Shown piece by piece: positions 1 to 64,000 of a stretch of DNA of 64,000 nt. The DNA is taken from assembly GCA_022707425.1 (NCBI GenBank), contig JAKJAQ010000001.1, forward strand, positions 69,089-133,088, read 5' to 3'. Source of the stretch: Candidatus Babelota bacterium (GTDB taxonomy: Bacteria; Babelota; Babeliae; Babelales; JACPOV01). Below the pieces are notes generated by a model, which saw nothing but the letters and a program-made list of their open reading frames with translations, made no database searches and had not been told where the DNA came from. How positions within the stretch are numbered: position 1 is the stretch's first letter; every line of letters starts with the position of its first letter. The position numbers and the translations under genes are program-made.

Positions 1-3000
1 TTTTATTTTTATATAGAGTATGTAACAAAGTTAGAATATGCCGCACTTCTCGCAGCTTACGGTCGGCAACAAAATATTGATGTTACAACTCTTCTAGAAA
101 AATCAACCTGGATAGAATTTGTCGATACATTAATAAAAAAATCTGGATCATTTACTAACCTCATCACAACAATTAATGCAGCAACACTTACCCCTGATTG
201 GCAAGAAGTACAAGGTACCATTGTTGTTTCATCCTGGAAAGATGTTGTAAATACGCCATTTTGGAAAGCTATTCCTGTTACAGCGCAAATGATCATCAAT
301 TCATCTTTTTGGCAAGATTTTTGTAAATACACAATTACTCGTTCATTTTTACAAGATACTTCGATTTTAGAATCAATCTACGAAACCGATCAATCAATTT
401 TTAGATTTATTCCCAATATCGAAGTTGCTTATTATCATCCTGATTTTGTTCAACTAAGAAATGCTGCAGAATTTCATCGCTTACATTTAGTTTTGACAGA
501 TGAAGTTCGTAATCGATTGCTGAGCCAAACAAAAGATTGGTCAACAATTATTAATCAGGCGAGCGGACAATATGATTTAATTAAAATTAATGATCTAGCA
601 ACGGCTTATCAAAAATCAGATTTCTACCAACTTATTTCTATCGCTAATTCTTCAAGTTTAGGTGATCTTACGCAACAAGGATTACAAAAACAATTGCCGA
701 TCAATCTTAATTATGCAAAGCAACCCTTAGTTCAAGAAAAATTACAATGTTTAGCAATGCTGAAAAATTTACAAGCTCAAACATATTATTTATTTGATGC
801 AACTCATCTTGATCAAACCATGAAATTATTAACTAATACAAAGAATATTCCTTCACCTTCACTCTTTCTCTACACAGCTGATGATTATGTTTATTTGGAA
901 GATTTGGATCGTTTACTTACAAATTTTAAAGATGCAGCTGCACAAGAAACCGCAAATCCTTCCGCAGCGTTACAAATCGTGATGAATTCTCATACCAAAT
1001 TTAACAATGATGAATTAGTAACGGTTCAGGATTTTGGATCATGGATCAGTGGATTATGGAATGATATTAAACAAGCAGGGCAAGATGTTTGGCAAGGGAT
1101 GCAAGACTTTGGAAAAACAGTAGTTGATGAAGCAGAAGCATTGGGTTATGGACTTGCCGGTGCGTTTGTGGGCGCAATTGATCCAAATAAGGCAAAAGAT
1201 TTCGTTCAAAAATCAAAACAGTTACAACAAGATGTTTCTAACGATATTTCAAATACTATCCAAGATGCGCAAAATGTCATTAATGATACAGCAACAGTTG
1301 CTAAAGATGTTACTTCAGGTGCCGCTTCACTTGTAGGAACCGTATTTTCAAAAATTGATGACAAATTAGGAAAAGATATTGAAGGAGCGCTCGATGCTGT
1401 TGCAGATCGCGTTATTGATTTTTATGCGGACATGCAACATGTTGTTGTGGCTTATGAAGGTGGCATCGTTCGCTTAACTGCTGATGCGGTAAATTATGCA
1501 ACAACAATAGTTGCTGACACTGTTGTTGCGGTAAAATCTGGCGATTGGCAAGGATTAGGTCAAGATGCTCTCAATGGACTCAAGAGTATTGCCTATGATG
1601 TAGTAAGTTCTATTATTTCTGTCGGCACATTTATTGTGCAACAAATTGTTGATCAAATTAAAGCACTTGTCAAATTCGCTGGATACATTGTAAGTATTAT
1701 AACTGATTTAACAATTGATACATTCAAAGCTGTATTTAGTGGTTTATCAAGCGCATTTACTGCATTTGGCTGGCAAGGCGGGCAACAAGCTATGCAAACA
1801 GCTTCTGACTGGGTACAAAATCATAGACGATTAATAGAAGCAACTGTCACAACTGGATTGCTTGTTGCAGCGGTTGTTGCCACCGATGGTTTAGCTCTCC
1901 CTGTTCTTGCAATGACGGTAGGCCCTCAACTATTTCAAGTTGCTGGTGGCTATCAGGCAGATGAAAGAGCTGCTGCAAAGAAAGCTGAACAAAAACAATT
2001 TGTGAGTGATTATCAAACATATGTTGCAAACAATAAAATCATTTCTGCAAATGCAAAAGATGCATGGGCTGATGAACTGAGTAAAAAATATCAAGCTCAA
2101 ATTATCAATCAAGAACGAGAACTAGGATTCTACCAAGACTTTCTCCAAACGTACTTTAGTAATATGGAAAACCAAATGTCTTACTATTTAGGACAATCGC
2201 TTGTGCCGCAAATTACACCAGATCCCACATTTGGTGTAATGAGTGCAGATGTTGGTTCTCTCTATGGATGGAACACTGGTGTTTTAAATCTCAATCCATC
2301 ACAAGGATTCCCATTATACAACAATGGAAGACAAGCATTCAGTCAAGAAATTGCTGTTTCACCTGCATTAGCAATTTCTTCTGATGGTCAATCAATTACT
2401 TCTTCAACTCCGCGTAAATTCTGGTTCAATCAAAAAGAAACAATTCCACTTGCACAAGATACGCCAACGGTAGAAATAAAGTGGCGTGCACTTTATACAC
2501 TCAATAGTTTCTCAATTGGGGTTTACTTTGGTGGAGATATTATTGATCTCGATGCAATACGAAAATCTGGATCAGCACCACTTGATGTAAGTCATCTTGC
2601 AAAAATGCTTGTGTACAAAAAAGATAATAAAGATCAACCAACAACTCTTAATCTTTACGAACACGAAGGTAGTGGTTGGTTTGCGCAACCAACTGGCCCA
2701 GATTTTGCAATTGGGCAGTGGTATCATATGCGACTTCAACTTTCAAATAATAGTTTGAGTGTGCAAATATGGAAAGAAGGAACAACCCCTCCTGCACCAC
2801 AAACATTCACAGTTGCACCAACAAAACAACGAACTGTGGGTGTAATTTCTTCAGGAGCATCTATTGAATATCAAATTATCACACCACAAGTGCCTCTTAA
2901 AATAATCCCTAAATTAAGACCATCGGGTGGACTGGGAATTCCAACTGAAAAGCAACGTGAAATTGATGCTCGTAAGCAAATGCAACAACTCACGAATCCT

Positions 3001-3981
3001 GTAATTGGATCATTTAACTTACAATCAATTAATAAACCAGCAATTCTTAGGGGACATTACATTTACACAACAAACGGAACTGGACTCGTTGACGCACAAA
3101 AAAAATCGATAACCGATTATGTAACACTCGGACAAGCTTCAGTTGGTACCCAAGGATCAACAATAATTAATCAGATTGGTATCTCTCCTCTTGTTGCTCT
3201 TGCACCGGGAGCACCGGCACCTGCTCTTGTAAGCTTAATCTCACAAAAGGCTTATGATCAAAATGCAAAACAAATAGCTACTTGCCCTCATGTTCTTGAG
3301 TCATTTGTACAAACAAATGGACAGCTTTCGGATGAAACAGCAAAAACTATAAATTCATTAAGAAATGCTTATGCATCAAATCTTGTTGGACCATTTAACT
3401 TTGGCACCATTTCATTACAAGCAATTAGTGCTCAAGATGTAATTGACGGCCATTACCTCTATAAAGCAACATCTCCTGCGCCGGAACTTCATGATAGCCA
3501 AGGAAATCCTTTAAAAGACAGTACGGGCAATCTTCTTTATGATTATTTCTTAATGAAGACCAGTGATGGAATTCTTGGCGTACCATTTGATACATCGATT
3601 ACTACCATGCGAAGCCTGGTAACAGGATATGAATACAATCGCAACAGCACTTCACCACTTTCAATTCGTTATAATGCGCAAACTACACTAACTGTTTATC
3701 AAAAAAACACTGGCGCACTACCATCTTCGCTTCTCAATGCAATTAATGCTTCAACTACATTCTACCAACAAGCAGTTAAACAAGAGCAGGCTGTTGATCA
3801 AACACAACCAGATACAACTACAACACAACCTGTTGGTGGAGGTAATATCTCAAACCCTGATGGCGGGTACAGTGGCGGCGGTGGCAACCAACAACAAATA
3901 GACCCAAATAATCCCGCAGACCAAAGTATTCAAGACAGAACAGAACAAGCAAGTAGCGGCGATATCTCGTTTGGCGGATAG
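1..3981 (+). CDS. Giant protein of unknown function, 5'-partial (open to the left window edge); probably exported or surface-associated
   Basis: Frame 1 has no stop from nt 1 to the TAG at 3979-3981, so the ATG at 289 in the ORF track is an internal Met. Nt ~1130-1960 encode a long Ala/Val/Asp/Gly amphipathic segment plus hydrophobic helices. Nt ~2410-2890 encode a LamG/ConA-like stretch (...GQWYHMRLQLSNNSLSVQIWKEG). Two ~127-aa tandem modules start at nt 3013 and 3394 (GxFN..LQ.I...GHY.Y...DY). The tail is Gly/Gln/Thr-rich. Confidence 0.6.
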   Translation, partial: FYFYIEYVTKLEYAALLAAYGRQQNIDVTTLLEKSTWIEFVDTLIKKSGSFTNLITTINAATLTPDWQEVQGTIVVSSWKDVVNTPFWKAIPVTAQMIINSSFWQDFCKYTITRSFLQDTSILESIYETDQSIFRFIPNIEVAYYHPDFVQLRNAAEFHRLHLVLTDEVRNRLLSQTKDWSTIINQASGQYDLIKINDLATAYQKSDFYQLISIANSSSLGDLTQQGLQKQLPINLNYAKQPLVQEKLQCLAMLKNLQAQTYYLFDATHLDQTMKLLTNTKNIPSPSLFLYTADDYVYLEDLDRLLTNFKDAAAQETANPSAALQIVMNSHTKFNNDELVTVQDFGSWISGLWNDIKQAGQDVWQGMQDFGKTVVDEAEALGYGLAGAFVGAIDPNKAKDFVQKSKQLQQDVSNDISNTIQDAQNVINDTATVAKDVTSGAASLVGTVFSKIDDKLGKDIEGALDAVADRVIDFYADMQHVVVAYEGGIVRLTADAVNYATTIVADTVVAVKSGDWQGLGQDALNGLKSIAYDVVSSIISVGTFIVQQIVDQIKALVKFAGYIVSIITDLTIDTFKAVFSGLSSAFTAFGWQGGQQAMQTASDWVQNHRRLIEATVTTGLLVAAVVATDGLALPVLAMTVGPQLFQVAGGYQADERAAAKKAEQKQFVSDYQTYVANNKIISANAKDAWADELSKKYQAQIINQERELGFYQDFLQTYFSNMENQMSYYLGQSLVPQITPDPTFGVMSADVGSLYGWNTGVLNLNPSQGFPLYNNGRQAFSQEIAVSPALAISSDGQSITSSTPRKFWFNQKETIPLAQDTPTVEIKWRALYTLNSFSIGVYFGGDIIDLDAIRKSGSAPLDVSHLAKMLVYKKDNKDQPTTLNLYEHEGSGWFAQPTGPDFAIGQWYHMRLQLSNNSLSVQIWKEGTTPPAPQTFTVAPTKQRTVGVISSGASIEYQIITPQVPLKIIPKLRPSGGLGIPTEKQREIDARKQMQQLTNPVIGSFNLQSINKPAILRGHYIYTTNGTGLVDAQKKSITDYVTLGQASVGTQGSTIINQIGISPLVALAPGAPAPALVSLISQKAYDQNAKQIATCPHVLESFVQTNGQLSDETAKTINSLRNAYASNLVGPFNFGTISLQAISAQDVIDGHYLYKATSPAPELHDSQGNPLKDSTGNLLYDYFLMKTSDGILGVPFDTSITTMRSLVTGYEYNRNSTSPLSIRYNAQTTLTVYQKNTGALPSSLLNAINASTTFYQQAVKQEQAVDQTQPDTTTTQPVGGGNISNPDGGYSGGGGNQQQIDPNNPADQSIQDRTEQASSGDISFGG

Positions 3982-4412
3982 CGAACCATACATGTCCAAA
4001 AAAGCATTTCATCGTGCCGCATTGACACAAATCAACCTTGCTGTCTTCAATACTAAAAAATGGAGTCAATTGCGGTGTCTCTCTTTAAAAACGTAAGTTC
4101 TCTACTAAAGAAGAATAAAAGAGATCAATTCATTGATAAGAATAAAAAATAGAATAAGCGTGAGAAGACATTAGTTCATGATTTTTTTCCCTACCGCTAA
4201 GAAGGAATTGTAGTAAAAAAATTATTATCGTGAACTAATGCCCCCTCAACATAGCAGTGCATCTAACCATACTACCTTTAGAAGCAAAACTGCCATAGGA
4301 AGTGCTTTTTAATTTTTTTCAAAGATATCAGGATCTAGTTTTATATATTTCATAACAAAAACAATAAAATTTCTGTCACAAATTTTGCAACAACAAAAAA
4401 TGCTGCAACAAA

Positions 4413-4434
4413 GGGCATATTTCATATGTTGCCC
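4413..4434 (-). terminator. Possible weak intrinsic terminator downstream of the WecA-like gene
   Basis: Hairpin GGGCATAT-TTC-ATATG(TT)GCCC. On the minus strand it is followed by TTTGTT. The T-tract is poor. Confidence 0.3.
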
Positions 4435-4477
4435 GATATTTAAAACAAAAGCAACCGCAAGACAACAATTTAAACAA

Positions 4478-5569
4478 TCAAAGCCAAAACAATCTAAAGG
4501 TACGCAGTAAGAAATTAAAACAAAGAAAAAATAACCAGACCGAAAGAAACAGTACTGATAAAATAACAAATTGAATAAACGATAGTTCATTATAAAGTAT
4601 CAAATATGACCACCAAAAAAGGCTCAAGGAGAGAATAAATATGTAGATAAGAATAGCATTTTTACTCCATCCATTATTTCTAAGATAGAGCGCAAAATGA
4701 TCAGGGCTGGCTTTATAAAACGGAATGCGTTTATAGCTTCGCACCATAATTAAAAAGAACACCTCTAATAAAGGAATCGCTAAAATAATCGCTGGAATTG
4801 CAAAACCATATATATTGTATTTACTCCACTTAAGCAAAAATGGAACCGTGGCTAATATACCCCCAATAAACAACGATCCCGCATCACCTAGATAAATATG
4901 TGCTGGTGGCTTGTTATACCATAAAAATGCGCCCAATGGGCCCAAAAAAGAAGTAAGCAGCAACGCCACTTGCCATTGTTCATTGAGACAAGCAATTATT
5001 AAAAAAGCAATTGTCGATCCAATAGCAATCGTTGATGCAAGACCATCCATGATGTCAACTAAATTAAAAGCATTAACAACTGATAAAATCCAAAGAAGAG
5101 AAACCGGTATACTCCAAAAATTGTTGAGAAAAAAACTTTCTTTTAGATAAAATCCAGAACGCACGAGACAAAATGCAGCAATAAATTGGCCAGAAAATTT
5201 TTGATAGGGCTTCAGAACAACTAAATCATCAATTAAACCAATAAATAATAGCAACGTTGTACCAATTAAAAACAAAACCAACTGATTTTCAAACGAAAGC
5301 GTAAATGAAAGCGAAATGATAAAACCCACAAAAATTGCAACACCACCCAAATAGGGAATAGGTTTTTCGTGTTTCTTGATTCTTCCATCAGGAATATCAA
5401 GAGTTCCCAAGCCGAGCGAATTTAACCGATGTGCAATTGTCGAAAATACTGGAACTAAATACAACGTAATCAGAAATGAAATAGTTAACGCAAAGATAAG
5501 CTTTATTACTATAAGTGTCATGATGCCCTTTTTTACAGGAACAAATTCCCATTTTTGGTTAAAGATCAT
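4478..5569 (-). CDS. Polyprenol-phosphate HexNAc-1-phosphate transferase (MraY/WecA/TagO superfamily, WecA-like)
   Basis: About 10 TM helices. Motifs DIPDGRIKKHEKPIPYLGG, GLIDD, NAFNLVDIMDGLAS and IYLGDAGSLFIG. An alternative start is the ATG at 5521 (MTLIVIK...). Confidence 0.8.
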   Translation of the reverse strand: MIFNQKWEFVPVKKGIMTLIVIKLIFALTISFLITLYLVPVFSTIAHRLNSLGLGTLDIPDGRIKKHEKPIPYLGGVAIFVGFIISLSFTLSFENQLVLFLIGTTLLLFIGLIDDLVVLKPYQKFSGQFIAAFCLVRSGFYLKESFFLNNFWSIPVSLLWILSVVNAFNLVDIMDGLASTIAIGSTIAFLIIACLNEQWQVALLLTSFLGPLGAFLWYNKPPAHIYLGDAGSLFIGGILATVPFLLKWSKYNIYGFAIPAIILAIPLLEVFFLIMVRSYKRIPFYKASPDHFALYLRNNGWSKNAILIYIFILSLSLFWWSYLILYNELSFIQFVILSVLFLSVWLFFLCFNFLLRTFRLFWL

Positions 5570-5749
5570 ACCAAAAACGAAACGAAATACCTAGACACAG
5601 CATAAATTATTATATTCATTCTGTTTCGCCATAAAACCAACTGTTTAAATAAGGAATGAATAACAAATATAGTTCCCGCGGCATTTAAAATCGTAGCTTT
5701 GACTTAGAAAAAGTGCGCTCGATACAACAACTTTTAAACCGTCGTCCGC

Positions 5750-7828
5750 TTATTTATTTTCTGGAACTTCGATGAAACACTCGACGCGATCGTCAACTTC
5801 CCATGTCTCAATTCCATCGGCTAAAAAAGCAAACTCAAATCCTGCATGAACTTCTTTTACCGATTTACGATCACGCTCAAGCCCTTTAATTTTGCCTTCG
5901 CCTACTTTGCGTTTTCCTCGCCACACAATTACCCGCGCATCGCGCAGAAAACGTCCTTCTTTTACATAAGAACCAGCAATAATTCCAATGTTTTTTATAT
6001 CAAAGATTTTCCGTACAACAGCTTCGCCAATTTTTTTTGCAACCATTTTTACAGGTGCAGATTTTTCAAGTCTTTCTTCTAATGCTTCTAACAGCTTATA
6101 AATAATATCATAAAGATGAATGGTAATAGCGAGTTTTTGAGCTTGGGTTGCTGCATTCGATTCAATTCGTACATGCAATCCAATTATTTCGGCGCCAGTA
6201 TCACTTGCCAAAGTAACATCACTTTCAGAAATATCACCGACTCCTGCAGCAATAAGATTGAAAGGCTGTTCATTTTTATCGGCCAATTTCACCAATGAAT
6301 CAATGAGAGCTTCTTGGGTTAATACACTATCAGTTTTAACAATAATGTTTAAACCTTCTCCACCAAAAACTTTTTTTGGTAAAGTCAGTTGAGATAGCGC
6401 AGAACGAGAATCTCTCGCTTTTCTAAAATCTTGCTCACTAACAACTTTAAAAATATCGCCTGCCTGCGCCAATTCAGCAATTCCAGATACTTGAACTGGA
6501 ATTGAAGGCCCTACCAGTTTTAATTGTTGCCCGCTTGAACTGGTTATAGAGGTCACCTTTCCAGCAACTGTACCGGCAACAAAAAAATCACCCACATGTA
6601 ATGTGCCGTGGCGACAAATAATTGTTGCAACCGGTCCACGACCTTTTTCAATTTTTGATTCCAAAACAAAACCGTCAGCTGCTTGTTGTTCATTAGCGCG
6701 CAAATCCATCATCTGAGATTGCAAGACAATCATTTCCAGCAACTGATCTACACCTTGGCCTGTTTTAGCTGAAATGGGAACAAAAATTGTTTGTCCTCCC
6801 CACTCTTCTGGTACAAGGTCATAACGAGTCAGGTCGCGTTTAACAACTTCCAACCGTTGTTTTTCAACTTTATCTATTTTATTAATCGCAACAATAATAG
6901 GAACTTGTGCAGCTTGAGCTGTCTTAATAGCTTCAACTGTTTGAGGCATGACACTGTCATCAGCTGCTATAACAAGAATTGCTATATCAGCGATGTTAAG
7001 TCCACGTCCGCGAATATTTTTGAACGCTTCATGACCCGGTGTATCTAAAAATACTAAACTACCCTGGGGCGTTTCTGCTTGATAGGCACCTAAGTGTTGA
7101 GTGATACCACCTTTTTCTCGAGAAGCAACTCGTGTTTTTCGAATAAAATCAAGTAGTGTGGTTTTTCCATGATCTACGTGTCCAATAACAACAACTATTG
7201 GCTTGCGCACATGTTCCCCAGTTGTAACTGAGATGCGATGCATTTCTTGTTTTTGAACTTGTTGATGAACTAGGGATACGCCAAATTGTTTAGCGAGTGT
7301 TTCAACCATTTTTTCAGAAAGAGTTTGGTTTTTAGCACAAACAACTCCCTGTCTCAAAAGAGCAAGAATTAATTCACTTGAAGGTTTTCCGAATTTATCT
7401 GCCAATTGCCCAACAGTCATCGGTTGTGTTGTAATTTCAATAACCATTGGTTTTTCTTCTTTGATGATTTCTTTTGGTTGAGTAGATAATTTTATTTCAG
7501 CATGTTCTTTATGCTTCAACTCTGAAACTTCTTCTTTTACTTCTACTTTTTTTGTAGGTTCTACTGGTTTAATTGCTAAATTTTTTTGAGCAGAAATTTT
7601 TTCTGTAGAAGTTGGAACTTGCACTTCGATTTTTTTCTCATTTTTAACAGGTTCAGCTGCTGTTTTTTTTGGAGCTTTTTGTTCTTCTAATTTTTTATTT
7701 AAAAATTCTGTAGCCTCTGACGACAGCGCGGCCATATGACTTTTTACTTCAAATCCATTTTGGGAAAGCAACGTGAGCAAATCTTTATTTGAAACGTCGA
7801 GTAATTTGGCAAATTCATAAACACGCAT
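5750..7828 (-). CDS. infB: Translation initiation factor IF-2
   Basis: G-domain GHVDHGKTTLLD, DTPGHEAF and NKID. The N-terminus MRVYEFAKLL is typical of IF-2. A GAGGAT SD lies upstream, and the gene sits directly downstream of nusA. Confidence 0.95.
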   Translation of the reverse strand: MRVYEFAKLLDVSNKDLLTLLSQNGFEVKSHMAALSSEATEFLNKKLEEQKAPKKTAAEPVKNEKKIEVQVPTSTEKISAQKNLAIKPVEPTKKVEVKEEVSELKHKEHAEIKLSTQPKEIIKEEKPMVIEITTQPMTVGQLADKFGKPSSELILALLRQGVVCAKNQTLSEKMVETLAKQFGVSLVHQQVQKQEMHRISVTTGEHVRKPIVVVIGHVDHGKTTLLDFIRKTRVASREKGGITQHLGAYQAETPQGSLVFLDTPGHEAFKNIRGRGLNIADIAILVIAADDSVMPQTVEAIKTAQAAQVPIIVAINKIDKVEKQRLEVVKRDLTRYDLVPEEWGGQTIFVPISAKTGQGVDQLLEMIVLQSQMMDLRANEQQAADGFVLESKIEKGRGPVATIICRHGTLHVGDFFVAGTVAGKVTSITSSSGQQLKLVGPSIPVQVSGIAELAQAGDIFKVVSEQDFRKARDSRSALSQLTLPKKVFGGEGLNIIVKTDSVLTQEALIDSLVKLADKNEQPFNLIAAGVGDISESDVTLASDTGAEIIGLHVRIESNAATQAQKLAITIHLYDIIYKLLEALEERLEKSAPVKMVAKKIGEAVVRKIFDIKNIGIIAGSYVKEGRFLRDARVIVWRGKRKVGEGKIKGLERDRKSVKEVHAGFEFAFLADGIETWEVDDRVECFIEVPENK

Positions 7829-7856
7829 AGATGTATTGTATCCTCAACATAAAAGC

Positions 7857-8927
7857 TTATTCAACTGCTTCATCGACCTGTTCGTCTAGTTCAGCTTGAC
7901 GTTCTTGGGTCGATTTTTCGCTCTGCACAAGGTTAATATTCAAACCTACAAGCTGAGACGCCAGCGCTATGTTTTGTCCCATTTTACCGATTGCCAATGA
8001 TCGTTGATCTTCATCAAGCCAAACTTGTGCTGCTGTTGTTCCCACAAGCTCAACCCTGCTTATAACCGCAGGCTTAAGAGCATCCGCAATCATATCTTCC
8101 ACCGATTCGCGCCAAGGGATTACGTCAATTTTTTCACCACCAAGTTCCTTTAAAATTGGTTTTATACGTACTCCACCGACACCAACACAGGTTCCTACTG
8201 GATCTATGTTTTTTTCATGTGAAACGACGGCAATTTTTGTTTTGTACCCAGGAATACGCACAATTTTTTTAATCTCAACAATTTTTTCAAAAATTTCAGG
8301 AATCTCAAGCTCAAATAATATACGTACAAAATCGGACGATGCGCGATCAAGAATAAGCTGATAATCATTGCGAGGCTCTGTCAAAACTTCTTTGAGCAAA
8401 GCGCGAATTGAATATCCAACAACGCATTTGTCTGTAGGCAAAGATAGAGACCTTGGCAAAAATGCGAGTGTTTCATCTAGCTTGAGCGACATTCCATTGC
8501 GCTCACACTTATGAATTGTGCCATGAACAATCGTATCTTTTCTATCTTTATACTGATTATAAATTGCTGCAGCTTCAACGCCCCTAATTTTTGTAGCAAT
8601 TACTTGTTTTGCGCGTAAAATTTCTATGCGCCCAATTTTCCCTTCAAAGGGTACCCATACCTCTCCACCAATTTCAACGCTCGGGTCAAAAGTACGGGCT
8701 TTTCGCAGAGAAATCTCTATTTCGTCATCACTGACAGTAGCAACAACTGCTTTGCGCACTTTAATTTCTATTTCATCAGTTTTTTTATTATAAGAAATGT
8801 CAAAAGTAAGCTCAGGGAACCGCTTGGTATATGCAGCCATCAGTCCTTCGCAAATAATTGAACTTAAAAGAGAACGATCAAGGCCTCTCTCTTCTATGAG
8901 TTCCTCGATTACTTGTGCAAGTTTCAC
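7857..8927 (-). CDS. nusA: Transcription termination/antitermination factor NusA
   Basis: The N-terminal domain, S1 and tandem KH regions are recognisable (...DPVGTCVGVGGVRIKPILKELGGEKIDVI..., ...LAIGKMGQNIALASQLVGLNINL). GTG start with AAGGAA SD. The nusA-infB order is conserved. Confidence 0.9.
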   Translation of the reverse strand: MKLAQVIEELIEERGLDRSLLSSIICEGLMAAYTKRFPELTFDISYNKKTDEIEIKVRKAVVATVSDDEIEISLRKARTFDPSVEIGGEVWVPFEGKIGRIEILRAKQVIATKIRGVEAAAIYNQYKDRKDTIVHGTIHKCERNGMSLKLDETLAFLPRSLSLPTDKCVVGYSIRALLKEVLTEPRNDYQLILDRASSDFVRILFELEIPEIFEKIVEIKKIVRIPGYKTKIAVVSHEKNIDPVGTCVGVGGVRIKPILKELGGEKIDVIPWRESVEDMIADALKPAVISRVELVGTTAAQVWLDEDQRSLAIGKMGQNIALASQLVGLNINLVQSEKSTQERQAELDEQVDEAVE

Positions 8928-8939
8928 AGGGTTCCTTAT

Positions 8940-9060
8940 GATCCAAAATTAAAATAAGACTTTTTAAGTGTAGCAAAAAATTAAATAAATAAAAGAAGAT
9001 ATCTGATTGTAAGGTGAGAATGCCTATTATTATAATTGTTATAATTCTCTTTCTTTAAAC
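8940..9060. other. Very AT-rich spacer: nusA promoter region and candidate DNA-unwinding element
   Basis: About 120 bp of almost pure A/T runs (aaaattaaaataag..., attattataattgttataattc...) lie between the nusA start and the TAA-repeat/G5/DnaA-box element. Confidence 0.35.
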
Positions 9061-9079
9061 TAATAATAATAAGGGGGAC
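9061..9079. promoter_or_regulatory. DnaA-trio-like element: four TAA triplets followed by a G5 cluster, next to a DnaA box
   Basis: TAATAATAATAA (9061-9072) is followed by GGGGGAC (9073-9079) and, 6 nt later, the DnaA box at 9086-9094. Confidence 0.4.
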
Positions 9080-9085
9080 AAAAAT

Positions 9086-9194
9086 TGTGGATAACTGTGT
9101 TGTTTTTTTAAAGAAAGGGTGGCTCATTCGATATTTTGGCCCAAGCGAGACTTGTGGATAACCTGTGGATAACTTGTGGACAGATTGTGGATAA
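9086..9194 (-). promoter_or_regulatory. DnaA-box array, reverse orientation (4 perfect boxes and 1 degenerate)
   Basis: TGTGGATAA at 9086-9094, 9153-9161, 9164-9172 and 9186-9194. TGTGGACAG at 9175-9183. The last four boxes have an exact 11-bp period. Confidence 0.85.
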
Positions 9195-9304
9195 CTTTAT
9201 ATGCAGATCTTTTTTTAGTTGCATTGACTCCGTAGGAGCTCTAATTAAGATTAAGAAATGCGCATCTCTTGATTTGATCGTTTAATTTGAAAATATAACG
9301 GAAG

Positions 9305-9346
9305 TTATCCACAAGTTATCCACAAGTTATCCACAGGTTATCCACA
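9305..9346 (+). promoter_or_regulatory. DnaA-box array, forward orientation (4 perfect head-to-tail boxes)
   Basis: TTATCCACA at 9305-9313, 9316-9324, 9327-9335 and 9338-9346, with an exact 11-bp period. It is the inverted copy of the 9151-9195 array. Confidence 0.85.
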
Positions 9347-9359
9347 ATTTCTATGCGAA

Positions 9360-9947
9360 TTATTTTTTCTGAAGAAGCTGCGCTTGCTCAAGGGCAAATT
9401 TAATGTCATTAGAAAATGTTGTAATTTCTGAAGCGTTTCTCAGGATGTAGGCAGGGTGGTAAGTTGGAATGATTATCATGCCATTTTGCTCAATTATTTT
9501 ACCGCGAGCTTTGGTTATCTTAAACTCTTTGCCTGTCAGGTGGACAAGCGCAGTTGAGCCAAGAGTGCAAATGACTTTAGGGCGTATAATTTTAATTTGC
9601 TTTTCAAGCAAGAGTTTTTTGCAAGTGGTGCTTTCAAGCTCGGTTGGGGTTCGGTTATCGGGCGGGCGACATTTAACAATGTTAGAAATAAAAACATTTT
9701 CTCTTTTTACCTGATGAGACGCTAAAGTACGCGTTAGTAGTTGGCCAGATCGTCCTACAAAAGGACGGCCTTGAAGGTCTTCATCTCGTCCAGGCCCTTC
9801 GCCAATGAACATTAATCCGGCATCGGGATCTCCTTCGCCAAATACTACATTTTTCCGGCCAAGTGAGCCAAGTGGGCACATTGTGCAATTTTTATATGGT
9901 TCATAAAGTTCGTTCAGGAGCGCTTGTTTATATAATTTAGGATCCAT
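9360..9947 (-). CDS. Uracil-DNA glycosylase, family 4
   Basis: Motifs CTMCPL, GEGPGRDEDLQGRPFVGRSGQLL and HPAYILRN, at the typical ~195-aa size. Confidence 0.85.
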   Translation of the reverse strand: MDPKLYKQALLNELYEPYKNCTMCPLGSLGRKNVVFGEGDPDAGLMFIGEGPGRDEDLQGRPFVGRSGQLLTRTLASHQVKRENVFISNIVKCRPPDNRTPTELESTTCKKLLLEKQIKIIRPKVICTLGSTALVHLTGKEFKITKARGKIIEQNGMIIIPTYHPAYILRNASEITTFSNDIKFALEQAQLLQKK

Positions 9948-10078
9948 AATTGCCTGTAGTTAAAAAGTTTATACAAGGTGAAGTTTAACAAAATTGTCAA
10001 AAATGTATAAAAAAGCGACATGCCGATTTAGTTAATTGTATTTTTTGCAACAACTCGCCAAGATACTTTAGTATCGGT

Positions 10079-11524
10079 TCAAGGAAGTGATAGGTAAGTG
10101 ATCAGGAAATCATACCATTTGTTATTTGCGGCAAATTTTGTGCGATGATACGAAGAGTGCAATGTTCGTTCAGGAAAATAGATCGAAATCCCTTTTGCAC
10201 GATTGAGATTTTTTCCTGTGGCATTAGCTATAACTGCTTTATCAATTAATTTTAACCCAGCCTCCAAACTTTCTCGTAACCCTTTAAGAATGATATTTCC
10301 CTTGCTTAGATCGGTAAATTTAAAGTGCACCAAATTTGCAAGAAGGTTGCTGTAAAGGTGGTGAAAATCAAGATAGCTTGTTTCGTCGAAATGGGTACAA
10401 AGCATTTTGTGTCTGCACGATTTAATAATATCTCTAACGGTAGTTCCATATTGCAAGCTCAGTGATTCATTAAGAAGGGTACCCACAATAGTAAGATTTA
10501 TTTCTAGCGATTCTATGTGTTCTAATGCTATTGCGGATTGGGTGAAATCATTCGTTATGTTAAAATAGGTTTGCTCAAAGGCTTTTACTAGCGTGCGTGC
10601 GCATTCTTTAGGATTAAGTGAGCGTTCTGCTATTGGAGTTAATGCGCGTCGGTAATCATATCCTGGTCCGAGTTCGACTTCTTGTGAGCTTACCATTATT
10701 TCTGCATAATCTTTTACAATATTTGCAATTTCGATCATCGACATTAAGCATGCATCAAATGCAACAATAGTCAGTTTTCTTCCACCTAAAAATCGTTGCG
10801 TTATTTCACGCAGGGCGCGATCAAGTCCTTGGTTGGAAATATAGTGACCAGTGCTATCGTCAAAGCAAATAGCCCGTGGATCATTGTCTTGAATAGCTTG
10901 TACAAAATCAAGAAATGGAATTGTGCGGTCTAGTTCAATCAATTGTGTTTCAGGATTGAAAAAGAATAGCTGCAATGGGTTAATGCTTCGTGGTCTACCA
11001 ATATCGATAATACCAGTGCCATGATTCCAGAGTATTAACATATAATAACGCGCTGGGAAATGTTTAATTCCCCAACCACAAAAATCAATCAATGTTTCCG
11101 GAGAGCCGCTATCCATTCGTTGCGTTGCGGGGTCATTAAGATTTTTTACATTGAGTTTGTCTTTTTCAATATAATAACGCTTTGTTATTTTGTTATGTGG
11201 CCCAATGCGTGTGTCAAGTTGCGTAACAATATTAATGCGCTCATTTGATCCCACATCTGCTTGTTGCTTTAAATTTTTGCGTGCATATGGTGCGAGATCG
11301 TTGTCCGCTGCCATATAGGTAAGAATCGTCCATTCTTTTTGCGCAGTTACGTGTTTTGATTGTTGAATATCTGCATCAATGGCCGGTTCGATTTCAGAGT
11401 TTTCATTGTGATTTTCAATCTGAGCTTCAAGTGATTGGGTGATATGATTAATAGTTGTTGCATTTGCTGTTAACAAAAAAAATACGCATACAATGTACAT
11501 TAAAGATTGAACAGTCCCCATCAT
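10079..11524 (-). CDS. Secreted clostripain-like cysteine peptidase (C11 family)
   Basis: Signal peptide MMGTVQSLMYIVCVFFLLTANA. WTILTYMAADNDL, a catalytic His context LILWNHGTG, and a catalytic Cys context VAFDACLMSMIE. AGGGGAG SD. Confidence 0.7.
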   Translation of the reverse strand: MMGTVQSLMYIVCVFFLLTANATTINHITQSLEAQIENHNENSEIEPAIDADIQQSKHVTAQKEWTILTYMAADNDLAPYARKNLKQQADVGSNERINIVTQLDTRIGPHNKITKRYYIEKDKLNVKNLNDPATQRMDSGSPETLIDFCGWGIKHFPARYYMLILWNHGTGIIDIGRPRSINPLQLFFFNPETQLIELDRTIPFLDFVQAIQDNDPRAICFDDSTGHYISNQGLDRALREITQRFLGGRKLTIVAFDACLMSMIEIANIVKDYAEIMVSSQEVELGPGYDYRRALTPIAERSLNPKECARTLVKAFEQTYFNITNDFTQSAIALEHIESLEINLTIVGTLLNESLSLQYGTTVRDIIKSCRHKMLCTHFDETSYLDFHHLYSNLLANLVHFKFTDLSKGNIILKGLRESLEAGLKLIDKAVIANATGKNLNRAKGISIYFPERTLHSSYHRTKFAANNKWYDFLITYLSLP

Positions 11525-11563
11525 GATAAACTCCCCTAAAAACCCTTATGTAACTAGAATAGA

Positions 11564-12742
11564 TTAATATGGTTTATTAATGGAAGAGTTTTGCAGTTGT
11601 TGCGCATGTATTATTTTTCTAAAATGATTTATCCAAGCTAATAATAATGTAATGCCAAAACTGAGTTGAAAATCTAGAAAAAAAAGTTGTGCAGGATTTG
11701 CAACGAGAACAACAACGGTTATAAGAATGATCGAATGCAGTGTATGGAGTTGTGCATTTTTAAAAAGATATATTTTGTACAGCATGAAGGTTAGAAAAGC
11801 ACGAAAAAAAGAAATACTGTTCCAGGTAAAAATAAAATAAATAAGAGTGATTAAAATAAGAAGAGCTTGTTTAAAAAGAAAAAAGATTGGAATAAAACGC
11901 AATGTATATTCCCACACCATAATAAAAATTACTAAATGAAGTCCTGAACGTGCTAAATAATGTGAAATGCCCCAATATTTACACTGATATTTAAGTTCAT
12001 CATTTTCTTTTTTATTTATTTTTCGATTTCCCAAAAAAAATGATGAAAAAAAAGTAAAACTTGAGCGAGACATTTTTTCTTGCAACGTACTAAAATTATT
12101 TATTTTCTTTTCAAAAAGCATGCGCAAAAATGAGATGGTGGGCCGCTTTATTAGTTTCGCATTATCCATATTTGCAACAGTTGTGCCAACAATTTTTTCT
12201 TTGCAAAAAAATTGCAACAACGATTGCGAAGAAGGCTGTTTAATTTTCACATTCTCTAGCGAAATACTGTCGCTGACGCGAAATGGAACATGTTGCGTAG
12301 TATAAATCAATAAGGATCGATTATTTGTTGCGATATTTTTTTGTGTTTGGCTGAGTTGCGCATTTTCAATTGTGGCACTTATAAGATTCCGAAATCGTGG
12401 GTGATCGATTGTGTTGATATCGTTAATTAAGAGAGTGCAGTTTATTGCTTGTGAACTGATTTGATTCAAAAATTGTTGATACGAATTTAGTTGTTGTTGA
12501 TATAATGTACTTCCCAAAAAAAATGATGGTCCAATTAATAATAAAATGATAAATGGACGCGCAATGCGAATGAAATATAAAATTAAAACGGAAATTGCAA
12601 AGAAAATTAATGAAATAATCAGCGATGCTAGCAATGATTTACCGTAATTAACTAATAAAATCCCGCCGATATATGCCCAAGCAATCCACAGCGATGGTGG
12701 TATAAAAAAAATTAACGAAGATAAGCGAGAAAAATGAAGCAT
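11564..12742 (-). CDS. ComEC/Rec2-family membrane protein, short form without a C-terminal metallo-beta-lactamase domain
   Basis: Polytopic membrane protein with the motif GISHYLARSGLHLVIF. The ORF-track start at 12784 is a TTG, so I prefer the ATG at 12742 (MLHFSRL...). About 390 aa, ending before any beta-lactamase-fold region. Confidence 0.65.
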   Translation of the reverse strand: MLHFSRLSSLIFFIPPSLWIAWAYIGGILLVNYGKSLLASLIISLIFFAISVLILYFIRIARPFIILLLIGPSFFLGSTLYQQQLNSYQQFLNQISSQAINCTLLINDINTIDHPRFRNLISATIENAQLSQTQKNIATNNRSLLIYTTQHVPFRVSDSISLENVKIKQPSSQSLLQFFCKEKIVGTTVANMDNAKLIKRPTISFLRMLFEKKINNFSTLQEKMSRSSFTFFSSFFLGNRKINKKENDELKYQCKYWGISHYLARSGLHLVIFIMVWEYTLRFIPIFFLFKQALLILITLIYFIFTWNSISFFRAFLTFMLYKIYLFKNAQLHTLHSIILITVVVLVANPAQLFFLDFQLSFGITLLLAWINHFRKIIHAQQLQNSSINKPY

Positions 12743-13051
12743 GATTAATACAAGATTATGTGTGTCCCTAAAACAATAATTCAACTATACCAGATTTAAC
12801 AAAAGCGTATACCGATCTTTTTTGCCAATAGTTTGGATTAAATAACTTATGATGAATCAACATATTAGTATAGTGCAACGAACTGGTAAAAATTCAAATA
12901 TGCAATTAGTTAAATACAGTCGGTGATCTATTTTGCCTGTAAAGTTTATAAAAAAGAGCAGTGATTGGATCGTCTTTACAAAAAAACGATTTACTATTAC
13001 GATAAATAATCATCATTTTGCACTTTCTATTGCTGTAGGAGAACATATTCT

Positions 13052-15034
13052 ATGGAATATCTTGGTTATTACGCGATAATTGCTGGAGCTGGATTGCTTG
13101 GTATCGGCGTTATGCTTTATCTGTTTAACAAAATTACGTCGATTCCGGTCGATAACGAAAAAGCAACATCAATTGCACAAGCAATTCGTGATGGTGCAAT
13201 GACTTTTTTGGTTGAAGAGTACAAAATTATTGCAGTTGTTGCTCTTTTGGTTGCGGTAGTCCTTGGATATTTCATGTCTCCATTGGCAGCAGGCGCATTC
13301 ATTTTTGGCGCATTGCTATCTCTTTCTACTGGTTTTATTGGTATGCGCGCGGCCACATTGGCCAATGTGCGTACAACCATGGCTGCAAAAAATAGTGGCG
13401 AATCTGCCGCATTTATGATCGCCTTTTTTGGTGGCGGCGTTATGGGTTTTGCGGTAGCAAGCTTTGGCCTTTTGGGTCTGGGTGCAATTTTTTATTTTTA
13501 CATTGGTAACACCGTATTGCTTTTGCAGTTGCTTACAAGTTTTGCACTTGGCGCCAGCTTAGTTGCATTTTTCGCTCGTGTTGGTGGCGGTATTTATACC
13601 AAATCTGCCGATGTTGGTGCGGATCTTGTTGGTAAAGTTGAAGCAGGCATTCCAGAAGATGATCCACGAAATCCGGCAGTAATTGCAGACAACGTTGGTG
13701 ATAATGTTGGTGATACTGCAGGCATGGGAGCTGATATTTACGAATCGTATGTTGGTGCTACGGTTTCAGCAATTATTTTGGCAACAACAACTCCTACTTA
13801 TAATAATTTTGCTTATTTAATTTTCCCTCTTTTGGTTATTTCATTCGGATTAATTGGTTCAGTAGTTGGCTTGGTAGTTAACTCGTTTTTACCGTTACAT
13901 CCTGCTGCAAAATTGCGCAATGCAAATCTCGTTGCGTCTGCAGTGCTTGTGCTTCTTGTTGGTTTATATTTACATTTTGCCCAAATGGACATGTATTTAC
14001 TTGGCTCAATTATCATTGGCTGCTTGTGTGGCATGATAATCGGTTCAATTACAGAATATTACACTGGTGGAGAGCCTATTAGAAAACTGGCTGATATTTC
14101 ACGCTCTGGAGCTGCAACAAACTTAATATATGGTCTTTCGGTTGGAATGGAATCGGTAGTTGCGCCAGTAGTGATTCTCGTTCTTGCAGTTCTTCTTTCA
14201 TTTTTCTTTGGTGGCGGTGTCTATGGTGTTTCATTGGCTGCATTGGCGATGCTTGCAACCGTTGGTATTTCTATGACGGTCGATGCATATGGCCCAATTG
14301 CTGACAATGCTGGTGGTATTGCTGAAATGTCTGGATTTGGTCCAGAAGTTCGCACTATTACCGATAAACTTGATGCTCTTGGCAACACAACTGCTGCAAT
14401 GGGCAAAGGATTTGCAATTGGTTCTGCATTGTTAACCGCGCTTGCATTATTCTCTGCCTATGCAAAAGAAGCAAATTTGAATGATGTTCTGAATGTTATT
14501 GATCCGTTTGTACTCGCAGGAATGTTTATCGGTGGCGCATTGCCATTTTTAATTTCAGCACTTACGATGCGTTCAGTTGGTAAAGCTGCATTACAAATGG
14601 TCATCGAAGTACGCCGTCAATTTAAAGAAATTCCTGGGTTAATGGAAGGGCGTGCACAACCTGATTACAAACGATGTGTTGCAATTAGTACAAAAGCATC
14701 GCTCCGTGAAATGTTGTGGCCCGGTTTAATTACCCTGACACTCCCCGTGATCATTAATTATCTTATGGGTAAAGCTGCGGTTGGCGGACTGCTTGTTGGT
14801 GCAACGGTAGTTGGTATTATGCTTGCGCTGATGATGTCCAATGGTGGCGGTGCATGGGATAATGCAAAAAAATATATTGAAGCCGGCAATGTTGGCGGTA
14901 AAGGTTCAGATGCACACAAAGCTGCGGTTATCGGTGATACGGTAGGCGATCCATTCAAAGATACCTCAGGTCCATCACTTAATATTTTAATTAAATTAAT
15001 GTCGATTGTTTCACTTTTATTAGTGTCACGATAA
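13052..15034 (+). CDS. hppA: Membrane-bound K+-dependent-type pyrophosphatase (H+/Na+-translocating)
   Basis: GGGIYTKSADVGADLVGKVEAGIPEDDPRNPAVIADNVGDNVGDTAGMGADIYESY. The GNTTAA motif carries Ala, the K+-dependent signature. Also DTVGDPFKDTSGPSLNILIKLM. AGGAGAA SD. Confidence 0.95.
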   Translation: MEYLGYYAIIAGAGLLGIGVMLYLFNKITSIPVDNEKATSIAQAIRDGAMTFLVEEYKIIAVVALLVAVVLGYFMSPLAAGAFIFGALLSLSTGFIGMRAATLANVRTTMAAKNSGESAAFMIAFFGGGVMGFAVASFGLLGLGAIFYFYIGNTVLLLQLLTSFALGASLVAFFARVGGGIYTKSADVGADLVGKVEAGIPEDDPRNPAVIADNVGDNVGDTAGMGADIYESYVGATVSAIILATTTPTYNNFAYLIFPLLVISFGLIGSVVGLVVNSFLPLHPAAKLRNANLVASAVLVLLVGLYLHFAQMDMYLLGSIIIGCLCGMIIGSITEYYTGGEPIRKLADISRSGAATNLIYGLSVGMESVVAPVVILVLAVLLSFFFGGGVYGVSLAALAMLATVGISMTVDAYGPIADNAGGIAEMSGFGPEVRTITDKLDALGNTTAAMGKGFAIGSALLTALALFSAYAKEANLNDVLNVIDPFVLAGMFIGGALPFLISALTMRSVGKAALQMVIEVRRQFKEIPGLMEGRAQPDYKRCVAISTKASLREMLWPGLITLTLPVIINYLMGKAAVGGLLVGATVVGIMLALMMSNGGGAWDNAKKYIEAGNVGGKGSDAHKAAVIGDTVGDPFKDTSGPSLNILIKLMSIVSLLLVSR

Positions 15035-15057
15035 TTAAGAAAAATAAGAAATAAAAA

Positions 15058-15085
15058 AGCCTGGTTTTTATGCCAGGCTTTTTTA
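15058..15085. terminator. Bidirectional intrinsic terminator between convergent hppA and the thioredoxin-like gene
   Basis: AGCCTGG (15058-15064) pairs with CCAGGCT (15073-15079). It is flanked by an A-run upstream and a T-run downstream. Confidence 0.8.
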
Positions 15086-15105
15086 TTACATAAAATTAAA
15101 TTTAT

Positions 15106-15825
15106 TTATGGCACATAAATTGGGCAAGAACCTCTATGTTCTGCTGGAATTGATTGTGCATCTATGTATTCCATTTTTCCTCTGCGTCCACTTACTTCGC
15201 GTGCCGACATTTGACCGCGAACACCAACTGGTTTAGCAGATTTTCTTGGCATTTTTTTCATAGGCATTTCGTCTTGTATCATTTTCGGTTCTTGTTGAGA
15301 CATTTGTTTTTGTGGTCTCATTTTCTTTGGTGACGATTGTTTTTGCGCTGGTTTTTCTTCACGCATCGGTTCTTCATGCATTTTTTGTGCCATTGGTGTA
15401 ATTGCTGCGCGACGACCGTTTAAGCTGCCAAGGTGGCCATTAATTGCGTCTTTTCCAGGATAGCCGCGTACTGAATTTACTTGTTTACCATGAGCATCGA
15501 TGAAGATAAATGTAGGAAGTGCTTGGATCCCATATTGAGTTTTTAAACTTTTTGTAGCTTCAAGATCTGCATCAACAAAGGTAAATATTATTTCTGGATA
15601 ACTTGCGATTAATTCATTCTCAAAATCCGGTGCTGCAATTTTGCATGCGCCGCACCAATCAGCGGTGAACATGATGACAACCGGTTTGCCTTTTGCAAGA
15701 ATTTCATCATGATGACTTTTGCTGGTGATTTTTGTCATTCCTTTAATTGCGACAGCATCAAGTGCTGCTGTGCTCGTTAAAAGAAGAGCGAGTATAGTAG
15801 ATATTTTTAAAAAAAATCTTTTCAT
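15106..15825 (-). CDS. Exported thioredoxin-fold protein with a Met/Lys/Pro/Gln-rich C-terminal tail
   Basis: The start was moved to the ATG at 15825 (MKRFFLKISTILALLL), which is preceded by AAGGAG. Signal peptide, then a WCGACK redox motif. The tail of roughly 100 aa contains about 11 Met. Confidence 0.8.
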   Translation of the reverse strand: MKRFFLKISTILALLLTSTAALDAVAIKGMTKITSKSHHDEILAKGKPVVIMFTADWCGACKIAAPDFENELIASYPEIIFTFVDADLEATKSLKTQYGIQALPTFIFIDAHGKQVNSVRGYPGKDAINGHLGSLNGRRAAITPMAQKMHEEPMREEKPAQKQSSPKKMRPQKQMSQQEPKMIQDEMPMKKMPRKSAKPVGVRGQMSAREVSGRRGKMEYIDAQSIPAEHRGSCPIYVP

Positions 15826-16257
15826 TAAAAAACTCCTTATTAATAAAAAGAGGTGAATAATTTTGATTGAGCTTAGATCAGAACGCAAAAAATCGTCAAT
15901 CATTTAAAAAAAAATTAAAATAAAAAATTAGATTTTTGAAATATTTGCGATTGTTTTTTACAAATAAATTAAGAATATATTTTCATAAAAAAAAGAGCGA
16001 ATTTCCTTTGCGTGAGTGCGGTCGTCATGTTAAAGTATGTTTATGAAATCATTCACGGAAAAATACTCAAAATGTATTAACGCTATTGGTAGCTTTTTCT
16101 AGTTGCCACATTTTTTATTAACATAATGTGTTGAGTGCTCATGAAGTGCCTCTCAAAGGCATGAGTGCATCTTTGTATAAAAAAAGAAGGAGGAGTGAGA
16201 AATTGCGAGTAGTTATGGCAGTAAATTTTTAAAAACGTTGTTGCAAAGAGGGATTTT

Positions 16258-18783
16258 ATGGAAAAATTACTCAATAAGGGGTTGTCGACGATCGTTGGTA
16301 ACAAGGAGAATAACGATCTATTTGTTACCAAGCGTGATGGACGTGTTGAGCAATTGTTGTTGGAAAAAATTCGTTCATGTTTTGAACGTGCAGCTTATGA
16401 TTGTGCTGGTGATATAGCAATCGATTTGCTTGTTGCAGAAACAATTCGCAATATTTATGACAAAATAAATACACAAGAGCTTGAATCAGCTCTTATATTT
16501 GCAGCGGTTGCATTTATTGAGCAAGATCCCTCATATGATAAAGTTGCAACACGATTACTTTTACAAAAAGTGTACCGTGAAGTTATTGGTCATAGTGTTG
16601 AACAAGCAACACTTGTAAACGATTATCAAGATGCGTTCATCAATAGCATTTATCAAGGTGTTAAAGGTGATATTCTCAATCAAAAATTGCTTGAATTTGA
16701 TTTAGAATATTTGTCAAAACAGTTGCGTCCAGAGCGCGATAGTTTGTTTATGTATCTTGGCTTGCAAACATTATATGATCGTTATTTTTATAAAATTGAT
16801 AAAAAGCGATACGAGCTTCCACAAGCTTTTTGGATGCGTGTTGCAATGGGGCTTGCACTTAATGAAACAAACAAAGAAGAAAAAGCTCTTGAATTTTACG
16901 AAATTTTTTCGATGTTGCGTTACATTTCTTCAACACCAACACTTTTTCATTCTGGTTATAAAATTGCACAACTTAGTTCATGCTATTTATCTACAGCAAA
17001 TGATGATTTAGGCCATATATTTAAGGTAATTGGCGACAATGCACAATTAGCAAAATGGGCTGGTGGCATTGGCAATGATTGGACCAACATTCGTGGCACT
17101 GGTGCAATGATTAAAAGCATTCATGCAACAAGTCAAGGTGTTGTTCCTTATCTTAAAATTGTTAACGATGTTGTTGTTGCAATTACGCGCAGTGGTATTA
17201 GGCGTGGTGGCACCTGTGCTTATTTAGAAACATGGCACATTGATATTGAAGAGTTTCTTGATTTGCGACGAAATACTGGAGATGAACGTCGACGAACTCA
17301 TGATATGAATACATCAAATTGGATACCAGATCTTTTTATGAAACGAGTGATGCTCGATCAGGATTGGACATTATTTTCTCCTGAAGAAGTGCCAGATTTG
17401 CATGATCTTTACGGCAAAGCATTTGAAAAACGCTATGAAGAATATGAAGAAAAAGCACGCAACGGCCAAATCAAACTTTTTAAAACAATGTCAGCGCCCA
17501 AATTGTGGCGTAAAATGCTCAGCCGCTTATTTGAAACAGGGCATCCGTGGATTACTTTTAAAGATCCATGTAATGTACGCTCACCACAAGATCATGTTGG
17601 TGTTGTTCACAGTTCAAATTTGTGTACAGAAATTACACTCAACACTTCTGCTGAAGAAACTGCGGTATGTAATCTTGGCTCAATTAACTTATCTGAACAT
17701 GTAATTAATGGAAATCTTGATAAAGAGTTGCTTGCAAAAACGATACGCAATGCAGTGCGCATGCTTGATAATGTTATTGATTCAAATTTTTATCCAACCG
17801 TTGAAGCACGCAATTCAAACATGCGCCACAGACCAATTGGTCTTGGTGTTATGGGCTTTCAAGATGCACTGTATAAACTTGATATTTCGTTTTCATCTGA
17901 AAAAGCTGCATGGTTTGCCGATTATTCACAAGAGCTCATTTCGTACTATGCGATTCTAGCATCATCTGAACTTGCGCGTGAACGTGGTGCATATCCCACC
18001 TACAAAGGTTCAAAATGGGAACGTGGCATTTTGCCATTGGATACAATTATGTTACTTGAACAAGAACGCAGCATGCCAATTGATGTTTCAAAATCGTCTT
18101 CGCTTGATTGGCGTTTCATTCGTGACCATATAAAAGAAAATGGTATGCGTAATTCAAATGTAATGGCAGTGGCGCCAACAGCAACGATTGCAAATATTGC
18201 GGGTTGTTATCCTAGCATTGAACCTATTTACAAAAATATGTATGTAAAATCTAATATTGCTGGTGAATTTACGGTTGTGAATCGCTACTTAGTAAATGAT
18301 TTGAAAAAAATTGGTTTGTGGAACAAATCGATTTTAGAGCAAATGAAATATTTTGATGGCGATATTATGCGTGTGAGTGCAATTCCTGAATATTTAAAAG
18401 AAAAATATCGTGGCGCATTTGAACTTGATCCAATCTGGCTTATTAAAATTACTGCAGCACGTGGCAAATGGATTGATCAAAGTCAATCACATAATGTGTT
18501 CATGAAAGGCGTTTCTGGTAAGAAATTGAACGATATTTACATGACTGCGTGGCAATGTGGATTGAAAACAACGTATTATTTACGAACTCTTGGTGCAACA
18601 CAAATTGAAAAATCAACACTTGGTACCGAATATGGTTTTACACAAAAGAGACAATATTCTGACGTAGATACGTTAGTGCCAAAAATGGAACAACCAGTTG
18701 TAGAACAAATTGAAGAACAAAAATTTGTTGCAAGCGGGTTGACATGTAATCCTTTTGGTAACGAATGTGAATCTTGCCAATAA
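16258..18783 (+). CDS. nrdA: Ribonucleoside-diphosphate reductase large subunit (class I)
   Basis: N-terminal ATP-cone (VTKRDGRVEQLLLEKI), active-site NLCTEI, and a C-terminal Cys pair CESCQ. Followed directly by nrdB. Confidence 0.95.
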   Translation: MEKLLNKGLSTIVGNKENNDLFVTKRDGRVEQLLLEKIRSCFERAAYDCAGDIAIDLLVAETIRNIYDKINTQELESALIFAAVAFIEQDPSYDKVATRLLLQKVYREVIGHSVEQATLVNDYQDAFINSIYQGVKGDILNQKLLEFDLEYLSKQLRPERDSLFMYLGLQTLYDRYFYKIDKKRYELPQAFWMRVAMGLALNETNKEEKALEFYEIFSMLRYISSTPTLFHSGYKIAQLSSCYLSTANDDLGHIFKVIGDNAQLAKWAGGIGNDWTNIRGTGAMIKSIHATSQGVVPYLKIVNDVVVAITRSGIRRGGTCAYLETWHIDIEEFLDLRRNTGDERRRTHDMNTSNWIPDLFMKRVMLDQDWTLFSPEEVPDLHDLYGKAFEKRYEEYEEKARNGQIKLFKTMSAPKLWRKMLSRLFETGHPWITFKDPCNVRSPQDHVGVVHSSNLCTEITLNTSAEETAVCNLGSINLSEHVINGNLDKELLAKTIRNAVRMLDNVIDSNFYPTVEARNSNMRHRPIGLGVMGFQDALYKLDISFSSEKAAWFADYSQELISYYAILASSELARERGAYPTYKGSKWERGILPLDTIMLLEQERSMPIDVSKSSSLDWRFIRDHIKENGMRNSNVMAVAPTATIANIAGCYPSIEPIYKNMYVKSNIAGEFTVVNRYLVNDLKKIGLWNKSILEQMKYFDGDIMRVSAIPEYLKEKYRGAFELDPIWLIKITAARGKWIDQSQSHNVFMKGVSGKKLNDIYMTAWQCGLKTTYYLRTLGATQIEKSTLGTEYGFTQKRQYSDVDTLVPKMEQPVVEQIEEQKFVASGLTCNPFGNECESCQ

Positions 18784-18795
18784 CGAGGAGGACCT

Positions 18796-19803
18796 ATGGC
18801 AAAAAAAAGAATTATTAACGACTCGCAAACTGATCCTAATAAAATATTACCAATGACCTATCATTGGGCGCGTGAACATTATAAGAATGGAATTGCGAAT
18901 AATTGGGTTCCCGAAGAAATTTCGATGCAGCAAGATGTAGAGCAATGGAAATCTTCAAATTCACTTACTGATCGTGAGCGACGATTGATTTTGTGGAATC
19001 TTGGTTTTTTTTCTACTGCTGAATCGTTAACCGCAAACAATTTAGTTTTGGCAGTGTACCGGCATGTTACTAATCCAGAATGTCGCCAATATTTATTGAG
19101 GCAAGCATTTGAGGAAGCGATTCACACCGATACATTTATTTATTGCTGCGATTCTCTTGGTCTAGATCCTGATGAAATTTACAACATGTATAATACCATT
19201 CCATCGATTGCAGAAAAAGATGCATTTGTGATTGAATTGACCAAAACAATCTTTGATCCAAGTTTTAGCACTGAAGGTGGCATTGAAGATATTCGACGTT
19301 TTGTGCGCGATTTAATTGGTTATTATGTAATCATGGAAGGTATTTTCTTCTATGCTGGCTTTGCAATGATGCTTGCTTTAAAGCGTCAAAATAAAATGAT
19401 AGGAATTGGCGAACAGTTTGAATTTATCATGCGCGATGAAAGTGTTCATTTAGCATTTGGCTGCGATTTAATTAATACAATCAAAGCTGAAAACCCTGAA
19501 ATTTGGACAAATGAGTTTCAAGAAGAAGTTGTTCAGTTAATCAAAAAAGCGGTAACGCTTGAAAAACGATACGCATATGATGCATGTCCAGAGGGACTGT
19601 TGGGAATTAATGCGCAACAGTTTATGGATTATGTTGAATATATTGCTGATCGTCGTTTAGAGAGAATCGGATTACAGCGACTTTATTTTAAAGAAAATCC
19701 ACTTCCCTGGATGTCGCAAGTTACCGATTTAAGTAAAGAAAAGAATTTCTTTGAAACTCGCGTGACAGAATATCAATCCGCAGGTTCTTTAGAATGGGAA
19801 TAG
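18796..19803 (+). CDS. nrdB: Ribonucleotide reductase small subunit, class Ic type (Phe at the radical site, Glu as first metal ligand)
   Basis: FFSTAESL has Glu where class Ia has Asp. EEAIHTDTFIY has Phe four residues after His, where class Ia has the radical Tyr. IMEGIFFY and RDESVHL are the remaining ligand motifs. GAGGAGG SD. Confidence 0.9.
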   Translation: MAKKRIINDSQTDPNKILPMTYHWAREHYKNGIANNWVPEEISMQQDVEQWKSSNSLTDRERRLILWNLGFFSTAESLTANNLVLAVYRHVTNPECRQYLLRQAFEEAIHTDTFIYCCDSLGLDPDEIYNMYNTIPSIAEKDAFVIELTKTIFDPSFSTEGGIEDIRRFVRDLIGYYVIMEGIFFYAGFAMMLALKRQNKMIGIGEQFEFIMRDESVHLAFGCDLINTIKAENPEIWTNEFQEEVVQLIKKAVTLEKRYAYDACPEGLLGINAQQFMDYVEYIADRRLERIGLQRLYFKENPLPWMSQVTDLSKEKNFFETRVTEYQSAGSLEWE

Positions 19804-19821
19804 CAGCTGCATAATTTATAC

Positions 19822-19853
19822 AGAGCCGCTTAATGTGCGGCTCTTTTTTTTTT
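19822..19853. terminator. Intrinsic terminator after nrdB; the hairpin overlaps the last codons of convergent rseP
   Basis: AGAGCCGC (19822-19829) pairs with GCGGCTCT (19837-19844) and is followed by a T10 run. The minus strand of the same bases encodes ...KKKRAAH-stop. Confidence 0.8.
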
Positions 19854-20843
19854 ACTAGTTGCTAGAATGAGAATAATGCAGAGCATAATTAATGCATAGT
19901 TCATTATTGCTGTTTCTTGAGCAGAAAGAGGCCGTCCAATTAATGCTTGCGCAGTAAATTGTGTAGCTTGACCGCCATCAAGTAAAGGAAGTGGCAATAA
20001 ATTAAAGAGACCAATTTGCATGCTTAATAGAGCTACCCAAAATAAAAAAGTAGTCCATCCTTGCGCAAATGTTTTTCCGGTGATTGAAATAATACCAACT
20101 GGTCCAATAATTTTTGCTTTATTTTTTTTTGAAGCAGGACTAAACAGCCCACCAAAGTCTAGAATCAATGTTTTCATAAAAAGGAGTGTTTTTTTTGCAC
20201 TCTGCGCAATCGAAAATTGTTTTTTTTGATTCGTTTCGAATAAAAATCCCGCATAGCCAATTTGATTACCAGCAAAATGCTGAACTTCAATTTTTATTGT
20301 TTTGTGAATAACTTCATTATCACGTTGTACCGTAAGTATTATTTCTTTACCAGCTGCTGTTTGTAAAAATTGGGTAAAAGGTTCAATGTCTTGTTCAATC
20401 GAATGATCATTGTACATTACAATTTTATCATCTTTTTTCAAACCAGCATGTTCAGCAGGTGAGTTGGGAGCAACTGCAGCAATTCTTGAAGTAAGTGGCC
20501 GTCTATTGCAAATAAATACTATAAAAAAAAGAATAAAACTTAATACAACATTATTAAATATTCCAGCTAAGGTGATAATCATTTTTTGCCAGTAGGGCTT
20601 TTGATTTAATATATCAACTGCAATGCTTACATAGCCTCCAAGTGGTAAGAGTGCTAGTTGAAATGTTGTTGCATTTGTTTTGTATTTTACGAGCGCTGGT
20701 CCAAAACCAATTGAAAATGTTGGCGTTGGTACCTTAAAAATCTGACAAGTAAGAAAATGGCCTAATTCGTGAAAAAAAATAATAAAACTAAGTGCAAGTA
20801 ACGTAATAAGAATGGCAGTTGCTTTATTGAAAGAAGCATTCAT
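19830..20843 (-). CDS. rseP: Site-2 zinc metalloprotease RseP (M50 family) with a PDZ domain
   Basis: HELGHF, PDZ-like AVAPNSPAEHAGLKKDDKIV, and NLLPLPLLDGG. AGGGGGGA SD. Confidence 0.85.
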   Translation of the reverse strand: MNASFNKATAILITLLALSFIIFFHELGHFLTCQIFKVPTPTFSIGFGPALVKYKTNATTFQLALLPLGGYVSIAVDILNQKPYWQKMIITLAGIFNNVVLSFILFFIVFICNRRPLTSRIAAVAPNSPAEHAGLKKDDKIVMYNDHSIEQDIEPFTQFLQTAAGKEIILTVQRDNEVIHKTIKIEVQHFAGNQIGYAGFLFETNQKKQFSIAQSAKKTLLFMKTLILDFGGLFSPASKKNKAKIIGPVGIISITGKTFAQGWTTFLFWVALLSMQIGLFNLLPLPLLDGGQATQFTAQALIGRPLSAQETAIMNYALIMLCIILILATSKKKRAAH

Positions 20844-20921
20844 AGTTCCCCCCTTTGATATGCTTCTTTTCAGAGTACAATAGTATTTAGTAATGTTGCA
20901 ATCGAATCGCAGTGCTGTAGT

Positions 20922-22406
20922 TTAGAACGATGCCCCAATCTTGCCCCACACGCCCGCATTATTTAATGCAGTATTTTGTTGCGGGAATTCAATAAATGCA
21001 CCAAATCCGAAAATAATTGTGTAACAGTCTCGGTCAATAATTGCACCAGCTGCGATACTTGGTCTGTGTACAACTGCTGATCGCGCACATCCTGAAAGGA
21101 GATCAAGATCAAATTGGGTTATTGGGATAAATACAAAATCGTTTGGTGCCTGAAAACTAATTGTGCTTTTGCTTGCAGTGGTGAATGGTAAAGTCCCAGC
21201 AATACCAAATATTTCTGGAAATTCACGGTCCTCCAAGACTAATTTTTCAGATGGATGTACCCACAAATTGTAGGCAATTTCAAGATCAAATGCACCTAGA
21301 TTAAAGCGTAAGCCGGTTGATAAATCAGCCATGTTAAAAGGTCTGACGGTAACTTTTCTCGTAAGAACATTAACACCAGGAATATTTGAATCGCCATTAA
21401 TATTATTGAATAATAAAAATCGGCTCCATGGTTTGTCCATCAAATCCAAGGTTCGACGTTGCCCACTTCTTATTAAATAAAGGTTTTCGATATCAAAAAA
21501 GAATGCAATTAATTTGCAATCGGTATCATCATTGAGTGGAAGTTGGAAATGAACACCAGCGCTAAAGCCAAAATGACGATTGTTTCCTAAAAATGGATCA
21601 AAAAGAAATTCAGGGTTTTGGCCGCCGGTTAATGGAACAAAAATTGAGCTGTAATAACCAATTTGAAAACCATCGCGTGCCATGAAAGTTGCGCCAAGTT
21701 TTACATTTATTTCCGCAACACCTGCACGATGTTTTTTCTTTGGATTTAATTTGCCAAAATGCCACAACCCTTGGTTGAAAGCTGCAATAATATCGAAATT
21801 GTTTGGGCCAGGGTTTTGAACGTTTGTTTGAGTAAGTCCCAAATCGTTTTCAACAAATTGAACTGGCATTGAAATTGCTACCCACAACGAATCTAAGAAT
21901 TTATTGTTTATAAATTTTTTAACATCTTGGTTGTATTCAACCCAAAGCGAACCTTGCTGTTGTTTTGGATTAATTTGAAGCGTACCAACAAAATTTGAAG
22001 GTAACCCAACCCATTCAGCTCGTACATCGCGCAATGTAGGTTGTGGTGCTAAATCACCTTTTATCACAAGTGCTTCGCGTTCGTTAATTAAAAAATATCG
22101 TTTCAATTTGTCCATAGAACTTGACTGTTGGTAAATACCAACTGCCTCAATACTTCCAAGAAAGCAATGATCTTTTTCATAGATTAAATCAACCCAACCT
22201 GTAGACAACTGAGCCATAAGATTATGATAAACTGGTCGAGGAAAAATAAAAGATTGTGAAGTCTTTTCATCTTCGATTGGATCGCAGCGTGACATAAATT
22301 CAAAACAGTCATCAATTGCTACAGTAGTGAATGAATAAAAGATGAGGAGAATCATTACTACTATGCGTCTGTTCATTAGTGACGTCCTTTTTTTAATATC
22401 GCTCAT
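20922..22406 (-). CDS. Putative outer-membrane beta-barrel protein (porin/MOMP-like)
   Basis: Signal peptide (the likely true start is the ATG at 22376, MNRRIVVMILLIFYSFTTVA, with an AGGA SD). Alternating beta-strand pattern. The C-terminus ...GVWGKIGASF ends in the Phe typical of OMPs. Confidence 0.55.
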   Translation of the reverse strand: MSDIKKRTSLMNRRIVVMILLIFYSFTTVAIDDCFEFMSRCDPIEDEKTSQSFIFPRPVYHNLMAQLSTGWVDLIYEKDHCFLGSIEAVGIYQQSSSMDKLKRYFLINEREALVIKGDLAPQPTLRDVRAEWVGLPSNFVGTLQINPKQQQGSLWVEYNQDVKKFINNKFLDSLWVAISMPVQFVENDLGLTQTNVQNPGPNNFDIIAAFNQGLWHFGKLNPKKKHRAGVAEINVKLGATFMARDGFQIGYYSSIFVPLTGGQNPEFLFDPFLGNNRHFGFSAGVHFQLPLNDDTDCKLIAFFFDIENLYLIRSGQRRTLDLMDKPWSRFLLFNNINGDSNIPGVNVLTRKVTVRPFNMADLSTGLRFNLGAFDLEIAYNLWVHPSEKLVLEDREFPEIFGIAGTLPFTTASKSTISFQAPNDFVFIPITQFDLDLLSGCARSAVVHRPSIAAGAIIDRDCYTIIFGFGAFIEFPQQNTALNNAGVWGKIGASF

Positions 22407-22523
22407 TTTTGTTCAAGTTTAGGATAGCTCTTTGAGAAAAACAAGAAGTGCCCATTGTTGAAAAAAAATGTAACTTATCTGATATGGTATAACAAAAATT
22501 AAAATCACAGAGAAAGGATAGTT

Positions 22524-23132
22524 ATGAAAACATTTTTTAAATATTGTATTTTTTTGACTCTAATGCCATTGTATGCAACAGAAACGATGTTGGTTGATTT
22601 AGAAAAAATTCCTCATATTATTCTTGATATCAAATATGCAACTAAGGATAATTTTACTCATGAAGTTGTTTATCCAGCAGCAAAAGCATATTTAGTTAAA
22701 GAAGCTGCTGAAGCTATGCGTAAAGTTCAAGAAGAATTAAACCAAGAAGGGCTCGGATTAAAAATTTACGATGGTTATCGGCCATTGAGTGTGCAAGAAA
22801 AATTTTGGCAATTAGTTCCTGATGAGCGATATGTTGCAGATCCAAAAAAAGGTTCGAGGCATAATCGTGGTTGCGCAGTAGATTGCACGCTCATTTGTTT
22901 AAAGGATCGAAAAGAACTCGAAATGCCAACACCGTTTGATGATTTCACTGAAAAAGCTCATCGGGACTATATGGATATTGATGAATCAGTGAAAAATAAT
23001 CGAGAAAAATTAGAAATTATCATGAAAAAACATGGTTTCACCGGTTTGCCAACCGAGTGGTGGCACTTTGATTATGAAGGTTGGGAAAAGTATCCTTTAC
23101 TTAATAAAAATTTTGATGAATTAGAATCTTAA
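22524..23132 (+). CDS. D-Ala-D-Ala dipeptidase family protein (VanX/DdpX, M15D) with an N-terminal export leader
   Basis: YDGYRPLSVQEKFW, SRHNRGCAVDCTL and EWWHFDY. The hydrophobic leader is MKTFFKYCIFLTLMPLYA. Confidence 0.8.
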   Translation: MKTFFKYCIFLTLMPLYATETMLVDLEKIPHIILDIKYATKDNFTHEVVYPAAKAYLVKEAAEAMRKVQEELNQEGLGLKIYDGYRPLSVQEKFWQLVPDERYVADPKKGSRHNRGCAVDCTLICLKDRKELEMPTPFDDFTEKAHRDYMDIDESVKNNREKLEIIMKKHGFTGLPTEWWHFDYEGWEKYPLLNKNFDELES

Positions 23133-23156
23133 GAGTCTTGGCATAAAATTATCAAA

Positions 23157-23179
23157 GGGGGGAGTGTCCCCCCTTTTTT
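23157..23179. terminator. Bidirectional intrinsic terminator
   Basis: GGGGGGA-GTG-TCCCCCC is followed by T6 and preceded by AAA. It lies between convergent genes. Confidence 0.7.
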
Positions 23180-23181
23180 AT

Positions 23182-23991
23182 CTAGACAATTCTGTAGTCT
23201 TTAGCGGAATAATTTAATTTTGAGTTTAATTTTGTGAATTGTTTTGTGGACATACTGATAGGTTTTGTTTTTGAATTAGGAATTTCTATTTCATGGCCGT
23301 TAATTTTAAGAAATTCAGCTATTCTTTTTGATTGCGTAGCAAGGCGCAATGTATTTTCAGAAATGTTGGCTCCTCGATGTTCGTAAAGGTATTTAAATGT
23401 AGTGAAGCCACGGATTGTAGTAATAAAATCAGTCAGACACATTTTTTGCCGATTATTTTTATTTTCTACCGTTATTATCACGTTGTTAATATTAAGATTT
23501 GGATAGTTGTTTGAAAGTAGATGTTGTATTTTTGTGGGCAATGTTCCATTTTTTATATATGAAATTGAAATTTTTTTGATATCATTAATGAATAAATCTA
23601 TCTCTTGCATTTCGCGCACTGATTTAATGTGTGTTAAGATTTGTGCAACTGAATCTATGCCATCAGACTCTTTTATTATCTGCGGCAAATTACTCAAAAG
23701 GTCAGCGTATTCTTCATAATTTGACTTGCTTTTTTTTGTAGGTGATTCATTATCATTTTGTTCTTGATTATCAAAGAGACGACGCTTTCCAGATACTTCA
23801 GCATTTCTGATTGGGATTTCTTTTGATTTTTTCCCAGGAGATTTTTGATTTTCCTTTTCCAAAAATACCGGATGTTTTTTGCCTGGTTTATTTCTAATGA
23901 CAAGAATTTCTTCATCAGAATTTTCCATTGCATCAATAATGTGAGATGTAGAAAAAGTAAATAAACATATAATAAAAAATAACTGTTTCAT
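23182..23991 (-). CDS. Exported orphan protein, paralog of 24060-24809 (leader-ME class)
   Basis: Leader MKQLFFIICLFTFSTSHIIDA followed by MEN. Shares SPGKK, a basic GKRRLF block and NGTL...L(N/D)(I/V)NN... with its neighbour. Confidence 0.6.
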   Translation of the reverse strand: MKQLFFIICLFTFSTSHIIDAMENSDEEILVIRNKPGKKHPVFLEKENQKSPGKKSKEIPIRNAEVSGKRRLFDNQEQNDNESPTKKSKSNYEEYADLLSNLPQIIKESDGIDSVAQILTHIKSVREMQEIDLFINDIKKISISYIKNGTLPTKIQHLLSNNYPNLNINNVIITVENKNNRQKMCLTDFITTIRGFTTFKYLYEHRGANISENTLRLATQSKRIAEFLKINGHEIEIPNSKTKPISMSTKQFTKLNSKLNYSAKDYRIV

Positions 23992-24059
23992 AAAGAGCCT
24001 TAATTTTCAGAATTATTTAATGAGGTATCAGCAAAGATGCATATTTAATCACAAATAAT

Positions 24060-24809
24060 TTAATCCAGAATGATTTTATTTAGGGTAAAACTAAGGGGCT
24101 TGGATTTTCTTTTACTTTTTTTTCTATGCCCAGTAATATTTGCGATCCTTGAACGGGGACATTGTTTGATGAGTTGTTCTGTTTGGTCTGTCAATTGAGC
24201 ATTATGGTTTGCAATTAAGTGGCTATACAGTGTTTCAGCTTTCATTTTTACTGCAAGATCAATAAGCTTGAACTGCTTTGTTTTTTTATTTGTGTTAATA
24301 ACTATTTCTAATTTAAAATTATTAACATCAAGTGAAGGATGTTTTTTAAGGATGTTTAACATTTCGCGCGCGAGGGTACCATTTGTAGAGTCACTTGGTC
24401 TGCTATAATTTTTAATTTTCTCAAAAAATTCGCGTGCTTCATCTTTTTTTGATGAAGGATTAAGTCCTAAAAGAAGAGTTGCAGCGTCGATTTCATCAGT
24501 TTCTTCTGACTGAACAAAATTAAATGGAGCTTGATCATTGGTGATATCAGAGTTTTGAATATTGAATTCAGCAAATTTTCTTTTGCCTACTCTTGATTGA
24601 TTATATAACGTTGGATTAGGAATCTTTTTTTTACCTGGAGAAAAGGTATTTCCATTTACATCGTCAATAATTTCGTCGCAATACAATGACATTTTTTTTT
24701 CTGGCTCAAGTGTTTCGTCACAATAAAGCGATCGGTTTTCCATTGCATTAACATTTTTGTACTGTGCTAAGCTTGCAATGATCGTGAGTAAAAGAAGTTT
24801 TTTTTTCAT
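24060..24809 (-). CDS. Exported orphan protein, paralog of 23182-23991 (leader-ME class)
   Basis: The ORF-track start at 24815 is a TTG. The ATG at 24809 (MKKKLLLLTIIASLA) has an AAAGG SD. Leader ...KNVNA followed by MEN. SPGKKK and GKRKF blocks. Confidence 0.6.
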   Translation of the reverse strand: MKKKLLLLTIIASLAQYKNVNAMENRSLYCDETLEPEKKMSLYCDEIIDDVNGNTFSPGKKKIPNPTLYNQSRVGKRKFAEFNIQNSDITNDQAPFNFVQSEETDEIDAATLLLGLNPSSKKDEAREFFEKIKNYSRPSDSTNGTLAREMLNILKKHPSLDVNNFKLEIVINTNKKTKQFKLIDLAVKMKAETLYSHLIANHNAQLTDQTEQLIKQCPRSRIANITGHRKKSKRKSKPLSFTLNKIILD

Positions 24810-24918
24810 AACCAACCTTTAGTTGTAATTTTACATATGAATTGAGAACTAAGAATATCGCGGTATTGCGGCAATTTGTCAATTGCTTTTAGAATTCACA
24901 TAGAAAGGAGCATGTATA

Positions 24919-26229
24919 GTGAGTCAATTAAGAGTAGAATTTGATGATGGGTTATTTTCAGAGGAAGATCTTCAAAGAAGTTTAAAAAAATTATCTCAGG
25001 AAAATGCAACTATACGTAATGAATTCAAAAAAAAATATGAATCCAAATTTGCATCATTATATTTGCCTCAGGATACCGAATTATTGAATCCACTTTTGGA
25101 AGAAATACAACGAGTTCAAAAGCACAATATAAAAGCACTTATTATTGTTGGAATTGGTGGATCAAATTTAGGAGCTGCGGCAATTATGCAGGCGCTTTTT
25201 GGATTATTATCTAATGAAATTAATGCATTAAAGGTGTATTTTGCAGATACCGTTGATACCGATTATATACAGCAAATAAAACAGTGTGTTGAAGAAGAAT
25301 TAAAACAAAATAATCAAGTTCATGTGGTTGTTGTCACAAAGTCGGGTGCAACTACTGAAACGGTTGCAAATTTTGAAGTATTTCTTGATGTATTGATGTG
25401 CTATCGTCCAAAAAATTATTATGAATATGTTACTGTAATCACTGATGAAAATTCTCCACTTGCTGCATTAGCGCAGCAAAGAAAATTTTCAGCCCTTTAT
25501 ATTCCCAGATTAGTTGGAGGTCGATTTTCAGTGCTTTCTGCAGCCGGTTTGTTTCCGCTGGCATTAATGGGTGTTGATGTAAAAGCGCTTCTGGCAGGTG
25601 CGCGATCAGTAATCGATGAAATGCTTACATTGCAACATAATTGTGCGGCAAAAAGTGCAGCAATTAAATTTTGGCATTGGAAAAATGAAATTCATATAAA
25701 TAATTTTTTTTTATTTTCAGTTTCACTTGAGGGTTTTGGTAAATGGTACCGCCAACTTGTAGCAGAAAGTTTGGGTAAAGAGAATGATCTGGAAGGAAAT
25801 AGTGTGCGCGTTGGGATAACTCCCACGGTTTCAATTGGAAGTACTGATCTGCATTCAGTTGGCCAACTCTATTTAGGAGGACCGCGAAATTTTTTTACTA
25901 CATTTGTGACAATTGAACAAAACAAAAATAATATACAAATTCCAAATTTAAATGAGTTTGAAGAATGCGTTAAACATATTCAACGTATACCGCTCTCATC
26001 TATTATGAACGCAATTATAGTTGGCGTGAAAAAAGCGTATCAAAAAGAAGGACTTCCATTTTGTTCAATCAACCTTCCAGAATTATCTCCATTTTACCTT
26101 GGACAGTTGTTGCAATATGCTATGCTAGAAACTATGTATCTTGGTACGTTGTTAAATATTAATGCATTTGATCAGCCGCATGTTGAGTTGTATAAAAAAG
26201 AAACGCGAAAGATTTTAGCGGATGAATGA
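24919..26229 (+). CDS. pgi: Glucose-6-phosphate isomerase (short bacterial/archaeal type)
   Basis: GIGGSNLGAAAI and VTKSGATTET. GTG start 8 nt after AAAGGAG. Confidence 0.85.
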   Translation: MSQLRVEFDDGLFSEEDLQRSLKKLSQENATIRNEFKKKYESKFASLYLPQDTELLNPLLEEIQRVQKHNIKALIIVGIGGSNLGAAAIMQALFGLLSNEINALKVYFADTVDTDYIQQIKQCVEEELKQNNQVHVVVVTKSGATTETVANFEVFLDVLMCYRPKNYYEYVTVITDENSPLAALAQQRKFSALYIPRLVGGRFSVLSAAGLFPLALMGVDVKALLAGARSVIDEMLTLQHNCAAKSAAIKFWHWKNEIHINNFFLFSVSLEGFGKWYRQLVAESLGKENDLEGNSVRVGITPTVSIGSTDLHSVGQLYLGGPRNFFTTFVTIEQNKNNIQIPNLNEFEECVKHIQRIPLSSIMNAIIVGVKKAYQKEGLPFCSINLPELSPFYLGQLLQYAMLETMYLGTLLNINAFDQPHVELYKKETRKILADE

Positions 26230-27625
26230 GTGTACTTTTATAATTTTAGGCGCAACGGGCGATTTAACAAAACGCAAATTAATTCCCGCATTGTATAAAT
26301 TGGTGCGAGATAAAAGAATTGAAAAATTTATTATTGTTGGTGCAGCATTTGAAGATGTAACATCGCAAGAATTTTTATCGCGTGCAAAACCATTTATTTC
26401 GTCACTTGATGAAAAATTATGGTCAAAAATTGAACAGGCAACTACTTATCAACGAATTGATTTTCGCAATGAAAAAGATTTTGAACTCTTACATGAACAT
26501 GTTGTCAAGCGGGAACAAGAAAAAAAAATAAACGGAAATCGCCTTGCATACCTTGCAACGGCATCTGCATTTTTTTGCGATATCAGCGACTCTTTGGGAA
26601 AAAGTGGTTTAATTCAACGAGCAGATGCAGATGGCTTTTGCGGGAAGGTGTGGCAGCGCATTGTATATGAAAAACCATTTGGTCTTGATCAAAAATCTGC
26701 ACATCAAATTAATGCATGTATCACAAAATGGTTCAACGAAAATCAGATTTTTAGAATCGATCACTATTTAACTAAAGAACTTGTGAGCAGTATAGTTCTT
26801 GTGCGCTTTACTAATATTATTTTCGAGCCTTTATGGAATCATAATTATATTGATTATGTTGAAATTATTTTGAGTGAAACACTCGGACTTGAAGGAAGAG
26901 GGCGCTATTATGATCAATATGGTGTGTTGCGCGATGTGGTTCAAAATCACGCAATGCAATTGCTTTCGTTGATTGCAATGGAATTGCCAGAGCGTTTAAG
27001 TGCGGCAGGTATTCAAGATCAAAAAGCGGCAGTTCTTAAAAAAATTAAAATCGAAGACGGCTTTTTAGGTCAATACGCAGATTATCATCAAGAAACTGAT
27101 GTTAATCCTCAATCACAAACACCAACATTTGCCTGTTTAAAATTCTCTATTGATACACCACGGTGGGCAAATATCCCATTTTACATAAAAGCAGGAAAAC
27201 GGTTAGATAGAAAAGATACATCGGTCCATATTAAATTTAAAAATGTAGATTGCACACTCAAAGAAAGTTGTGTATACGAATCTGATCATTTAACCATTCA
27301 GATTGAGCCAGAAGCTATTTTTTCTTTGCAATTGAATACGAAGCAACCAGGTTCCTTGTATGAAGTAACTCCAGTATCACTTGCATTTAATCACAACTAT
27401 GTTTTCCGTACTGCAACTCCTGAAGCATACGAAGTGCTGATTGAACAAATTATGTTGGGTGATCAATCGGTCTCGGTCAGATTTGATGAGATCGAATATG
27501 CGTGGGCAGTGATTGATTCAATCGAAAAATTACATTTGCCATTTTATCGTTATCAACAAATGAGCAGTGGTCCAGATGAATTAAAAGCATTTGCACAAAA
27601 ATATAAAATGAGGTGGCGTGTATGA
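26222..27625 (+). CDS. zwf: Glucose-6-phosphate 1-dehydrogenase
   Basis: ILGATGDLTKRKLIPALY, FRIDHYLTKE and RDVVQNHAMQLL. Overlaps the pgi stop by 8 nt. Confidence 0.9.
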   Translation: MNECTFIILGATGDLTKRKLIPALYKLVRDKRIEKFIIVGAAFEDVTSQEFLSRAKPFISSLDEKLWSKIEQATTYQRIDFRNEKDFELLHEHVVKREQEKKINGNRLAYLATASAFFCDISDSLGKSGLIQRADADGFCGKVWQRIVYEKPFGLDQKSAHQINACITKWFNENQIFRIDHYLTKELVSSIVLVRFTNIIFEPLWNHNYIDYVEIILSETLGLEGRGRYYDQYGVLRDVVQNHAMQLLSLIAMELPERLSAAGIQDQKAAVLKKIKIEDGFLGQYADYHQETDVNPQSQTPTFACLKFSIDTPRWANIPFYIKAGKRLDRKDTSVHIKFKNVDCTLKESCVYESDHLTIQIEPEAIFSLQLNTKQPGSLYEVTPVSLAFNHNYVFRTATPEAYEVLIEQIMLGDQSVSVRFDEIEYAWAVIDSIEKLHLPFYRYQQMSSGPDELKAFAQKYKMRWRV

Positions 27626-28527
27626 ATTGCGCAGTCATTGGTTTAGGGAGAATGGGAAGCGCGATAGTTTATCGTTTACTCAAAGCGGGACATGCAGTTG
27701 TTGGCTACGATCCGAGCGCACAAGCACGGCAAGAAGCTGCAACGGTTGGCGCAACGATTGTTTCAACGTTGGAAGAATGTGCTCATCACGCGCAAATTAT
27801 GTGGCTCATGGTGCCTGCAGGGCCGATTGTCGATCAGGTATTGCGTGAATTGTTACCACATTTAAATGCGGGAGCAGTTGTAATTGACGGAGGAAATAGC
27901 AAATTTAGTGATTCAATCCGTCGCTTTCAAGAATTAAAAAGCGTAGGAATTGAATTTTTAGATTGCGGCACATCTGGCGGTTTGCATGGAAAAGAAATAG
28001 GGTTTTCGTTAATGATTGGCGGCGATATACAAGCGTTTCAAAAAGTTGAGCCTATTTTTACCGCAATTGCAGCCCCTCAAGGATATGGACTTGTTGGGCC
28101 TTCAGGATGCGGGCATTATGTAAAAATGGTCCATAACGGCATTGAATATGCGCTTTTACAATCGTATGCAGAAGGGTTGCAACTACTAAACGAAGGTGAA
28201 TTTAAAGATCTTGATTTGGCCAAAATTACCAATATTTGGCAACACGGATCGATTATTCGCTCATGGATTTTAGAGCTTACCCATGAAATTCTCAAAAAAG
28301 ATCAAAAATTAGAAAAAATTTCAGGCACTATTGCCGAAAGTGGTACCGGTTCATGGACTGTTGAAGAAGCTCACAAACAGAAGGTACCGGTAAAACTGAT
28401 CGAAGATGCTCTTGAAATCCGGGCCTGGTCTCGAGAATCTGGGGGTAATTATGCAACCAAATTGGTAGCATTAATGAGAAACGCATTCGGGGGCCATGCA
28501 TTGGGAATGAAGAACCCACCAAAATAG
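27622..28527 (+). CDS. gnd: 6-phosphogluconate dehydrogenase, short (GndA/YqeC-like) form
   Basis: MNCAVIGLGRMGSAIVYRLLKAGH, and GHYVKMVHNGIEYA. The ATG at 27622 forms an ATGA overlap with the zwf stop, with a GAGGTGG SD. The ORF-track GTG at 27613 is less likely. Confidence 0.8.
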   Translation: MNCAVIGLGRMGSAIVYRLLKAGHAVVGYDPSAQARQEAATVGATIVSTLEECAHHAQIMWLMVPAGPIVDQVLRELLPHLNAGAVVIDGGNSKFSDSIRRFQELKSVGIEFLDCGTSGGLHGKEIGFSLMIGGDIQAFQKVEPIFTAIAAPQGYGLVGPSGCGHYVKMVHNGIEYALLQSYAEGLQLLNEGEFKDLDLAKITNIWQHGSIIRSWILELTHEILKKDQKLEKISGTIAESGTGSWTVEEAHKQKVPVKLIEDALEIRAWSRESGGNYATKLVALMRNAFGGHALGMKNPPK

Positions 28528-28612
28528 TACGTTTTGCGGTCAATTTTTTACAAATTGCGTTTATTTTGATATGCTTATAAAAAGTATATTTTTTATGCTT
28601 AAATTATAATAG

Positions 28613-29893
28613 ATGAGCAAATCGATGGAACCCAAAGTACAAGCATTACCGTTGTTGCCAGGTGTGTATTTGTTTAAAGACAAAGACAATGCCATAATTT
28701 ATGTTGGCAAGGCAAAAGCGCTGCGCAAAAGGGTTTCAAACTATTTTCAAAAACAACATATTGATTGGAAAGTAAAAGCGCTCATTGATGAACATGCAAC
28801 AATTGAGCATGTTGTAACGCATTCAGAGACCGAAGCATTGCTTTTGGAAGCACAACTGATAAGAGAACATCAACCCAAATTTAATGTGCTCCTCAAAACG
28901 GGCCAGCCATTTTTGTATATTCAGGTAACTAATGAAGAATTACCGCGTATGCTTTTAGTGCGTAATAAAAAAGGTAAAGGAACTCACTTTGGCCCCTTTT
29001 TGTTTAAACGTCCTGCGCGCGCTGGTTACGAATATTTAATGAAAACTTTTCGTCTTGAATTGTGCAATCAAAAAATTAAAGATGGTTGTTTAAAATATCA
29101 CATAGGTTTATGTGCTGGTTCATGTCGCGACGAATTTGATAAAGATAACTATATGTTGCGATTAGATTTAGCTATGAATGCATTGCGCGGCAACTACAAA
29201 GAATCGTTGTATCAATTAAGAAAATCAATTGCATTCTGTGCAGCGCGTTTTGAATTTGAAAAAGCGCAGCGACTTGTTACCTATTTACAAAACCTTGATA
29301 ATATTTTTGCAACATTGAAAGTGAAATTTTCTGAAAAAAAATACGAAAAAGAAGTTTCGCTTGCAACTGCTCCCGTAAAATTTTCACGCTCACCAAATAA
29401 AGATTTGGGATTTCAATTGCAGCATCTATTGCAACTACCACATGCGCCATCTTCAATTGATTGTTTTGATATTTCGCATTTTCAAAGCAGTGAAATTGTT
29501 GGTTCATGTGTTCGTTTTGTTGATGGTGTTCCGGATAAAAATAATTTTAGACGATTTGCGATAAAAACATTGCAACAGCAAAATGATTATGCTGCGCTTC
29601 AAGAAATTGTTGCGCGTCGTTACCGAAACATTGAAGACATGCCCGATTTAATTTTGATTGATGGTGGTAAAGGTCAACTCAGTTCAGTATCTGCATTATT
29701 TCCTGGAGTGCACATTGTAAGTTTGGCAAAGCGAGAAGAACGGTTGTTTAGTCAAAATTATCCGAACGGAATTGTGCTTGATCTACAAACAGAAGTTGGC
29801 AGACTATTAATAGCATTGCGAGATTATGCGCATCATTTTGCAATTTCATATCATCGCAAAAAAAGAGCAAAAAGATTGGAAGGTGCATTATGA
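28613..29893 (+). CDS. uvrC: Excinuclease ABC subunit C, short form lacking the C-terminal (HhH)2 domain
   Basis: GIY-YIG (GVYLFKDKDNAIIYVGKAKALRKRVSNYF), a UVR-like helix (FEFEKAQRLVTYLQNL), a 5'-endonuclease motif (CFDISHFQSSEIVGSCV) and RDYAHHFAISYHRKKR. It ends at 426 aa in an ATGA overlap with clpB. Confidence 0.8.
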   Translation: MSKSMEPKVQALPLLPGVYLFKDKDNAIIYVGKAKALRKRVSNYFQKQHIDWKVKALIDEHATIEHVVTHSETEALLLEAQLIREHQPKFNVLLKTGQPFLYIQVTNEELPRMLLVRNKKGKGTHFGPFLFKRPARAGYEYLMKTFRLELCNQKIKDGCLKYHIGLCAGSCRDEFDKDNYMLRLDLAMNALRGNYKESLYQLRKSIAFCAARFEFEKAQRLVTYLQNLDNIFATLKVKFSEKKYEKEVSLATAPVKFSRSPNKDLGFQLQHLLQLPHAPSSIDCFDISHFQSSEIVGSCVRFVDGVPDKNNFRRFAIKTLQQQNDYAALQEIVARRYRNIEDMPDLILIDGGKGQLSSVSALFPGVHIVSLAKREERLFSQNYPNGIVLDLQTEVGRLLIALRDYAHHFAISYHRKKRAKRLEGAL

Positions 29894-32451
29894 ATTTAGA
29901 ACAATTTACTCATGCTTCAAGTGAACTGTTACAACGAAGCGTCACGCTTGCACAATCGGAAAAAAATCCAACATTACTCCCGTTGCACACGGTGGCAGCA
30001 GGAATAGAAGATGAATTTTGCATTTCAGTTTTTAATGCGCTTGCCTTGCCACTCGATCAATTACGACTTATGGTTACCGAGCAATTAAGTAAATTGCCTC
30101 GTGTTGAAGGTGGAAAATTAAGCACCGATTATTCATTTGACACCTTTACACAAGAATTAAAAAAAGAAGCAGATTCGCTTGGAGATGCCTATATTAGCGT
30201 TGAACATTTTTTGCTGTGTTGGTCTAAAACGACTCAACTACCTCAACAATTACAACAATTTTTTAAACAACATGGATTTGCTTACGATCGCATTTTGACT
30301 CACATCAAAACACTGCGCAAAGGAAGAACTGTTCAAGAAAAAAATGCTGAAAAACAATATCAATTGCTGGAAAAATATTGCCAAAACATTACACAAATGG
30401 CAAAGCAAGGAAAACTTGATCCAGTTATTGGTAGGCACGAAGAAATTCGTCGTGTGATTCAAATTTTATCGCGACGAACCAAAAATAATCCAGTCTTAAT
30501 TGGTGAGCCTGGAGTAGGCAAAACTGCAATTGTTGAAGGTATCGCGCAACGTATTATTAATAATGATGTTCCCGAAGGATTGCGAAATAAACAAATTTAC
30601 GCGCTCGATTTAGGTTTGTTGATTGCCGGTGCAAAATATCAAGGTGAGTTTGAAGAACGTCTCAAAGGTATTTTGAAGCAAATCGAAGAAAGTGGTGATA
30701 ATATCATTTTATTCATTGATGAACTTCACATGCTTGTTGGCGCTGGCGCAACTGGCGGTGGTATGGATGCATCAAATTTACTCAAACCTGCACTTGCGCG
30801 CGGATTGTTGCATTGTATTGGCGCGACCACTATTAAAGAATATAAAAAATATATAGAAAAAGATGCAGCACTTGAACGTCGTTTTCAAAAAGTGCTTGTT
30901 GAAGAACCTTCAGTAGAAGATGCAATCTCAATTTTACGCGGTCTGAAAGAACGATACGAATTGCATCATGGAATTCATATCAAAGACCAAGCGCTCGTCG
31001 ATGCTGTCGTTCTTGCAGATAAAAATATTCCTGATCGTTTTTTACCCGATAAAGCAATCGATTTGATCGACGAAGCTGCGGCAATGGTGCGCATGTCGAT
31101 TGACTCGTATCCACCAGAAATTGATCAATTGGAGCGTAAAATTCGTCAGCTTGAGATTGAAAAAGTTGCATTACAAAAAGAAAAAGAAGATCATGCACAA
31201 AAACGGTTAGCCATTCTGCAAAAAGAACTTGCTGATTATAAAGAAAAGCGTCAAGCACTTGAAAGTCAGTGGCAAGCAGAAAAAAAACCGCTTGAAGCAA
31301 TCAGTAAAGTGAAAGAAAAAATTGAGCAAGCTAATTATGAATTTGCCCAAGCTGAGCGCGAAGGTGATTATGCAAAAGCATCTGAAATTAAATACGGAAA
31401 AATTTCGAAATTAGAAAAAGAATTAGTTGCTGAACAAGAAAAACTTAAAAAACTTAAAACGCATTTAATCAAAGAAGACGTTGATGAGCGTGATGTAGCT
31501 GCAGTTATGTCTCGTTGGACAGGAATTCCTGTTGAAAAACTACAAACAACCGAAACACAAAAACTGTTACGCATGGAAGATACGCTCAAAATGCATGTTA
31601 TTGGTCAAGATGAAGCAATTTCAGCAGTTGCGCACGCCATTCAGGTTCATCGTGCAGGACTTACCGATCCGCGCAAACCAATTGGTTCATTTTTGTTTTT
31701 AGGGCCAACTGGTGTTGGTAAAACTGAAGTTGCAAAAACGTTAGCTGATTTTCTTTTTAATAATCCAAACAGATTAATCAGAATTGATATGTCTGAATAT
31801 ATGGAAAAACATGCAGTTGCGCGTTTAATTGGAGCGCCACCAGGATATGTTGGATTTGAAGAAGGTGGACAATTAACTGAACAAGTGCGCCAGCATCCGT
31901 ACAGTGTTGTGTTGTTTGATGAAATTGAAAAAGCGCATCCCGATGTGTTTAATATTTTTCTACAAATTTTAGATGAAGGGCATTTGACCGATAGTCAAGG
32001 AAGAACCGTTTCATTTAAAAATTGTATCATTATCATGACATCAAATATTGGTGCCGATTTAATCTTGCAAGCAAAAGATTTGACACCACAGGTAAAAGAA
32101 TCGATCGAGCAATTATTGCACAAAACATTCAGACCTGAATTTCTCAATCGTATTGATTCCGTTGTATTCTTTAAAATGTTAACACAAGAAGATGTCCAGA
32201 AAATTGCACTGTTGCAACTTAATGACATTGAAAAACGGTTAGCAGAAAAAAATATTACCGTCACTATTGATGATGATGTTGTCAAAGAAATTGCCCAACG
32301 CGGTTATGTGAAAGAATTTGGTGCACGACCATTAAAGCGTGCAATTCAACAATACATCACAGTTCCATTATCCCAATATATGTTGAAACATCCAGATGTA
32401 CAAAAAGTTAAAATTACAATGAAGAATAACGAAATCATGATCGGAAGATAG
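29890..32451 (+). CDS. clpB: Disaggregase chaperone ClpB
   Basis: Two AAA+ modules ([13 protein letters not shown] and GPTGVGKTE) are separated by a long coiled-coil M-domain. An N-domain is present. Confidence 0.95.
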
Positions 32452-32563
32452 AATTTTCTGCTTGTTGAATCGATTTGTAATTTTTATTTTAATTTCTTTC
32501 AAAAAAATTAAACTTATCTTCTGCGTATTTTTATTACCTTTTTTCTAATGGAAGTATCCGAAG

Positions 32564-33949
32564 ATGGTCTGGCCGATAAATAGTGTACTCGTTTTGTTTT
32601 TGGTTTCATCAACTATATTGCGATCAATGGAGCAATCTGAACATTGTACCATTCCTGAGTTTAAGAAGGATGTAATACTTAATCTTAATAATCAACCGAT
32701 TAAGCTTGTACAATTTCAGGGCAACAATCTTTTGAGGTTAATGTTTCGTGAAAATGATTATCATTGTACTTTTTTTATTCATCGTGATCGCGAAAATAAA
32801 CTTTATTTGAATCCAATTATTCCCGAAAATGAATCGCTTGAGCAAATGAATCTGGATTATAGTTTACTTGATGCGATTGAAAGAGGTGATATTGATACCT
32901 GTCGCCAGCTAAAAAATGAAGCAAATTTTTCTGTTTTAGATGCGCGCCTTAAGTTTATATCTCCATTCAATATCATACGGCGAAGCGATCAAAAAATTTG
33001 TTCCTCTGAAGATATTGTGGCTGGTGAAGCATTTACGTTACAGATCAGTCAAAAACCAGCAGTTTATTGTTGGCCTTATGCAGATTCTTCTAATTTTTCT
33101 ATTATTCAGCAGTTAGAGCGTAATTATAATTATCATATTTTGAGAGAACTTATGTGTGATGAGAAGTTATATACATTTGAAATGAATCAAACGAAGTTGC
33201 TTGAAATCACTGGTTTCTTGAAAGTAGTACAAGCTGAGGAAAAAGAGTTGCCGTTTATGCAGGCGCTCATTCGTCTTTTAACCGATGAAAAAAGTTTAGA
33301 TCAATTATGCATTTGTCGCCTTGGCAAACTCTATGCAAAAATTATTGCACAGCAAGACTCGAAAGGTAAGCAGCTTATTTCTCAAATCCATGATTGGAAA
33401 AAATATCAAATTTTAAGAGGCCATATATTGCACTCGCTCAGTGAAATGGTCCGTATGCAACCTTACCAAGAAGCTCAATTAATTCCATCTAACTTCGTTG
33501 AATTATCAAAGCGCATTATGCAAGATGAGCTATTTTTAGAGTCGGTCAAAAGCAAAGAATTTTTTTCAAATGTGCTTTCATATAGCAAACTGTATGGTGT
33601 AGATGGGCAACATAAAGAATGGAGTGCGATATATTATCACATGCTTGCGCTTCTGTTAAAAAATGAAGAGGGTAAAATTTTTTTAAAAGAACTGTGCAAT
33701 AACAAAAATAATGAAAATCTTTTTAGTTCAACGATAAAACCGTTTATGCAAAACGCATTGTTTCGCAAGTTCGTAGTTCGGCAGCTTGTGTGCGCAAACC
33801 CACCGTTGAATGAACATGTTGCGCCACTTGTTTCTGAGCACTGGCAACCGGATGAAAAATTTATAAATTATTTTAAAGCATTAAAAATAAGCAAACGGAT
33901 GGCAAATAAGATTATTGAAATTGAAACAAAGAAGTTTAAAAAGCAATAA
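32564..33949 (+). CDS. Exported orphan protein (leader-ME class)
   Basis: Leader MVWPINSVLVLFLVSSTILRS followed by MEQ. The 461-aa ORF has no recognisable motif and lies directly upstream of the RING protein. Confidence 0.55.
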   Translation: MVWPINSVLVLFLVSSTILRSMEQSEHCTIPEFKKDVILNLNNQPIKLVQFQGNNLLRLMFRENDYHCTFFIHRDRENKLYLNPIIPENESLEQMNLDYSLLDAIERGDIDTCRQLKNEANFSVLDARLKFISPFNIIRRSDQKICSSEDIVAGEAFTLQISQKPAVYCWPYADSSNFSIIQQLERNYNYHILRELMCDEKLYTFEMNQTKLLEITGFLKVVQAEEKELPFMQALIRLLTDEKSLDQLCICRLGKLYAKIIAQQDSKGKQLISQIHDWKKYQILRGHILHSLSEMVRMQPYQEAQLIPSNFVELSKRIMQDELFLESVKSKEFFSNVLSYSKLYGVDGQHKEWSAIYYHMLALLLKNEEGKIFLKELCNNKNNENLFSSTIKPFMQNALFRKFVVRQLVCANPPLNEHVAPLVSEHWQPDEKFINYFKALKISKRMANKIIEIETKKFKKQ

Positions 33950-34006
33950 TATAAGTGCGAAAAATGATATATTTTAGTTATGTATAACTTTAATAAGGAG
34001 TTTTTT

Positions 34007-35017
34007 GTGAACAATAGATTGCCTATTTTTAGATTGATGTGTTTGCTGCTTTGTGCCAGCACGGTTGTTTTTGCAGATAATAATTCATGGGAATCATTTT
34101 GGGAAATGTTTTGGGGCCCAAAAATTAATTATTCGGCAGTTCAATTTGATGTGCAGGATGAATTAGATCGCTTATTTTTTAATAAATTAGAATTTATATC
34201 GCCCGAAATGCAAAACGTACGTTTTCAAATGAGTAAAAATATTGTTGAATTAATTAAATCATCTAATCTTGATTCCCAAGTGCAAGCAAAAGAACAGGCG
34301 GTTGCAGCGGTAAAGCCGGCGATAAAGCAATTTGTTGTTGATCTTGGAACGAAAAAAATTGTACAAGAAATTGGTTCATATTATCATGGCCGACCTCCGT
34401 ACAATCCTGAACAATTTGAACAGCGAATAAAACAGGAATTGGCACAACAAATTGATGATGCATTTCGTAAAAATAAAAATGTTACACAGCTGTTGAGCAT
34501 GAGTAAGCTTAAGGAAATTATTGAACAATACGATAATCAATATGCTCTTCAAGCTGGCGGTGTTTATCACAAATTAGATAAAGAATTGCCACAACTCTAT
34601 GCGGGTCAAACAGTTGCAGGAGAGGATGTGCCAGCGGGAGCACCGGTGGATAATGTACATGAACTTTATCCACAATTTAATGATAAAACCGCTGAAGGAC
34701 TGGAGCGTAATAAGAAATTTTATGGTCCATTTTTTGAAAAAGTAAAACAATTCCGCGCAGAAGAATGTCCAATTTGCAGCGAAAATTTTGATGCGCATTG
34801 TGCACGCGTAAATTTATATTGCGGACATTCATTATGTGCAACATGTTTAGCAGGACATGTGCATATTAATGATAAAAATCAATGTCCAACATGCAGACAA
34901 GAAGTGCGCGCATCAGAATTTCCGGTAAATTATTTACGCGATTTCATCAACCGGGAAGATCTCAAACAACAATTTCCCAGGATGCATGATAAAATACGCA
35001 GATTATTTAGGTTTTAA
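34007..35017 (+). CDS. Exported protein with a C-terminal eukaryote-type C3HC4 RING finger (putative E3 ubiquitin-ligase mimic)
   Basis: CPICSENFDAHCARVNLYCGHSLCATCLAGHVHINDKNQCPTCRQ gives C-x2-C-x14-C-x-H-x2-C-x2-C-x12-C-x2-C (nt 34766-34894). Hydrophobic leader. The GTG at 34007 lies 6 nt after AAGGAG; the ORF-track ATG at 33980 is the alternative. Confidence 0.75.
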   Translation: MNNRLPIFRLMCLLLCASTVVFADNNSWESFWEMFWGPKINYSAVQFDVQDELDRLFFNKLEFISPEMQNVRFQMSKNIVELIKSSNLDSQVQAKEQAVAAVKPAIKQFVVDLGTKKIVQEIGSYYHGRPPYNPEQFEQRIKQELAQQIDDAFRKNKNVTQLLSMSKLKEIIEQYDNQYALQAGGVYHKLDKELPQLYAGQTVAGEDVPAGAPVDNVHELYPQFNDKTAEGLERNKKFYGPFFEKVKQFRAEECPICSENFDAHCARVNLYCGHSLCATCLAGHVHINDKNQCPTCRQEVRASEFPVNYLRDFINREDLKQQFPRMHDKIRRLFRF

Positions 35018-35030
35018 TCAACTAATCAAT

Positions 35031-35070
35031 AATACCGCTTCTTTCATGCTTGAGGAGCGGTATTTTCTTG
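35031..35070 (+). terminator. Probable intrinsic terminator after the RING gene
   Basis: AATACCGCT (35031-35039) pairs with AGCGGTATT (35056-35064) and is followed by TTCTTG. The loop is long (16 nt). Confidence 0.45.
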
Positions 35071-35149
35071 AAAAATTGGCTTTTTTGCCGATTAATCCCT
35101 TGTTTTTATAGAGGTAAAACTGCTAACGTAAAAACAAAGAGGAGAAGGC

Positions 35150-35374
35150 ATGAAATTCATTAAAAGATGGATGAACCCGGACGAAAACCCAAAAAAAATC
35201 GAACATAATATGAGCATTAAGCAGCATGTTTCAACACGTATTTCTCACATTCGTCGCAAAATGAGCCGAGGGGCTTCAGATATTTATCGTATGATGAAAG
35301 TTCACGCCAAATGGGGAAACAAACAACTCTGGGGCTTCCGAGAAAAAGGCCGCAATCGCCACAAGCCAGAATAA
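35150..35374 (+). CDS. Small, highly basic hypothetical protein (74 aa)
   Basis: Strong SD AGAGGAGAAGG before the ATG. Lys/Arg/His-rich sequence with no recognisable family. Confidence 0.45.
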   Translation: MKFIKRWMNPDENPKKIEHNMSIKQHVSTRISHIRRKMSRGASDIYRMMKVHAKWGNKQLWGFREKGRNRHKPE

Positions 35375-35407
35375 TTTATTAAAAAGAATTCCTTAAAAAG
35401 TTATAAA

Positions 35408-36475
35408 TTATTGAGGCATACTATAGTTGATGTGTTCAAGATCTTCAATCCAGGCGGTTACTAAAGCTATTTCTGCTGGTTTAAAATATTGCTTAATTAT
35501 TAATTCGTTCATGAGTTCTTCCATCCGTTCAACAAATACCTTTTTTTCGCATTTCCAATTACGCAATGTGTTAATGAGTTGCTCAGATTTTAAATATACA
35601 TCAATTTCGTCCGCAAAATCGGTGAGTAAATTGTGTTCATTGCGATATTGAACTGCTGTTGGTGCAAGAAAACAGACCGATCCGTCAAAATCCCAGAGGA
35701 GCCGCTGCATCCAATAACTTCTCCAAATGTCACAGACGCGAAAACTTGGAGTAACTGGCAAAAGTAATGCCCAGAATGCGTTGTAATAAAAAATAGTATT
35801 TTGTGAATTAAATGGGCAGAGAACGCCGCGTTGTAAACTAAGCGGCTTCTTATTCGAATCAAAATTAATTTCTTGACTGTGTGTCAAACGATAAATTGCA
35901 TCAACATCAGGATCATTATTCACGACACCTTGCTGAATAGGACAATGAACGTGCCGTTCAACTGTTTGATACTGTTGGTTATGTATAATTTTTTTAAGTG
36001 GATACCCGCGTGGCCATACGTTTGGTTGTCCAAAATGTTCATAAGGATTAACCGTTGATTGATCAGTGATGTATTGAATTGTGGTTGCATGTTCAGGTAG
36101 ATAGCCAATTTCATTATCTATTAAATAATTGTCGTCATCGGTTTCATAAATGATTCGTGCTCCGTGTTCAATTGCATAAAGATAGCCAATATTTTTTCGC
36201 GAATAATGATTCCATGGTAGAAACTGAATAATTTTGTAGGGCAACTGTTGTTGTTTTTCTACGCTCAAAAATTCACAATTATCTAAATGCCAATCGCATG
36301 GCGTTTTTTTATCAGCCACTACTACCAAATGCCAATCGGGAAGTTGCGCAAGCTGCTTAAGTGCCGCAGTTGGATAATTAATGGTAGTAACAACAATCCA
36401 TTTATCAGTCGCATTAATTTTGATGCATGAAATAAATAAAAAAAAGTATGCAATGCGTTGCAAAATTGTGCTCAT
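35408..36475 (-). CDS. STELLO/DUF288-like glycosyltransferase (eukaryote-type), signal-anchored
   Basis: WIVVTTINYPT...WHLVVVADKKTPCDW, RKNIGYLYAIEHGARIIYETDDDNY, VNPYEHFGQPNVWPRGYPL and QQGVVNNDPDVDAIYRLT. These match, from memory, the plant and Dictyostelium STELLO family. The start overlaps the stop of the upstream gene by 1 nt. Confidence 0.65.
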   Translation of the reverse strand: MSTILQRIAYFFLFISCIKINATDKWIVVTTINYPTAALKQLAQLPDWHLVVVADKKTPCDWHLDNCEFLSVEKQQQLPYKIIQFLPWNHYSRKNIGYLYAIEHGARIIYETDDDNYLIDNEIGYLPEHATTIQYITDQSTVNPYEHFGQPNVWPRGYPLKKIIHNQQYQTVERHVHCPIQQGVVNNDPDVDAIYRLTHSQEINFDSNKKPLSLQRGVLCPFNSQNTIFYYNAFWALLLPVTPSFRVCDIWRSYWMQRLLWDFDGSVCFLAPTAVQYRNEHNLLTDFADEIDVYLKSEQLINTLRNWKCEKKVFVERMEELMNELIIKQYFKPAEIALVTAWIEDLEHINYSMPQ

Positions 36476-37311
36476 TATTTATCCTTTTTTTGGCTTAAAA
36501 ATATTTCTCGAATAACGTGTTGATTTTCCAAGCTTGAAAGTTTGATGGGATGATGAAAATAATTTTTCATTTTAAAAGTTTTGCATGGGTTATTTCTTTC
36601 CGTGCCTTCACCTTTAAGCCAGAGCCATTGAGTTTTTGGTTCTAGACATGCAGCAATGGTTGGAACAGCGATTTCTAAAAAAAGTTCATGTGAATGAAAT
36701 AAAACAGCAAGCTCAATAAACTGAGTTCGTAAACGTGCAGGAATATAAATAAGATCTGAATAGGCAGCAACGACATTTCCTTCGCCCCAATTTTGGGCAA
36801 GTTGATTTTTATAAGATTGGGGTAAATTATTGAAAGCGTTCAATGCTGCAGGGTAACCCCATTTTGTTAACCAAATGCTCCATGAAGAATAGGCCTTAAA
36901 ACCAGAGTTTAATTGAATCGGGGTGCCACGGGTTGAGGTGAATGAATGAATATCTGAATACCAAATTCTGTTGGTATCGAGCGGTTCTAAGAGCCATGCA
37001 TTAAGTATGCAATCATCCATTAAAAAAAAGTAACCATTTTTTTCAGGATTTTTTTCCATTGCGTCGGCAATGGTTATGTAACTCAAAAATCCTTCATGGT
37101 GTTTGCAGCAAGTAACATCGAGGTGTTCTTCGGGACCATAAAAAACAATATCGCTAAAATAGGGCGCATAGAGTTCTTTAAGAAACGGAATAGAATCATA
37201 ATACGCATGATTATAGTTTATGATTAATAATGTATTTTCAAATTGTGCCGCGTTAATGAAAGCGCCGAGAAGCGAAATAAAAAAAAATGCACATGCTTTG
37301 ACATAGTTCAT
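36475..37311 (-). CDS. Signal-anchored orphan protein, family A copy 1 (paralog of 38827-39684); possibly a glycan-related enzyme
   Basis: LLIINYNHAYYDSIPFLKELYAPYF..VFYGPEEH...ADAMEKNPEKNGYFFLMDDCILNAWLL aligns along its whole length with 38827-39684. Translationally coupled to the STELLO-like gene. Confidence 0.6.
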   Translation of the reverse strand: MNYVKACAFFFISLLGAFINAAQFENTLLIINYNHAYYDSIPFLKELYAPYFSDIVFYGPEEHLDVTCCKHHEGFLSYITIADAMEKNPEKNGYFFLMDDCILNAWLLEPLDTNRIWYSDIHSFTSTRGTPIQLNSGFKAYSSWSIWLTKWGYPAALNAFNNLPQSYKNQLAQNWGEGNVVAAYSDLIYIPARLRTQFIELAVLFHSHELFLEIAVPTIAACLEPKTQWLWLKGEGTERNNPCKTFKMKNYFHHPIKLSSLENQHVIREIFLSQKKDK

Positions 37312-37448
37312 TATACTCTTACCTTTTTTTTAACAGTTAAAAACAGCTGAAATTGAGCCTATCAAAAAAAATAAAAAAACCAAAAAACAGATAAAACTGA
37401 GCTGAATGGATAGTGCATGGTAAAAAATGACCAATAATTTATTTCAAA

Positions 37449-37476
37449 TTGACAAAATAGTAATAATTGATATAAT
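37449..37476 (+). promoter_or_regulatory. Sigma70-type promoter for 37506-38768
   Basis: TTGACA (37449-37454), a 16-nt spacer, then TATAAT (37471-37476), about 30 nt before the ATG at 37506. Confidence 0.5.
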
Positions 37477-37505
37477 GAATATAAGGTTAAAATATGGAGT
37501 AAGCA

Positions 37506-38174
37506 ATGATTAATTTAAAAAAAATAGCATTAGTGGTTCTGAGTGCTTTGGTTATTAATCAAATCAATGCTGATACCTTTTTGGGAAAATTGATTAATAA
37601 CCACCCCTATTTAACTGCCTTGGGATGCGTGGCAATGGGGGGCACAAGTTTACTTGTGGGTATTGAAGCAAAGAAAGCTCAGAATTGGCAAGATGAATAT
37701 TTGGATAAAGGAAAATTACGATTCAAAAACGAACTTGAGAGTAAAAATTTTGCTCAACTAGGCAAGATTATCTATCATCATAAGCTTTATCCTACTGAGA
37801 TTACCACACAAAATATGGGTTTAGATGAAAAAGAACGAGCGTATCTTGCTGCAATAGAATATGGAAGCACTATAGGTAGAGAGAGTTATTGCATTCAAAA
37901 AAGTATAACCTACCGACATTACTTCCCTGCGGATCAGAGATTTGTGAAGTATGTTGTTCACGAACATGATGTGCGCTATTGGGAGCTACCTCCTATTTGG
38001 CAAAAAAAAGTTCAAGATGGTAAAGAAAAAATGATCTTAAAGCCAATAAAACGCTATGAACTTGAAATAAAAAAACAAAATAGATGGATTCCGGCATTTT
38101 GTTTCGGTGTAAGTGCACTCAATTTTGCTTCAGCAATTGGATTTGCCGCATACAGTTTTTCAAAAAAAGCATAA
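37506..38174 (+). CDS. Hypothetical membrane protein (leader, internal TM, C-terminal TM)
   Basis: MINLKKIALVVLSALVINQINA leader, a second hydrophobic segment LTALGCVAMGGTSLLVG, and a C-terminal helix WIPAFCFGVSALNFASAIGFAAYSF. Confidence 0.55.
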   Translation: MINLKKIALVVLSALVINQINADTFLGKLINNHPYLTALGCVAMGGTSLLVGIEAKKAQNWQDEYLDKGKLRFKNELESKNFAQLGKIIYHHKLYPTEITTQNMGLDEKERAYLAAIEYGSTIGRESYCIQKSITYRHYFPADQRFVKYVVHEHDVRYWELPPIWQKKVQDGKEKMILKPIKRYELEIKKQNRWIPAFCFGVSALNFASAIGFAAYSFSKKA

Positions 38175-38213
38175 TTATTTAGATTGATTGTTAATGAATG
38201 GAGTATCAAAAAA

Positions 38214-38768
38214 ATGAAAATGAAAAAAATAATAGCGTTATCAAGTCTGTTGCTTATTGCAGCAAATGTGTTTTGTGGATTTAGTGATTTCACGAAAACT
38301 ATTCTTAATTCATGCAATGATCAAAAACTGCCGGCTGCATTAGCGGCCGTTGGTTTGGGTACCGGAATAAGTACGATTGTAATAAATCAGAAAAAATTGA
38401 ACGCCATTAAAAAAGGTGATAAGAAAAAGGTAGCGGATTATCCTAATATTGATTTTGCTGCCTTCAAAATTCCGACAACTACCAGTGTTCAGGGAGTTGA
38501 TGGAAATCGGGGCATTTTCGTAAAAAAATTATCCACTCAAGGGAATTATCTATTTACTGAAATGCAGAGCGGTCTATTTGGGAGTATTAAAAGCTCTGGA
38601 ACAGTAAAATTAAACTTAGATAAGGTTAATGCAATTACTGGTACGATTAAATTCAACAAAGTTGAAAAAAATTATTATTGGGGACGCATCGCAGCTGCTG
38701 TTACATTACCAGTTATTGGGGGTTATGTTGCAGGTATGGTGATCAATAACTACTTTAAACAATCATAA
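38214..38768 (+). CDS. Hypothetical membrane protein with the same architecture as 37506-38174
   Basis: The start was moved to the ATG at 38214 (MKMKKIIALSSLLLIAANV) after GGAG. Second TM LPAALAAVGLGTGISTIVI and C-terminal TM IAAAVTLPVIGGYVAGMVI. Confidence 0.55.
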   Translation: MKMKKIIALSSLLLIAANVFCGFSDFTKTILNSCNDQKLPAALAAVGLGTGISTIVINQKKLNAIKKGDKKKVADYPNIDFAAFKIPTTTSVQGVDGNRGIFVKKLSTQGNYLFTEMQSGLFGSIKSSGTVKLNLDKVNAITGTIKFNKVEKNYYWGRIAAAVTLPVIGGYVAGMVINNYFKQS

Positions 38769-38787
38769 AAAAAATAGTTTAAAAGTT

Positions 38788-38819
38788 AGGCGACACTTTT
38801 TATGAGCGTCGCCTTTTTT
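38788..38819. terminator. Bidirectional intrinsic terminator
   Basis: AGGCGAC (38788-38794) pairs with GTCGCCT (38808-38814) and is followed by T6. It lies between convergent genes. Confidence 0.7.
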
Positions 38820-38826
38820 GTATGCA

Positions 38827-39684
38827 TTATTGTTTGTGTTGTTCAAAATAATTTTCTATGAACGTGCGATTTTCTTCATATGAAAGCTTTATTGGATGAT
38901 TAAAATGTAAATGTTCACTAAAATATTCTTGTGATTGCGCAGTTCCAGGATAAAAGGTACCCGTACCTTGTAACCAAAACCAATTATTTTTTGAAGTGAG
39001 ACAACTCAAGATTGTTGGCAGCGCTGTTTCCAGAAAAGCTTTTCTTTTTGCGAAAATAAGTGCCAATTTTATAAACGTATCCTTGTACATTGCAGGAATG
39101 TATGCAAGATCAGAAAATGATGCTGGTACTGTATTTTTGCCCCAATTTTTTTCTAATATTTTTTTTTGTTCGCGTGGTAATTTTTTGAAAGCACTTTTCA
39201 TTGGCTCATATCCCCATTCAGATTGCCACCATGCCCAATGAGTAATTGCTTTTTTGCCTAATTTAATTTTTATTGGTGTGCCACGGTTATTGATTTGTTT
39301 TCCATCATTTTGAATGATAAAGGGAATATCACCAAACCATATTTTTTTTGTATCGATACCGGTCAATAACCAAGGATTCAAAATACAATCATCCATTAGA
39401 AAGAGATATCCTTCAAAATGTGGATAACGCTCCATGGCATCAGCAATTGCGGTGTAACTAAAATATCCTTTATGATGATTACATACATGTATTTCTGGGT
39501 GCTCTTTTGGCCCATAGAAAACAACTTTTCCAAAATAGGGTGTATATATTTTCTTGAGTAAATCAATTGATTCGTAATGTGCATGATTATAATTAATAAT
39601 GAGAAGAATGTTTTTAAAATCGGTTGAAAAAATTGATCCACAGGTAAATAAAAAAATGAAACTTACTATTTGCATGAACTTCAT
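38827..39684 (-). CDS. Signal-anchored orphan protein, family A copy 2
   Basis: LLIINYNHAHYESIDLLKKIYTPYF..VFYGPKEH...ADAMERYPHFEGYLFLMDDCILNPWLL, a paralog of 36475-37311. AGAGGG SD. Confidence 0.6.
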   Translation of the reverse strand: MKFMQIVSFIFLFTCGSIFSTDFKNILLIINYNHAHYESIDLLKKIYTPYFGKVVFYGPKEHPEIHVCNHHKGYFSYTAIADAMERYPHFEGYLFLMDDCILNPWLLTGIDTKKIWFGDIPFIIQNDGKQINNRGTPIKIKLGKKAITHWAWWQSEWGYEPMKSAFKKLPREQKKILEKNWGKNTVPASFSDLAYIPAMYKDTFIKLALIFAKRKAFLETALPTILSCLTSKNNWFWLQGTGTFYPGTAQSQEYFSEHLHFNHPIKLSYEENRTFIENYFEQHKQ

Positions 39685-39824
39685 TGAACAACCCTCTTTT
39701 TTTTAATTAAATTTTTTCATCTGAATATTAGGTGATAAAAAAAATAATGACAATTCATTTAAATTAAATTTTTAGTGAGATATTTTTTGTATTACGATAC
39801 ATAAAAAAACGCAGTAGGAAAAAA

Positions 39825-41219
39825 ATGATTGAAAAATTAACTGATATATCAAGCACTATACAAAAACCATACTATTATTGGTTAAAAAAAAATTGGTATT
39901 ATCATTTTTTTGTAACGCAATTTTATCAGTGGGCAGTAGAACCAGGAAGTGTTGTTTTACAAATTGGATGCAAAACTGGGTATATTTTGGATGCAGTAAA
40001 ACCGCGCATTGGAGTAGGAGTGGAAGCGGAAAATGAATGCCGTGAATCTGCACAGCAACAATTTTCCTGTTATCAATTTGTGCAAACAATTCCTGAAATT
40101 AATGATCAAAAATTTGATTACATTATTTTGTCATCAACGTTGATGGAAACTGAAGATATTCAGCTGTTGTTGCTTTCGTTGCAGCGGTTCTGTAGTTCGC
40201 ACACACGTATTATTATTGATGGATATTCTTTTTTGTGGGAGCCATTGTTGTGGTGTGCGCAAAAATGTGGTTTACGCAGACAAACAATTTTTAAAAACTG
40301 GTTATCGCAAACTGATATTGAAAATTTTTTATATCTGAGCAATTTTGAAAAAATTACCAATGGTCGACGCATGTTATTTCCTTGGTATATTCCAGGAATT
40401 TCTTACGTTTTGAATCGTTTATTGGCATATATTCCTTTAGTAAATCGATTATGTTTAATTGAATGGACAATTGCGCGTTCAATTGCAAAAAAAGAAATTA
40501 TGAACCCTACCGTTTCAGTTATTGTTCCATGCAGGAATGAGCGAGGAACGATAGAAACAATTGTTACGAACATGCCCCAGTTTGGGCAGAACACCGAAAT
40601 TATTTTTGTCGAAGGCCATTCAACTGATGGTACTTTAAACGAAATTGAGCGGGTCGCCAGTTTATATCCTGAAAAAAATGTGCGCTGTTTTGTACAAACA
40701 GGTGCCGATAAAGGTGATGCGGTGCGTTTAGGCTTTTCAATGGCGCATAACGATATTTTAATGATTTTTGATGGTGATAATACAGTGCCGATGCATGAAT
40801 TACCACTTTTTGTGCAAGCATTAATTATTGGTAAAGGTGAATTAATTAATGGTTCTCGGTTTGTCTATGCAATGGAAACTGGTGCCACCCGTTTTTTGAA
40901 TGTTTGGGTAAACTACTGTTTCAGCTTAGGCTTTTCTTGGTTGTTAGGACAATCGGTGGAAGATACATTGTGTGGAACAAAAGTGCTTTTAAAAAAAGAT
41001 TATGAACGCATTGCACGTAATCGTTCCTATTTTGGTGAAGTTGATCCGTTTAGTGATTTTGATCTTCTTTTTGGCGCCGCGAAACTTCAACTAAAAATTG
41101 TTGATATTCCGGTACATTATAAACGACGAACCTATGGGAGCCCGCAAGTACGCTATTTTTATCACGGGTTTATTTTATTGCGCATGTGGTTTTTTGCGCT
41201 GGGTAAGTTTAAATTCTAA
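39825..41219 (+). CDS. Bifunctional class I SAM-methyltransferase-like / GT2 glycosyltransferase
   Basis: N-terminal motif I VVLQIGCKTGY. The C-terminal GT2 region has VSVIVPCRNERGTIETIV, IIFVEGHSTDGT and a DxD-type MIFDGDN. Confidence 0.75.
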   Translation: MIEKLTDISSTIQKPYYYWLKKNWYYHFFVTQFYQWAVEPGSVVLQIGCKTGYILDAVKPRIGVGVEAENECRESAQQQFSCYQFVQTIPEINDQKFDYIILSSTLMETEDIQLLLLSLQRFCSSHTRIIIDGYSFLWEPLLWCAQKCGLRRQTIFKNWLSQTDIENFLYLSNFEKITNGRRMLFPWYIPGISYVLNRLLAYIPLVNRLCLIEWTIARSIAKKEIMNPTVSVIVPCRNERGTIETIVTNMPQFGQNTEIIFVEGHSTDGTLNEIERVASLYPEKNVRCFVQTGADKGDAVRLGFSMAHNDILMIFDGDNTVPMHELPLFVQALIIGKGELINGSRFVYAMETGATRFLNVWVNYCFSLGFSWLLGQSVEDTLCGTKVLLKKDYERIARNRSYFGEVDPFSDFDLLFGAAKLQLKIVDIPVHYKRRTYGSPQVRYFYHGFILLRMWFFALGKFKF

Positions 41220-41277
41220 AAAATTCATGGTATAACCATAACGAAAACACTCCGACCATTTTGGAAAGGAGCAGGTA

Positions 41278-43230
41278 GTGTGTGGCATTGCAGGATATCG
41301 TTCATTAGATGATCGCGATTTATTAATAAATCAAAGTGCACTTGATCAAGTCCAACAGTCTTTGGCTCATCGTGGGCCTGACGGTTTTCGAATTTGGAAT
41401 GCACCAGATCGAAAAACAACATTGATTCATCGACGTTTGAGCATTGTTGATCTTTCTTGCGCGGGTTTTCAACCATTATTCGATAATGACAATTCAATTG
41501 CGGTGATATGCAATGGTGAAATTTATAATCATCCTCAGTTGCGTGCGCAATTGGAGCATGAAGGTTATCGATTCAGCTCAAATTCTGACACTGAAACAAT
41601 TGTCTATGCCTACAAAAAATGGGGGATTGATTGTTTACGTTATTTAGAAGGCGATTTTGCAATCGCAATTGTTGATTTAAAAAAAGATGAGTTTTTTTTA
41701 GCGCGCGATCGCATTGGAGTAAAACCACTCTATTTTTCTCTGCAAGGAAATGTAGTAAGTTTTGCATCAGAAATTAAAGCATTGTGGCCGCTGCCGTGGA
41801 TGCATAAAAAAATTAATTCGCGGGGGTTGTACCATTACTTGACTTACATGGTAACACCGGCCCCACTGACTCTCTACGAAGGTGTCTACAAATTGCCTGC
41901 AGGTTTTTATCTCAAGGTGAGTGCTCATAATCAGGTGACATTTCATGAATGGTATAACCCCTTAGATAAACTTTTTAGTCAATCGATCATTTCTGATGAG
42001 CAACAAGCAATAGATGATATTGAACAATTATTTCATGCAGCAGTGAAAAAAAGATTAATGTCCGATGTGCCTCTTGGTTCATTTTTATCGGGTGGTATTG
42101 ACTCAAGTTTGATAGTTGCACACATGAGCCAAATGACTGATCAAGTAAAAACATTTAACGTTTCATTTTCAGATGGGCCTGAATTCAGTGAAATTGAATG
42201 GGCACGTTTGGTTGCAAACAAATTTCATACTCAACATCGCGAAATTGTAATAAGTGAAAAAGAAGCGTTCGAATTTTTTGAAGCAATGGTGTATTACCAA
42301 GATGAACCAATTGCGGACTGTGTATGCATTCCACTTTATTTTGTGGCAAAATTGTTGCGAGACTCGGGTGTTACTGTTGTGCTTGTTGGAGAAGGGTCCG
42401 ATGAACTTTTTTGTGGCTATTCTACTTATGCTCATTATGTTGATACCTACAATTCTTACTGGAAACCGGCAACGAAATATGTGCCACGTTTTGTAAAGCA
42501 GGGTGTGTACAATTTGGCGCGGCGCAGCTTTGCGCATAAACCGTATCACGTTGCTTTGTTACAACAATGGGCAGAAGAACGTAATTTATTCTGGAGTGGT
42601 GCAATAGCATTTCCAGAAAATGCAAAAAAAGAAATTATTAAATCTAATATGCATGCAAGCTATGACTCCGTTCTTGAAGCGATCTATCCAGGATTTGATC
42701 AGGAACTTAATAGTTATGCAGTAGTAGAATATCATTTAGCGCAACTTGAGAAACGTGCACCGCATCTTGATTTTCTCAATCGCATGATTTATTTAGAACT
42801 AAAGCAGCGATTACCTGAACTTTTATTAATGCGTCTTGATAAAATGGCAATGGCAACATCGGTTGAAGGACGCGTTCCGTTTTTGGATCATGAGTTAGTG
42901 GAATATTCGTTCAGAGTTGCACCGCAACTTAAATATAAAAATGGAATAACAAAATATATTCTCAAAAAAGTGGCTGAGCGTTCTTTGCCTTATGAAGTTG
43001 TTCATCGAAAAAAAGTTGGTTTTGCAGCGCCAACTATGCGTTGGATGCGATCTGGTGACTTTTTCAACAACTATTTTAACGAGCTATTAGTTCGCAAACG
43101 TTCCGAATGGAGTGAATATCTCGATTTTGACGCAATACATACTATGTATCAACAAAATGCTGCTGGAAAAAGAGAATGTTCAGTGCAACTGTGGGTTGTG
43201 CAAAATTTAATTGCTGGATCATCACTATGA
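41278..43230 (+). CDS. Asparagine synthetase B-type glutamine amidotransferase (glycan-locus type)
   Basis: GTG start followed by CGIAGY (the N-terminal nucleophile Cys), and the PP-loop motif SGGIDSS. AGGAG SD. 650 aa. Confidence 0.85.
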   Translation: MCGIAGYRSLDDRDLLINQSALDQVQQSLAHRGPDGFRIWNAPDRKTTLIHRRLSIVDLSCAGFQPLFDNDNSIAVICNGEIYNHPQLRAQLEHEGYRFSSNSDTETIVYAYKKWGIDCLRYLEGDFAIAIVDLKKDEFFLARDRIGVKPLYFSLQGNVVSFASEIKALWPLPWMHKKINSRGLYHYLTYMVTPAPLTLYEGVYKLPAGFYLKVSAHNQVTFHEWYNPLDKLFSQSIISDEQQAIDDIEQLFHAAVKKRLMSDVPLGSFLSGGIDSSLIVAHMSQMTDQVKTFNVSFSDGPEFSEIEWARLVANKFHTQHREIVISEKEAFEFFEAMVYYQDEPIADCVCIPLYFVAKLLRDSGVTVVLVGEGSDELFCGYSTYAHYVDTYNSYWKPATKYVPRFVKQGVYNLARRSFAHKPYHVALLQQWAEERNLFWSGAIAFPENAKKEIIKSNMHASYDSVLEAIYPGFDQELNSYAVVEYHLAQLEKRAPHLDFLNRMIYLELKQRLPELLLMRLDKMAMATSVEGRVPFLDHELVEYSFRVAPQLKYKNGITKYILKKVAERSLPYEVVHRKKVGFAAPTMRWMRSGDFFNNYFNELLVRKRSEWSEYLDFDAIHTMYQQNAAGKRECSVQLWVVQNLIAGSSL

Positions 43231-44447
43231 AACCTGCACAGTCGGTGCTTTATGTGCGTACAGATATTTATGCACAACCGCTCGTTGCCGGAGGATCAGT
43301 TTCACACACCATTGGTGTGATTGATGGATTTAAAAAATGTGGTTATCGCATTCTTATAGCATCTTCATGCATGGAAAATTATTTTAAAACCGCTGACATT
43401 GCAGCATTTGTGCATCTGCGCAATCCGCGCATTTTTCGCTTATTGCGCACAATGTTCAATTGTATTATTTCAAATATTTTTTTTTCAGTACAACTCATTA
43501 AGTTATTAAAAAAAGAAAAAATTGATTTTATTTATCAGCGCTACAGCATGCTCAATTGCACGGGTGTTCTTATGAGCACAGTTAAAAAAATTCCGTTCAT
43601 ATTAGAATATAACGGTTCAGAAACGTGGGTACAAAAAAATTGGACAACACACAAAAAAATACGAATGCTTTGGTTGATCGATTTGTTTGAACGAATTAAT
43701 ATACAGAATGCAACCTTTATTATCGTGGTTTCCCAAGCTCTCAAAGACGAATTGTGCGTGCGCGGAATTAAAGCACAAAAAATTTTAGTGAATCCAAACG
43801 GTGTCGATCCAATTATATTTGATTCAAAAAAGCTTGAGAAAGAGCGCGTGGCATTACGAACAGAAAATGCAATTTCAGACAGCGATTTTGTGGTTGGCTT
43901 TGTTGGCACATTCAATAAATGGCACGGTATTGAATTATTAAGTGAAATTATTCCTGATTCATTGAAAAAAAATAAATCGCTCTTCTTTTTGATGATTGGT
44001 GATGGCCCACTTTTTGCATTGTTTAAAAAAAAATTAATTGATCAAAATGTTGATTCACGTCGTGTCATGCTGACTGGTTTGGTTTCTCATGAACAGGTGC
44101 GCACCTATTTAGCCGCATGCGATGCATTTATTTGTCCAACACAACCAAATGCTGATGGTAGCAAATTTTTCGGGTCACCCACCAAATTGTTTGAGTATAT
44201 GAGTTTGGAAAAACCGGTGATAGCGTCAGATATTGGACAGCTAGCTGAAATTCTCAAACCTGAATGTGGCATTTTGGTACCCAGTGCAGATGCAGGTCGA
44301 TTTGTTGATGCGATTACGCATTTAGCAACAAAAGATGTTTTCGAAAAAAAAAGAATGGGCAAATGTGCCCGCGATGAAATTATTAATAATTATTCATGGC
44401 AACAGCATGTAGCGCGGATTAGTGCATTTGTAAAAGGAGAGCAATGA
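43227..44447 (+). CDS. GT4 (group 1) glycosyltransferase
   Basis: The ATG at 43227 forms an ATGA overlap with the AsnB stop. GGSVSHTIGVIDGF and FICPTQPNADGSKFFGSPTKLFEYMSLEKPVIASDIGQLAEIL. It is a paralog of the C-terminal half of 48995-51736. Confidence 0.8.
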   Translation: MKPAQSVLYVRTDIYAQPLVAGGSVSHTIGVIDGFKKCGYRILIASSCMENYFKTADIAAFVHLRNPRIFRLLRTMFNCIISNIFFSVQLIKLLKKEKIDFIYQRYSMLNCTGVLMSTVKKIPFILEYNGSETWVQKNWTTHKKIRMLWLIDLFERINIQNATFIIVVSQALKDELCVRGIKAQKILVNPNGVDPIIFDSKKLEKERVALRTENAISDSDFVVGFVGTFNKWHGIELLSEIIPDSLKKNKSLFFLMIGDGPLFALFKKKLIDQNVDSRRVMLTGLVSHEQVRTYLAACDAFICPTQPNADGSKFFGSPTKLFEYMSLEKPVIASDIGQLAEILKPECGILVPSADAGRFVDAITHLATKDVFEKKRMGKCARDEIINNYSWQQHVARISAFVKGEQ

Positions 44448-45298
44448 ATCATATGAGTTCTGATCAGGCAATTAAAGAAAACTCCAAAGCAGCATGGGGA
44501 GCGAGCCCTGCTGGCTGGGTATTTGGTCAAGAATATGAATGTGGAACTAAAGAATTTTTTGAAGCAGTGCTACAAAAACGTTTTTCATATGAGGTGCCAT
44601 GGCTTAATGAGATGGTACAATTTAAACGATTTACAGGAAAATCGGTGTTAGAAATTGGATGTGGTGTAGGATATGATGCATATCAGTTTTGCAAAGCTGG
44701 AGCTTATTACACCGGCATTGATATTACGCCACAAAACCCTCCACTTGCACGAAAACATTTATCCTATTATGGATTGCAAGCACAGTTTGAAGAAAGAGAT
44801 GTTGAGAATATCTCATTTCTCAATGAATTTGATTTTGTATTTACTTTTGGTGTTTTGCACCATACTCCAAATATCAAAAAAGCACTCGGCAATTGTTTTA
44901 ATGCGTTAAAACCAGGTGGTGAGATACAAGTTATTGTCTATAACAAATGGTCGATTTTTTATTGTTTGACCGTTGTTACTTGGGAATGGTTTTTTAAAGG
45001 TAATTTTCTAAAACGATCTTTGGCTGATCAGCGCTCGTTAATTGAAACGATTAATGGCTCTTCAAGGCCGTTGGTTAACGTATATAGCAAACGAGCTTTA
45101 AAGAAATTAATGAATGAAGTTGGTTTTGGAATTTTAAGAACTGATACTGCAAAATTAACTGTAGAGGATTTGCCACAAATTCCTTTTATTGTGCGGTTGT
45201 ACAAATACATTCCACAGTCATTATTAACAGCTTTAGGTCGCTTTTTCGGCTGGTATATTTCAGTTAGGGCGATTAAACCTCTAACGAAGGAGCAATGA
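44444..45298 (+). CDS. Class I SAM-dependent methyltransferase
   Basis: VLEIGCGVGYDA, FDFVFTFGVLHHTPN and LKPGGEIQV. ATGA overlap with the upstream gene. Confidence 0.8.
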   Translation: MNHMSSDQAIKENSKAAWGASPAGWVFGQEYECGTKEFFEAVLQKRFSYEVPWLNEMVQFKRFTGKSVLEIGCGVGYDAYQFCKAGAYYTGIDITPQNPPLARKHLSYYGLQAQFEERDVENISFLNEFDFVFTFGVLHHTPNIKKALGNCFNALKPGGEIQVIVYNKWSIFYCLTVVTWEWFFKGNFLKRSLADQRSLIETINGSSRPLVNVYSKRALKKLMNEVGFGILRTDTAKLTVEDLPQIPFIVRLYKYIPQSLLTALGRFFGWYISVRAIKPLTKEQ

Positions 45299-46104
45299 TG
45301 AATCAAGATCAATTAAAAGCAGCAGTACAAGCGTATTGGAACAAAGAAAGTTGCGGCACTTCAGTGACACAACAATCTAAATTTTCAAAAATATATTTTG
45401 ATGAAATTGAAACCTATCGTTATGAAATTGAACCTGAAATTTTTTCGTTTGCACAATTTACCCGCTATTATGGCAAGCGTGTGCTGGAAGTGGGTATTGG
45501 TGCTGGCACCGATTTTATTCAATGGGTTCGTTCAGGCGCACAGGCGTATGGTGTCGATCTAACACCAGAATCGATTGAGCATACACGCCAACGATTAATG
45601 ATTGAGCAACTCCATGCATTTGATTTGCAAGTTGCAGATGCAGAACAGTTGCCGTATCCCGATAATTCATTTGATCTTGTTTATTCATGGGGAGTGATTC
45701 ATCATTCACCAAATACTGAGCAATGTTTGCGGGAATTAGTTCGTGTTGTACGGCCCGGAGGAACCATAAAAATAATGGTCTATAACCGACGTTCACTTTT
45801 TGCGTTTTATCGTTATGTGCTTTGTGGTTTGCTGAAAGGTAAACCGTTGCGATCGTTCAAAAATATTTTGTTTTATGATCAAGAAAGTTTGGGAACAAAA
45901 GCGTATACTATGAAAGAAGTGCGCACCATGATTAAGCAACATGCAGTGACAATAAAATCGTTAACAGCACCGGTTACGTATCATGATTTGTTAGGTTATA
46001 AATCACGCATTTTTCGTGGATTGGCATCATTTGCTGCATCAATTTTTGGTTGGCAACGTGTCGGCTGGTTTATGTTAATTGAATTGAAGAAAAATAAGGA
46101 TTGA
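45295..46104 (+). CDS. Class I SAM-dependent methyltransferase (paralog of 44444-45298)
   Basis: VLEVGIGAGTDF, FDLVYSWGVIHHSPN and VRPGGTIKI. ATGA overlap with the upstream gene. Confidence 0.8.
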   Translation: MMNQDQLKAAVQAYWNKESCGTSVTQQSKFSKIYFDEIETYRYEIEPEIFSFAQFTRYYGKRVLEVGIGAGTDFIQWVRSGAQAYGVDLTPESIEHTRQRLMIEQLHAFDLQVADAEQLPYPDNSFDLVYSWGVIHHSPNTEQCLRELVRVVRPGGTIKIMVYNRRSLFAFYRYVLCGLLKGKPLRSFKNILFYDQESLGTKAYTMKEVRTMIKQHAVTIKSLTAPVTYHDLLGYKSRIFRGLASFAASIFGWQRVGWFMLIELKKNKD

Positions 46105-46109
46105 GAACA

Positions 46110-46808
46110 ATGAACCAAATACCACAAGAATTTGATCAATTTGCTCAACAGTATCGCCCTGATCTTGATAAAGCACTTTCTCTTTCAGGTGAATCAAGTG
46201 CCTATTTTGCACAATTAAAAGTAAAAAAACTTGCACAATGGATACCACTTTTATCCAATCAAGAAGCGACGATTCTAGATTTTGGATGCGGTGATGGGTT
46301 GATGACATCTTTTTTGAAACAACAATTTAGTCGCGCAGCAGTGTTTGGCGTTGATCCTTCGCCAAAAAGTATCGAAATTGCTCAAAAAAATTATACCGAT
46401 GTTTCGTTTTCAGTAAATTCAGACACAACAACTACATTAGATTTTCCTGATGGAATGTTTGATGTTGTATGTGCTGCGGGTGCATTTCATCATATTCCTT
46501 TTTCAATGCATGAAGGATATATGAATGAAATTAATAGAATTTTAAAAAAGAACGGTACCTTTGTTTTATTTGAACTTAATCCATTAAATCCTGTTACCGT
46601 AATGATATTTAGAAGAAACCCAATTGATAAAAATGCATGCATGTTGTGGCCATGGTATGCACGAAGCCTTAATTCAAAATATGGAAAAGTACGAACTAAA
46701 TTTTATTCTTTCTTCCCGCATGCGTTAAAGTATTTACGTTTTACAGAACCTTTTATGACTAAAGTGCCATTTGGTGCCTTATATGCAGTGATTATGAATA
46801 AAAAATAA
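46110..46808 (+). CDS. Class I SAM-dependent methyltransferase
   Basis: ILDFGCGDGLMT, FDVVCAAGAFHHIP and LKKNGTFVLFE. The ORF-track start at 46101 is a TTG; the ATG at 46110 follows AAGGA. Confidence 0.75.
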   Translation: MNQIPQEFDQFAQQYRPDLDKALSLSGESSAYFAQLKVKKLAQWIPLLSNQEATILDFGCGDGLMTSFLKQQFSRAAVFGVDPSPKSIEIAQKNYTDVSFSVNSDTTTTLDFPDGMFDVVCAAGAFHHIPFSMHEGYMNEINRILKKNGTFVLFELNPLNPVTVMIFRRNPIDKNACMLWPWYARSLNSKYGKVRTKFYSFFPHALKYLRFTEPFMTKVPFGALYAVIMNKK

Positions 46809-46819
46809 TTTGAAGAGCT

Positions 46820-47815
46820 ATGAATAAAAAACTCATATCAATTATCTTACCCATTTATAATGAAGCTGAATCGATTGCAGTTTTATATGATCGACTTAAT
46901 GGTGTAATTGATTCACTTTCAGCTACCTATGACTTTGAAATTATTATGGTTGATGATGGAAGTGCCGATGAATCATGGAAAAAAATAAATCAACTTGCAC
47001 AACTTGATTGTCGGATTAGAGGAATTTCATTTAGCAGAAATTTTGGGCACCAAATTGCAATTAGTGCAGGCTATGATTATGCAAGAGGTGATGCCCTTAT
47101 CACCATGGATGCTGATTTGCAACATCCACCACACCTTATTCCGGCTCTTATTGAAGAATGGCAAAAAGGTGCTGCAATTGTATATGTTCGTAATCGTGTG
47201 GTTGCGAACGGTTTGGTGAAAAAATTCTTTTCAACTGCTTATTATTTTATTCTGGATTGTATTGTTCCCATTAAAATTCCGCACAATGTACAAGATTTCA
47301 GACTTATCGATAAAAAAGTTGCCACTATTGTGCGTCAATCACGGGAACAATCACCATACTTGCGCGGCATGGTTGCATGGACTGGATTCTCATCTACTTT
47401 TATTGATGCTGCCTATGATAAGCGGTTTACCGGAAAAAGCGGCTATTCGCTAAGCAAAATGTTTAAACTTGCATTTGATGGCATGACCGGATTTTCACTA
47501 TTTCCATTAAAAATTGCTGCTTACATTGGTTTTTTTGTGATAGCAACTGGATGCACTATGTTTGCGTACATTACCGTTGATGCTTTTTGTAATCATGTTT
47601 ATTACCCATTGTTTAAATGGCTTGTCACGATCATTTATATTTTTATTGGTGTTTTATTTATTTTGATTTGGTTTCTTGGTGAATATATTGGACGCATTTA
47701 CAATCAATTACAAGCACGGCCACTGTATGTTGTTGCAGAAGAACTGAATAGTATTACTTTGTCAAACATGATGAATGAAAAAAAACCTTTGCATTGTCAT
47801 TGTGAGCGAGTATGA
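46820..47815 (+). CDS. GT2 polyprenol-phosphate glycosyltransferase (GtrB/ArnC/Dpm1-like)
   Basis: ISIILPIYNEAESI, IIMVDDGSADES and ITMDADLQHPP, plus two C-terminal TM helices. Confidence 0.8.
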   Translation: MNKKLISIILPIYNEAESIAVLYDRLNGVIDSLSATYDFEIIMVDDGSADESWKKINQLAQLDCRIRGISFSRNFGHQIAISAGYDYARGDALITMDADLQHPPHLIPALIEEWQKGAAIVYVRNRVVANGLVKKFFSTAYYFILDCIVPIKIPHNVQDFRLIDKKVATIVRQSREQSPYLRGMVAWTGFSSTFIDAAYDKRFTGKSGYSLSKMFKLAFDGMTGFSLFPLKIAAYIGFFVIATGCTMFAYITVDAFCNHVYYPLFKWLVTIIYIFIGVLFILIWFLGEYIGRIYNQLQARPLYVVAEELNSITLSNMMNEKKPLHCHCERV

Positions 47816-49014
47816 ATTTTGCATCATTTTTTACCACTATCAAACATTTTTTGTGGTTTTATAAACCAACTGAGGGTCGCTTTATTCATTTGGGGTTTGT
47901 TAATGAAGGTTTTAAGCGTTCAGGCATTCCGTGGGTAGAATATGATGGATCGCAACTCATTCCTTTCTGTGCGGCAGATGATATTGGCATTTATTGGTTA
48001 ATTCCACGCATAGCTCATGCGCTTGATTGTTCAGTTGAAAGGGCAATATGCATTTTTTTTTATGGTAGTGCTCTTTTTTCTTGGACTCTTGGGATAATAG
48101 GCTTTTTTTTACTCTATCGTTCTGTTGTGCAAAGATTTGTAGCGTTTATTGGTTTGAGTAGTTTGTTATTGTTAACGCTCTATATTGGTGATGTGTATAT
48201 TCTTTATTCTTCTGCCGCAATGGCTCTGATGCCATTGGGGATGTATCTTTCTTTAAATGATACAAAGCCCATTTATTGCGGAATCTTTGGCGTCTTTGCA
48301 GGATTATTTGTGGGCATTGATCATTTTGTTCGTTCATATTGTGCCGTGCCACCATTATTATTTGTTTTAATTTTATGTTGGTTTCAGCGCGATTGTGCAC
48401 GATCGAAAAAAGGTATTTTAACGTGCGCAATTGTTGTTGGTTTGATGAGTGTTGTTTTTTTTACTCATCATCAAAAAAATAGGTATCATGCGTATATTCA
48501 TCAAAGTTATCCAACTGCGCGACTTGATAACTACCAACATGGTATTTGGCACACGATATATTGTGGATTAGGTTTTTTTAAGTTTATGAATAAGCGAAAT
48601 ATAGAATGGAACGATTCATGTGCGCAAAACTTTATTGAGAGAATGAGGCAAAATAAAAATAATGTAGATTTAAGTGGTGAGGAGATATTAAAAACAGAAA
48701 TTATTAACATTATGAGCAATGAATCACATTTTATGGTGTTCTCACTATTTGGTAAAATCGGTGTGTTAATTTTGTTCTTGCTCTTGAGCGCACAAATCGG
48801 TTTAATTGCTGCTTTTATTGTTCGCAAACCATTGGTAATTGATCTGTCATTTTTTATTGCGTTTGTAACTAGTGCTGTTTTTCCTCTTCTTGCCATGCCT
48901 TTTTTAACGTATGGCCTTAGTTTTATTTCGTGTGCTGTGGTCTATAATATTGTGAGTATCAATTATGCGTATGCTCAATTAATACAAAAACGTTCTACAA
49001 ACTACGCACAATAA
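47812..49014 (+). CDS. Polytopic membrane protein, family B copy 1 (unknown; candidate lipid-linked-sugar transferase or polymerase)
   Basis: ATGA overlap with the GtrB-like gene. About 9-10 hydrophobic helices. GIPWVEYDGSQLIPFCAADDIGIYWLIP and HGIWHTIYCGLGFF are conserved in 51829-52986. Confidence 0.6.
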   Translation: MNFASFFTTIKHFLWFYKPTEGRFIHLGFVNEGFKRSGIPWVEYDGSQLIPFCAADDIGIYWLIPRIAHALDCSVERAICIFFYGSALFSWTLGIIGFFLLYRSVVQRFVAFIGLSSLLLLTLYIGDVYILYSSAAMALMPLGMYLSLNDTKPIYCGIFGVFAGLFVGIDHFVRSYCAVPPLLFVLILCWFQRDCARSKKGILTCAIVVGLMSVVFFTHHQKNRYHAYIHQSYPTARLDNYQHGIWHTIYCGLGFFKFMNKRNIEWNDSCAQNFIERMRQNKNNVDLSGEEILKTEIINIMSNESHFMVFSLFGKIGVLILFLLLSAQIGLIAAFIVRKPLVIDLSFFIAFVTSAVFPLLAMPFLTYGLSFISCAVVYNIVSINYAYAQLIQKRSTNYAQ

Positions 49015-51736
49015 ATTGCTCAATTTTATGTACATGATCTGACCAACTATAATGTTGTTGCGCTTTTAATCGTGCGCGAGAGCCAGCTTCGTTTTGTTTC
49101 GTTACAGATAAGTTAACAAGAACACATATTGAATCAATAAATCCTTGCATATCGGTCGGTTCAACTAAAATGCCAACAAATTGATCGTTGTCTTTTGTAG
49201 TTGAGAGTTCATCTCTTGTAATAGCAGGCGAAATTACTTCGCTTAATTGTTCAAGATTTGAAGCAATGATTGGTTTTGCCATACTTAAATATTCAAACAA
49301 TTTTGTTGGAGAACCAAAGAAACGTGTTCCATCACGATTTGGTTGCGTTGGGCAAATAAAAGCATCACACGCAGCTAAATAATCTCGTGCACATTCCGCC
49401 GAAACTAAGCCGGTAAGTGTTACATAATCTGTTGAATTTGTACGCTCTATTTCTTGCACAAGATACGGTTTAAGCATGCCATCACCAATAAGAAGAAAAT
49501 GAATGGTGGGGCAATATTTGATAACGTGCGGAATAATTGATGCAATCATTTCAATGCCATGCCAAAATGAAAAAGTACCAACAAATCCGACCACAAATTT
49601 ATTCTCTATACATAACTGGGTACGGATTTTATGACGTGTTTGTATGAGCGCTAACGGATTATACACATCAGTATCTACACCGTTTGGATTAACTAATATT
49701 TTTCTTGGATCAATATTTTTTTCTATTAAATCATCTTTAAGTGCTTGAGAAACAACAATGATAGAATGCGCATACGTTAAATTAAGTGATTCAATAATTT
49801 GTGCATAAAAATTGAATTTAAACCATTTTTTTGGTGCTAATTGATGAAATTGCCACACTTCAGATCCGTTGTATTCTAAAATAAGTGGTATTTTATACCA
49901 ACTACTCAGTAATAAACCAGTGGCATTTAATAAACTATAGCGTTGATAAAGAGCATCAAATCGATTTTTTTTAAAAAGACGTCTCAATTTAAATGCAAAA
50001 AAAAATGTGGAAAATATACATTCAAGACGCCAGCGTAAATACCCTAATTTCCATCGCAACAGAAAAAACAACGGTGGTATTCGAAGATGAATAAAGTGTG
50101 AAGTAAAATTATTTTTTAAAATGGTCTGCATTGCTGATGATGCAATGATTATATTGGTGCCTTTTTTTTGAAATGCATTAATGACCCCGAGTGTATGAGC
50201 AATTGAACCGCCCGCAGTAATTTCGTCTGAGCAGATATCAGTGCGAAGATATAAGAGACTCTGTATGTTATTAATTAAAATAGGAGTTGAAGGGATCACT
50301 TTTGAGAAAAGTTTGACAATATATTCATGAATGTAGCGTGTTAGTTTTAATTGTTCATGAGGGGCAATAATGTGACTCATAAGGAGAGAAATCGGCCACA
50401 TGAGAACAACCAAAAGATAAAAAAGATAATGTGCATGGGTAAAAATGCAACATTCAATTAAGGTTAAATGAACAAAAAGAAGAACAATTAATTTAATGAA
50501 CCATCCAAATGAAAAAGGTGTTTGATACACTCGATTGCTTAAATAAAAGCTACAACTGCCATATAAGAAAAAACAAACAGAGTTTGCTAGAAAAATTCCC
50601 CACATATTAAATGAACCAGTCAATATAAGCAATGAGATTTGAGTTGCCAAAGCACCTATTCCTAAAACGGGAATATAGGTAGTTGTTGTGGAAAGAGTAA
50701 ACCCTGCTTGAAAAACGCGAGCAATTTCCAGAAAGATGAGTGGGATGAAAAAACCGGGCAGATATTTGAGAAGAAAGTGATATTTGTGCGGAAAAAAAAG
50801 CATTATTCCTGCAAATGAGCCAATAATAGTGAAAAGGCCAATTGTCACCAAAGCAAGAATAAAATAACGCATTAATTGTGAAATTAAAATGCGTTCGTTT
50901 TGCTCTTTTTGTGCATTGTAGATTAAAAGAGGCCATGCATCAATGAGCGCGATGGCAACAAATTGAAATAGAGCACCGAATCGCCATAAAAGAGCATAAA
51001 CTCCAAGCATTTCGTACCCGTGAACTTTTTGCAAATATAGGCGATCAACACTAAAAAAACTTGCATACATAAAACTATAAATAACAAGCGGCAAACTATA
51101 ATTTAATTGTTCTTTAAAAATTGAATATGAATAAAATCGATAATTCCAAAAAAGTTTTGCAAACACAGGCAGAAAAATAAAAAATGAACATGCATTACCA
51201 TACCACAATGCTTTGATTCGATAACCAAGAGAAATGCCAATTAAGGTAAGAATGGTTGCTATGATGTTTTGTCCGCAAAAAAAAACAAGATATGAAACCA
51301 CTTTTTCTTGCATGCGAATATAAGCAAGAACAAGAGAAAAAAGTGTAAAGAACGAAATGCTTAGGCTAATCAATAAAAGTTGAGAGAGATCAAACGAAAA
51401 AAAATGAAATTTATAGAGAAACAGAGCAACAAATGGAAACAGAAAAGCACCGCACAAGGCGGTTAATAATCCGTTGCCAATTGACTGCTTTTTTTTAATT
51501 TCATCATCTTGATAAAGAAGGTAAAATCTAATCATTCCCGTTGCGGCAACTGAAGAAAGAAGAAGCGTGCTATATGAAAAAATTAACTGATAAAAATCCC
51601 AAATGCCAAATTCTTCAAGTGTTAATTTCGAGAGTAAATATGGCAAAAAAAGGAAATTAATTGCGCGCACGAGGGTAGAACTGAGCGCAAAAAAGAACGA
51701 ATTGTAAGCTCCTCGCTTCATATAATTAAGTATCAT
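48995..51736 (-). CDS. Fusion protein: N-terminal Wzx/MOP-type polysaccharide flippase plus C-terminal GT4 glycosyltransferase
   Basis: The N-terminal ~490 aa are polytopic, with LVRAINFLFLPYLLSKLTLEEFGIW. The C-terminal ~420 aa (nt ~48995-50260) carry GGSIAHTLGVINAF and FICPTQPNRDGTRFFGSPTKLFEYLSMAKPIIASNLEQLSEVI, paralogous to 43227-44447. It overlaps the convergent gene by 20 nt. Confidence 0.7.
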   Translation of the reverse strand: MILNYMKRGAYNSFFFALSSTLVRAINFLFLPYLLSKLTLEEFGIWDFYQLIFSYSTLLLSSVAATGMIRFYLLYQDDEIKKKQSIGNGLLTALCGAFLFPFVALFLYKFHFFSFDLSQLLLISLSISFFTLFSLVLAYIRMQEKVVSYLVFFCGQNIIATILTLIGISLGYRIKALWYGNACSFFIFLPVFAKLFWNYRFYSYSIFKEQLNYSLPLVIYSFMYASFFSVDRLYLQKVHGYEMLGVYALLWRFGALFQFVAIALIDAWPLLIYNAQKEQNERILISQLMRYFILALVTIGLFTIIGSFAGIMLFFPHKYHFLLKYLPGFFIPLIFLEIARVFQAGFTLSTTTTYIPVLGIGALATQISLLILTGSFNMWGIFLANSVCFFLYGSCSFYLSNRVYQTPFSFGWFIKLIVLLFVHLTLIECCIFTHAHYLFYLLVVLMWPISLLMSHIIAPHEQLKLTRYIHEYIVKLFSKVIPSTPILINNIQSLLYLRTDICSDEITAGGSIAHTLGVINAFQKKGTNIIIASSAMQTILKNNFTSHFIHLRIPPLFFLLRWKLGYLRWRLECIFSTFFFAFKLRRLFKKNRFDALYQRYSLLNATGLLLSSWYKIPLILEYNGSEVWQFHQLAPKKWFKFNFYAQIIESLNLTYAHSIIVVSQALKDDLIEKNIDPRKILVNPNGVDTDVYNPLALIQTRHKIRTQLCIENKFVVGFVGTFSFWHGIEMIASIIPHVIKYCPTIHFLLIGDGMLKPYLVQEIERTNSTDYVTLTGLVSAECARDYLAACDAFICPTQPNRDGTRFFGSPTKLFEYLSMAKPIIASNLEQLSEVISPAITRDELSTTKDNDQFVGILVEPTDMQGFIDSICVLVNLSVTKQNEAGSRARLKAQQHYSWSDHVHKIEQFIVRSL

Positions 51737-51828
51737 CCAACGCTCCCGTTTTTTTAAAATTTTACTGTATTTAGTATAATTGATTTAAGTTAAAAAAAAT
51801 GAAACAAAAAAAGGTAATGGAGAAGAGA

Positions 51829-52986
51829 ATGAATATTATGGGATGTCGTTTTACGCATCTTTTAGCAACAATGGCAGGATACCAAAAAACAGGAATTTCA
51901 TTAATCGAATGGGATGGCAATCAATTATTACCAACATCTTGTGCTGATGATCTAGGCATTTATATTCTTCTGCCTAAACTTGCGACATTTTTTGGTCTTA
52001 GTATTGAGCAAGCAATTTCATATTTTTTTTATATTCTTCTTATTGTCCCAGCGGCGATTGGCATTATTGGTTTTTGTGCAGTGTATAAACACATTGTTCA
52101 GCGATTTATAGCTGTTTTTGGCGTGCTTTTACTTACGCTTTTTGCCAAAGCCGTAGGCGACGTATATTTGTGTTATAGCTCTAGTTTGCTTTTAATTCTT
52201 CCTTTTACCGTTTATTTTTTTGAAAACAGAAAGTTTGACAACCTTTTTTTGTTTTTTTGTCTGAGCATAGGTTTCATGGTAACAACATTGCAATTTATAC
52301 GATCGTATAGTGCTATTGCTCCATTAATTTTTTTTCTTATACTGATGCTCCTTGATATACAGCTTTCAATAATACGCAAGCTCATTTTTATTGGAACATG
52401 TGCAGTTGGTATGATGATGCCACTTTTCTATTTTAATGCTGTGCAGAATGAATCTTTGCGATATGCAATCCAAAATAATCTGATTGATACTAAGCAAGAA
52501 AAAAAACATCCACTGTGGCACACATTGTATGTAGGTTTTGGATTATTGCATTTCAAAAATGAACACCAGATCGCTTATGATGATTCATGCGCTGCCAAAA
52601 AAGTTCAATCAATTGATAATTCGATAGCTTACTGTTCGGCAGAATATGATGCGATATTAAAAAATGAAGTAATTAATCTTTTTAAATATCATTTTTTGTT
52701 TGTGTTGTTAACGCTTTTTGCAAAACTAGGAGTACTTTTTTATTTTTTATTGAAATTTGCAAATGTTGGCCTTATTGCAGCACTTTTTTATCCTAAATCA
52801 TGGGTTATTGAATTGGGTTTCTTCTTTGCACTGGCATTTAATTCATTATTCGTCTTTATTGCCATGCCAATTCATGAATATGCACTCGGGTTTATTGCAG
52901 CCGCTGCTCTTTATGGAATTGTAAGTATAAATCATGCACTGTCTAAGTTAAAACGAGTGAAATTGCCGCTATTCATATTTAGATAA
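51829..52986 (+). CDS. Polytopic membrane protein, family B copy 2
   Basis: GISLIEWDGNQLLPTSCADDLGIYILLP and HPLWHTLYVGFGLL align with 47812-49014. The ATG at 51829 (MNIMGCRF) follows GGAGAAGAG; the ORF-track ATG at 51799 is the alternative. Confidence 0.6.
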   Translation: MNIMGCRFTHLLATMAGYQKTGISLIEWDGNQLLPTSCADDLGIYILLPKLATFFGLSIEQAISYFFYILLIVPAAIGIIGFCAVYKHIVQRFIAVFGVLLLTLFAKAVGDVYLCYSSSLLLILPFTVYFFENRKFDNLFLFFCLSIGFMVTTLQFIRSYSAIAPLIFFLILMLLDIQLSIIRKLIFIGTCAVGMMMPLFYFNAVQNESLRYAIQNNLIDTKQEKKHPLWHTLYVGFGLLHFKNEHQIAYDDSCAAKKVQSIDNSIAYCSAEYDAILKNEVINLFKYHFLFVLLTLFAKLGVLFYFLLKFANVGLIAALFYPKSWVIELGFFFALAFNSLFVFIAMPIHEYALGFIAAAALYGIVSINHALSKLKRVKLPLFIFR

Positions 52987-53068
52987 TTATTTTTGTTTTT
53001 TTCAATTTGTTCTTCTTGCGACTCTAAATGAAGTATCTTAAAAGATGGGATATATAAGGGGGAATCGT

Positions 53069-54196
53069 ATGAATAATAGTAAACATATTGTTTGGATGTA
53101 TATTTTTTTAGTTTTTATTTTATCGCAAAAACATGTTTTTTGTATGGAACAGGAACATGATTCTGATGAAAATAAACGAAAAAAAGAAAAATTAATTACA
53201 GAGCAAAGACAAAAATTATTAAAAAAGCATGCTTCTTCACCTTCATTGAATGGTGATCCATTTAAATATATACAAGAAAATAATTATGAAAAATTAAAAG
53301 GGTTAGCTGTTTTAGATCCATCGCTTAGAAAATTTAATAAAGATGGTGAATCAACTTCTTTGTTGCTGGCTGCCATTATCAATGTAAAAAAACAAAGAAA
53401 AAAACAATCTACCGTGGCACGAGCAATTCTCGGCTTGATGCTTAAATGTCCAAACATAAATGAACAAATATTGAATGAAGCGCTCGATTACGCAAAAATC
53501 CAGGTGAATCTGAGTAAAGACGAAAAAACTAAGGCAACAATGAACGATGTTGTTTTTGCCTTAAACAGTGTTATTTCACTTTCTGCGATGAAAAAAACGG
53601 CTGAAAAAAAAATTAAAGAATTCAAAGAAGATCCCAAATCATTTGATGATTACAAAAAGCTCATTCAGGCAGAGCAAAATGTTGACAATAATAATAATGA
53701 AAATGTGCCGCGCAAAAGATCTGAAAGTGTGGTAAAAAAAATGAAAGAAGAAACAAACAAAGATAAGGAGAAATTTTTTAAATTTCTCCAAGATGGCCCG
53801 CCGATTGCTCAACAAAAAAAAGAAAAGAAAAACATAAAAAAAAGAGAGAAACAAGACCAAATCGTGCTGAATCAAGCAGAACATCGAAAAAATATATTTG
53901 ACCGACTCAGACTTCCATGGGGTAATTCAAACGAAAAAAAACTGGAAATGATAACTAAGCAATTACAGAATCAAAAAATAACATCGACTTTAAAGCACGA
54001 AAATGCGCCACCACCGGCCAATAGTATTATTTCATCAAGTTCTTTTTCGAATAGCAATCCTAATTTAACTATCGGTCTAAGTCATAGTGCTGATGAAAGT
54101 CCTAAAAGTTCAAGCTTGGAAAAATATTACGGTCAACCAGGAATAAAACAACCGAAAAAAAAGTTTGATCCTGATAACAATAATAATAATCAGTAA
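53069..54196 (+). CDS. Exported Lys/Glu/Asn-rich orphan protein (leader-ME class)
   Basis: The ATG at 53069 follows AAGGGGGA. Leader MNNSKHIVWMYIFLVFILSQKHVFC followed by MEQ. Low-complexity basic blocks (KKEKKNIKKREK) and a poly-Asn tail. Confidence 0.55.
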   Translation: MNNSKHIVWMYIFLVFILSQKHVFCMEQEHDSDENKRKKEKLITEQRQKLLKKHASSPSLNGDPFKYIQENNYEKLKGLAVLDPSLRKFNKDGESTSLLLAAIINVKKQRKKQSTVARAILGLMLKCPNINEQILNEALDYAKIQVNLSKDEKTKATMNDVVFALNSVISLSAMKKTAEKKIKEFKEDPKSFDDYKKLIQAEQNVDNNNNENVPRKRSESVVKKMKEETNKDKEKFFKFLQDGPPIAQQKKEKKNIKKREKQDQIVLNQAEHRKNIFDRLRLPWGNSNEKKLEMITKQLQNQKITSTLKHENAPPPANSIISSSSFSNSNPNLTIGLSHSADESPKSSSLEKYYGQPGIKQPKKKFDPDNNNNNQ

Positions 54197-54276
54197 TATT
54201 ATTGCGGCTAAAACTATAAAATTGATAAAGTACTATTACAAAAAACCGTATTGCACGCATTTTAGGGGGAAATTTA

Positions 54277-55740
54277 ATGATGTTAAATCGATCAAATATA
54301 GTTGTAATTATCATTACAGCTTTTTTAATTGTTGGCGCAACAATTGGTGTGTGGCAATGGCAACAACACAAAATGTCGCGTTCTATTTCAAAAATTGAGA
54401 ATGTAAAAAATATCGTTCCTGTAGTGGTAATAGGTTCAGGCCCAGCAGGATTAAGTGCTGCTTTGTATACCGCACGCGCCAAGTTTAAGACAATAATTTT
54501 CACTGGTGCACAACCGGGTGGTGATTTGACCGGTGTGCGTGAAATTGAAAACTGGCCAGGCAAAGAAAAACTTACGGGCATTCATGCTGTTGATGATTTG
54601 ACAGCGCAAGCGCAACATTTCGGTGCTGAAATTATCAATGACACCGTAAAAACAATTAATACTGATAAGTGGCCGTTTCAAATTACTACTGAAGATGGTA
54701 AAACAATAAATGCACTGGCTGTTGTAATTGCAGCGGGAGGAACGGCAAAAAAATTAAAAGTTCCTGGTGCTCTTGAATATTGGGGAAAAGGAGTGGGAAG
54801 TTGCACGATTTGTGAAGCGCCATTCCAAAAAGGTAAAGATGTGACGGTCATTGGTGGTGGTGACACGAGTGCGGATCGCGCATTGCAATTGTCTGCTTAC
54901 GCCAACAATGTTTATTTAGTGGTCAGGGAATCGCGTCTAACCGCATGCGGTACCGTGCAAGATTATTTAAAGAAAGCGCAAAATATTCATATTTTATTAA
55001 ATACGCAGTTATTAGAAATTAAAGGCAATGATGATGGTGTTTCTGGTATGGTGACCAAAGATGTTAAAACGGGAAAAGAGACCGAAACGCCTATTAAAGC
55101 ACTTTATTTTGCTATCGGCTACCAGCCAAATTCCGAATGGTTGAAGTCGTCGGTTCATACAGATAAAGAAGGTTTTATTGTTGTTGAGCAGTATTCCCAA
55201 AAAACAAATATCCCGGGAATCTATGCAGCAGGAAACGTTGCACTTTCAGATAAAGCCTATGGTAAAGCAGGTGTAGCAACGGGCAGTGGTGTAAAAGCAG
55301 GAATGGATGCAATTGAATTCCTGGAAAATATTGGTTTTGTTCCAGAAGTTGCTGAAAAAATGGAAGATCAATTTTTTATCGATGAACATGCACAAACGCC
55401 AATAAAAGGTATTACTACCAAAGAGGAACTTACACGCACCGTTAAAGAAAACCCACGAAAATTAGTGCTTGTTGATTTTTATGGCGAATATTGTCCGATG
55501 TGCCGCAAAATGATGCCAACATTGCAATCCCTTGCAAAAGATGAAGCACAAAGTCTTGTTATTTTAAAAGCTGAACAAACAAAATCGACCGTATTAACAA
55601 AAGAATTTAATGTTACTTCTGTTCCTTGTTTATTTCTTTTAAAAAATGGAAAGAAAATTTGGGAATGCAAAGACACCATAGAGGCGAATGTGCTTGAAAA
55701 GACCGTAAAGTCATACTGTTCTATTGGCAACGGAGAGTAA
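54277..55740 (+). CDS. trxB: Thioredoxin reductase fused to a C-terminal thioredoxin domain, with an N-terminal TM helix
   Basis: N-terminal helix IVVIIITAFLIVGATIGVW. FAD motif VVVIGSGPAGLSAALY, redox CTIC in GVGSCTICEAPF, and NADPH motif VIGGGDTSADRA. C-terminal Trx fold VLVDFYGEYCPMCRKMMP. AGGGGGA SD. Confidence 0.85.
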   Translation: MMLNRSNIVVIIITAFLIVGATIGVWQWQQHKMSRSISKIENVKNIVPVVVIGSGPAGLSAALYTARAKFKTIIFTGAQPGGDLTGVREIENWPGKEKLTGIHAVDDLTAQAQHFGAEIINDTVKTINTDKWPFQITTEDGKTINALAVVIAAGGTAKKLKVPGALEYWGKGVGSCTICEAPFQKGKDVTVIGGGDTSADRALQLSAYANNVYLVVRESRLTACGTVQDYLKKAQNIHILLNTQLLEIKGNDDGVSGMVTKDVKTGKETETPIKALYFAIGYQPNSEWLKSSVHTDKEGFIVVEQYSQKTNIPGIYAAGNVALSDKAYGKAGVATGSGVKAGMDAIEFLENIGFVPEVAEKMEDQFFIDEHAQTPIKGITTKEELTRTVKENPRKLVLVDFYGEYCPMCRKMMPTLQSLAKDEAQSLVILKAEQTKSTVLTKEFNVTSVPCLFLLKNGKKIWECKDTIEANVLEKTVKSYCSIGNGE

Positions 55741-55776
55741 TGTTATACGAATCAACAAACCATCAAATAGCCTTAA

Positions 55777-56139
55777 TTACTCTTTAGAAGCAGTAACGGT
55801 CAACGAATATGCTGAATTTGATTCATCATTAGCAGCTACGGTAATGGTTGCAGCATTGTTGAATGTTGCTTCGATTACTGGTTGGCTGATCAGTGATGAT
55901 CCATTTTCAGTTTTTGCAAAGACTTGTCCTGCAATCATGACTTTTTCATCATTTGCTTCAACAGTTAATTCGATCAAAGCAAAATCAGATTCAAAACTGA
56001 GCACTGACGGTTGATTTTCATCAAAAGAAGCTGATTGCAAAAAGCTGTTTTCATTCAAACTAAATGAAACGTCAAGTTTTGCAGCAAAAGCTGTAATGAA
56101 TGATGATGATAATACTAATGCGCTTAATAATTTTTTCAT
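55777..56139 (-). CDS. Small secreted beta-rich hypothetical protein
   Basis: Signal peptide MKKLLSALVLSSSFITAFA and an AAAGG SD. Preferred over the antisense ORF 55724-56014. Confidence 0.5.
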   Translation of the reverse strand: MKKLLSALVLSSSFITAFAAKLDVSFSLNENSFLQSASFDENQPSVLSFESDFALIELTVEANDEKVMIAGQVFAKTENGSSLISQPVIEATFNNAATITVAANDESNSAYSLTVTASKE

Positions 56140-56155
56140 TATTTACCTTTCAAAA

Positions 56156-57424
56156 TTAATAAATAGGAAATTGAGTGCACCATTTACGTACTTCCTTTTT
56201 GATGCTATTAAGATGGGTTGTTGATTCGTAATTTTTTAGTGCATCATCAATTAAATGAGCAATTGCTCTCACTTCTTTTTGTGCCATACCACGTGTTGTT
56301 AATGCAGGTGTGCCAATTCTAATACCGCTGGTAAGCCACGCAGGATTTGGATCAAACGGAATACAGTTGCGGTTAACAATTAAACCAACTGACTCAAGAA
56401 TTTGTTCTGCTTGTTTTCCATTGAGATGGTGAGCGCGTAAATCAAGAACAAATAAATGATTGTCAGTGCCACCTGAAACAATGCGATAATCTAATTTTTT
56501 AAATTCATCAGCCATTGCAGCAGCGTTGCGAACAATTTGTTGTTGATAAACCGCAAATTCTGGTTGTAAAGCCAGTTTAAAACCAACCGCTTTTGCTGCA
56601 ATTGCATGCATGAGTGGACCGCCTTGCATTCCCGGCATAGTTGCTTTATCAACTGCTTGAGCATGTGCTTTGGTGCACATTACTAAACCACCGCGTGGAC
56701 CGCGCAATGTTTTGTGAGTGGTACTGGTAACAAAATCGGCATGGGCAATAGGACTGGGATGAATTTTTGCCGCAATGAGTCCTGCAATGTGCGCGATATC
56801 TGCCATAAAAAGTGCGTTAACTTCTTTTGCAATCTGTGCAAATTGTGCAAAATCGATCGTGCGTGAATAAGCTGATGCGCCCGCGATAATAATGCGCGGT
56901 TTGTGCTCATGTGCCAATGTGCGAATTTGATCAAAATCGAGCTGTTCAGTGTCTTTATTGAGCGTATAATGAACGCTTTTGAATAATCTTCCAGAAAAAT
57001 TCACTTGATGACCATGGGTCAAATGACCACCTTCGGTTAAACTCATGCCTAAAATCGTATCGCCTGGATTGAGGGTAGCAAAATAAACTGCCATATTTGC
57101 TTGCGAGCCGGAATGTGGTTGAACATTGGCATGTTCTGCGCCAAAAAGTTCTTTGCATCGTTCTTGCGCTAGCAGCTCTGCTTTATCTACTACCTGACAA
57201 CCGCCATAATAACGTCTGCCTGGGTACCCTTCTGCATATTTATTGGTGAGCACGGAACCCAATGCATCTAATACTGCGCGCGGTGCATAATTTTCTGAAG
57301 CAATTAGGTTAAGCGTCTGTTCTTCGCGACGCATTTCTTCTTGTATGATCTCATAAAGTGCTTGATCAACAGCTGAAATTGTGCTTATTTTGGTCGATTT
57401 AGTTGATTTGTAGATATCATTCAT
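56156..57424 (-). CDS. glyA: Serine hydroxymethyltransferase
   Basis: NLIASENY, SGSQANMAVY and the PLP-lysine motif TTHKTLRGPRGG. Confidence 0.95.
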   Translation of the reverse strand: MNDIYKSTKSTKISTISAVDQALYEIIQEEMRREEQTLNLIASENYAPRAVLDALGSVLTNKYAEGYPGRRYYGGCQVVDKAELLAQERCKELFGAEHANVQPHSGSQANMAVYFATLNPGDTILGMSLTEGGHLTHGHQVNFSGRLFKSVHYTLNKDTEQLDFDQIRTLAHEHKPRIIIAGASAYSRTIDFAQFAQIAKEVNALFMADIAHIAGLIAAKIHPSPIAHADFVTSTTHKTLRGPRGGLVMCTKAHAQAVDKATMPGMQGGPLMHAIAAKAVGFKLALQPEFAVYQQQIVRNAAAMADEFKKLDYRIVSGGTDNHLFVLDLRAHHLNGKQAEQILESVGLIVNRNCIPFDPNPAWLTSGIRIGTPALTTRGMAQKEVRAIAHLIDDALKNYESTTHLNSIKKEVRKWCTQFPIY

Positions 57425-57567
57425 CGGTTTTAATCTGTTTTTTTAATTAAAATATAACTTAAGGATAAAACGGCCACGCAATTTTGTCATTCTTTTATGA
57501 ACATTGCAGAAAAAAATTAAAAATGAATATCAGGGAAGAAAAAGAAGATAGTATATAATTTGTCCAT

Positions 57568-57596
57568 TTGTCAGATTGTAATTAATTTGATAAATT
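57568..57596 (+). promoter_or_regulatory. Possible sigma70-type promoter for the small-protein array
   Basis: TTGTCA (57568-57573), a 17-nt spacer, then TAAATT (57591-57596). Confidence 0.3.
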
Positions 57597-57646
57597 GGTA
57601 ATGATTAACAGTTATGGGATTAATTGTAATAAATGGTGAAGGTAAA

Positions 57647-57916
57647 ATGTTGTGTTTTGTATTTATTATATCTGCGGTTACTTTGTGTTTAAACATGAAT
57701 GCAATGGATACTAATTGGCAGGAAAAAAAACTTCAAGATCAAAAGAAATTGTATTTAAAGGCTGCAAATCAATTTTTTTCCGCACATCAAGAGTTTGCAA
57801 ATACACCCCATGGTCAGCAAGTGCTCGAATGTGGTCAATTTGCCTATGACCAAGCAAAAAACAAAGAAAGCTCATTGCAAGATAGATTAGAAAAAAAAGA
57901 AACAAACAAAGAATAA
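57647..57916 (+). CDS. Small exported protein, tandem array member 1
   Basis: The ATG at 57647 follows GGTGAAGG. Leader MLCFVFIISAVTLCLNMNA followed by MD. Lys/Glu/Gln-rich helical body. Confidence 0.55.
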   Translation: MLCFVFIISAVTLCLNMNAMDTNWQEKKLQDQKKLYLKAANQFFSAHQEFANTPHGQQVLECGQFAYDQAKNKESSLQDRLEKKETNKE

Positions 57917-57938
57917 TAATCATAAATCGGAGGATGAT

Positions 57939-58262
57939 ATGTTTAAATTTATTTTGATTTCAATTACTGGCATTACGTTTGGATTGTCACTAAACGCGAT
58001 GGAGAATAATAAGAACGGCTCGCCAATAAAAGATAAGCAAAATGCCTTCAACAGATGTATGGCTGCGGAATGGAAAAAGCAGGCTAACTCTGTAGCAAAA
58101 TTCGCTGATAAAATTAATAACAATTCAACTATCTCGGCTGCTGAGAAAGCTCTCTGCCTTGGTGGATTGAAAGAAGATTTCAAATCTAAAATAAATAAAG
58201 CCGATAGTTATGCTGCTGGATTTGATGCTCGTCGTCAAGAAACTAATGACAAAAAAGATTAA
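57939..58262 (+). CDS. Small exported protein, tandem array member 2
   Basis: GGAGGA SD. Leader MFKFILISITGITFGLSLNA followed by MENNKNGSPIKDKQ. Clear paralog of member 3. Confidence 0.65.
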   Translation: MFKFILISITGITFGLSLNAMENNKNGSPIKDKQNAFNRCMAAEWKKQANSVAKFADKINNNSTISAAEKALCLGGLKEDFKSKINKADSYAAGFDARRQETNDKKD

Positions 58263-58293
58263 TTATATTGTTTGTAACATAAAGGATTATTTA

Positions 58294-58617
58294 ATGTTTA
58301 AATTTAATTTAGTTTTAATGGCTGGTCTTGTGTGTGGGTTGTCGCTGAGCGCAATGGAAAAGAAAGAAGGCTCGCCATTAAAAGACCAGCAATTTATGCG
58401 CTTGGAAAAAATGCGCAAAAAATTTCGTAATGAAGTCAAGATATTAGGAAGTTTTGCTGGTGCAATTACTAATGATCCTAATTTGCCTGAAGCTGAGAAA
58501 GTTCAATCTACTGATGCATTAAAAGAAAAATATAAAGATCGCGTAGAAAAATGTGAACAATTTGAAGCTGCCATAAATGTTCGTCGCAAAATCCTTGATG
58601 ACGATAAAAAAGCTTAA
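58294..58617 (+). CDS. Small exported protein, tandem array member 3
   Basis: The ATG at 58294 follows AAAGGA. Leader MFKFNLVLMAGLVCGLSLSA followed by MEKKEGSPLKDQQ. The ORF-track start at 58210 is an upstream extension overlapping member 2. Confidence 0.65.
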   Translation: MFKFNLVLMAGLVCGLSLSAMEKKEGSPLKDQQFMRLEKMRKKFRNEVKILGSFAGAITNDPNLPEAEKVQSTDALKEKYKDRVEKCEQFEAAINVRRKILDDDKKA

Positions 58618-58655
58618 AAACGAAACAGGGAATAATATTTAAAGAAGGGATTTAT

Positions 58656-58913
58656 ATGTTTAAATTTTTTTCATTTTTAGTTTTAAGTAGTTTTATAGCT
58701 ACAACGGTTTGCATGGAACAAAACACTCAAGAAAAAAGTGCACGTGAGCTCTCAAATGGAGCCTTTAAAACATTAGCAAAGCCTTCTGCTCATCCGTTTA
58801 TTTTTATAGTATCTCGGGGCAAGGCGCAATGGCTTTACGAAAAAGCCAATAATCAAATTTTGAATGACTTTGAACACAAAGATCGTAAAAACGATCCAAT
58901 AAAATATGAATAA
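58656..58913 (+). CDS. Small exported protein, tandem array member 4
   Basis: GAAGGGA SD. Leader MFKFFSFLVLSSFIATTVC followed by MEQ. Confidence 0.6.
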   Translation: MFKFFSFLVLSSFIATTVCMEQNTQEKSARELSNGAFKTLAKPSAHPFIFIVSRGKAQWLYEKANNQILNDFEHKDRKNDPIKYE

Positions 58914-58932
58914 ATACACCAAGAAAGATGAT

Positions 58933-59226
58933 ATGTTGACAATTAGATTGTTAATGCTGACTATTTTATTTCCGTATGCATGTCTTGCTATGGAATTGAA
59001 GCCGAATAATAAAAATCCGATTGATCCGCAAATGGCGAAATTAGCATACAAAGCATCGAGAAATTTGAATTTAGGCCATGGACTTATCAATTTGAGTTCT
59101 CGGGAGGATGATCCGGAAATCAAAAAGTCACAAATGAGTTATGCTTATAAAAAATTTGAGCGAGCTAACTATTGTGTTGATCAAATAAAAGAGCGCGTCA
59201 ATTATCCGGAAAGTCGAAAAGAGTAG
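58933..59226 (+). CDS. Small exported protein, tandem array member 5
   Basis: Leader MLTIRLLMLTILFPYACLA followed by MEL. The start at 58933 gives the 19-aa leader seen in the siblings. The ORF-track ATG at 58906 is the alternative. Confidence 0.5.
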   Translation: MLTIRLLMLTILFPYACLAMELKPNNKNPIDPQMAKLAYKASRNLNLGHGLINLSSREDDPEIKKSQMSYAYKKFERANYCVDQIKERVNYPESRKE

Positions 59227-59251
59227 AAAGATTACTTGAAAGGAACATGCA

Positions 59252-59542
59252 ATGTTTCAATTTTTTTTAGTTGTGTTGATAAGCATTGGTTGTTGTTTAC
59301 CTTTGATAGGTATGGAAAATGTTGAAAATAATACGCAGAGATCAAAGGTTTCTTCTTCTCAATCATCTCCTAAGGCGCTAGCCTATGAAAAATTCAATGA
59401 AAAGTTGAAAGCTTTGGCAGAAGGTAATGCGACACAAGCTCAAGTAAAAGAAGCTAATCTAGAATACGAACGAGAAAGAGCAAAAGAGGACGAAGCGCGA
59501 AGCGAGCGTGTCCGAAGAAATCTTTTTTCTGACAGAGAATAG
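59252..59542 (+). CDS. Small exported protein, tandem array member 6
   Basis: AAAGGA SD. Leader MFQFFLVVLISIGCCLPLIG followed by MEN. Charged helical body. Confidence 0.6.
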   Translation: MFQFFLVVLISIGCCLPLIGMENVENNTQRSKVSSSQSSPKALAYEKFNEKLKALAEGNATQAQVKEANLEYERERAKEDEARSERVRRNLFSDRE

Positions 59543-59694
59543 CTCTGAGCGAATAATAAAGAAAATTAATTGTGTTTAAAAAGCTCTGAGTTTAAAATAA
59601 CGCATTATTTTGCTCTTTCAAACTTTTTTGTTTGTTGTTATACTCAAAAAATAAGTCTAAAGAATACGGTTTTTTTCAGGTGAAAGGGCACAGC

Positions 59695-60255
59695 ATGATT
59701 GCAGCAGGAGATTTTCGAAAAGGTTCCAAAATCCTGTACAAAGGTGAACCGTACATGGTGGTCGATTTTCAATGGACCAAACCTGGAAAAGGCGGTGCCT
59801 ATGTTAAAGCAAAGATGAGGAACATGATCACCGGATTGGTGCATGAAGATACATTTCGCTCTGGTGAAAAACTCCCTGAACCTGATCTTGAATATCATCA
59901 AATGCAATATTTATACCGCGAAGATGATATATTTCACTTCTTAGATCAAGAAACATTCGAACAACATTCTTTTAATAAAAAACAAATTGCTGAAGTGCTT
60001 CCTTATTTGAAAGAAGAAATTGTGTACACAGTTCTTTTCTTTTCAGAACGACCAATTACAGTCACACCACCACTTTTCATTGAATTAAAAGTAACTGAAA
60101 CACCACCAGGTGTCCGGGGTGATACCGCACAAGGTGGTGCTACTAAACCGGCGACCGTTGAAACTGGCCATGTGTTAAATGTGCCTCTTTTTATCAATGA
60201 AGGTGATGTAATAAAAGTGGATACTCGCGATGGCAGCTACATTGAACGTGTTTAA
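59695..60255 (+). CDS. efp: Elongation factor P
   Basis: MIAAGDFRKGSKILYKGEPYMVVDFQWTKPGKGGAYVKAKMRN. 186 aa from the ATG at 59695; the ORF-track start at 59632 adds 21 atypical residues. Confidence 0.9.
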   Translation: MIAAGDFRKGSKILYKGEPYMVVDFQWTKPGKGGAYVKAKMRNMITGLVHEDTFRSGEKLPEPDLEYHQMQYLYREDDIFHFLDQETFEQHSFNKKQIAEVLPYLKEEIVYTVLFFSERPITVTPPLFIELKVTETPPGVRGDTAQGGATKPATVETGHVLNVPLFINEGDVIKVDTRDGSYIERV

Positions 60256-60277
60256 GCTTAACAACAAAGGTGGGGCT

Positions 60278-60796
60278 GTGGACGATCAAATTACTCCTGG
60301 CGCGTGCTCAGATTTAGAAATTGATGATCGTGAGCCTGAACAGTGGCGATCATTTGGGGCGCTTTCGATTCGGGCAAAACGGTCTTTGATGTTTCATATT
60401 TTGTATGCGGCAGATTCATATGAATACACAATTTCGGTCCAATCAATTGTTGATATGTTCAACAAAGGATTTGAGCTTGATATTCCTGTAGAAAGCGATT
60501 TAGTACAAACATCATCAGCGATCATTGAAAATCGTGCGGAACTTGATTCTCGCTATCAACCCTATTTAACCAATTGGCGCGCAGAACGCCTTGGAGTGAG
60601 TACAAAACTTATTTTGCGATATGCAATTTGGGAAATGATTAATACTCAAACATCACCGTCGATTGTAATTAACGAGGCGGTTGAGCTAGCAAAATGTTAT
60701 GCAGAGCGTGATGCGTATAAATTTATTAATGGCATTTTAGATGAAGTGCTTAAAACTTTACCTTCTCAATCCAGCGAGCAAGTAAAAGCTCAATAA
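60278..60796 (+). CDS. nusB: Transcription antitermination factor NusB (with an N-terminal extension)
   Basis: RAKRSLMFHILYAAD...RLGVSTKLILRYAIWEM...INEAVELAKCYAERDAYKFINGILD. The start is uncertain: a GTG at 60278 after AAAGGTGG, or an ATG at 60230 inside the efp 3' end. Confidence 0.75.
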   Translation: MDDQITPGACSDLEIDDREPEQWRSFGALSIRAKRSLMFHILYAADSYEYTISVQSIVDMFNKGFELDIPVESDLVQTSSAIIENRAELDSRYQPYLTNWRAERLGVSTKLILRYAIWEMINTQTSPSIVINEAVELAKCYAERDAYKFINGILDEVLKTLPSQSSEQVKAQ

Positions 60797-60798
60797 TA

Positions 60799-61611
60799 TT
60801 AAATGATCAAATGTGCAGGAACAGATTCCTCCTGCATGGTAAGATTAATTTCATGCACATCAACAATTAGACCATCAAGAATGGCACTGCTTTTTTCTAT
60901 AAATGATTCTTTATCACTTGTTACAAAGAATTCAACCGTTGGTTGATTGTTTTCATCTGTCGTCAACGTTGAAAGTATTGTATCTTCAGCAGAAATAATA
61001 CAAACGTCTGGGCCCATAATGTGTGCGATCTGTGTACGCACTAAAGCATAATGCGTGCAACCTAAAATAAGAGTATCAACCTTATTTTGTTTCAATGATT
61101 CTAGATAATGTTCAAGTAAGCTATTAATGTGAGAATGATTTCTTTCTTGCTGCTCAAGTGCAGGTACTAATTGTGGGCAGGCTTGTTCCACAATCTCAAA
61201 CCGCGGATTTAATGATAACAATGCATTTTTATGCGCATGTTGTCGAATCGATGCGGTGGTTGCAATCACGCCAATTTTATTATTTTTTGTTATTTTTGCT
61301 GCAGTGCGTACAACCGAATCTACCACGCCCAAGAAAGGCAGCTTCACAAATGAATTACACAGAAAGTCATAAGCAATAGCAGATGAAGTGTGGCATGCAA
61401 TCACACAAAGATCAATTTCTTGTTGGGCAAAAAAAGAAACTATTTGATGTGAAAATTGCTTAATCTGCTGAGGTGTTTTGTTTCCATAGGGCAAATTTGC
61501 GGTATCGGCAAGGTAAAGATAATGCGCTGGATAATGGGCAATTAGTTTATTTAGGATTGTTAATCCTCCAAGGCCCGAATCAAAAACGCCGATTTTTTTA
61601 TATTGTTTCAT
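60799..61611 (-). CDS. murI: Glutamate racemase
   Basis: IGVFDSGLGGLT, IACHTSS and LGCTHY (the two catalytic Cys contexts). The stop lies 2 nt from the convergent nusB stop. Confidence 0.9.
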   Translation of the reverse strand: MKQYKKIGVFDSGLGGLTILNKLIAHYPAHYLYLADTANLPYGNKTPQQIKQFSHQIVSFFAQQEIDLCVIACHTSSAIAYDFLCNSFVKLPFLGVVDSVVRTAAKITKNNKIGVIATTASIRQHAHKNALLSLNPRFEIVEQACPQLVPALEQQERNHSHINSLLEHYLESLKQNKVDTLILGCTHYALVRTQIAHIMGPDVCIISAEDTILSTLTTDENNQPTVEFFVTSDKESFIEKSSAILDGLIVDVHEINLTMQEESVPAHLII

Positions 61612-61615
61612 TCAT

Positions 61616-62890
61616 TCAACCATTAGTTAATAGATACCAAAAGCAATCTAGGATTGAAAATTTACTCGCAGGTCTTTCATGCTCAACTAAAAACTTTTCG
61701 TTAAAATACGTGCGGTATGCTTCGGGCAATTGTTCAAAATCCTCTTTTTGTTGTCTTTCTTGCTGTTGATCTAAAGCCCATAATAGAATTTTTTTGTGAT
61801 TGGTTGTTTTGAATTGTTCATTTAAGAATTTGATATTTTCATCTGATAGATTTTCGAATAAATTTTTCATAAAAACGAAAATATGACTAAAATGCCAAAT
61901 ATCGATGCCGCCGTTTGATGATAATGATGCAAAAATTGGAGAATTTCTTTGAAGATCAAAAGAACGAATAAAATTATGTTGAGGTTCCAAAACTGAAACA
62001 ATTGCACTTTTTTCTGGCTTAATTAGGTAAATCTTACCCTCTGAAAGAGCGGTGAGTATATTATGTGTGTCACTCCAGCGCAAATTAGTTGGTTTTTTCA
62101 GTTTTATTTCAGTTTCATTATCGCTAACATCAAAAGTTTTATATTTTTTGATTGATACATTATTATTTTCCTCTGCAACATAAGCTAATATTGTGCCTGG
62201 GCCATTAGAAGTGATATGCCCAATGGTTTTTTGATCATCATTAATAATATTTTCTTGGTGCATAGAGTCATAAAGGGCGAAAATACCGTTATTTTTTGTT
62301 CCAATGAGTAAATGGTTGTCATTCCAGTATAATGAGGTAGGTAATGCATTTACTTGGTGTACAGCTATTTCATTTATCCTGTTTTTAGGATAAACACGGA
62401 CCTGATTTATTTCATTCATGATGAGAGCAAATTTTTCCCCTGAAGGGTGCCAACTTATTCCAGCTACTGTTTTAGGAAGTTCCAATAGATGTGAAACTTT
62501 TAATAAATCATGAGCATTTTCAGATTGCCAAAGTTTTATTTCCTTACCCCCAACCGTGATGAGATTGTTTTCCGTAGGGCTATAGGAAAGAAATGAAATT
62601 GGAGATGGATGGTTGTAATGAGACTCATCAAAGTTTACCGATTTTTCTGCAAAGTTTAATTCTGCTTTTGTAAAATCATATGTTTTTTCTTGAGGAATGA
62701 TTTGGGTTCCATTGTGATTTATACCTATATTGAATTCATCAATATGGGAATAATCACAAAATAGAGGTTGTGGGCTTACCGTTGCTATAATGTTCTGTTT
62801 TGCTTGTTCTGTTAATTGTTCTGATTCTTTTTCCATCGATTGTACATTAAAAAATAGGCTTAACAGAGCAATAAAAAATATATAATTCAT
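61616..62890 (-). CDS. Exported WD40/beta-propeller repeat protein (leader-ME class)
   Basis: Leader MNYIFFIALLSLFFNVQS followed by MEK. Repeats include LSYSPTENNLITVGGKEIKLWQ, ISWHPSGEKFALIM and FASLSSNGGIDIWH. AAGGAA SD. 4 nt upstream of murI. Confidence 0.65.
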   Translation of the reverse strand: MNYIFFIALLSLFFNVQSMEKESEQLTEQAKQNIIATVSPQPLFCDYSHIDEFNIGINHNGTQIIPQEKTYDFTKAELNFAEKSVNFDESHYNHPSPISFLSYSPTENNLITVGGKEIKLWQSENAHDLLKVSHLLELPKTVAGISWHPSGEKFALIMNEINQVRVYPKNRINEIAVHQVNALPTSLYWNDNHLLIGTKNNGIFALYDSMHQENIINDDQKTIGHITSNGPGTILAYVAEENNNVSIKKYKTFDVSDNETEIKLKKPTNLRWSDTHNILTALSEGKIYLIKPEKSAIVSVLEPQHNFIRSFDLQRNSPIFASLSSNGGIDIWHFSHIFVFMKNLFENLSDENIKFLNEQFKTTNHKKILLWALDQQQERQQKEDFEQLPEAYRTYFNEKFLVEHERPASKFSILDCFWYLLTNG

Positions 62891-62897
62891 TATTTCC

Positions 62898-64000
62898 TTA
62901 ATCTAAATGTACGATGCCTTTTAATAATTTGTTTATTATTAATTGTAACACAGAGTAATTATCTTTTTCACGAACTAGGTTATGTATGCGTAGCATTTGT
63001 TGCATATCTTTAGGCAGGCTATTAAAACTATCAACTACCTGTTTATCTTTTTTAGGATTAATAACTAATGGGCCATTTTTGAAAACCTTTTTCAACAGTT
63101 CTTGTTGTTTTGTAGACAGAGAATAATAAGGATTTTCGTTTACAAGAGCCATCCTTTCTATATCCCATAATTTAATATTTCCATTTACTGATCCGGAAAT
63201 TAGACGAGTGCCTTCATAATTAAAATCAATATCAGCTTTTTCATTGAGATTAAAACGTCCGATACGTGAATTATTTGCAGGGTTCCATACATTTACCACA
63301 CCATTTTGTGTCGCCGTTGCAATAATATTGTTTTGATGATTCCATTTGATGTGTGTTATGGTATCGTTATGATCGCCAATTTTTTTTGATGCTTCACTAG
63401 TGATTTGATAGAGCACAAGATCTTTGTTGTGTGCGACAACAAAATTTTCATTATCAGGACTTGATGCGATCAATGCCGTTTGCGCTCCAACAATCGATTT
63501 AATGAAGGTAAGAAGATTGTTTTTTTCTTCGAAAATATAATAACGGCCTTCGTTATTGCAGAGTATGACATATTTTTCGTTCCATTCGGCGCAAATTATA
63601 TTGTTCAATCCGCGAACGGAAGCTATAAATTCATTATTTTCTGTATTCCATATCTTAACAGAATTTTTTTTATGACTAACTGTTGCAAATTGTTTGCCAT
63701 TTGGACTGAATACAAAATTATCAATTGAGTCTTGAGTATTTATTTGTCTGGTTGGAAATACGTTATACAGTTCATCGTGTTGTGACGAAAGTGTCCATGT
63801 TGATGGATTATCATTTTCAAATGCAGCAATAATATTGTTGCCATCAGGGTGCCATGCGACTGGTCCAATAGTACCTTGTTTGCCAAAAAAGCTCCGATTA
63901 TTCCACAATAAACTATCTTCATTATTCTCTAAAAGCGAAAATGCAGATGATTGTTCGGTAGTAATAGCAATTTGATTGCCGTTAGGTTGCCAATTAATTG
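62898..64000 (-). CDS. WD40/beta-propeller repeat protein, 5'-partial (open to the right window edge)
   Basis: The ORF-track start at 63908 is a TTG. The frame stays open to nt 64000 and encodes a further repeat (...NWQPNGNQIAI...). Other repeats: VAWHPDGNNIIAAF, FSPNGKQFATVSHKKNSVKIWN, IATATQNGVVNVWN and LISGSVNGNIKLWD. Confidence 0.7.
   Translation of the reverse strand, partial: INWQPNGNQIAITTEQSSAFSLLENNEDSLLWNNRSFFGKQGTIGPVAWHPDGNNIIAAFENDNPSTWTLSSQHDELYNVFPTRQINTQDSIDNFVFSPNGKQFATVSHKKNSVKIWNTENNEFIASVRGLNNIICAEWNEKYVILCNNEGRYYIFEEKNNLLTFIKSIVGAQTALIASSPDNENFVVAHNKDLVLYQITSEASKKIGDHNDTITHIKWNHQNNIIATATQNGVVNVWNPANNSRIGRFNLNEKADIDFNYEGTRLISGSVNGNIKLWDIERMALVNENPYYSLSTKQQELLKKVFKNGPLVINPKKDKQVVDSFNSLPKDMQQMLRIHNLVREKDNYSVLQLIINKLLKGIVHLD

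What the first reader, a model, noticed from the sequence alone, without database searches (positions are those of the whole stretch)
57647..59542. Tandem array of six small exported paralogs (85-107 aa), most starting MFKF/MFQF
Seen in the sequence: six consecutive same-strand ORFs sit within 1.9 kb. Most have a recognisable SD. Each has a 19-20-residue hydrophobic leader: MFKFILIS..., MFKFNLVL..., MFKFFSFL..., MFQFFLVV..., MLCFVFII... and MLTIRLLM.... Each leader is followed by Met-Glu or Met-Asp and then a 65-85-residue Lys/Glu/Gln/Asn-rich, probably helical, body. Members 2 and 3 are clearly homologous (GSP(I/L)KD(K/Q)Q ... AEK ... RR). The others have diverged outside the leader.

Inference: this is a rapidly diversifying family of small secreted proteins, which is the pattern expected for host-interaction factors or an antigenic or decoy family. 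I recognise no known domain.
Basis: partly seen in the sequence, partly recalled or inferred. Interest (0 to 1): 0.7.

Follow-up and report, generated by a model that had tools for sequence, protein, structure and literature searches.

The report
Six small exported hairpin-protein genes
A protist-infecting Dependentiae bacterium carries a tight row of six real genes for tiny, fast-changing, probably exported two-helix proteins of no known family, and their leader ends in an unusual Met-Glu junction shared by about half of this bacterium's exported proteins.

Summary
Six same-strand ORFs of 85-107 aa lie between glyA and efp. Each has a 19-20 aa hydrophobic leader, then Met-Glu or Met-Asp, then a polar body.

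The window matches Candidatus Dependentiae bacterium ADurb.Bin331. Published accounts describe this phylum as strictly intracellular in protists.

The ORFs are real genes. The array is syntenic in three lineages, and non-synonymous change is significantly rarer than synonymous change (dN/dS 0.2-0.4, against 0.03-0.10 in flanking genes).

They evolve fast:
- m1 is absent from one lineage and the m3 slot is replaced there.
- The right half of the array was exchanged between lineages.
- Between two strains, SNPs are 33 non-synonymous to 6 synonymous, against 7 to 38 in the flanks.

No family matches in Pfam, NCBIfam, PHROGs or PDB. Searches of billions of proteins return only these lineages. AlphaFold predicts a disordered linker plus a two-helix hairpin.

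Only m2 and m3 are demonstrable paralogs. All members also share a C-terminal [KR][DE] end.

The small-residue|Met-Glu/Asp junction is clade-wide: 7 of 15 signal-peptide-like ORFs in the window, 0 of 192 in other bacteria.

Export and host targeting are inferred. dN/dS never exceeds 1.

The parts
57568..57596 (+). Sigma-70-like promoter candidate (TTGTCA-17-TAAATT with TG) just upstream of m1; probable start of the array transcript.
   Evidence: Consensus scan. It lies in a 60-nt block that is 93% identical to lineage B, where the block directly precedes the m2 orthologue. Function not tested.
57647..57916 (+). m1, 89 aa: leader MLCFVFIISAVTLCLNMNA, then MD, a polar body and the end ...TNKE. 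Public gene calls start it at 57614.
   Evidence: Present only in lineage A; lineage B has a roughly 340-bp gap here. Between strains it has 7 non-synonymous and 0 synonymous SNPs. Its C-terminal helix is weakly similar to C2 and C3 (z 4.7-4.8).
57939..58262 (+). m2, 107 aa: leader MFKFILISITGITFGLSLNA, then ME; family F2; strong GGAGGA SD.
   Evidence: Orthologues in lineage B (63% identity) and lineage C (60%). pN<pS at P=2e-9 for A versus C. AlphaFold predicts a hairpin, helices 29-60 and 67-106, at pLDDT 73-90.
58294..58617 (+). m3, 107 aa: leader MFKFNLVLMAGLVCGLSLSA, then ME; tandem paralog of m2.
   Evidence: 36% identity to m2, blastp 8e-22. The 71-nt leader DNA is 75% identical to that of m2, at a 355-nt spacing. 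In lineage B the slot holds an unalignable gene, Bb.
58656..58913 (+). m4, 85 aa: leader MFKFFSFLVLSSFIATTVC, then ME; family F4.
   Evidence: Orthologues in B (56%) and C (38%) share the block YEKANN..L. pN<pS at P=1e-4 for A versus C. Between strains it has 7 non-synonymous and 0 synonymous SNPs.
58933..59226 (+). m5, 97 aa: leader MLTIRLLMLTILFPYACLA, then ME; family F5. Public gene calls start it at 58906, overlapping the end of m4.
   Evidence: Orthologues in B (65%) and C (C4, 48%). Lineage C has an extra paralog, C3, with an m5-like leader (hhalign E=8.5e-5). pN<pS at P=5e-4.
59252..59542 (+). m6, 96 aa: leader MFQFFLVVLISIGCCLPLIG, then ME; family F6; the last gene before efp.
   Evidence: Orthologues in B (91%) and C (64%). 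pN<pS at P=1e-8 for A versus C. AlphaFold predicts a disordered linker (residues 14-39) and a hairpin (helices 40-56 and 62-93) at pLDDT above 90. The A-B synonymous divergence of only 0.10 indicates recent recombination.
59543..59694 (+). m6-efp spacer with a promoter-like site at 59617-59644. It is highly conserved, so efp probably has its own promoter. No terminator-like site on the + strand was found anywhere in 57300-59800, so read-through from the array is possible.
   Evidence: 87-97% DNA identity to lineage B. Promoter and terminator scan.

Best explanation
This is an operon-like row of six genes in a Dependentiae bacterium (an intracellular parasite of protists). The genes encode very small pre-proteins built to one plan:
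1. a 19-20 aa Sec-type signal peptide;
2. a cleavage junction of the form small residue | Met-Glu/Asp;
3. a short disordered linker rich in Asn, Gln and Ser;
4. an antiparallel two-helix hairpin of 50-75 residues;
5. a charged C-terminal end, [ST]x[KR][DE].

Most likely course of events: the genes are transcribed together from a promoter next to glyA, and each is translated from its own ribosome-binding site. The proteins are exported through Sec and cut by signal peptidase I. The free hairpins then act outside the cytoplasm as binding modules, on the cell surface or released towards the host.

Their exposed surfaces change quickly. The set is reshuffled by tandem duplication (m2/m3), gain and loss (m1), replacement (the m3 slot) and recombination between lineages (m4-m6).

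Shown here: the genes, their conservation and purifying selection, their fast evolution and turnover, the signal-peptide anatomy, the predicted hairpins, and the absence of known relatives.

Inferred: Sec export and the cleavage position, any passage beyond the periplasm, and the target (host or envelope).
For: Gene reality:
- The array is syntenic (glyA | array | efp-nusB-murI-WD40) in three lineages.
- Non-synonymous change is rarer than synonymous change in all four orthologous families (P 1e-4 to 1e-9). This also holds within the leaders of F2 and F6 (P 0.007 and 0.0003), so the leaders are translated.

Export signal:
- The N-terminus is hydrophobic and the body hydrophilic.
- Position -1 is A, G, C or S in 16 of 16 proteins. 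Position -3 is L, V, T, C or M. Pro or Gly sits at -4 to -6 in most members.
- SD-like runs precede the leader ATG, not the internal Met.

Fold: AlphaFold gives hairpins for m2 (pLDDT 73-90) and m6 (above 90).

Fast evolution:
- dN/dS is 0.2-0.76, against 0.03-0.10 in housekeeping flanks.
- Strain-level SNPs are 33 non-synonymous to 6 synonymous in the array, against 7 to 38 in the flanks (Fisher P=1.5e-10).
- There is an m1 indel and an unalignable m3 slot.
- Lineage B's m4-m6 are closer to lineage A although the flanks place B with C.

Restricted distribution: searches of 5.8 and 1.84 billion proteins return only these lineages.

Shared plan:
- 13 of 16 proteins end in [KR][DE], against 0.029 expected by chance per sequence.
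- The first 32 nt of the leader are repeated in m2, m3, m4 and m6.

Lifestyle: the organism is Candidatus Dependentiae bacterium ADurb.Bin331. In the cultured relative Chromulinavorax, 44% of coding sequences carry signal peptides and this set is enriched in ORFans (PMC6561590).
Against: - There is no expression, proteomic or localisation data.
- No signal-peptide predictor was available. Cleavage is inferred from the -3/-1 rule.
- Met at +1 is unusual for signal peptidase I substrates.
- Dependentiae have an outer membrane, so Sec export alone reaches only the periplasm. No outer-membrane route is known for these proteins.
- dN/dS stays below 1, so an arms race is not demonstrated.
- The structure models rest on alignments of only 3-4 sequences, and a two-helix hairpin is a generic prediction for such sequences.
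- The locus sits among housekeeping genes, not in a recognisable effector island.
Confidence: 0.55

Rival explanations
1. The hairpins are resident periplasmic or envelope proteins. They could be Spy/CpxP/ZraP-like stress chaperones or small structural components, serving the bacterium's own envelope rather than acting on the host.
For: - Sec signal peptides alone deliver proteins to the periplasm.
- The F2 profile gave a weak hit to a protein made of LTXXQ (Spy/CpxP-type) repeats (P0023, E=4e-5 summed over four repeats).
- Foldseek lists ZraP and other periplasmic hairpins among its non-significant matches.
- The locus lies among housekeeping genes.
Against: - Profile-profile comparison with one LTXXQ repeat gives only 23% probability over 30 columns.
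- There is no Pfam LTXXQ hit even at E<=1, and no LTXXQ motif.
- Envelope housekeeping proteins are not expected to show near-neutral strain-level change, gene gain and loss, and restriction to three close lineages.
- The neighbouring standard-signal-peptide protein (55777-56139) shows 0 non-synonymous to 5 synonymous SNPs.
Confidence: 0.22
2. The N-terminal hydrophobic segment is not cleaved. It anchors the proteins in the inner membrane, making them small single-pass membrane proteins with the hairpin in the periplasm.
For: - Met at +1 is atypical for signal peptidase I sites.
- Several leaders (m1, m6) lack a basic n-region.
- AlphaFold models the leader as a helix, at low confidence.
Against: - The hydrophobic cores are only about 12-16 residues, short for a membrane span.
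- Every member has a small residue at -1, and most have Pro or Gly at -4 to -6, which is the classic cleavage-region anatomy.
- The junction is invariant while the rest diverges, which fits a processing site.
Confidence: 0.12
3. The real start codon is the internal Met of 'Met-Glu', the upstream hydrophobic stretch is untranslated T-rich DNA, and the products are small cytoplasmic proteins.
For: - Gene callers sometimes pick the internal Met. The second WD40 protein of the L003 strain was called from 'MHNEH...', although an in-frame leader MQHLLVIFFLSFFQVHA precedes it.
- AT-rich DNA readily encodes Phe, Leu and Ile.
Against: - SD-like runs precede the leader ATG, and none precedes the internal ATG.
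- Leader codons are under purifying selection (F2 pN/pS 0.20, P=0.007; F6 0.26, P=0.0003).
- The leader plus junction occurs 11 times in 64 kb, against about 6 per Mb elsewhere.
Confidence: 0.04
4. The ORFs are chance or decaying open frames in AT-rich intergenic DNA.
For: - m1 is lineage-specific and shows 7 non-synonymous to 0 synonymous strain differences.
- No family or database relatives exist outside the clade.
Against: - Frames, lengths, leaders and termini are kept in three lineages despite 35-65% protein divergence. No stop or frameshift was seen in the loci translated.
- Third codon positions diverge more than the first two.
- Each gene has its own SD.
Confidence: 0.03

Closest known systems
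Predicted secretome of Dependentiae (Chromulinavorax destructans; Deeg et al. 2019, PMC6561590)
   Same: Same phylum and lifestyle. [quoted passage not shown] The present array is a concrete example of such ORFan signal-peptide genes.
   Different: In the passages I searched, that paper describes no tandem hairpin family, no Met-Glu cleavage junction and no C-terminal motif. I found no sequence relatives outside three close lineages.
Phytoplasma SVM / SAP effector genes (Pfam SVM_signal, PF12113). The comparison rests on my own knowledge, not on a paper read here.
   Same: Small (about 100 aa) Sec-dependent proteins of an obligate intracellular bacterium. The signal peptide is conserved while the mature part is highly variable, and the genes are clustered. 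Some members (SAP54/phyllogen) are two-helix coiled coils that bind host proteins.
   Different: No sequence similarity and no SVM_signal hit at E<=1. Phytoplasmas lack an outer membrane, so Sec export is secretion; here a second membrane must be crossed. The phytoplasma genes sit in mobile units, whereas this array sits in a conserved housekeeping context.
FadA adhesin family of Fusobacterium (own knowledge, plus Foldseek matches)
   Same: A pre-protein with an approximately 18-aa signal peptide and a roughly 110-aa mature antiparallel helical hairpin that acts on host cells; several paralogs per genome.
   Different: Foldseek matches to FadA are non-significant (E about 2-3, rmsd about 15 Å). 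No Pfam hit. No sequence similarity.
Spy/CpxP/ZraP (LTXXQ) periplasmic hairpin chaperones
   Same: Small, signal-peptide-bearing, helical-hairpin periplasmic proteins. There is a weak profile hit of family F2 to an LTXXQ-repeat protein.
   Different: No LTXXQ motif, no Pfam hit, and only 23% hhalign probability over 30 columns. Evolution here is far faster and the distribution far narrower.
WXG100 / Esx proteins
   Same: Helical hairpins of about 100 aa encoded in tandem; EsxA appears among the non-significant fold matches.
   Different: WXG100 proteins have no signal peptide and use type VII secretion. No WXG100 family appeared in the Pfam scan at E<=1.

Membership tests
Sec / signal peptidase I (type I) signal peptide | Short n-region and a hydrophobic h-region of about 10-15 residues at the extreme N-terminus, followed by a polar mature part | tested here: met
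   Mean hydropathy of the first 20 residues is +1.5 to +2.3, against -1.0 to -1.4 for the rest, in all six. The same holds in the 10 orthologues.
Sec / signal peptidase I (type I) signal peptide | Small uncharged residue at -1, small or aliphatic residue at -3, and often a helix breaker at -4 to -6 | tested here: met
   With cleavage taken to fall before Met-Glu/Asp: -1 is A, G, C or S in 16 of 16; -3 is L, V, T, C or M; Pro or Gly lies at -4 to -6 in most (read from the sequences).
Sec / signal peptidase I (type I) signal peptide | Positive call by a trained predictor (SignalP, DeepTMHMM) or an experimentally mapped cleavage | not testable with these tools
   No predictor or proteomic data were available.
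Lipoprotein (signal peptidase II) signal | Lipobox [LVI][ASTVI][GAS]C with Cys at +1 | tested here: not met
   Position +1 is Met in all 16. Where a Cys is present (m4, Bc, C5) it is at -1 and is preceded by V, which is not a lipobox residue.
Phytoplasma SVM signal family (PF12113) | Match to the SVM_signal profile | tested here: not met
   The Pfam scan of all six at E<=1 lists no such hit.
LTXXQ / Spy-CpxP-ZraP family (PF07813) | Match to the LTXXQ profile and presence of LTXXQ motifs | tested here: not met
   No Pfam hit at E<=1. No LTXXQ motif in the sequences. hhalign to one repeat of P0023 gives probability 23% over 30 columns.
FadA adhesin family | Match to the FadA profile, or a significant structural match to FadA | tested here: not met
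   No FadA family in the Pfam scan at E<=1. Foldseek E is 1.8-3.4 with rmsd about 15 Å.
WXG100 / Esx | Match to the WXG100 profile | tested here: not met
   No WXG100 family in the Pfam scan at E<=1. These proteins also carry hydrophobic N-terminal leaders, whereas WXG100 proteins, to my knowledge, do not.
One paralogous family comprising all six genes | Statistically supported sequence similarity of the mature parts | tested here: inconclusive
   Only m2/m3 are significant (z=19; E=3e-13). hhalign between subfamily profiles gives below 1% probability, except F5 versus C3. Against that, the C-terminal 34 residues show excess cross-family similarity (20% of 105 pairs with z>2), there is a shared C-terminal [KR][DE] end, and leader DNA is shared.

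The most novel reading that the evidence does not exclude
The invariant junction 'small residue | Met-Glu/Asp' plus an Asn/Gln-rich acidic linker may be a clade-specific second sorting signal. It would play a role like the PEXEL motif of Plasmodium or the lipoprotein export signal of Bacteroidetes, marking a fast-evolving, host-directed subset of Sec substrates (these hairpins, the WD40 propellers and several ORFans) for transport beyond the periplasm or for a particular fate in the host. One possibility is an N-terminus that mimics a eukaryotic NatB-type Met-Glu start. On this reading the six-gene array is a diversifying battery of hairpin effectors that use the signal, and the conserved [ST]x[KR][DE] C-terminus is a second recognition element.
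Probability: 0.15. Interest if true: 0.75.

Novelty: new variant of a known kind. Interest (0 to 1): 0.4.

Why it matters
Dependentiae are widespread, mostly uncultured parasites of protists. How they act on their hosts is largely unknown, and their large predicted secretomes consist mainly of proteins without known function.

This locus gives a well-delimited, comparably organised set of tiny exported proteins. Their turnover and exchange between lineages can be followed gene by gene.

It also exposes a simple sequence signature, small residue | Met-Glu/Asp after the signal peptide. In this clade the signature splits exported proteins into two classes. In the small sample available, it marks the fast-evolving ones.

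If the signature proves to be a sorting signal, it would offer a way to list candidate host-directed proteins in these genomes from sequence alone. If not, the array remains an ordinary example of lineage-specific secreted ORFans.

Tried and rejected

2. Spy/CpxP lead, rejected as membership. The exhaustive F2 profile search hit an LTXXQ-repeat protein and several FN3-repeat proteins. The FN3 hits are artefacts of summing weak matches over repeats. The LTXXQ similarity did not hold up in profile-profile comparison.

3. RNA-level constraint on m6, rejected. DNA of m6 is 93-98% identical between lineages A and B (dS 0.10), so I suspected a structured RNA. Rfam finds nothing. The A-C and B-C comparisons have normal synonymous divergence (pS about 0.6). 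The gene trees conflict with the flanking genes. Recombination explains all of this.

4. Wider searches for related arrays mostly failed:
- The glyA scan of genome contigs was flooded by universal SHMT motifs and returned no close relative.
- The m6 scan of metagenome contigs found nothing.
- The efp scan returned only relatives at 66% identity or less, none with arrays.
- The last protein search, with the WD40 protein, was run at too strict a threshold and returned only the protein itself.

5. 'Met-Glu class means effectors, standard signal peptides mean housekeeping': not clean. A RING-finger protein and STELLO-like glycosyltransferases carry standard junctions.

6. Secretion machinery nearby: none found. 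The upstream operon encodes glycan synthesis, not a secretion system.

7. Walking further along the genome failed, because the window's end proteins are not on record.

8. Literature searches found no description of the motif or the family.
Full report
**What is there.** Between glyA (56156-57424, minus strand) and efp (about 59632-60255, plus strand) lie six plus-strand ORFs:
- m1 57647-57916 (89 aa)
- m2 57939-58262 (107 aa)
- m3 58294-58617 (107 aa)
- m4 58656-58913 (85 aa)
- m5 58933-59226 (97 aa)
- m6 59252-59542 (96 aa)

Gaps between genes are 19-38 nt. Five of the six have a clear purine-rich SD-like run 5-9 nt upstream; the one before m5 is weak. No terminator-like site on the + strand was found in the region scanned (57300-59800). 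A sigma-70-like site sits at 57568-57596.

**Source organism.** The six proteins are on record as hypothetical proteins BWY54_00057 to BWY54_00062 of Candidatus Dependentiae bacterium ADurb.Bin331. Dependentiae are described as strictly intracellular bacteria of protists. In the cultured Chromulinavorax destructans, 44% of coding sequences carry a predicted signal peptide, and that set is enriched in ORFans (PMC6561590; PMC12172432 abstract). The window also encodes signal-peptide-bearing WD40 propellers, a RING-finger protein, STELLO-like glycosyltransferases and a glycan-synthesis operon.

**Are the genes real?** Yes. Protein searches led to two further lineages with the same synteny, glyA | small-gene array | efp-nusB(-murI-WD40 where the contig reaches).
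- Lineage B is a JGI contig (L002) with five genes.
- Lineage C is a set of Logan contigs (L085 to L090) with five genes.

Orthology is clear for four families:

| Window gene | Lineage B | Lineage C | Identity to window gene (B, C) |
|---|---|---|---|
| m2 | a | C1 | 63%, 60% |
| m4 | c | C2 | 56%, 38% |
| m5 | d | C4 | 65%, 48% |
| m6 | e | C5 | 91%, 64% |

In codon alignments of A against C, non-synonymous differences are significantly rarer than synonymous ones in all four families (P 1e-4 to 1e-9). This also holds inside the leaders of F2 and F6 (P 0.007 and 0.0003), so the leaders are translated. m1 is known only from lineage A and shows no sign of constraint, with 7 non-synonymous and 0 synonymous strain differences. 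It does carry every hallmark of the family.

**How fast do they evolve?** Much faster than their neighbours.
- Window versus lineage B gives dN/dS of 0.33 (m2), 0.76 (m4), 0.39 (m5) and 0.43 (m6). The values for trxB, glyA, efp and nusB are 0.03-0.10.
- Window versus a 99.0%-identical strain (L003) gives 33 non-synonymous and 6 synonymous SNPs in the array. The combined count for trxB, orf120, glyA, efp and nusB is 7 and 38 (Fisher P=1.5e-10). The array ratio does not exceed the neutral expectation (binomial P=0.26).
- Content varies. Lineage B lacks m1, with a roughly 340-bp gap right after the conserved promoter block. It holds an unalignable gene (Bb) in the m3 slot. Lineage C has an extra m5-like paralog, C3.
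- Housekeeping flanks place B with C (glyA 95%, efp 98% protein identity). Yet B's m4, m5 and especially m6 are closer to A. For m6 the figures are 91% against 64% protein identity, 93% third-position identity and dS 0.10. The right half of the array has therefore been exchanged between lineages. This also disposes of my passing idea that m6 overlaps a conserved RNA, since Rfam finds nothing.

'Rapidly evolving with turnover' is supported. 'Diversifying (positive) selection' is not demonstrated.

**Are they one family?**
- By sequence of the mature parts, only m2 and m3 are demonstrable paralogs (36% identity; E=3e-13; shuffle z=19).
- Profile-profile comparison between the subfamilies gives probabilities below 1%, except m5 family versus C3.
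- Three things argue for a common origin or a common constraint. First, the opening 32 nt of the leader (ATGTTTAAATTT...) recur in m2, m3, m4 and m6 at 69-75% identity, with roughly 355-nt spacing.
- Second, 13 of 16 proteins end in [KR][DE]-COOH and 10 of 16 in [ST]x[KR][DE]-COOH. Chance values by shuffling are 0.029 and 0.0024 per sequence. The motif occurs in every sequence group and in none of the other signal-peptide-like ORFs listed for the window.
- Third, the C-terminal 34 residues show an excess of cross-family similarity. Mean z is 0.81, and 20% of 105 pairs have z>2.

I read the array as one old tandem family split into at least five subfamilies, but this remains inconclusive.

**What do the proteins look like?**
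- AlphaFold (shallow alignments) predicts for m2 a low-confidence leader helix, then a hairpin of helices 29-60 and 67-106 at pLDDT 73-90.
- For m6 it predicts a disordered linker (residues 14-39) and a hairpin of helices 40-56 and 62-93 at pLDDT above 90.
- Foldseek against PDB gives nothing with E<0.1. The matches are generic hairpins such as FadA, EsxA, Der p 5, ZraP and the MexA hairpin.
- No Pfam, NCBIfam or PHROGs family matches.
- An exhaustive HMMER search with the F2 profile over 1.84 billion representatives finds only the family itself, repeat-protein artefacts and a weak LTXXQ-repeat hit. That hit does not survive profile-profile comparison (23% probability).

**The leader and the Met-Glu junction.**
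- With cleavage placed before Met, position -1 is A, G, C or S in all 16 proteins. Position -3 is L, V, T, C or M, and Pro or Gly lies at -4 to -6 in most. This is the anatomy of a signal peptidase I site. Position +1 is never Cys, so these are not lipoproteins.
- The junction is not special to the array. Five larger proteins in the window have it, including a WD40 propeller. So do both WD40 proteins of lineage C.
- With a stricter definition of a signal-peptide-like ORF, 7 of 15 in the window and 7 of 9 in a lineage-C locus have small-M-[ED]. The figure is 0 of 192 in about 2 Mb of loci from other bacteria (Fisher P=2e-9). One looser example occurs in another Dependentiae MAG (L030).
- In the L003 strain, the second WD40 protein has 'A|MH', and the gene caller started it at that internal Met. 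So Met at +1 is the constant, and annotation can lose the leader.
- Other exported proteins of the window use ordinary junctions: the C11 peptidase, the RING-finger protein and the STELLO-like enzymes.
- In the small stretch where strains can be compared, proteins with a Met at +1 have 41 non-synonymous and 7 synonymous SNPs (the array plus three others, including the WD40 protein whose junction reads Met-His). The one standard-signal-peptide protein has 0 and 5.
- I found no description of this motif in the searchable literature. Its meaning is unexplained.

**Most likely function.** The six genes are co-transcribed small Sec substrates. After leader removal they are free two-helix binding modules outside the cytoplasm. 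Three observations make a surface or host-facing role the best guess (confidence 0.55): the intracellular lifestyle, the restriction to three close lineages, and the near-neutral strain-level change with gene turnover and allele exchange. The rivals are:
- a periplasmic or envelope role (0.22);
- uncleaved membrane anchors (0.12);
- translation starting at the internal Met (0.04);
- noise ORFs (0.03).

No step beyond the sequence-level facts has been tested experimentally.

**Comparison with what is known.** In kind, this resembles the ORFan-rich predicted secretome already reported for Dependentiae. In organisation it resembles the phytoplasma SVM/SAP effector genes, which are small Sec-dependent proteins with a conserved signal peptide, a variable body and in some cases a two-helix fold. 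It is not a member of SVM, FadA, LTXXQ or WXG100, since each profile test failed. I rate it a new variant of a known kind. It is an unrecognised family with two unreported signatures, the Met-Glu junction and the charged C-terminal motif, inside a known phenomenon. Interest is moderate at 0.4. It would be higher if the junction proves to be a sorting signal.

Noticed in passing
window 23182-23991(-), 24060-24809(-), 32564-33949(+), 53069-54196(+), 61616-62890(-); L085 5451-6740(-) and 6755-8068(-): The hydrophobic leader followed by small residue | Met-Glu is shared by larger, unrelated proteins (four ORFans and WD40 beta-propellers). It is found in 7 of 15 signal-peptide-like ORFs in the window and 0 of 192 in about 2 Mb from other bacteria. 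This looks like a clade-wide class of export signal. I found no description of it in the literature searched.
   Followed up: partly
C-termini of m1-m6 (window 57905-57913, 58251-58259, 58606-58614, 58902-58910, 59215-59223, 59531-59539) and of the orthologues in L002 and L088: 13 of 16 array proteins end in [KR][DE]-COOH, and 10 of 16 in [ST]x[KR][DE]-COOH. Chance values are 0.029 and 0.0024 per sequence. The motif is absent from the other signal-peptide-like ORFs listed for the window. Its meaning is unknown.
   Followed up: partly
window 58809-59700 versus L002 about 5180-6070: DNA of m4 (3' half), m5, m6 and the m6-efp spacer is 83-98% identical between lineages A and B. For m6, dS is 0.10 against 0.7-1.4 in the flanks. 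Yet the housekeeping genes place B with C. This indicates a recent recombination tract between lineages.
   Followed up: yes
L003 14688-15953(-), which extends past window position 64000: The second WD40 protein of the L003 strain has the leader MQHLLVIFFLSFFQVHA followed by Met-His rather than Met-Glu. The public gene call starts at that internal Met and so drops the leader. Annotations in this clade may systematically miss signal peptides.
   Followed up: partly
window 33980-35017(+): A 345-aa protein has a signal-peptide-like N-terminus (…STVVFA|DNN, an ordinary junction) and a C-terminal RING-finger domain (Pfam zf-RING_2, E=1.6e-6). This is a eukaryote-like E3-ligase candidate effector.
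   Followed up: no
window 35408-36475(-), 36475-37311(-), 38827-39684(-): Two signal-peptide-bearing proteins match STELLO glycosyltransferases. A third ORF (38827-39684) has a similar N-terminal sequence but was not scanned against Pfam.
   Followed up: no
window 39825-49014(+) and 48995-51736(-): A long operon encodes glycosyltransferases, three SAM methyltransferases and an asparagine synthase, followed by a 913-aa glycosyltransferase. This is probably a surface-glycan synthesis cluster.
   Followed up: no
window 55777-56139(-): A 120-aa protein with a standard signal peptide (…ITAFA|AKLD) is conserved in all three lineages (69-76% identity). It has 0 non-synonymous and 5 synonymous strain SNPs, in contrast to the adjacent array.
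   Followed up: partly
window 54277-55740(+): A thioredoxin reductase is fused to a C-terminal thioredoxin domain and preceded by an N-terminal hydrophobic segment.
   Followed up: no
window 61616-62890(-): The WD40 protein with a Met-Glu junction has no relative at E<=1e-10 other than its own cluster among 5.8 billion proteins. Its strain SNPs are 4 non-synonymous and 0 synonymous.
   Followed up: partly
whole window: The window matches contig MWBD01000002 of GCA_002068925.1 exactly over 48294-63318, and that contig ends there. Another window gene (10079-11524) lies on a separate 4-kb contig of that assembly. The window therefore comes from a more contiguous assembly of the same strain.
   Followed up: yes
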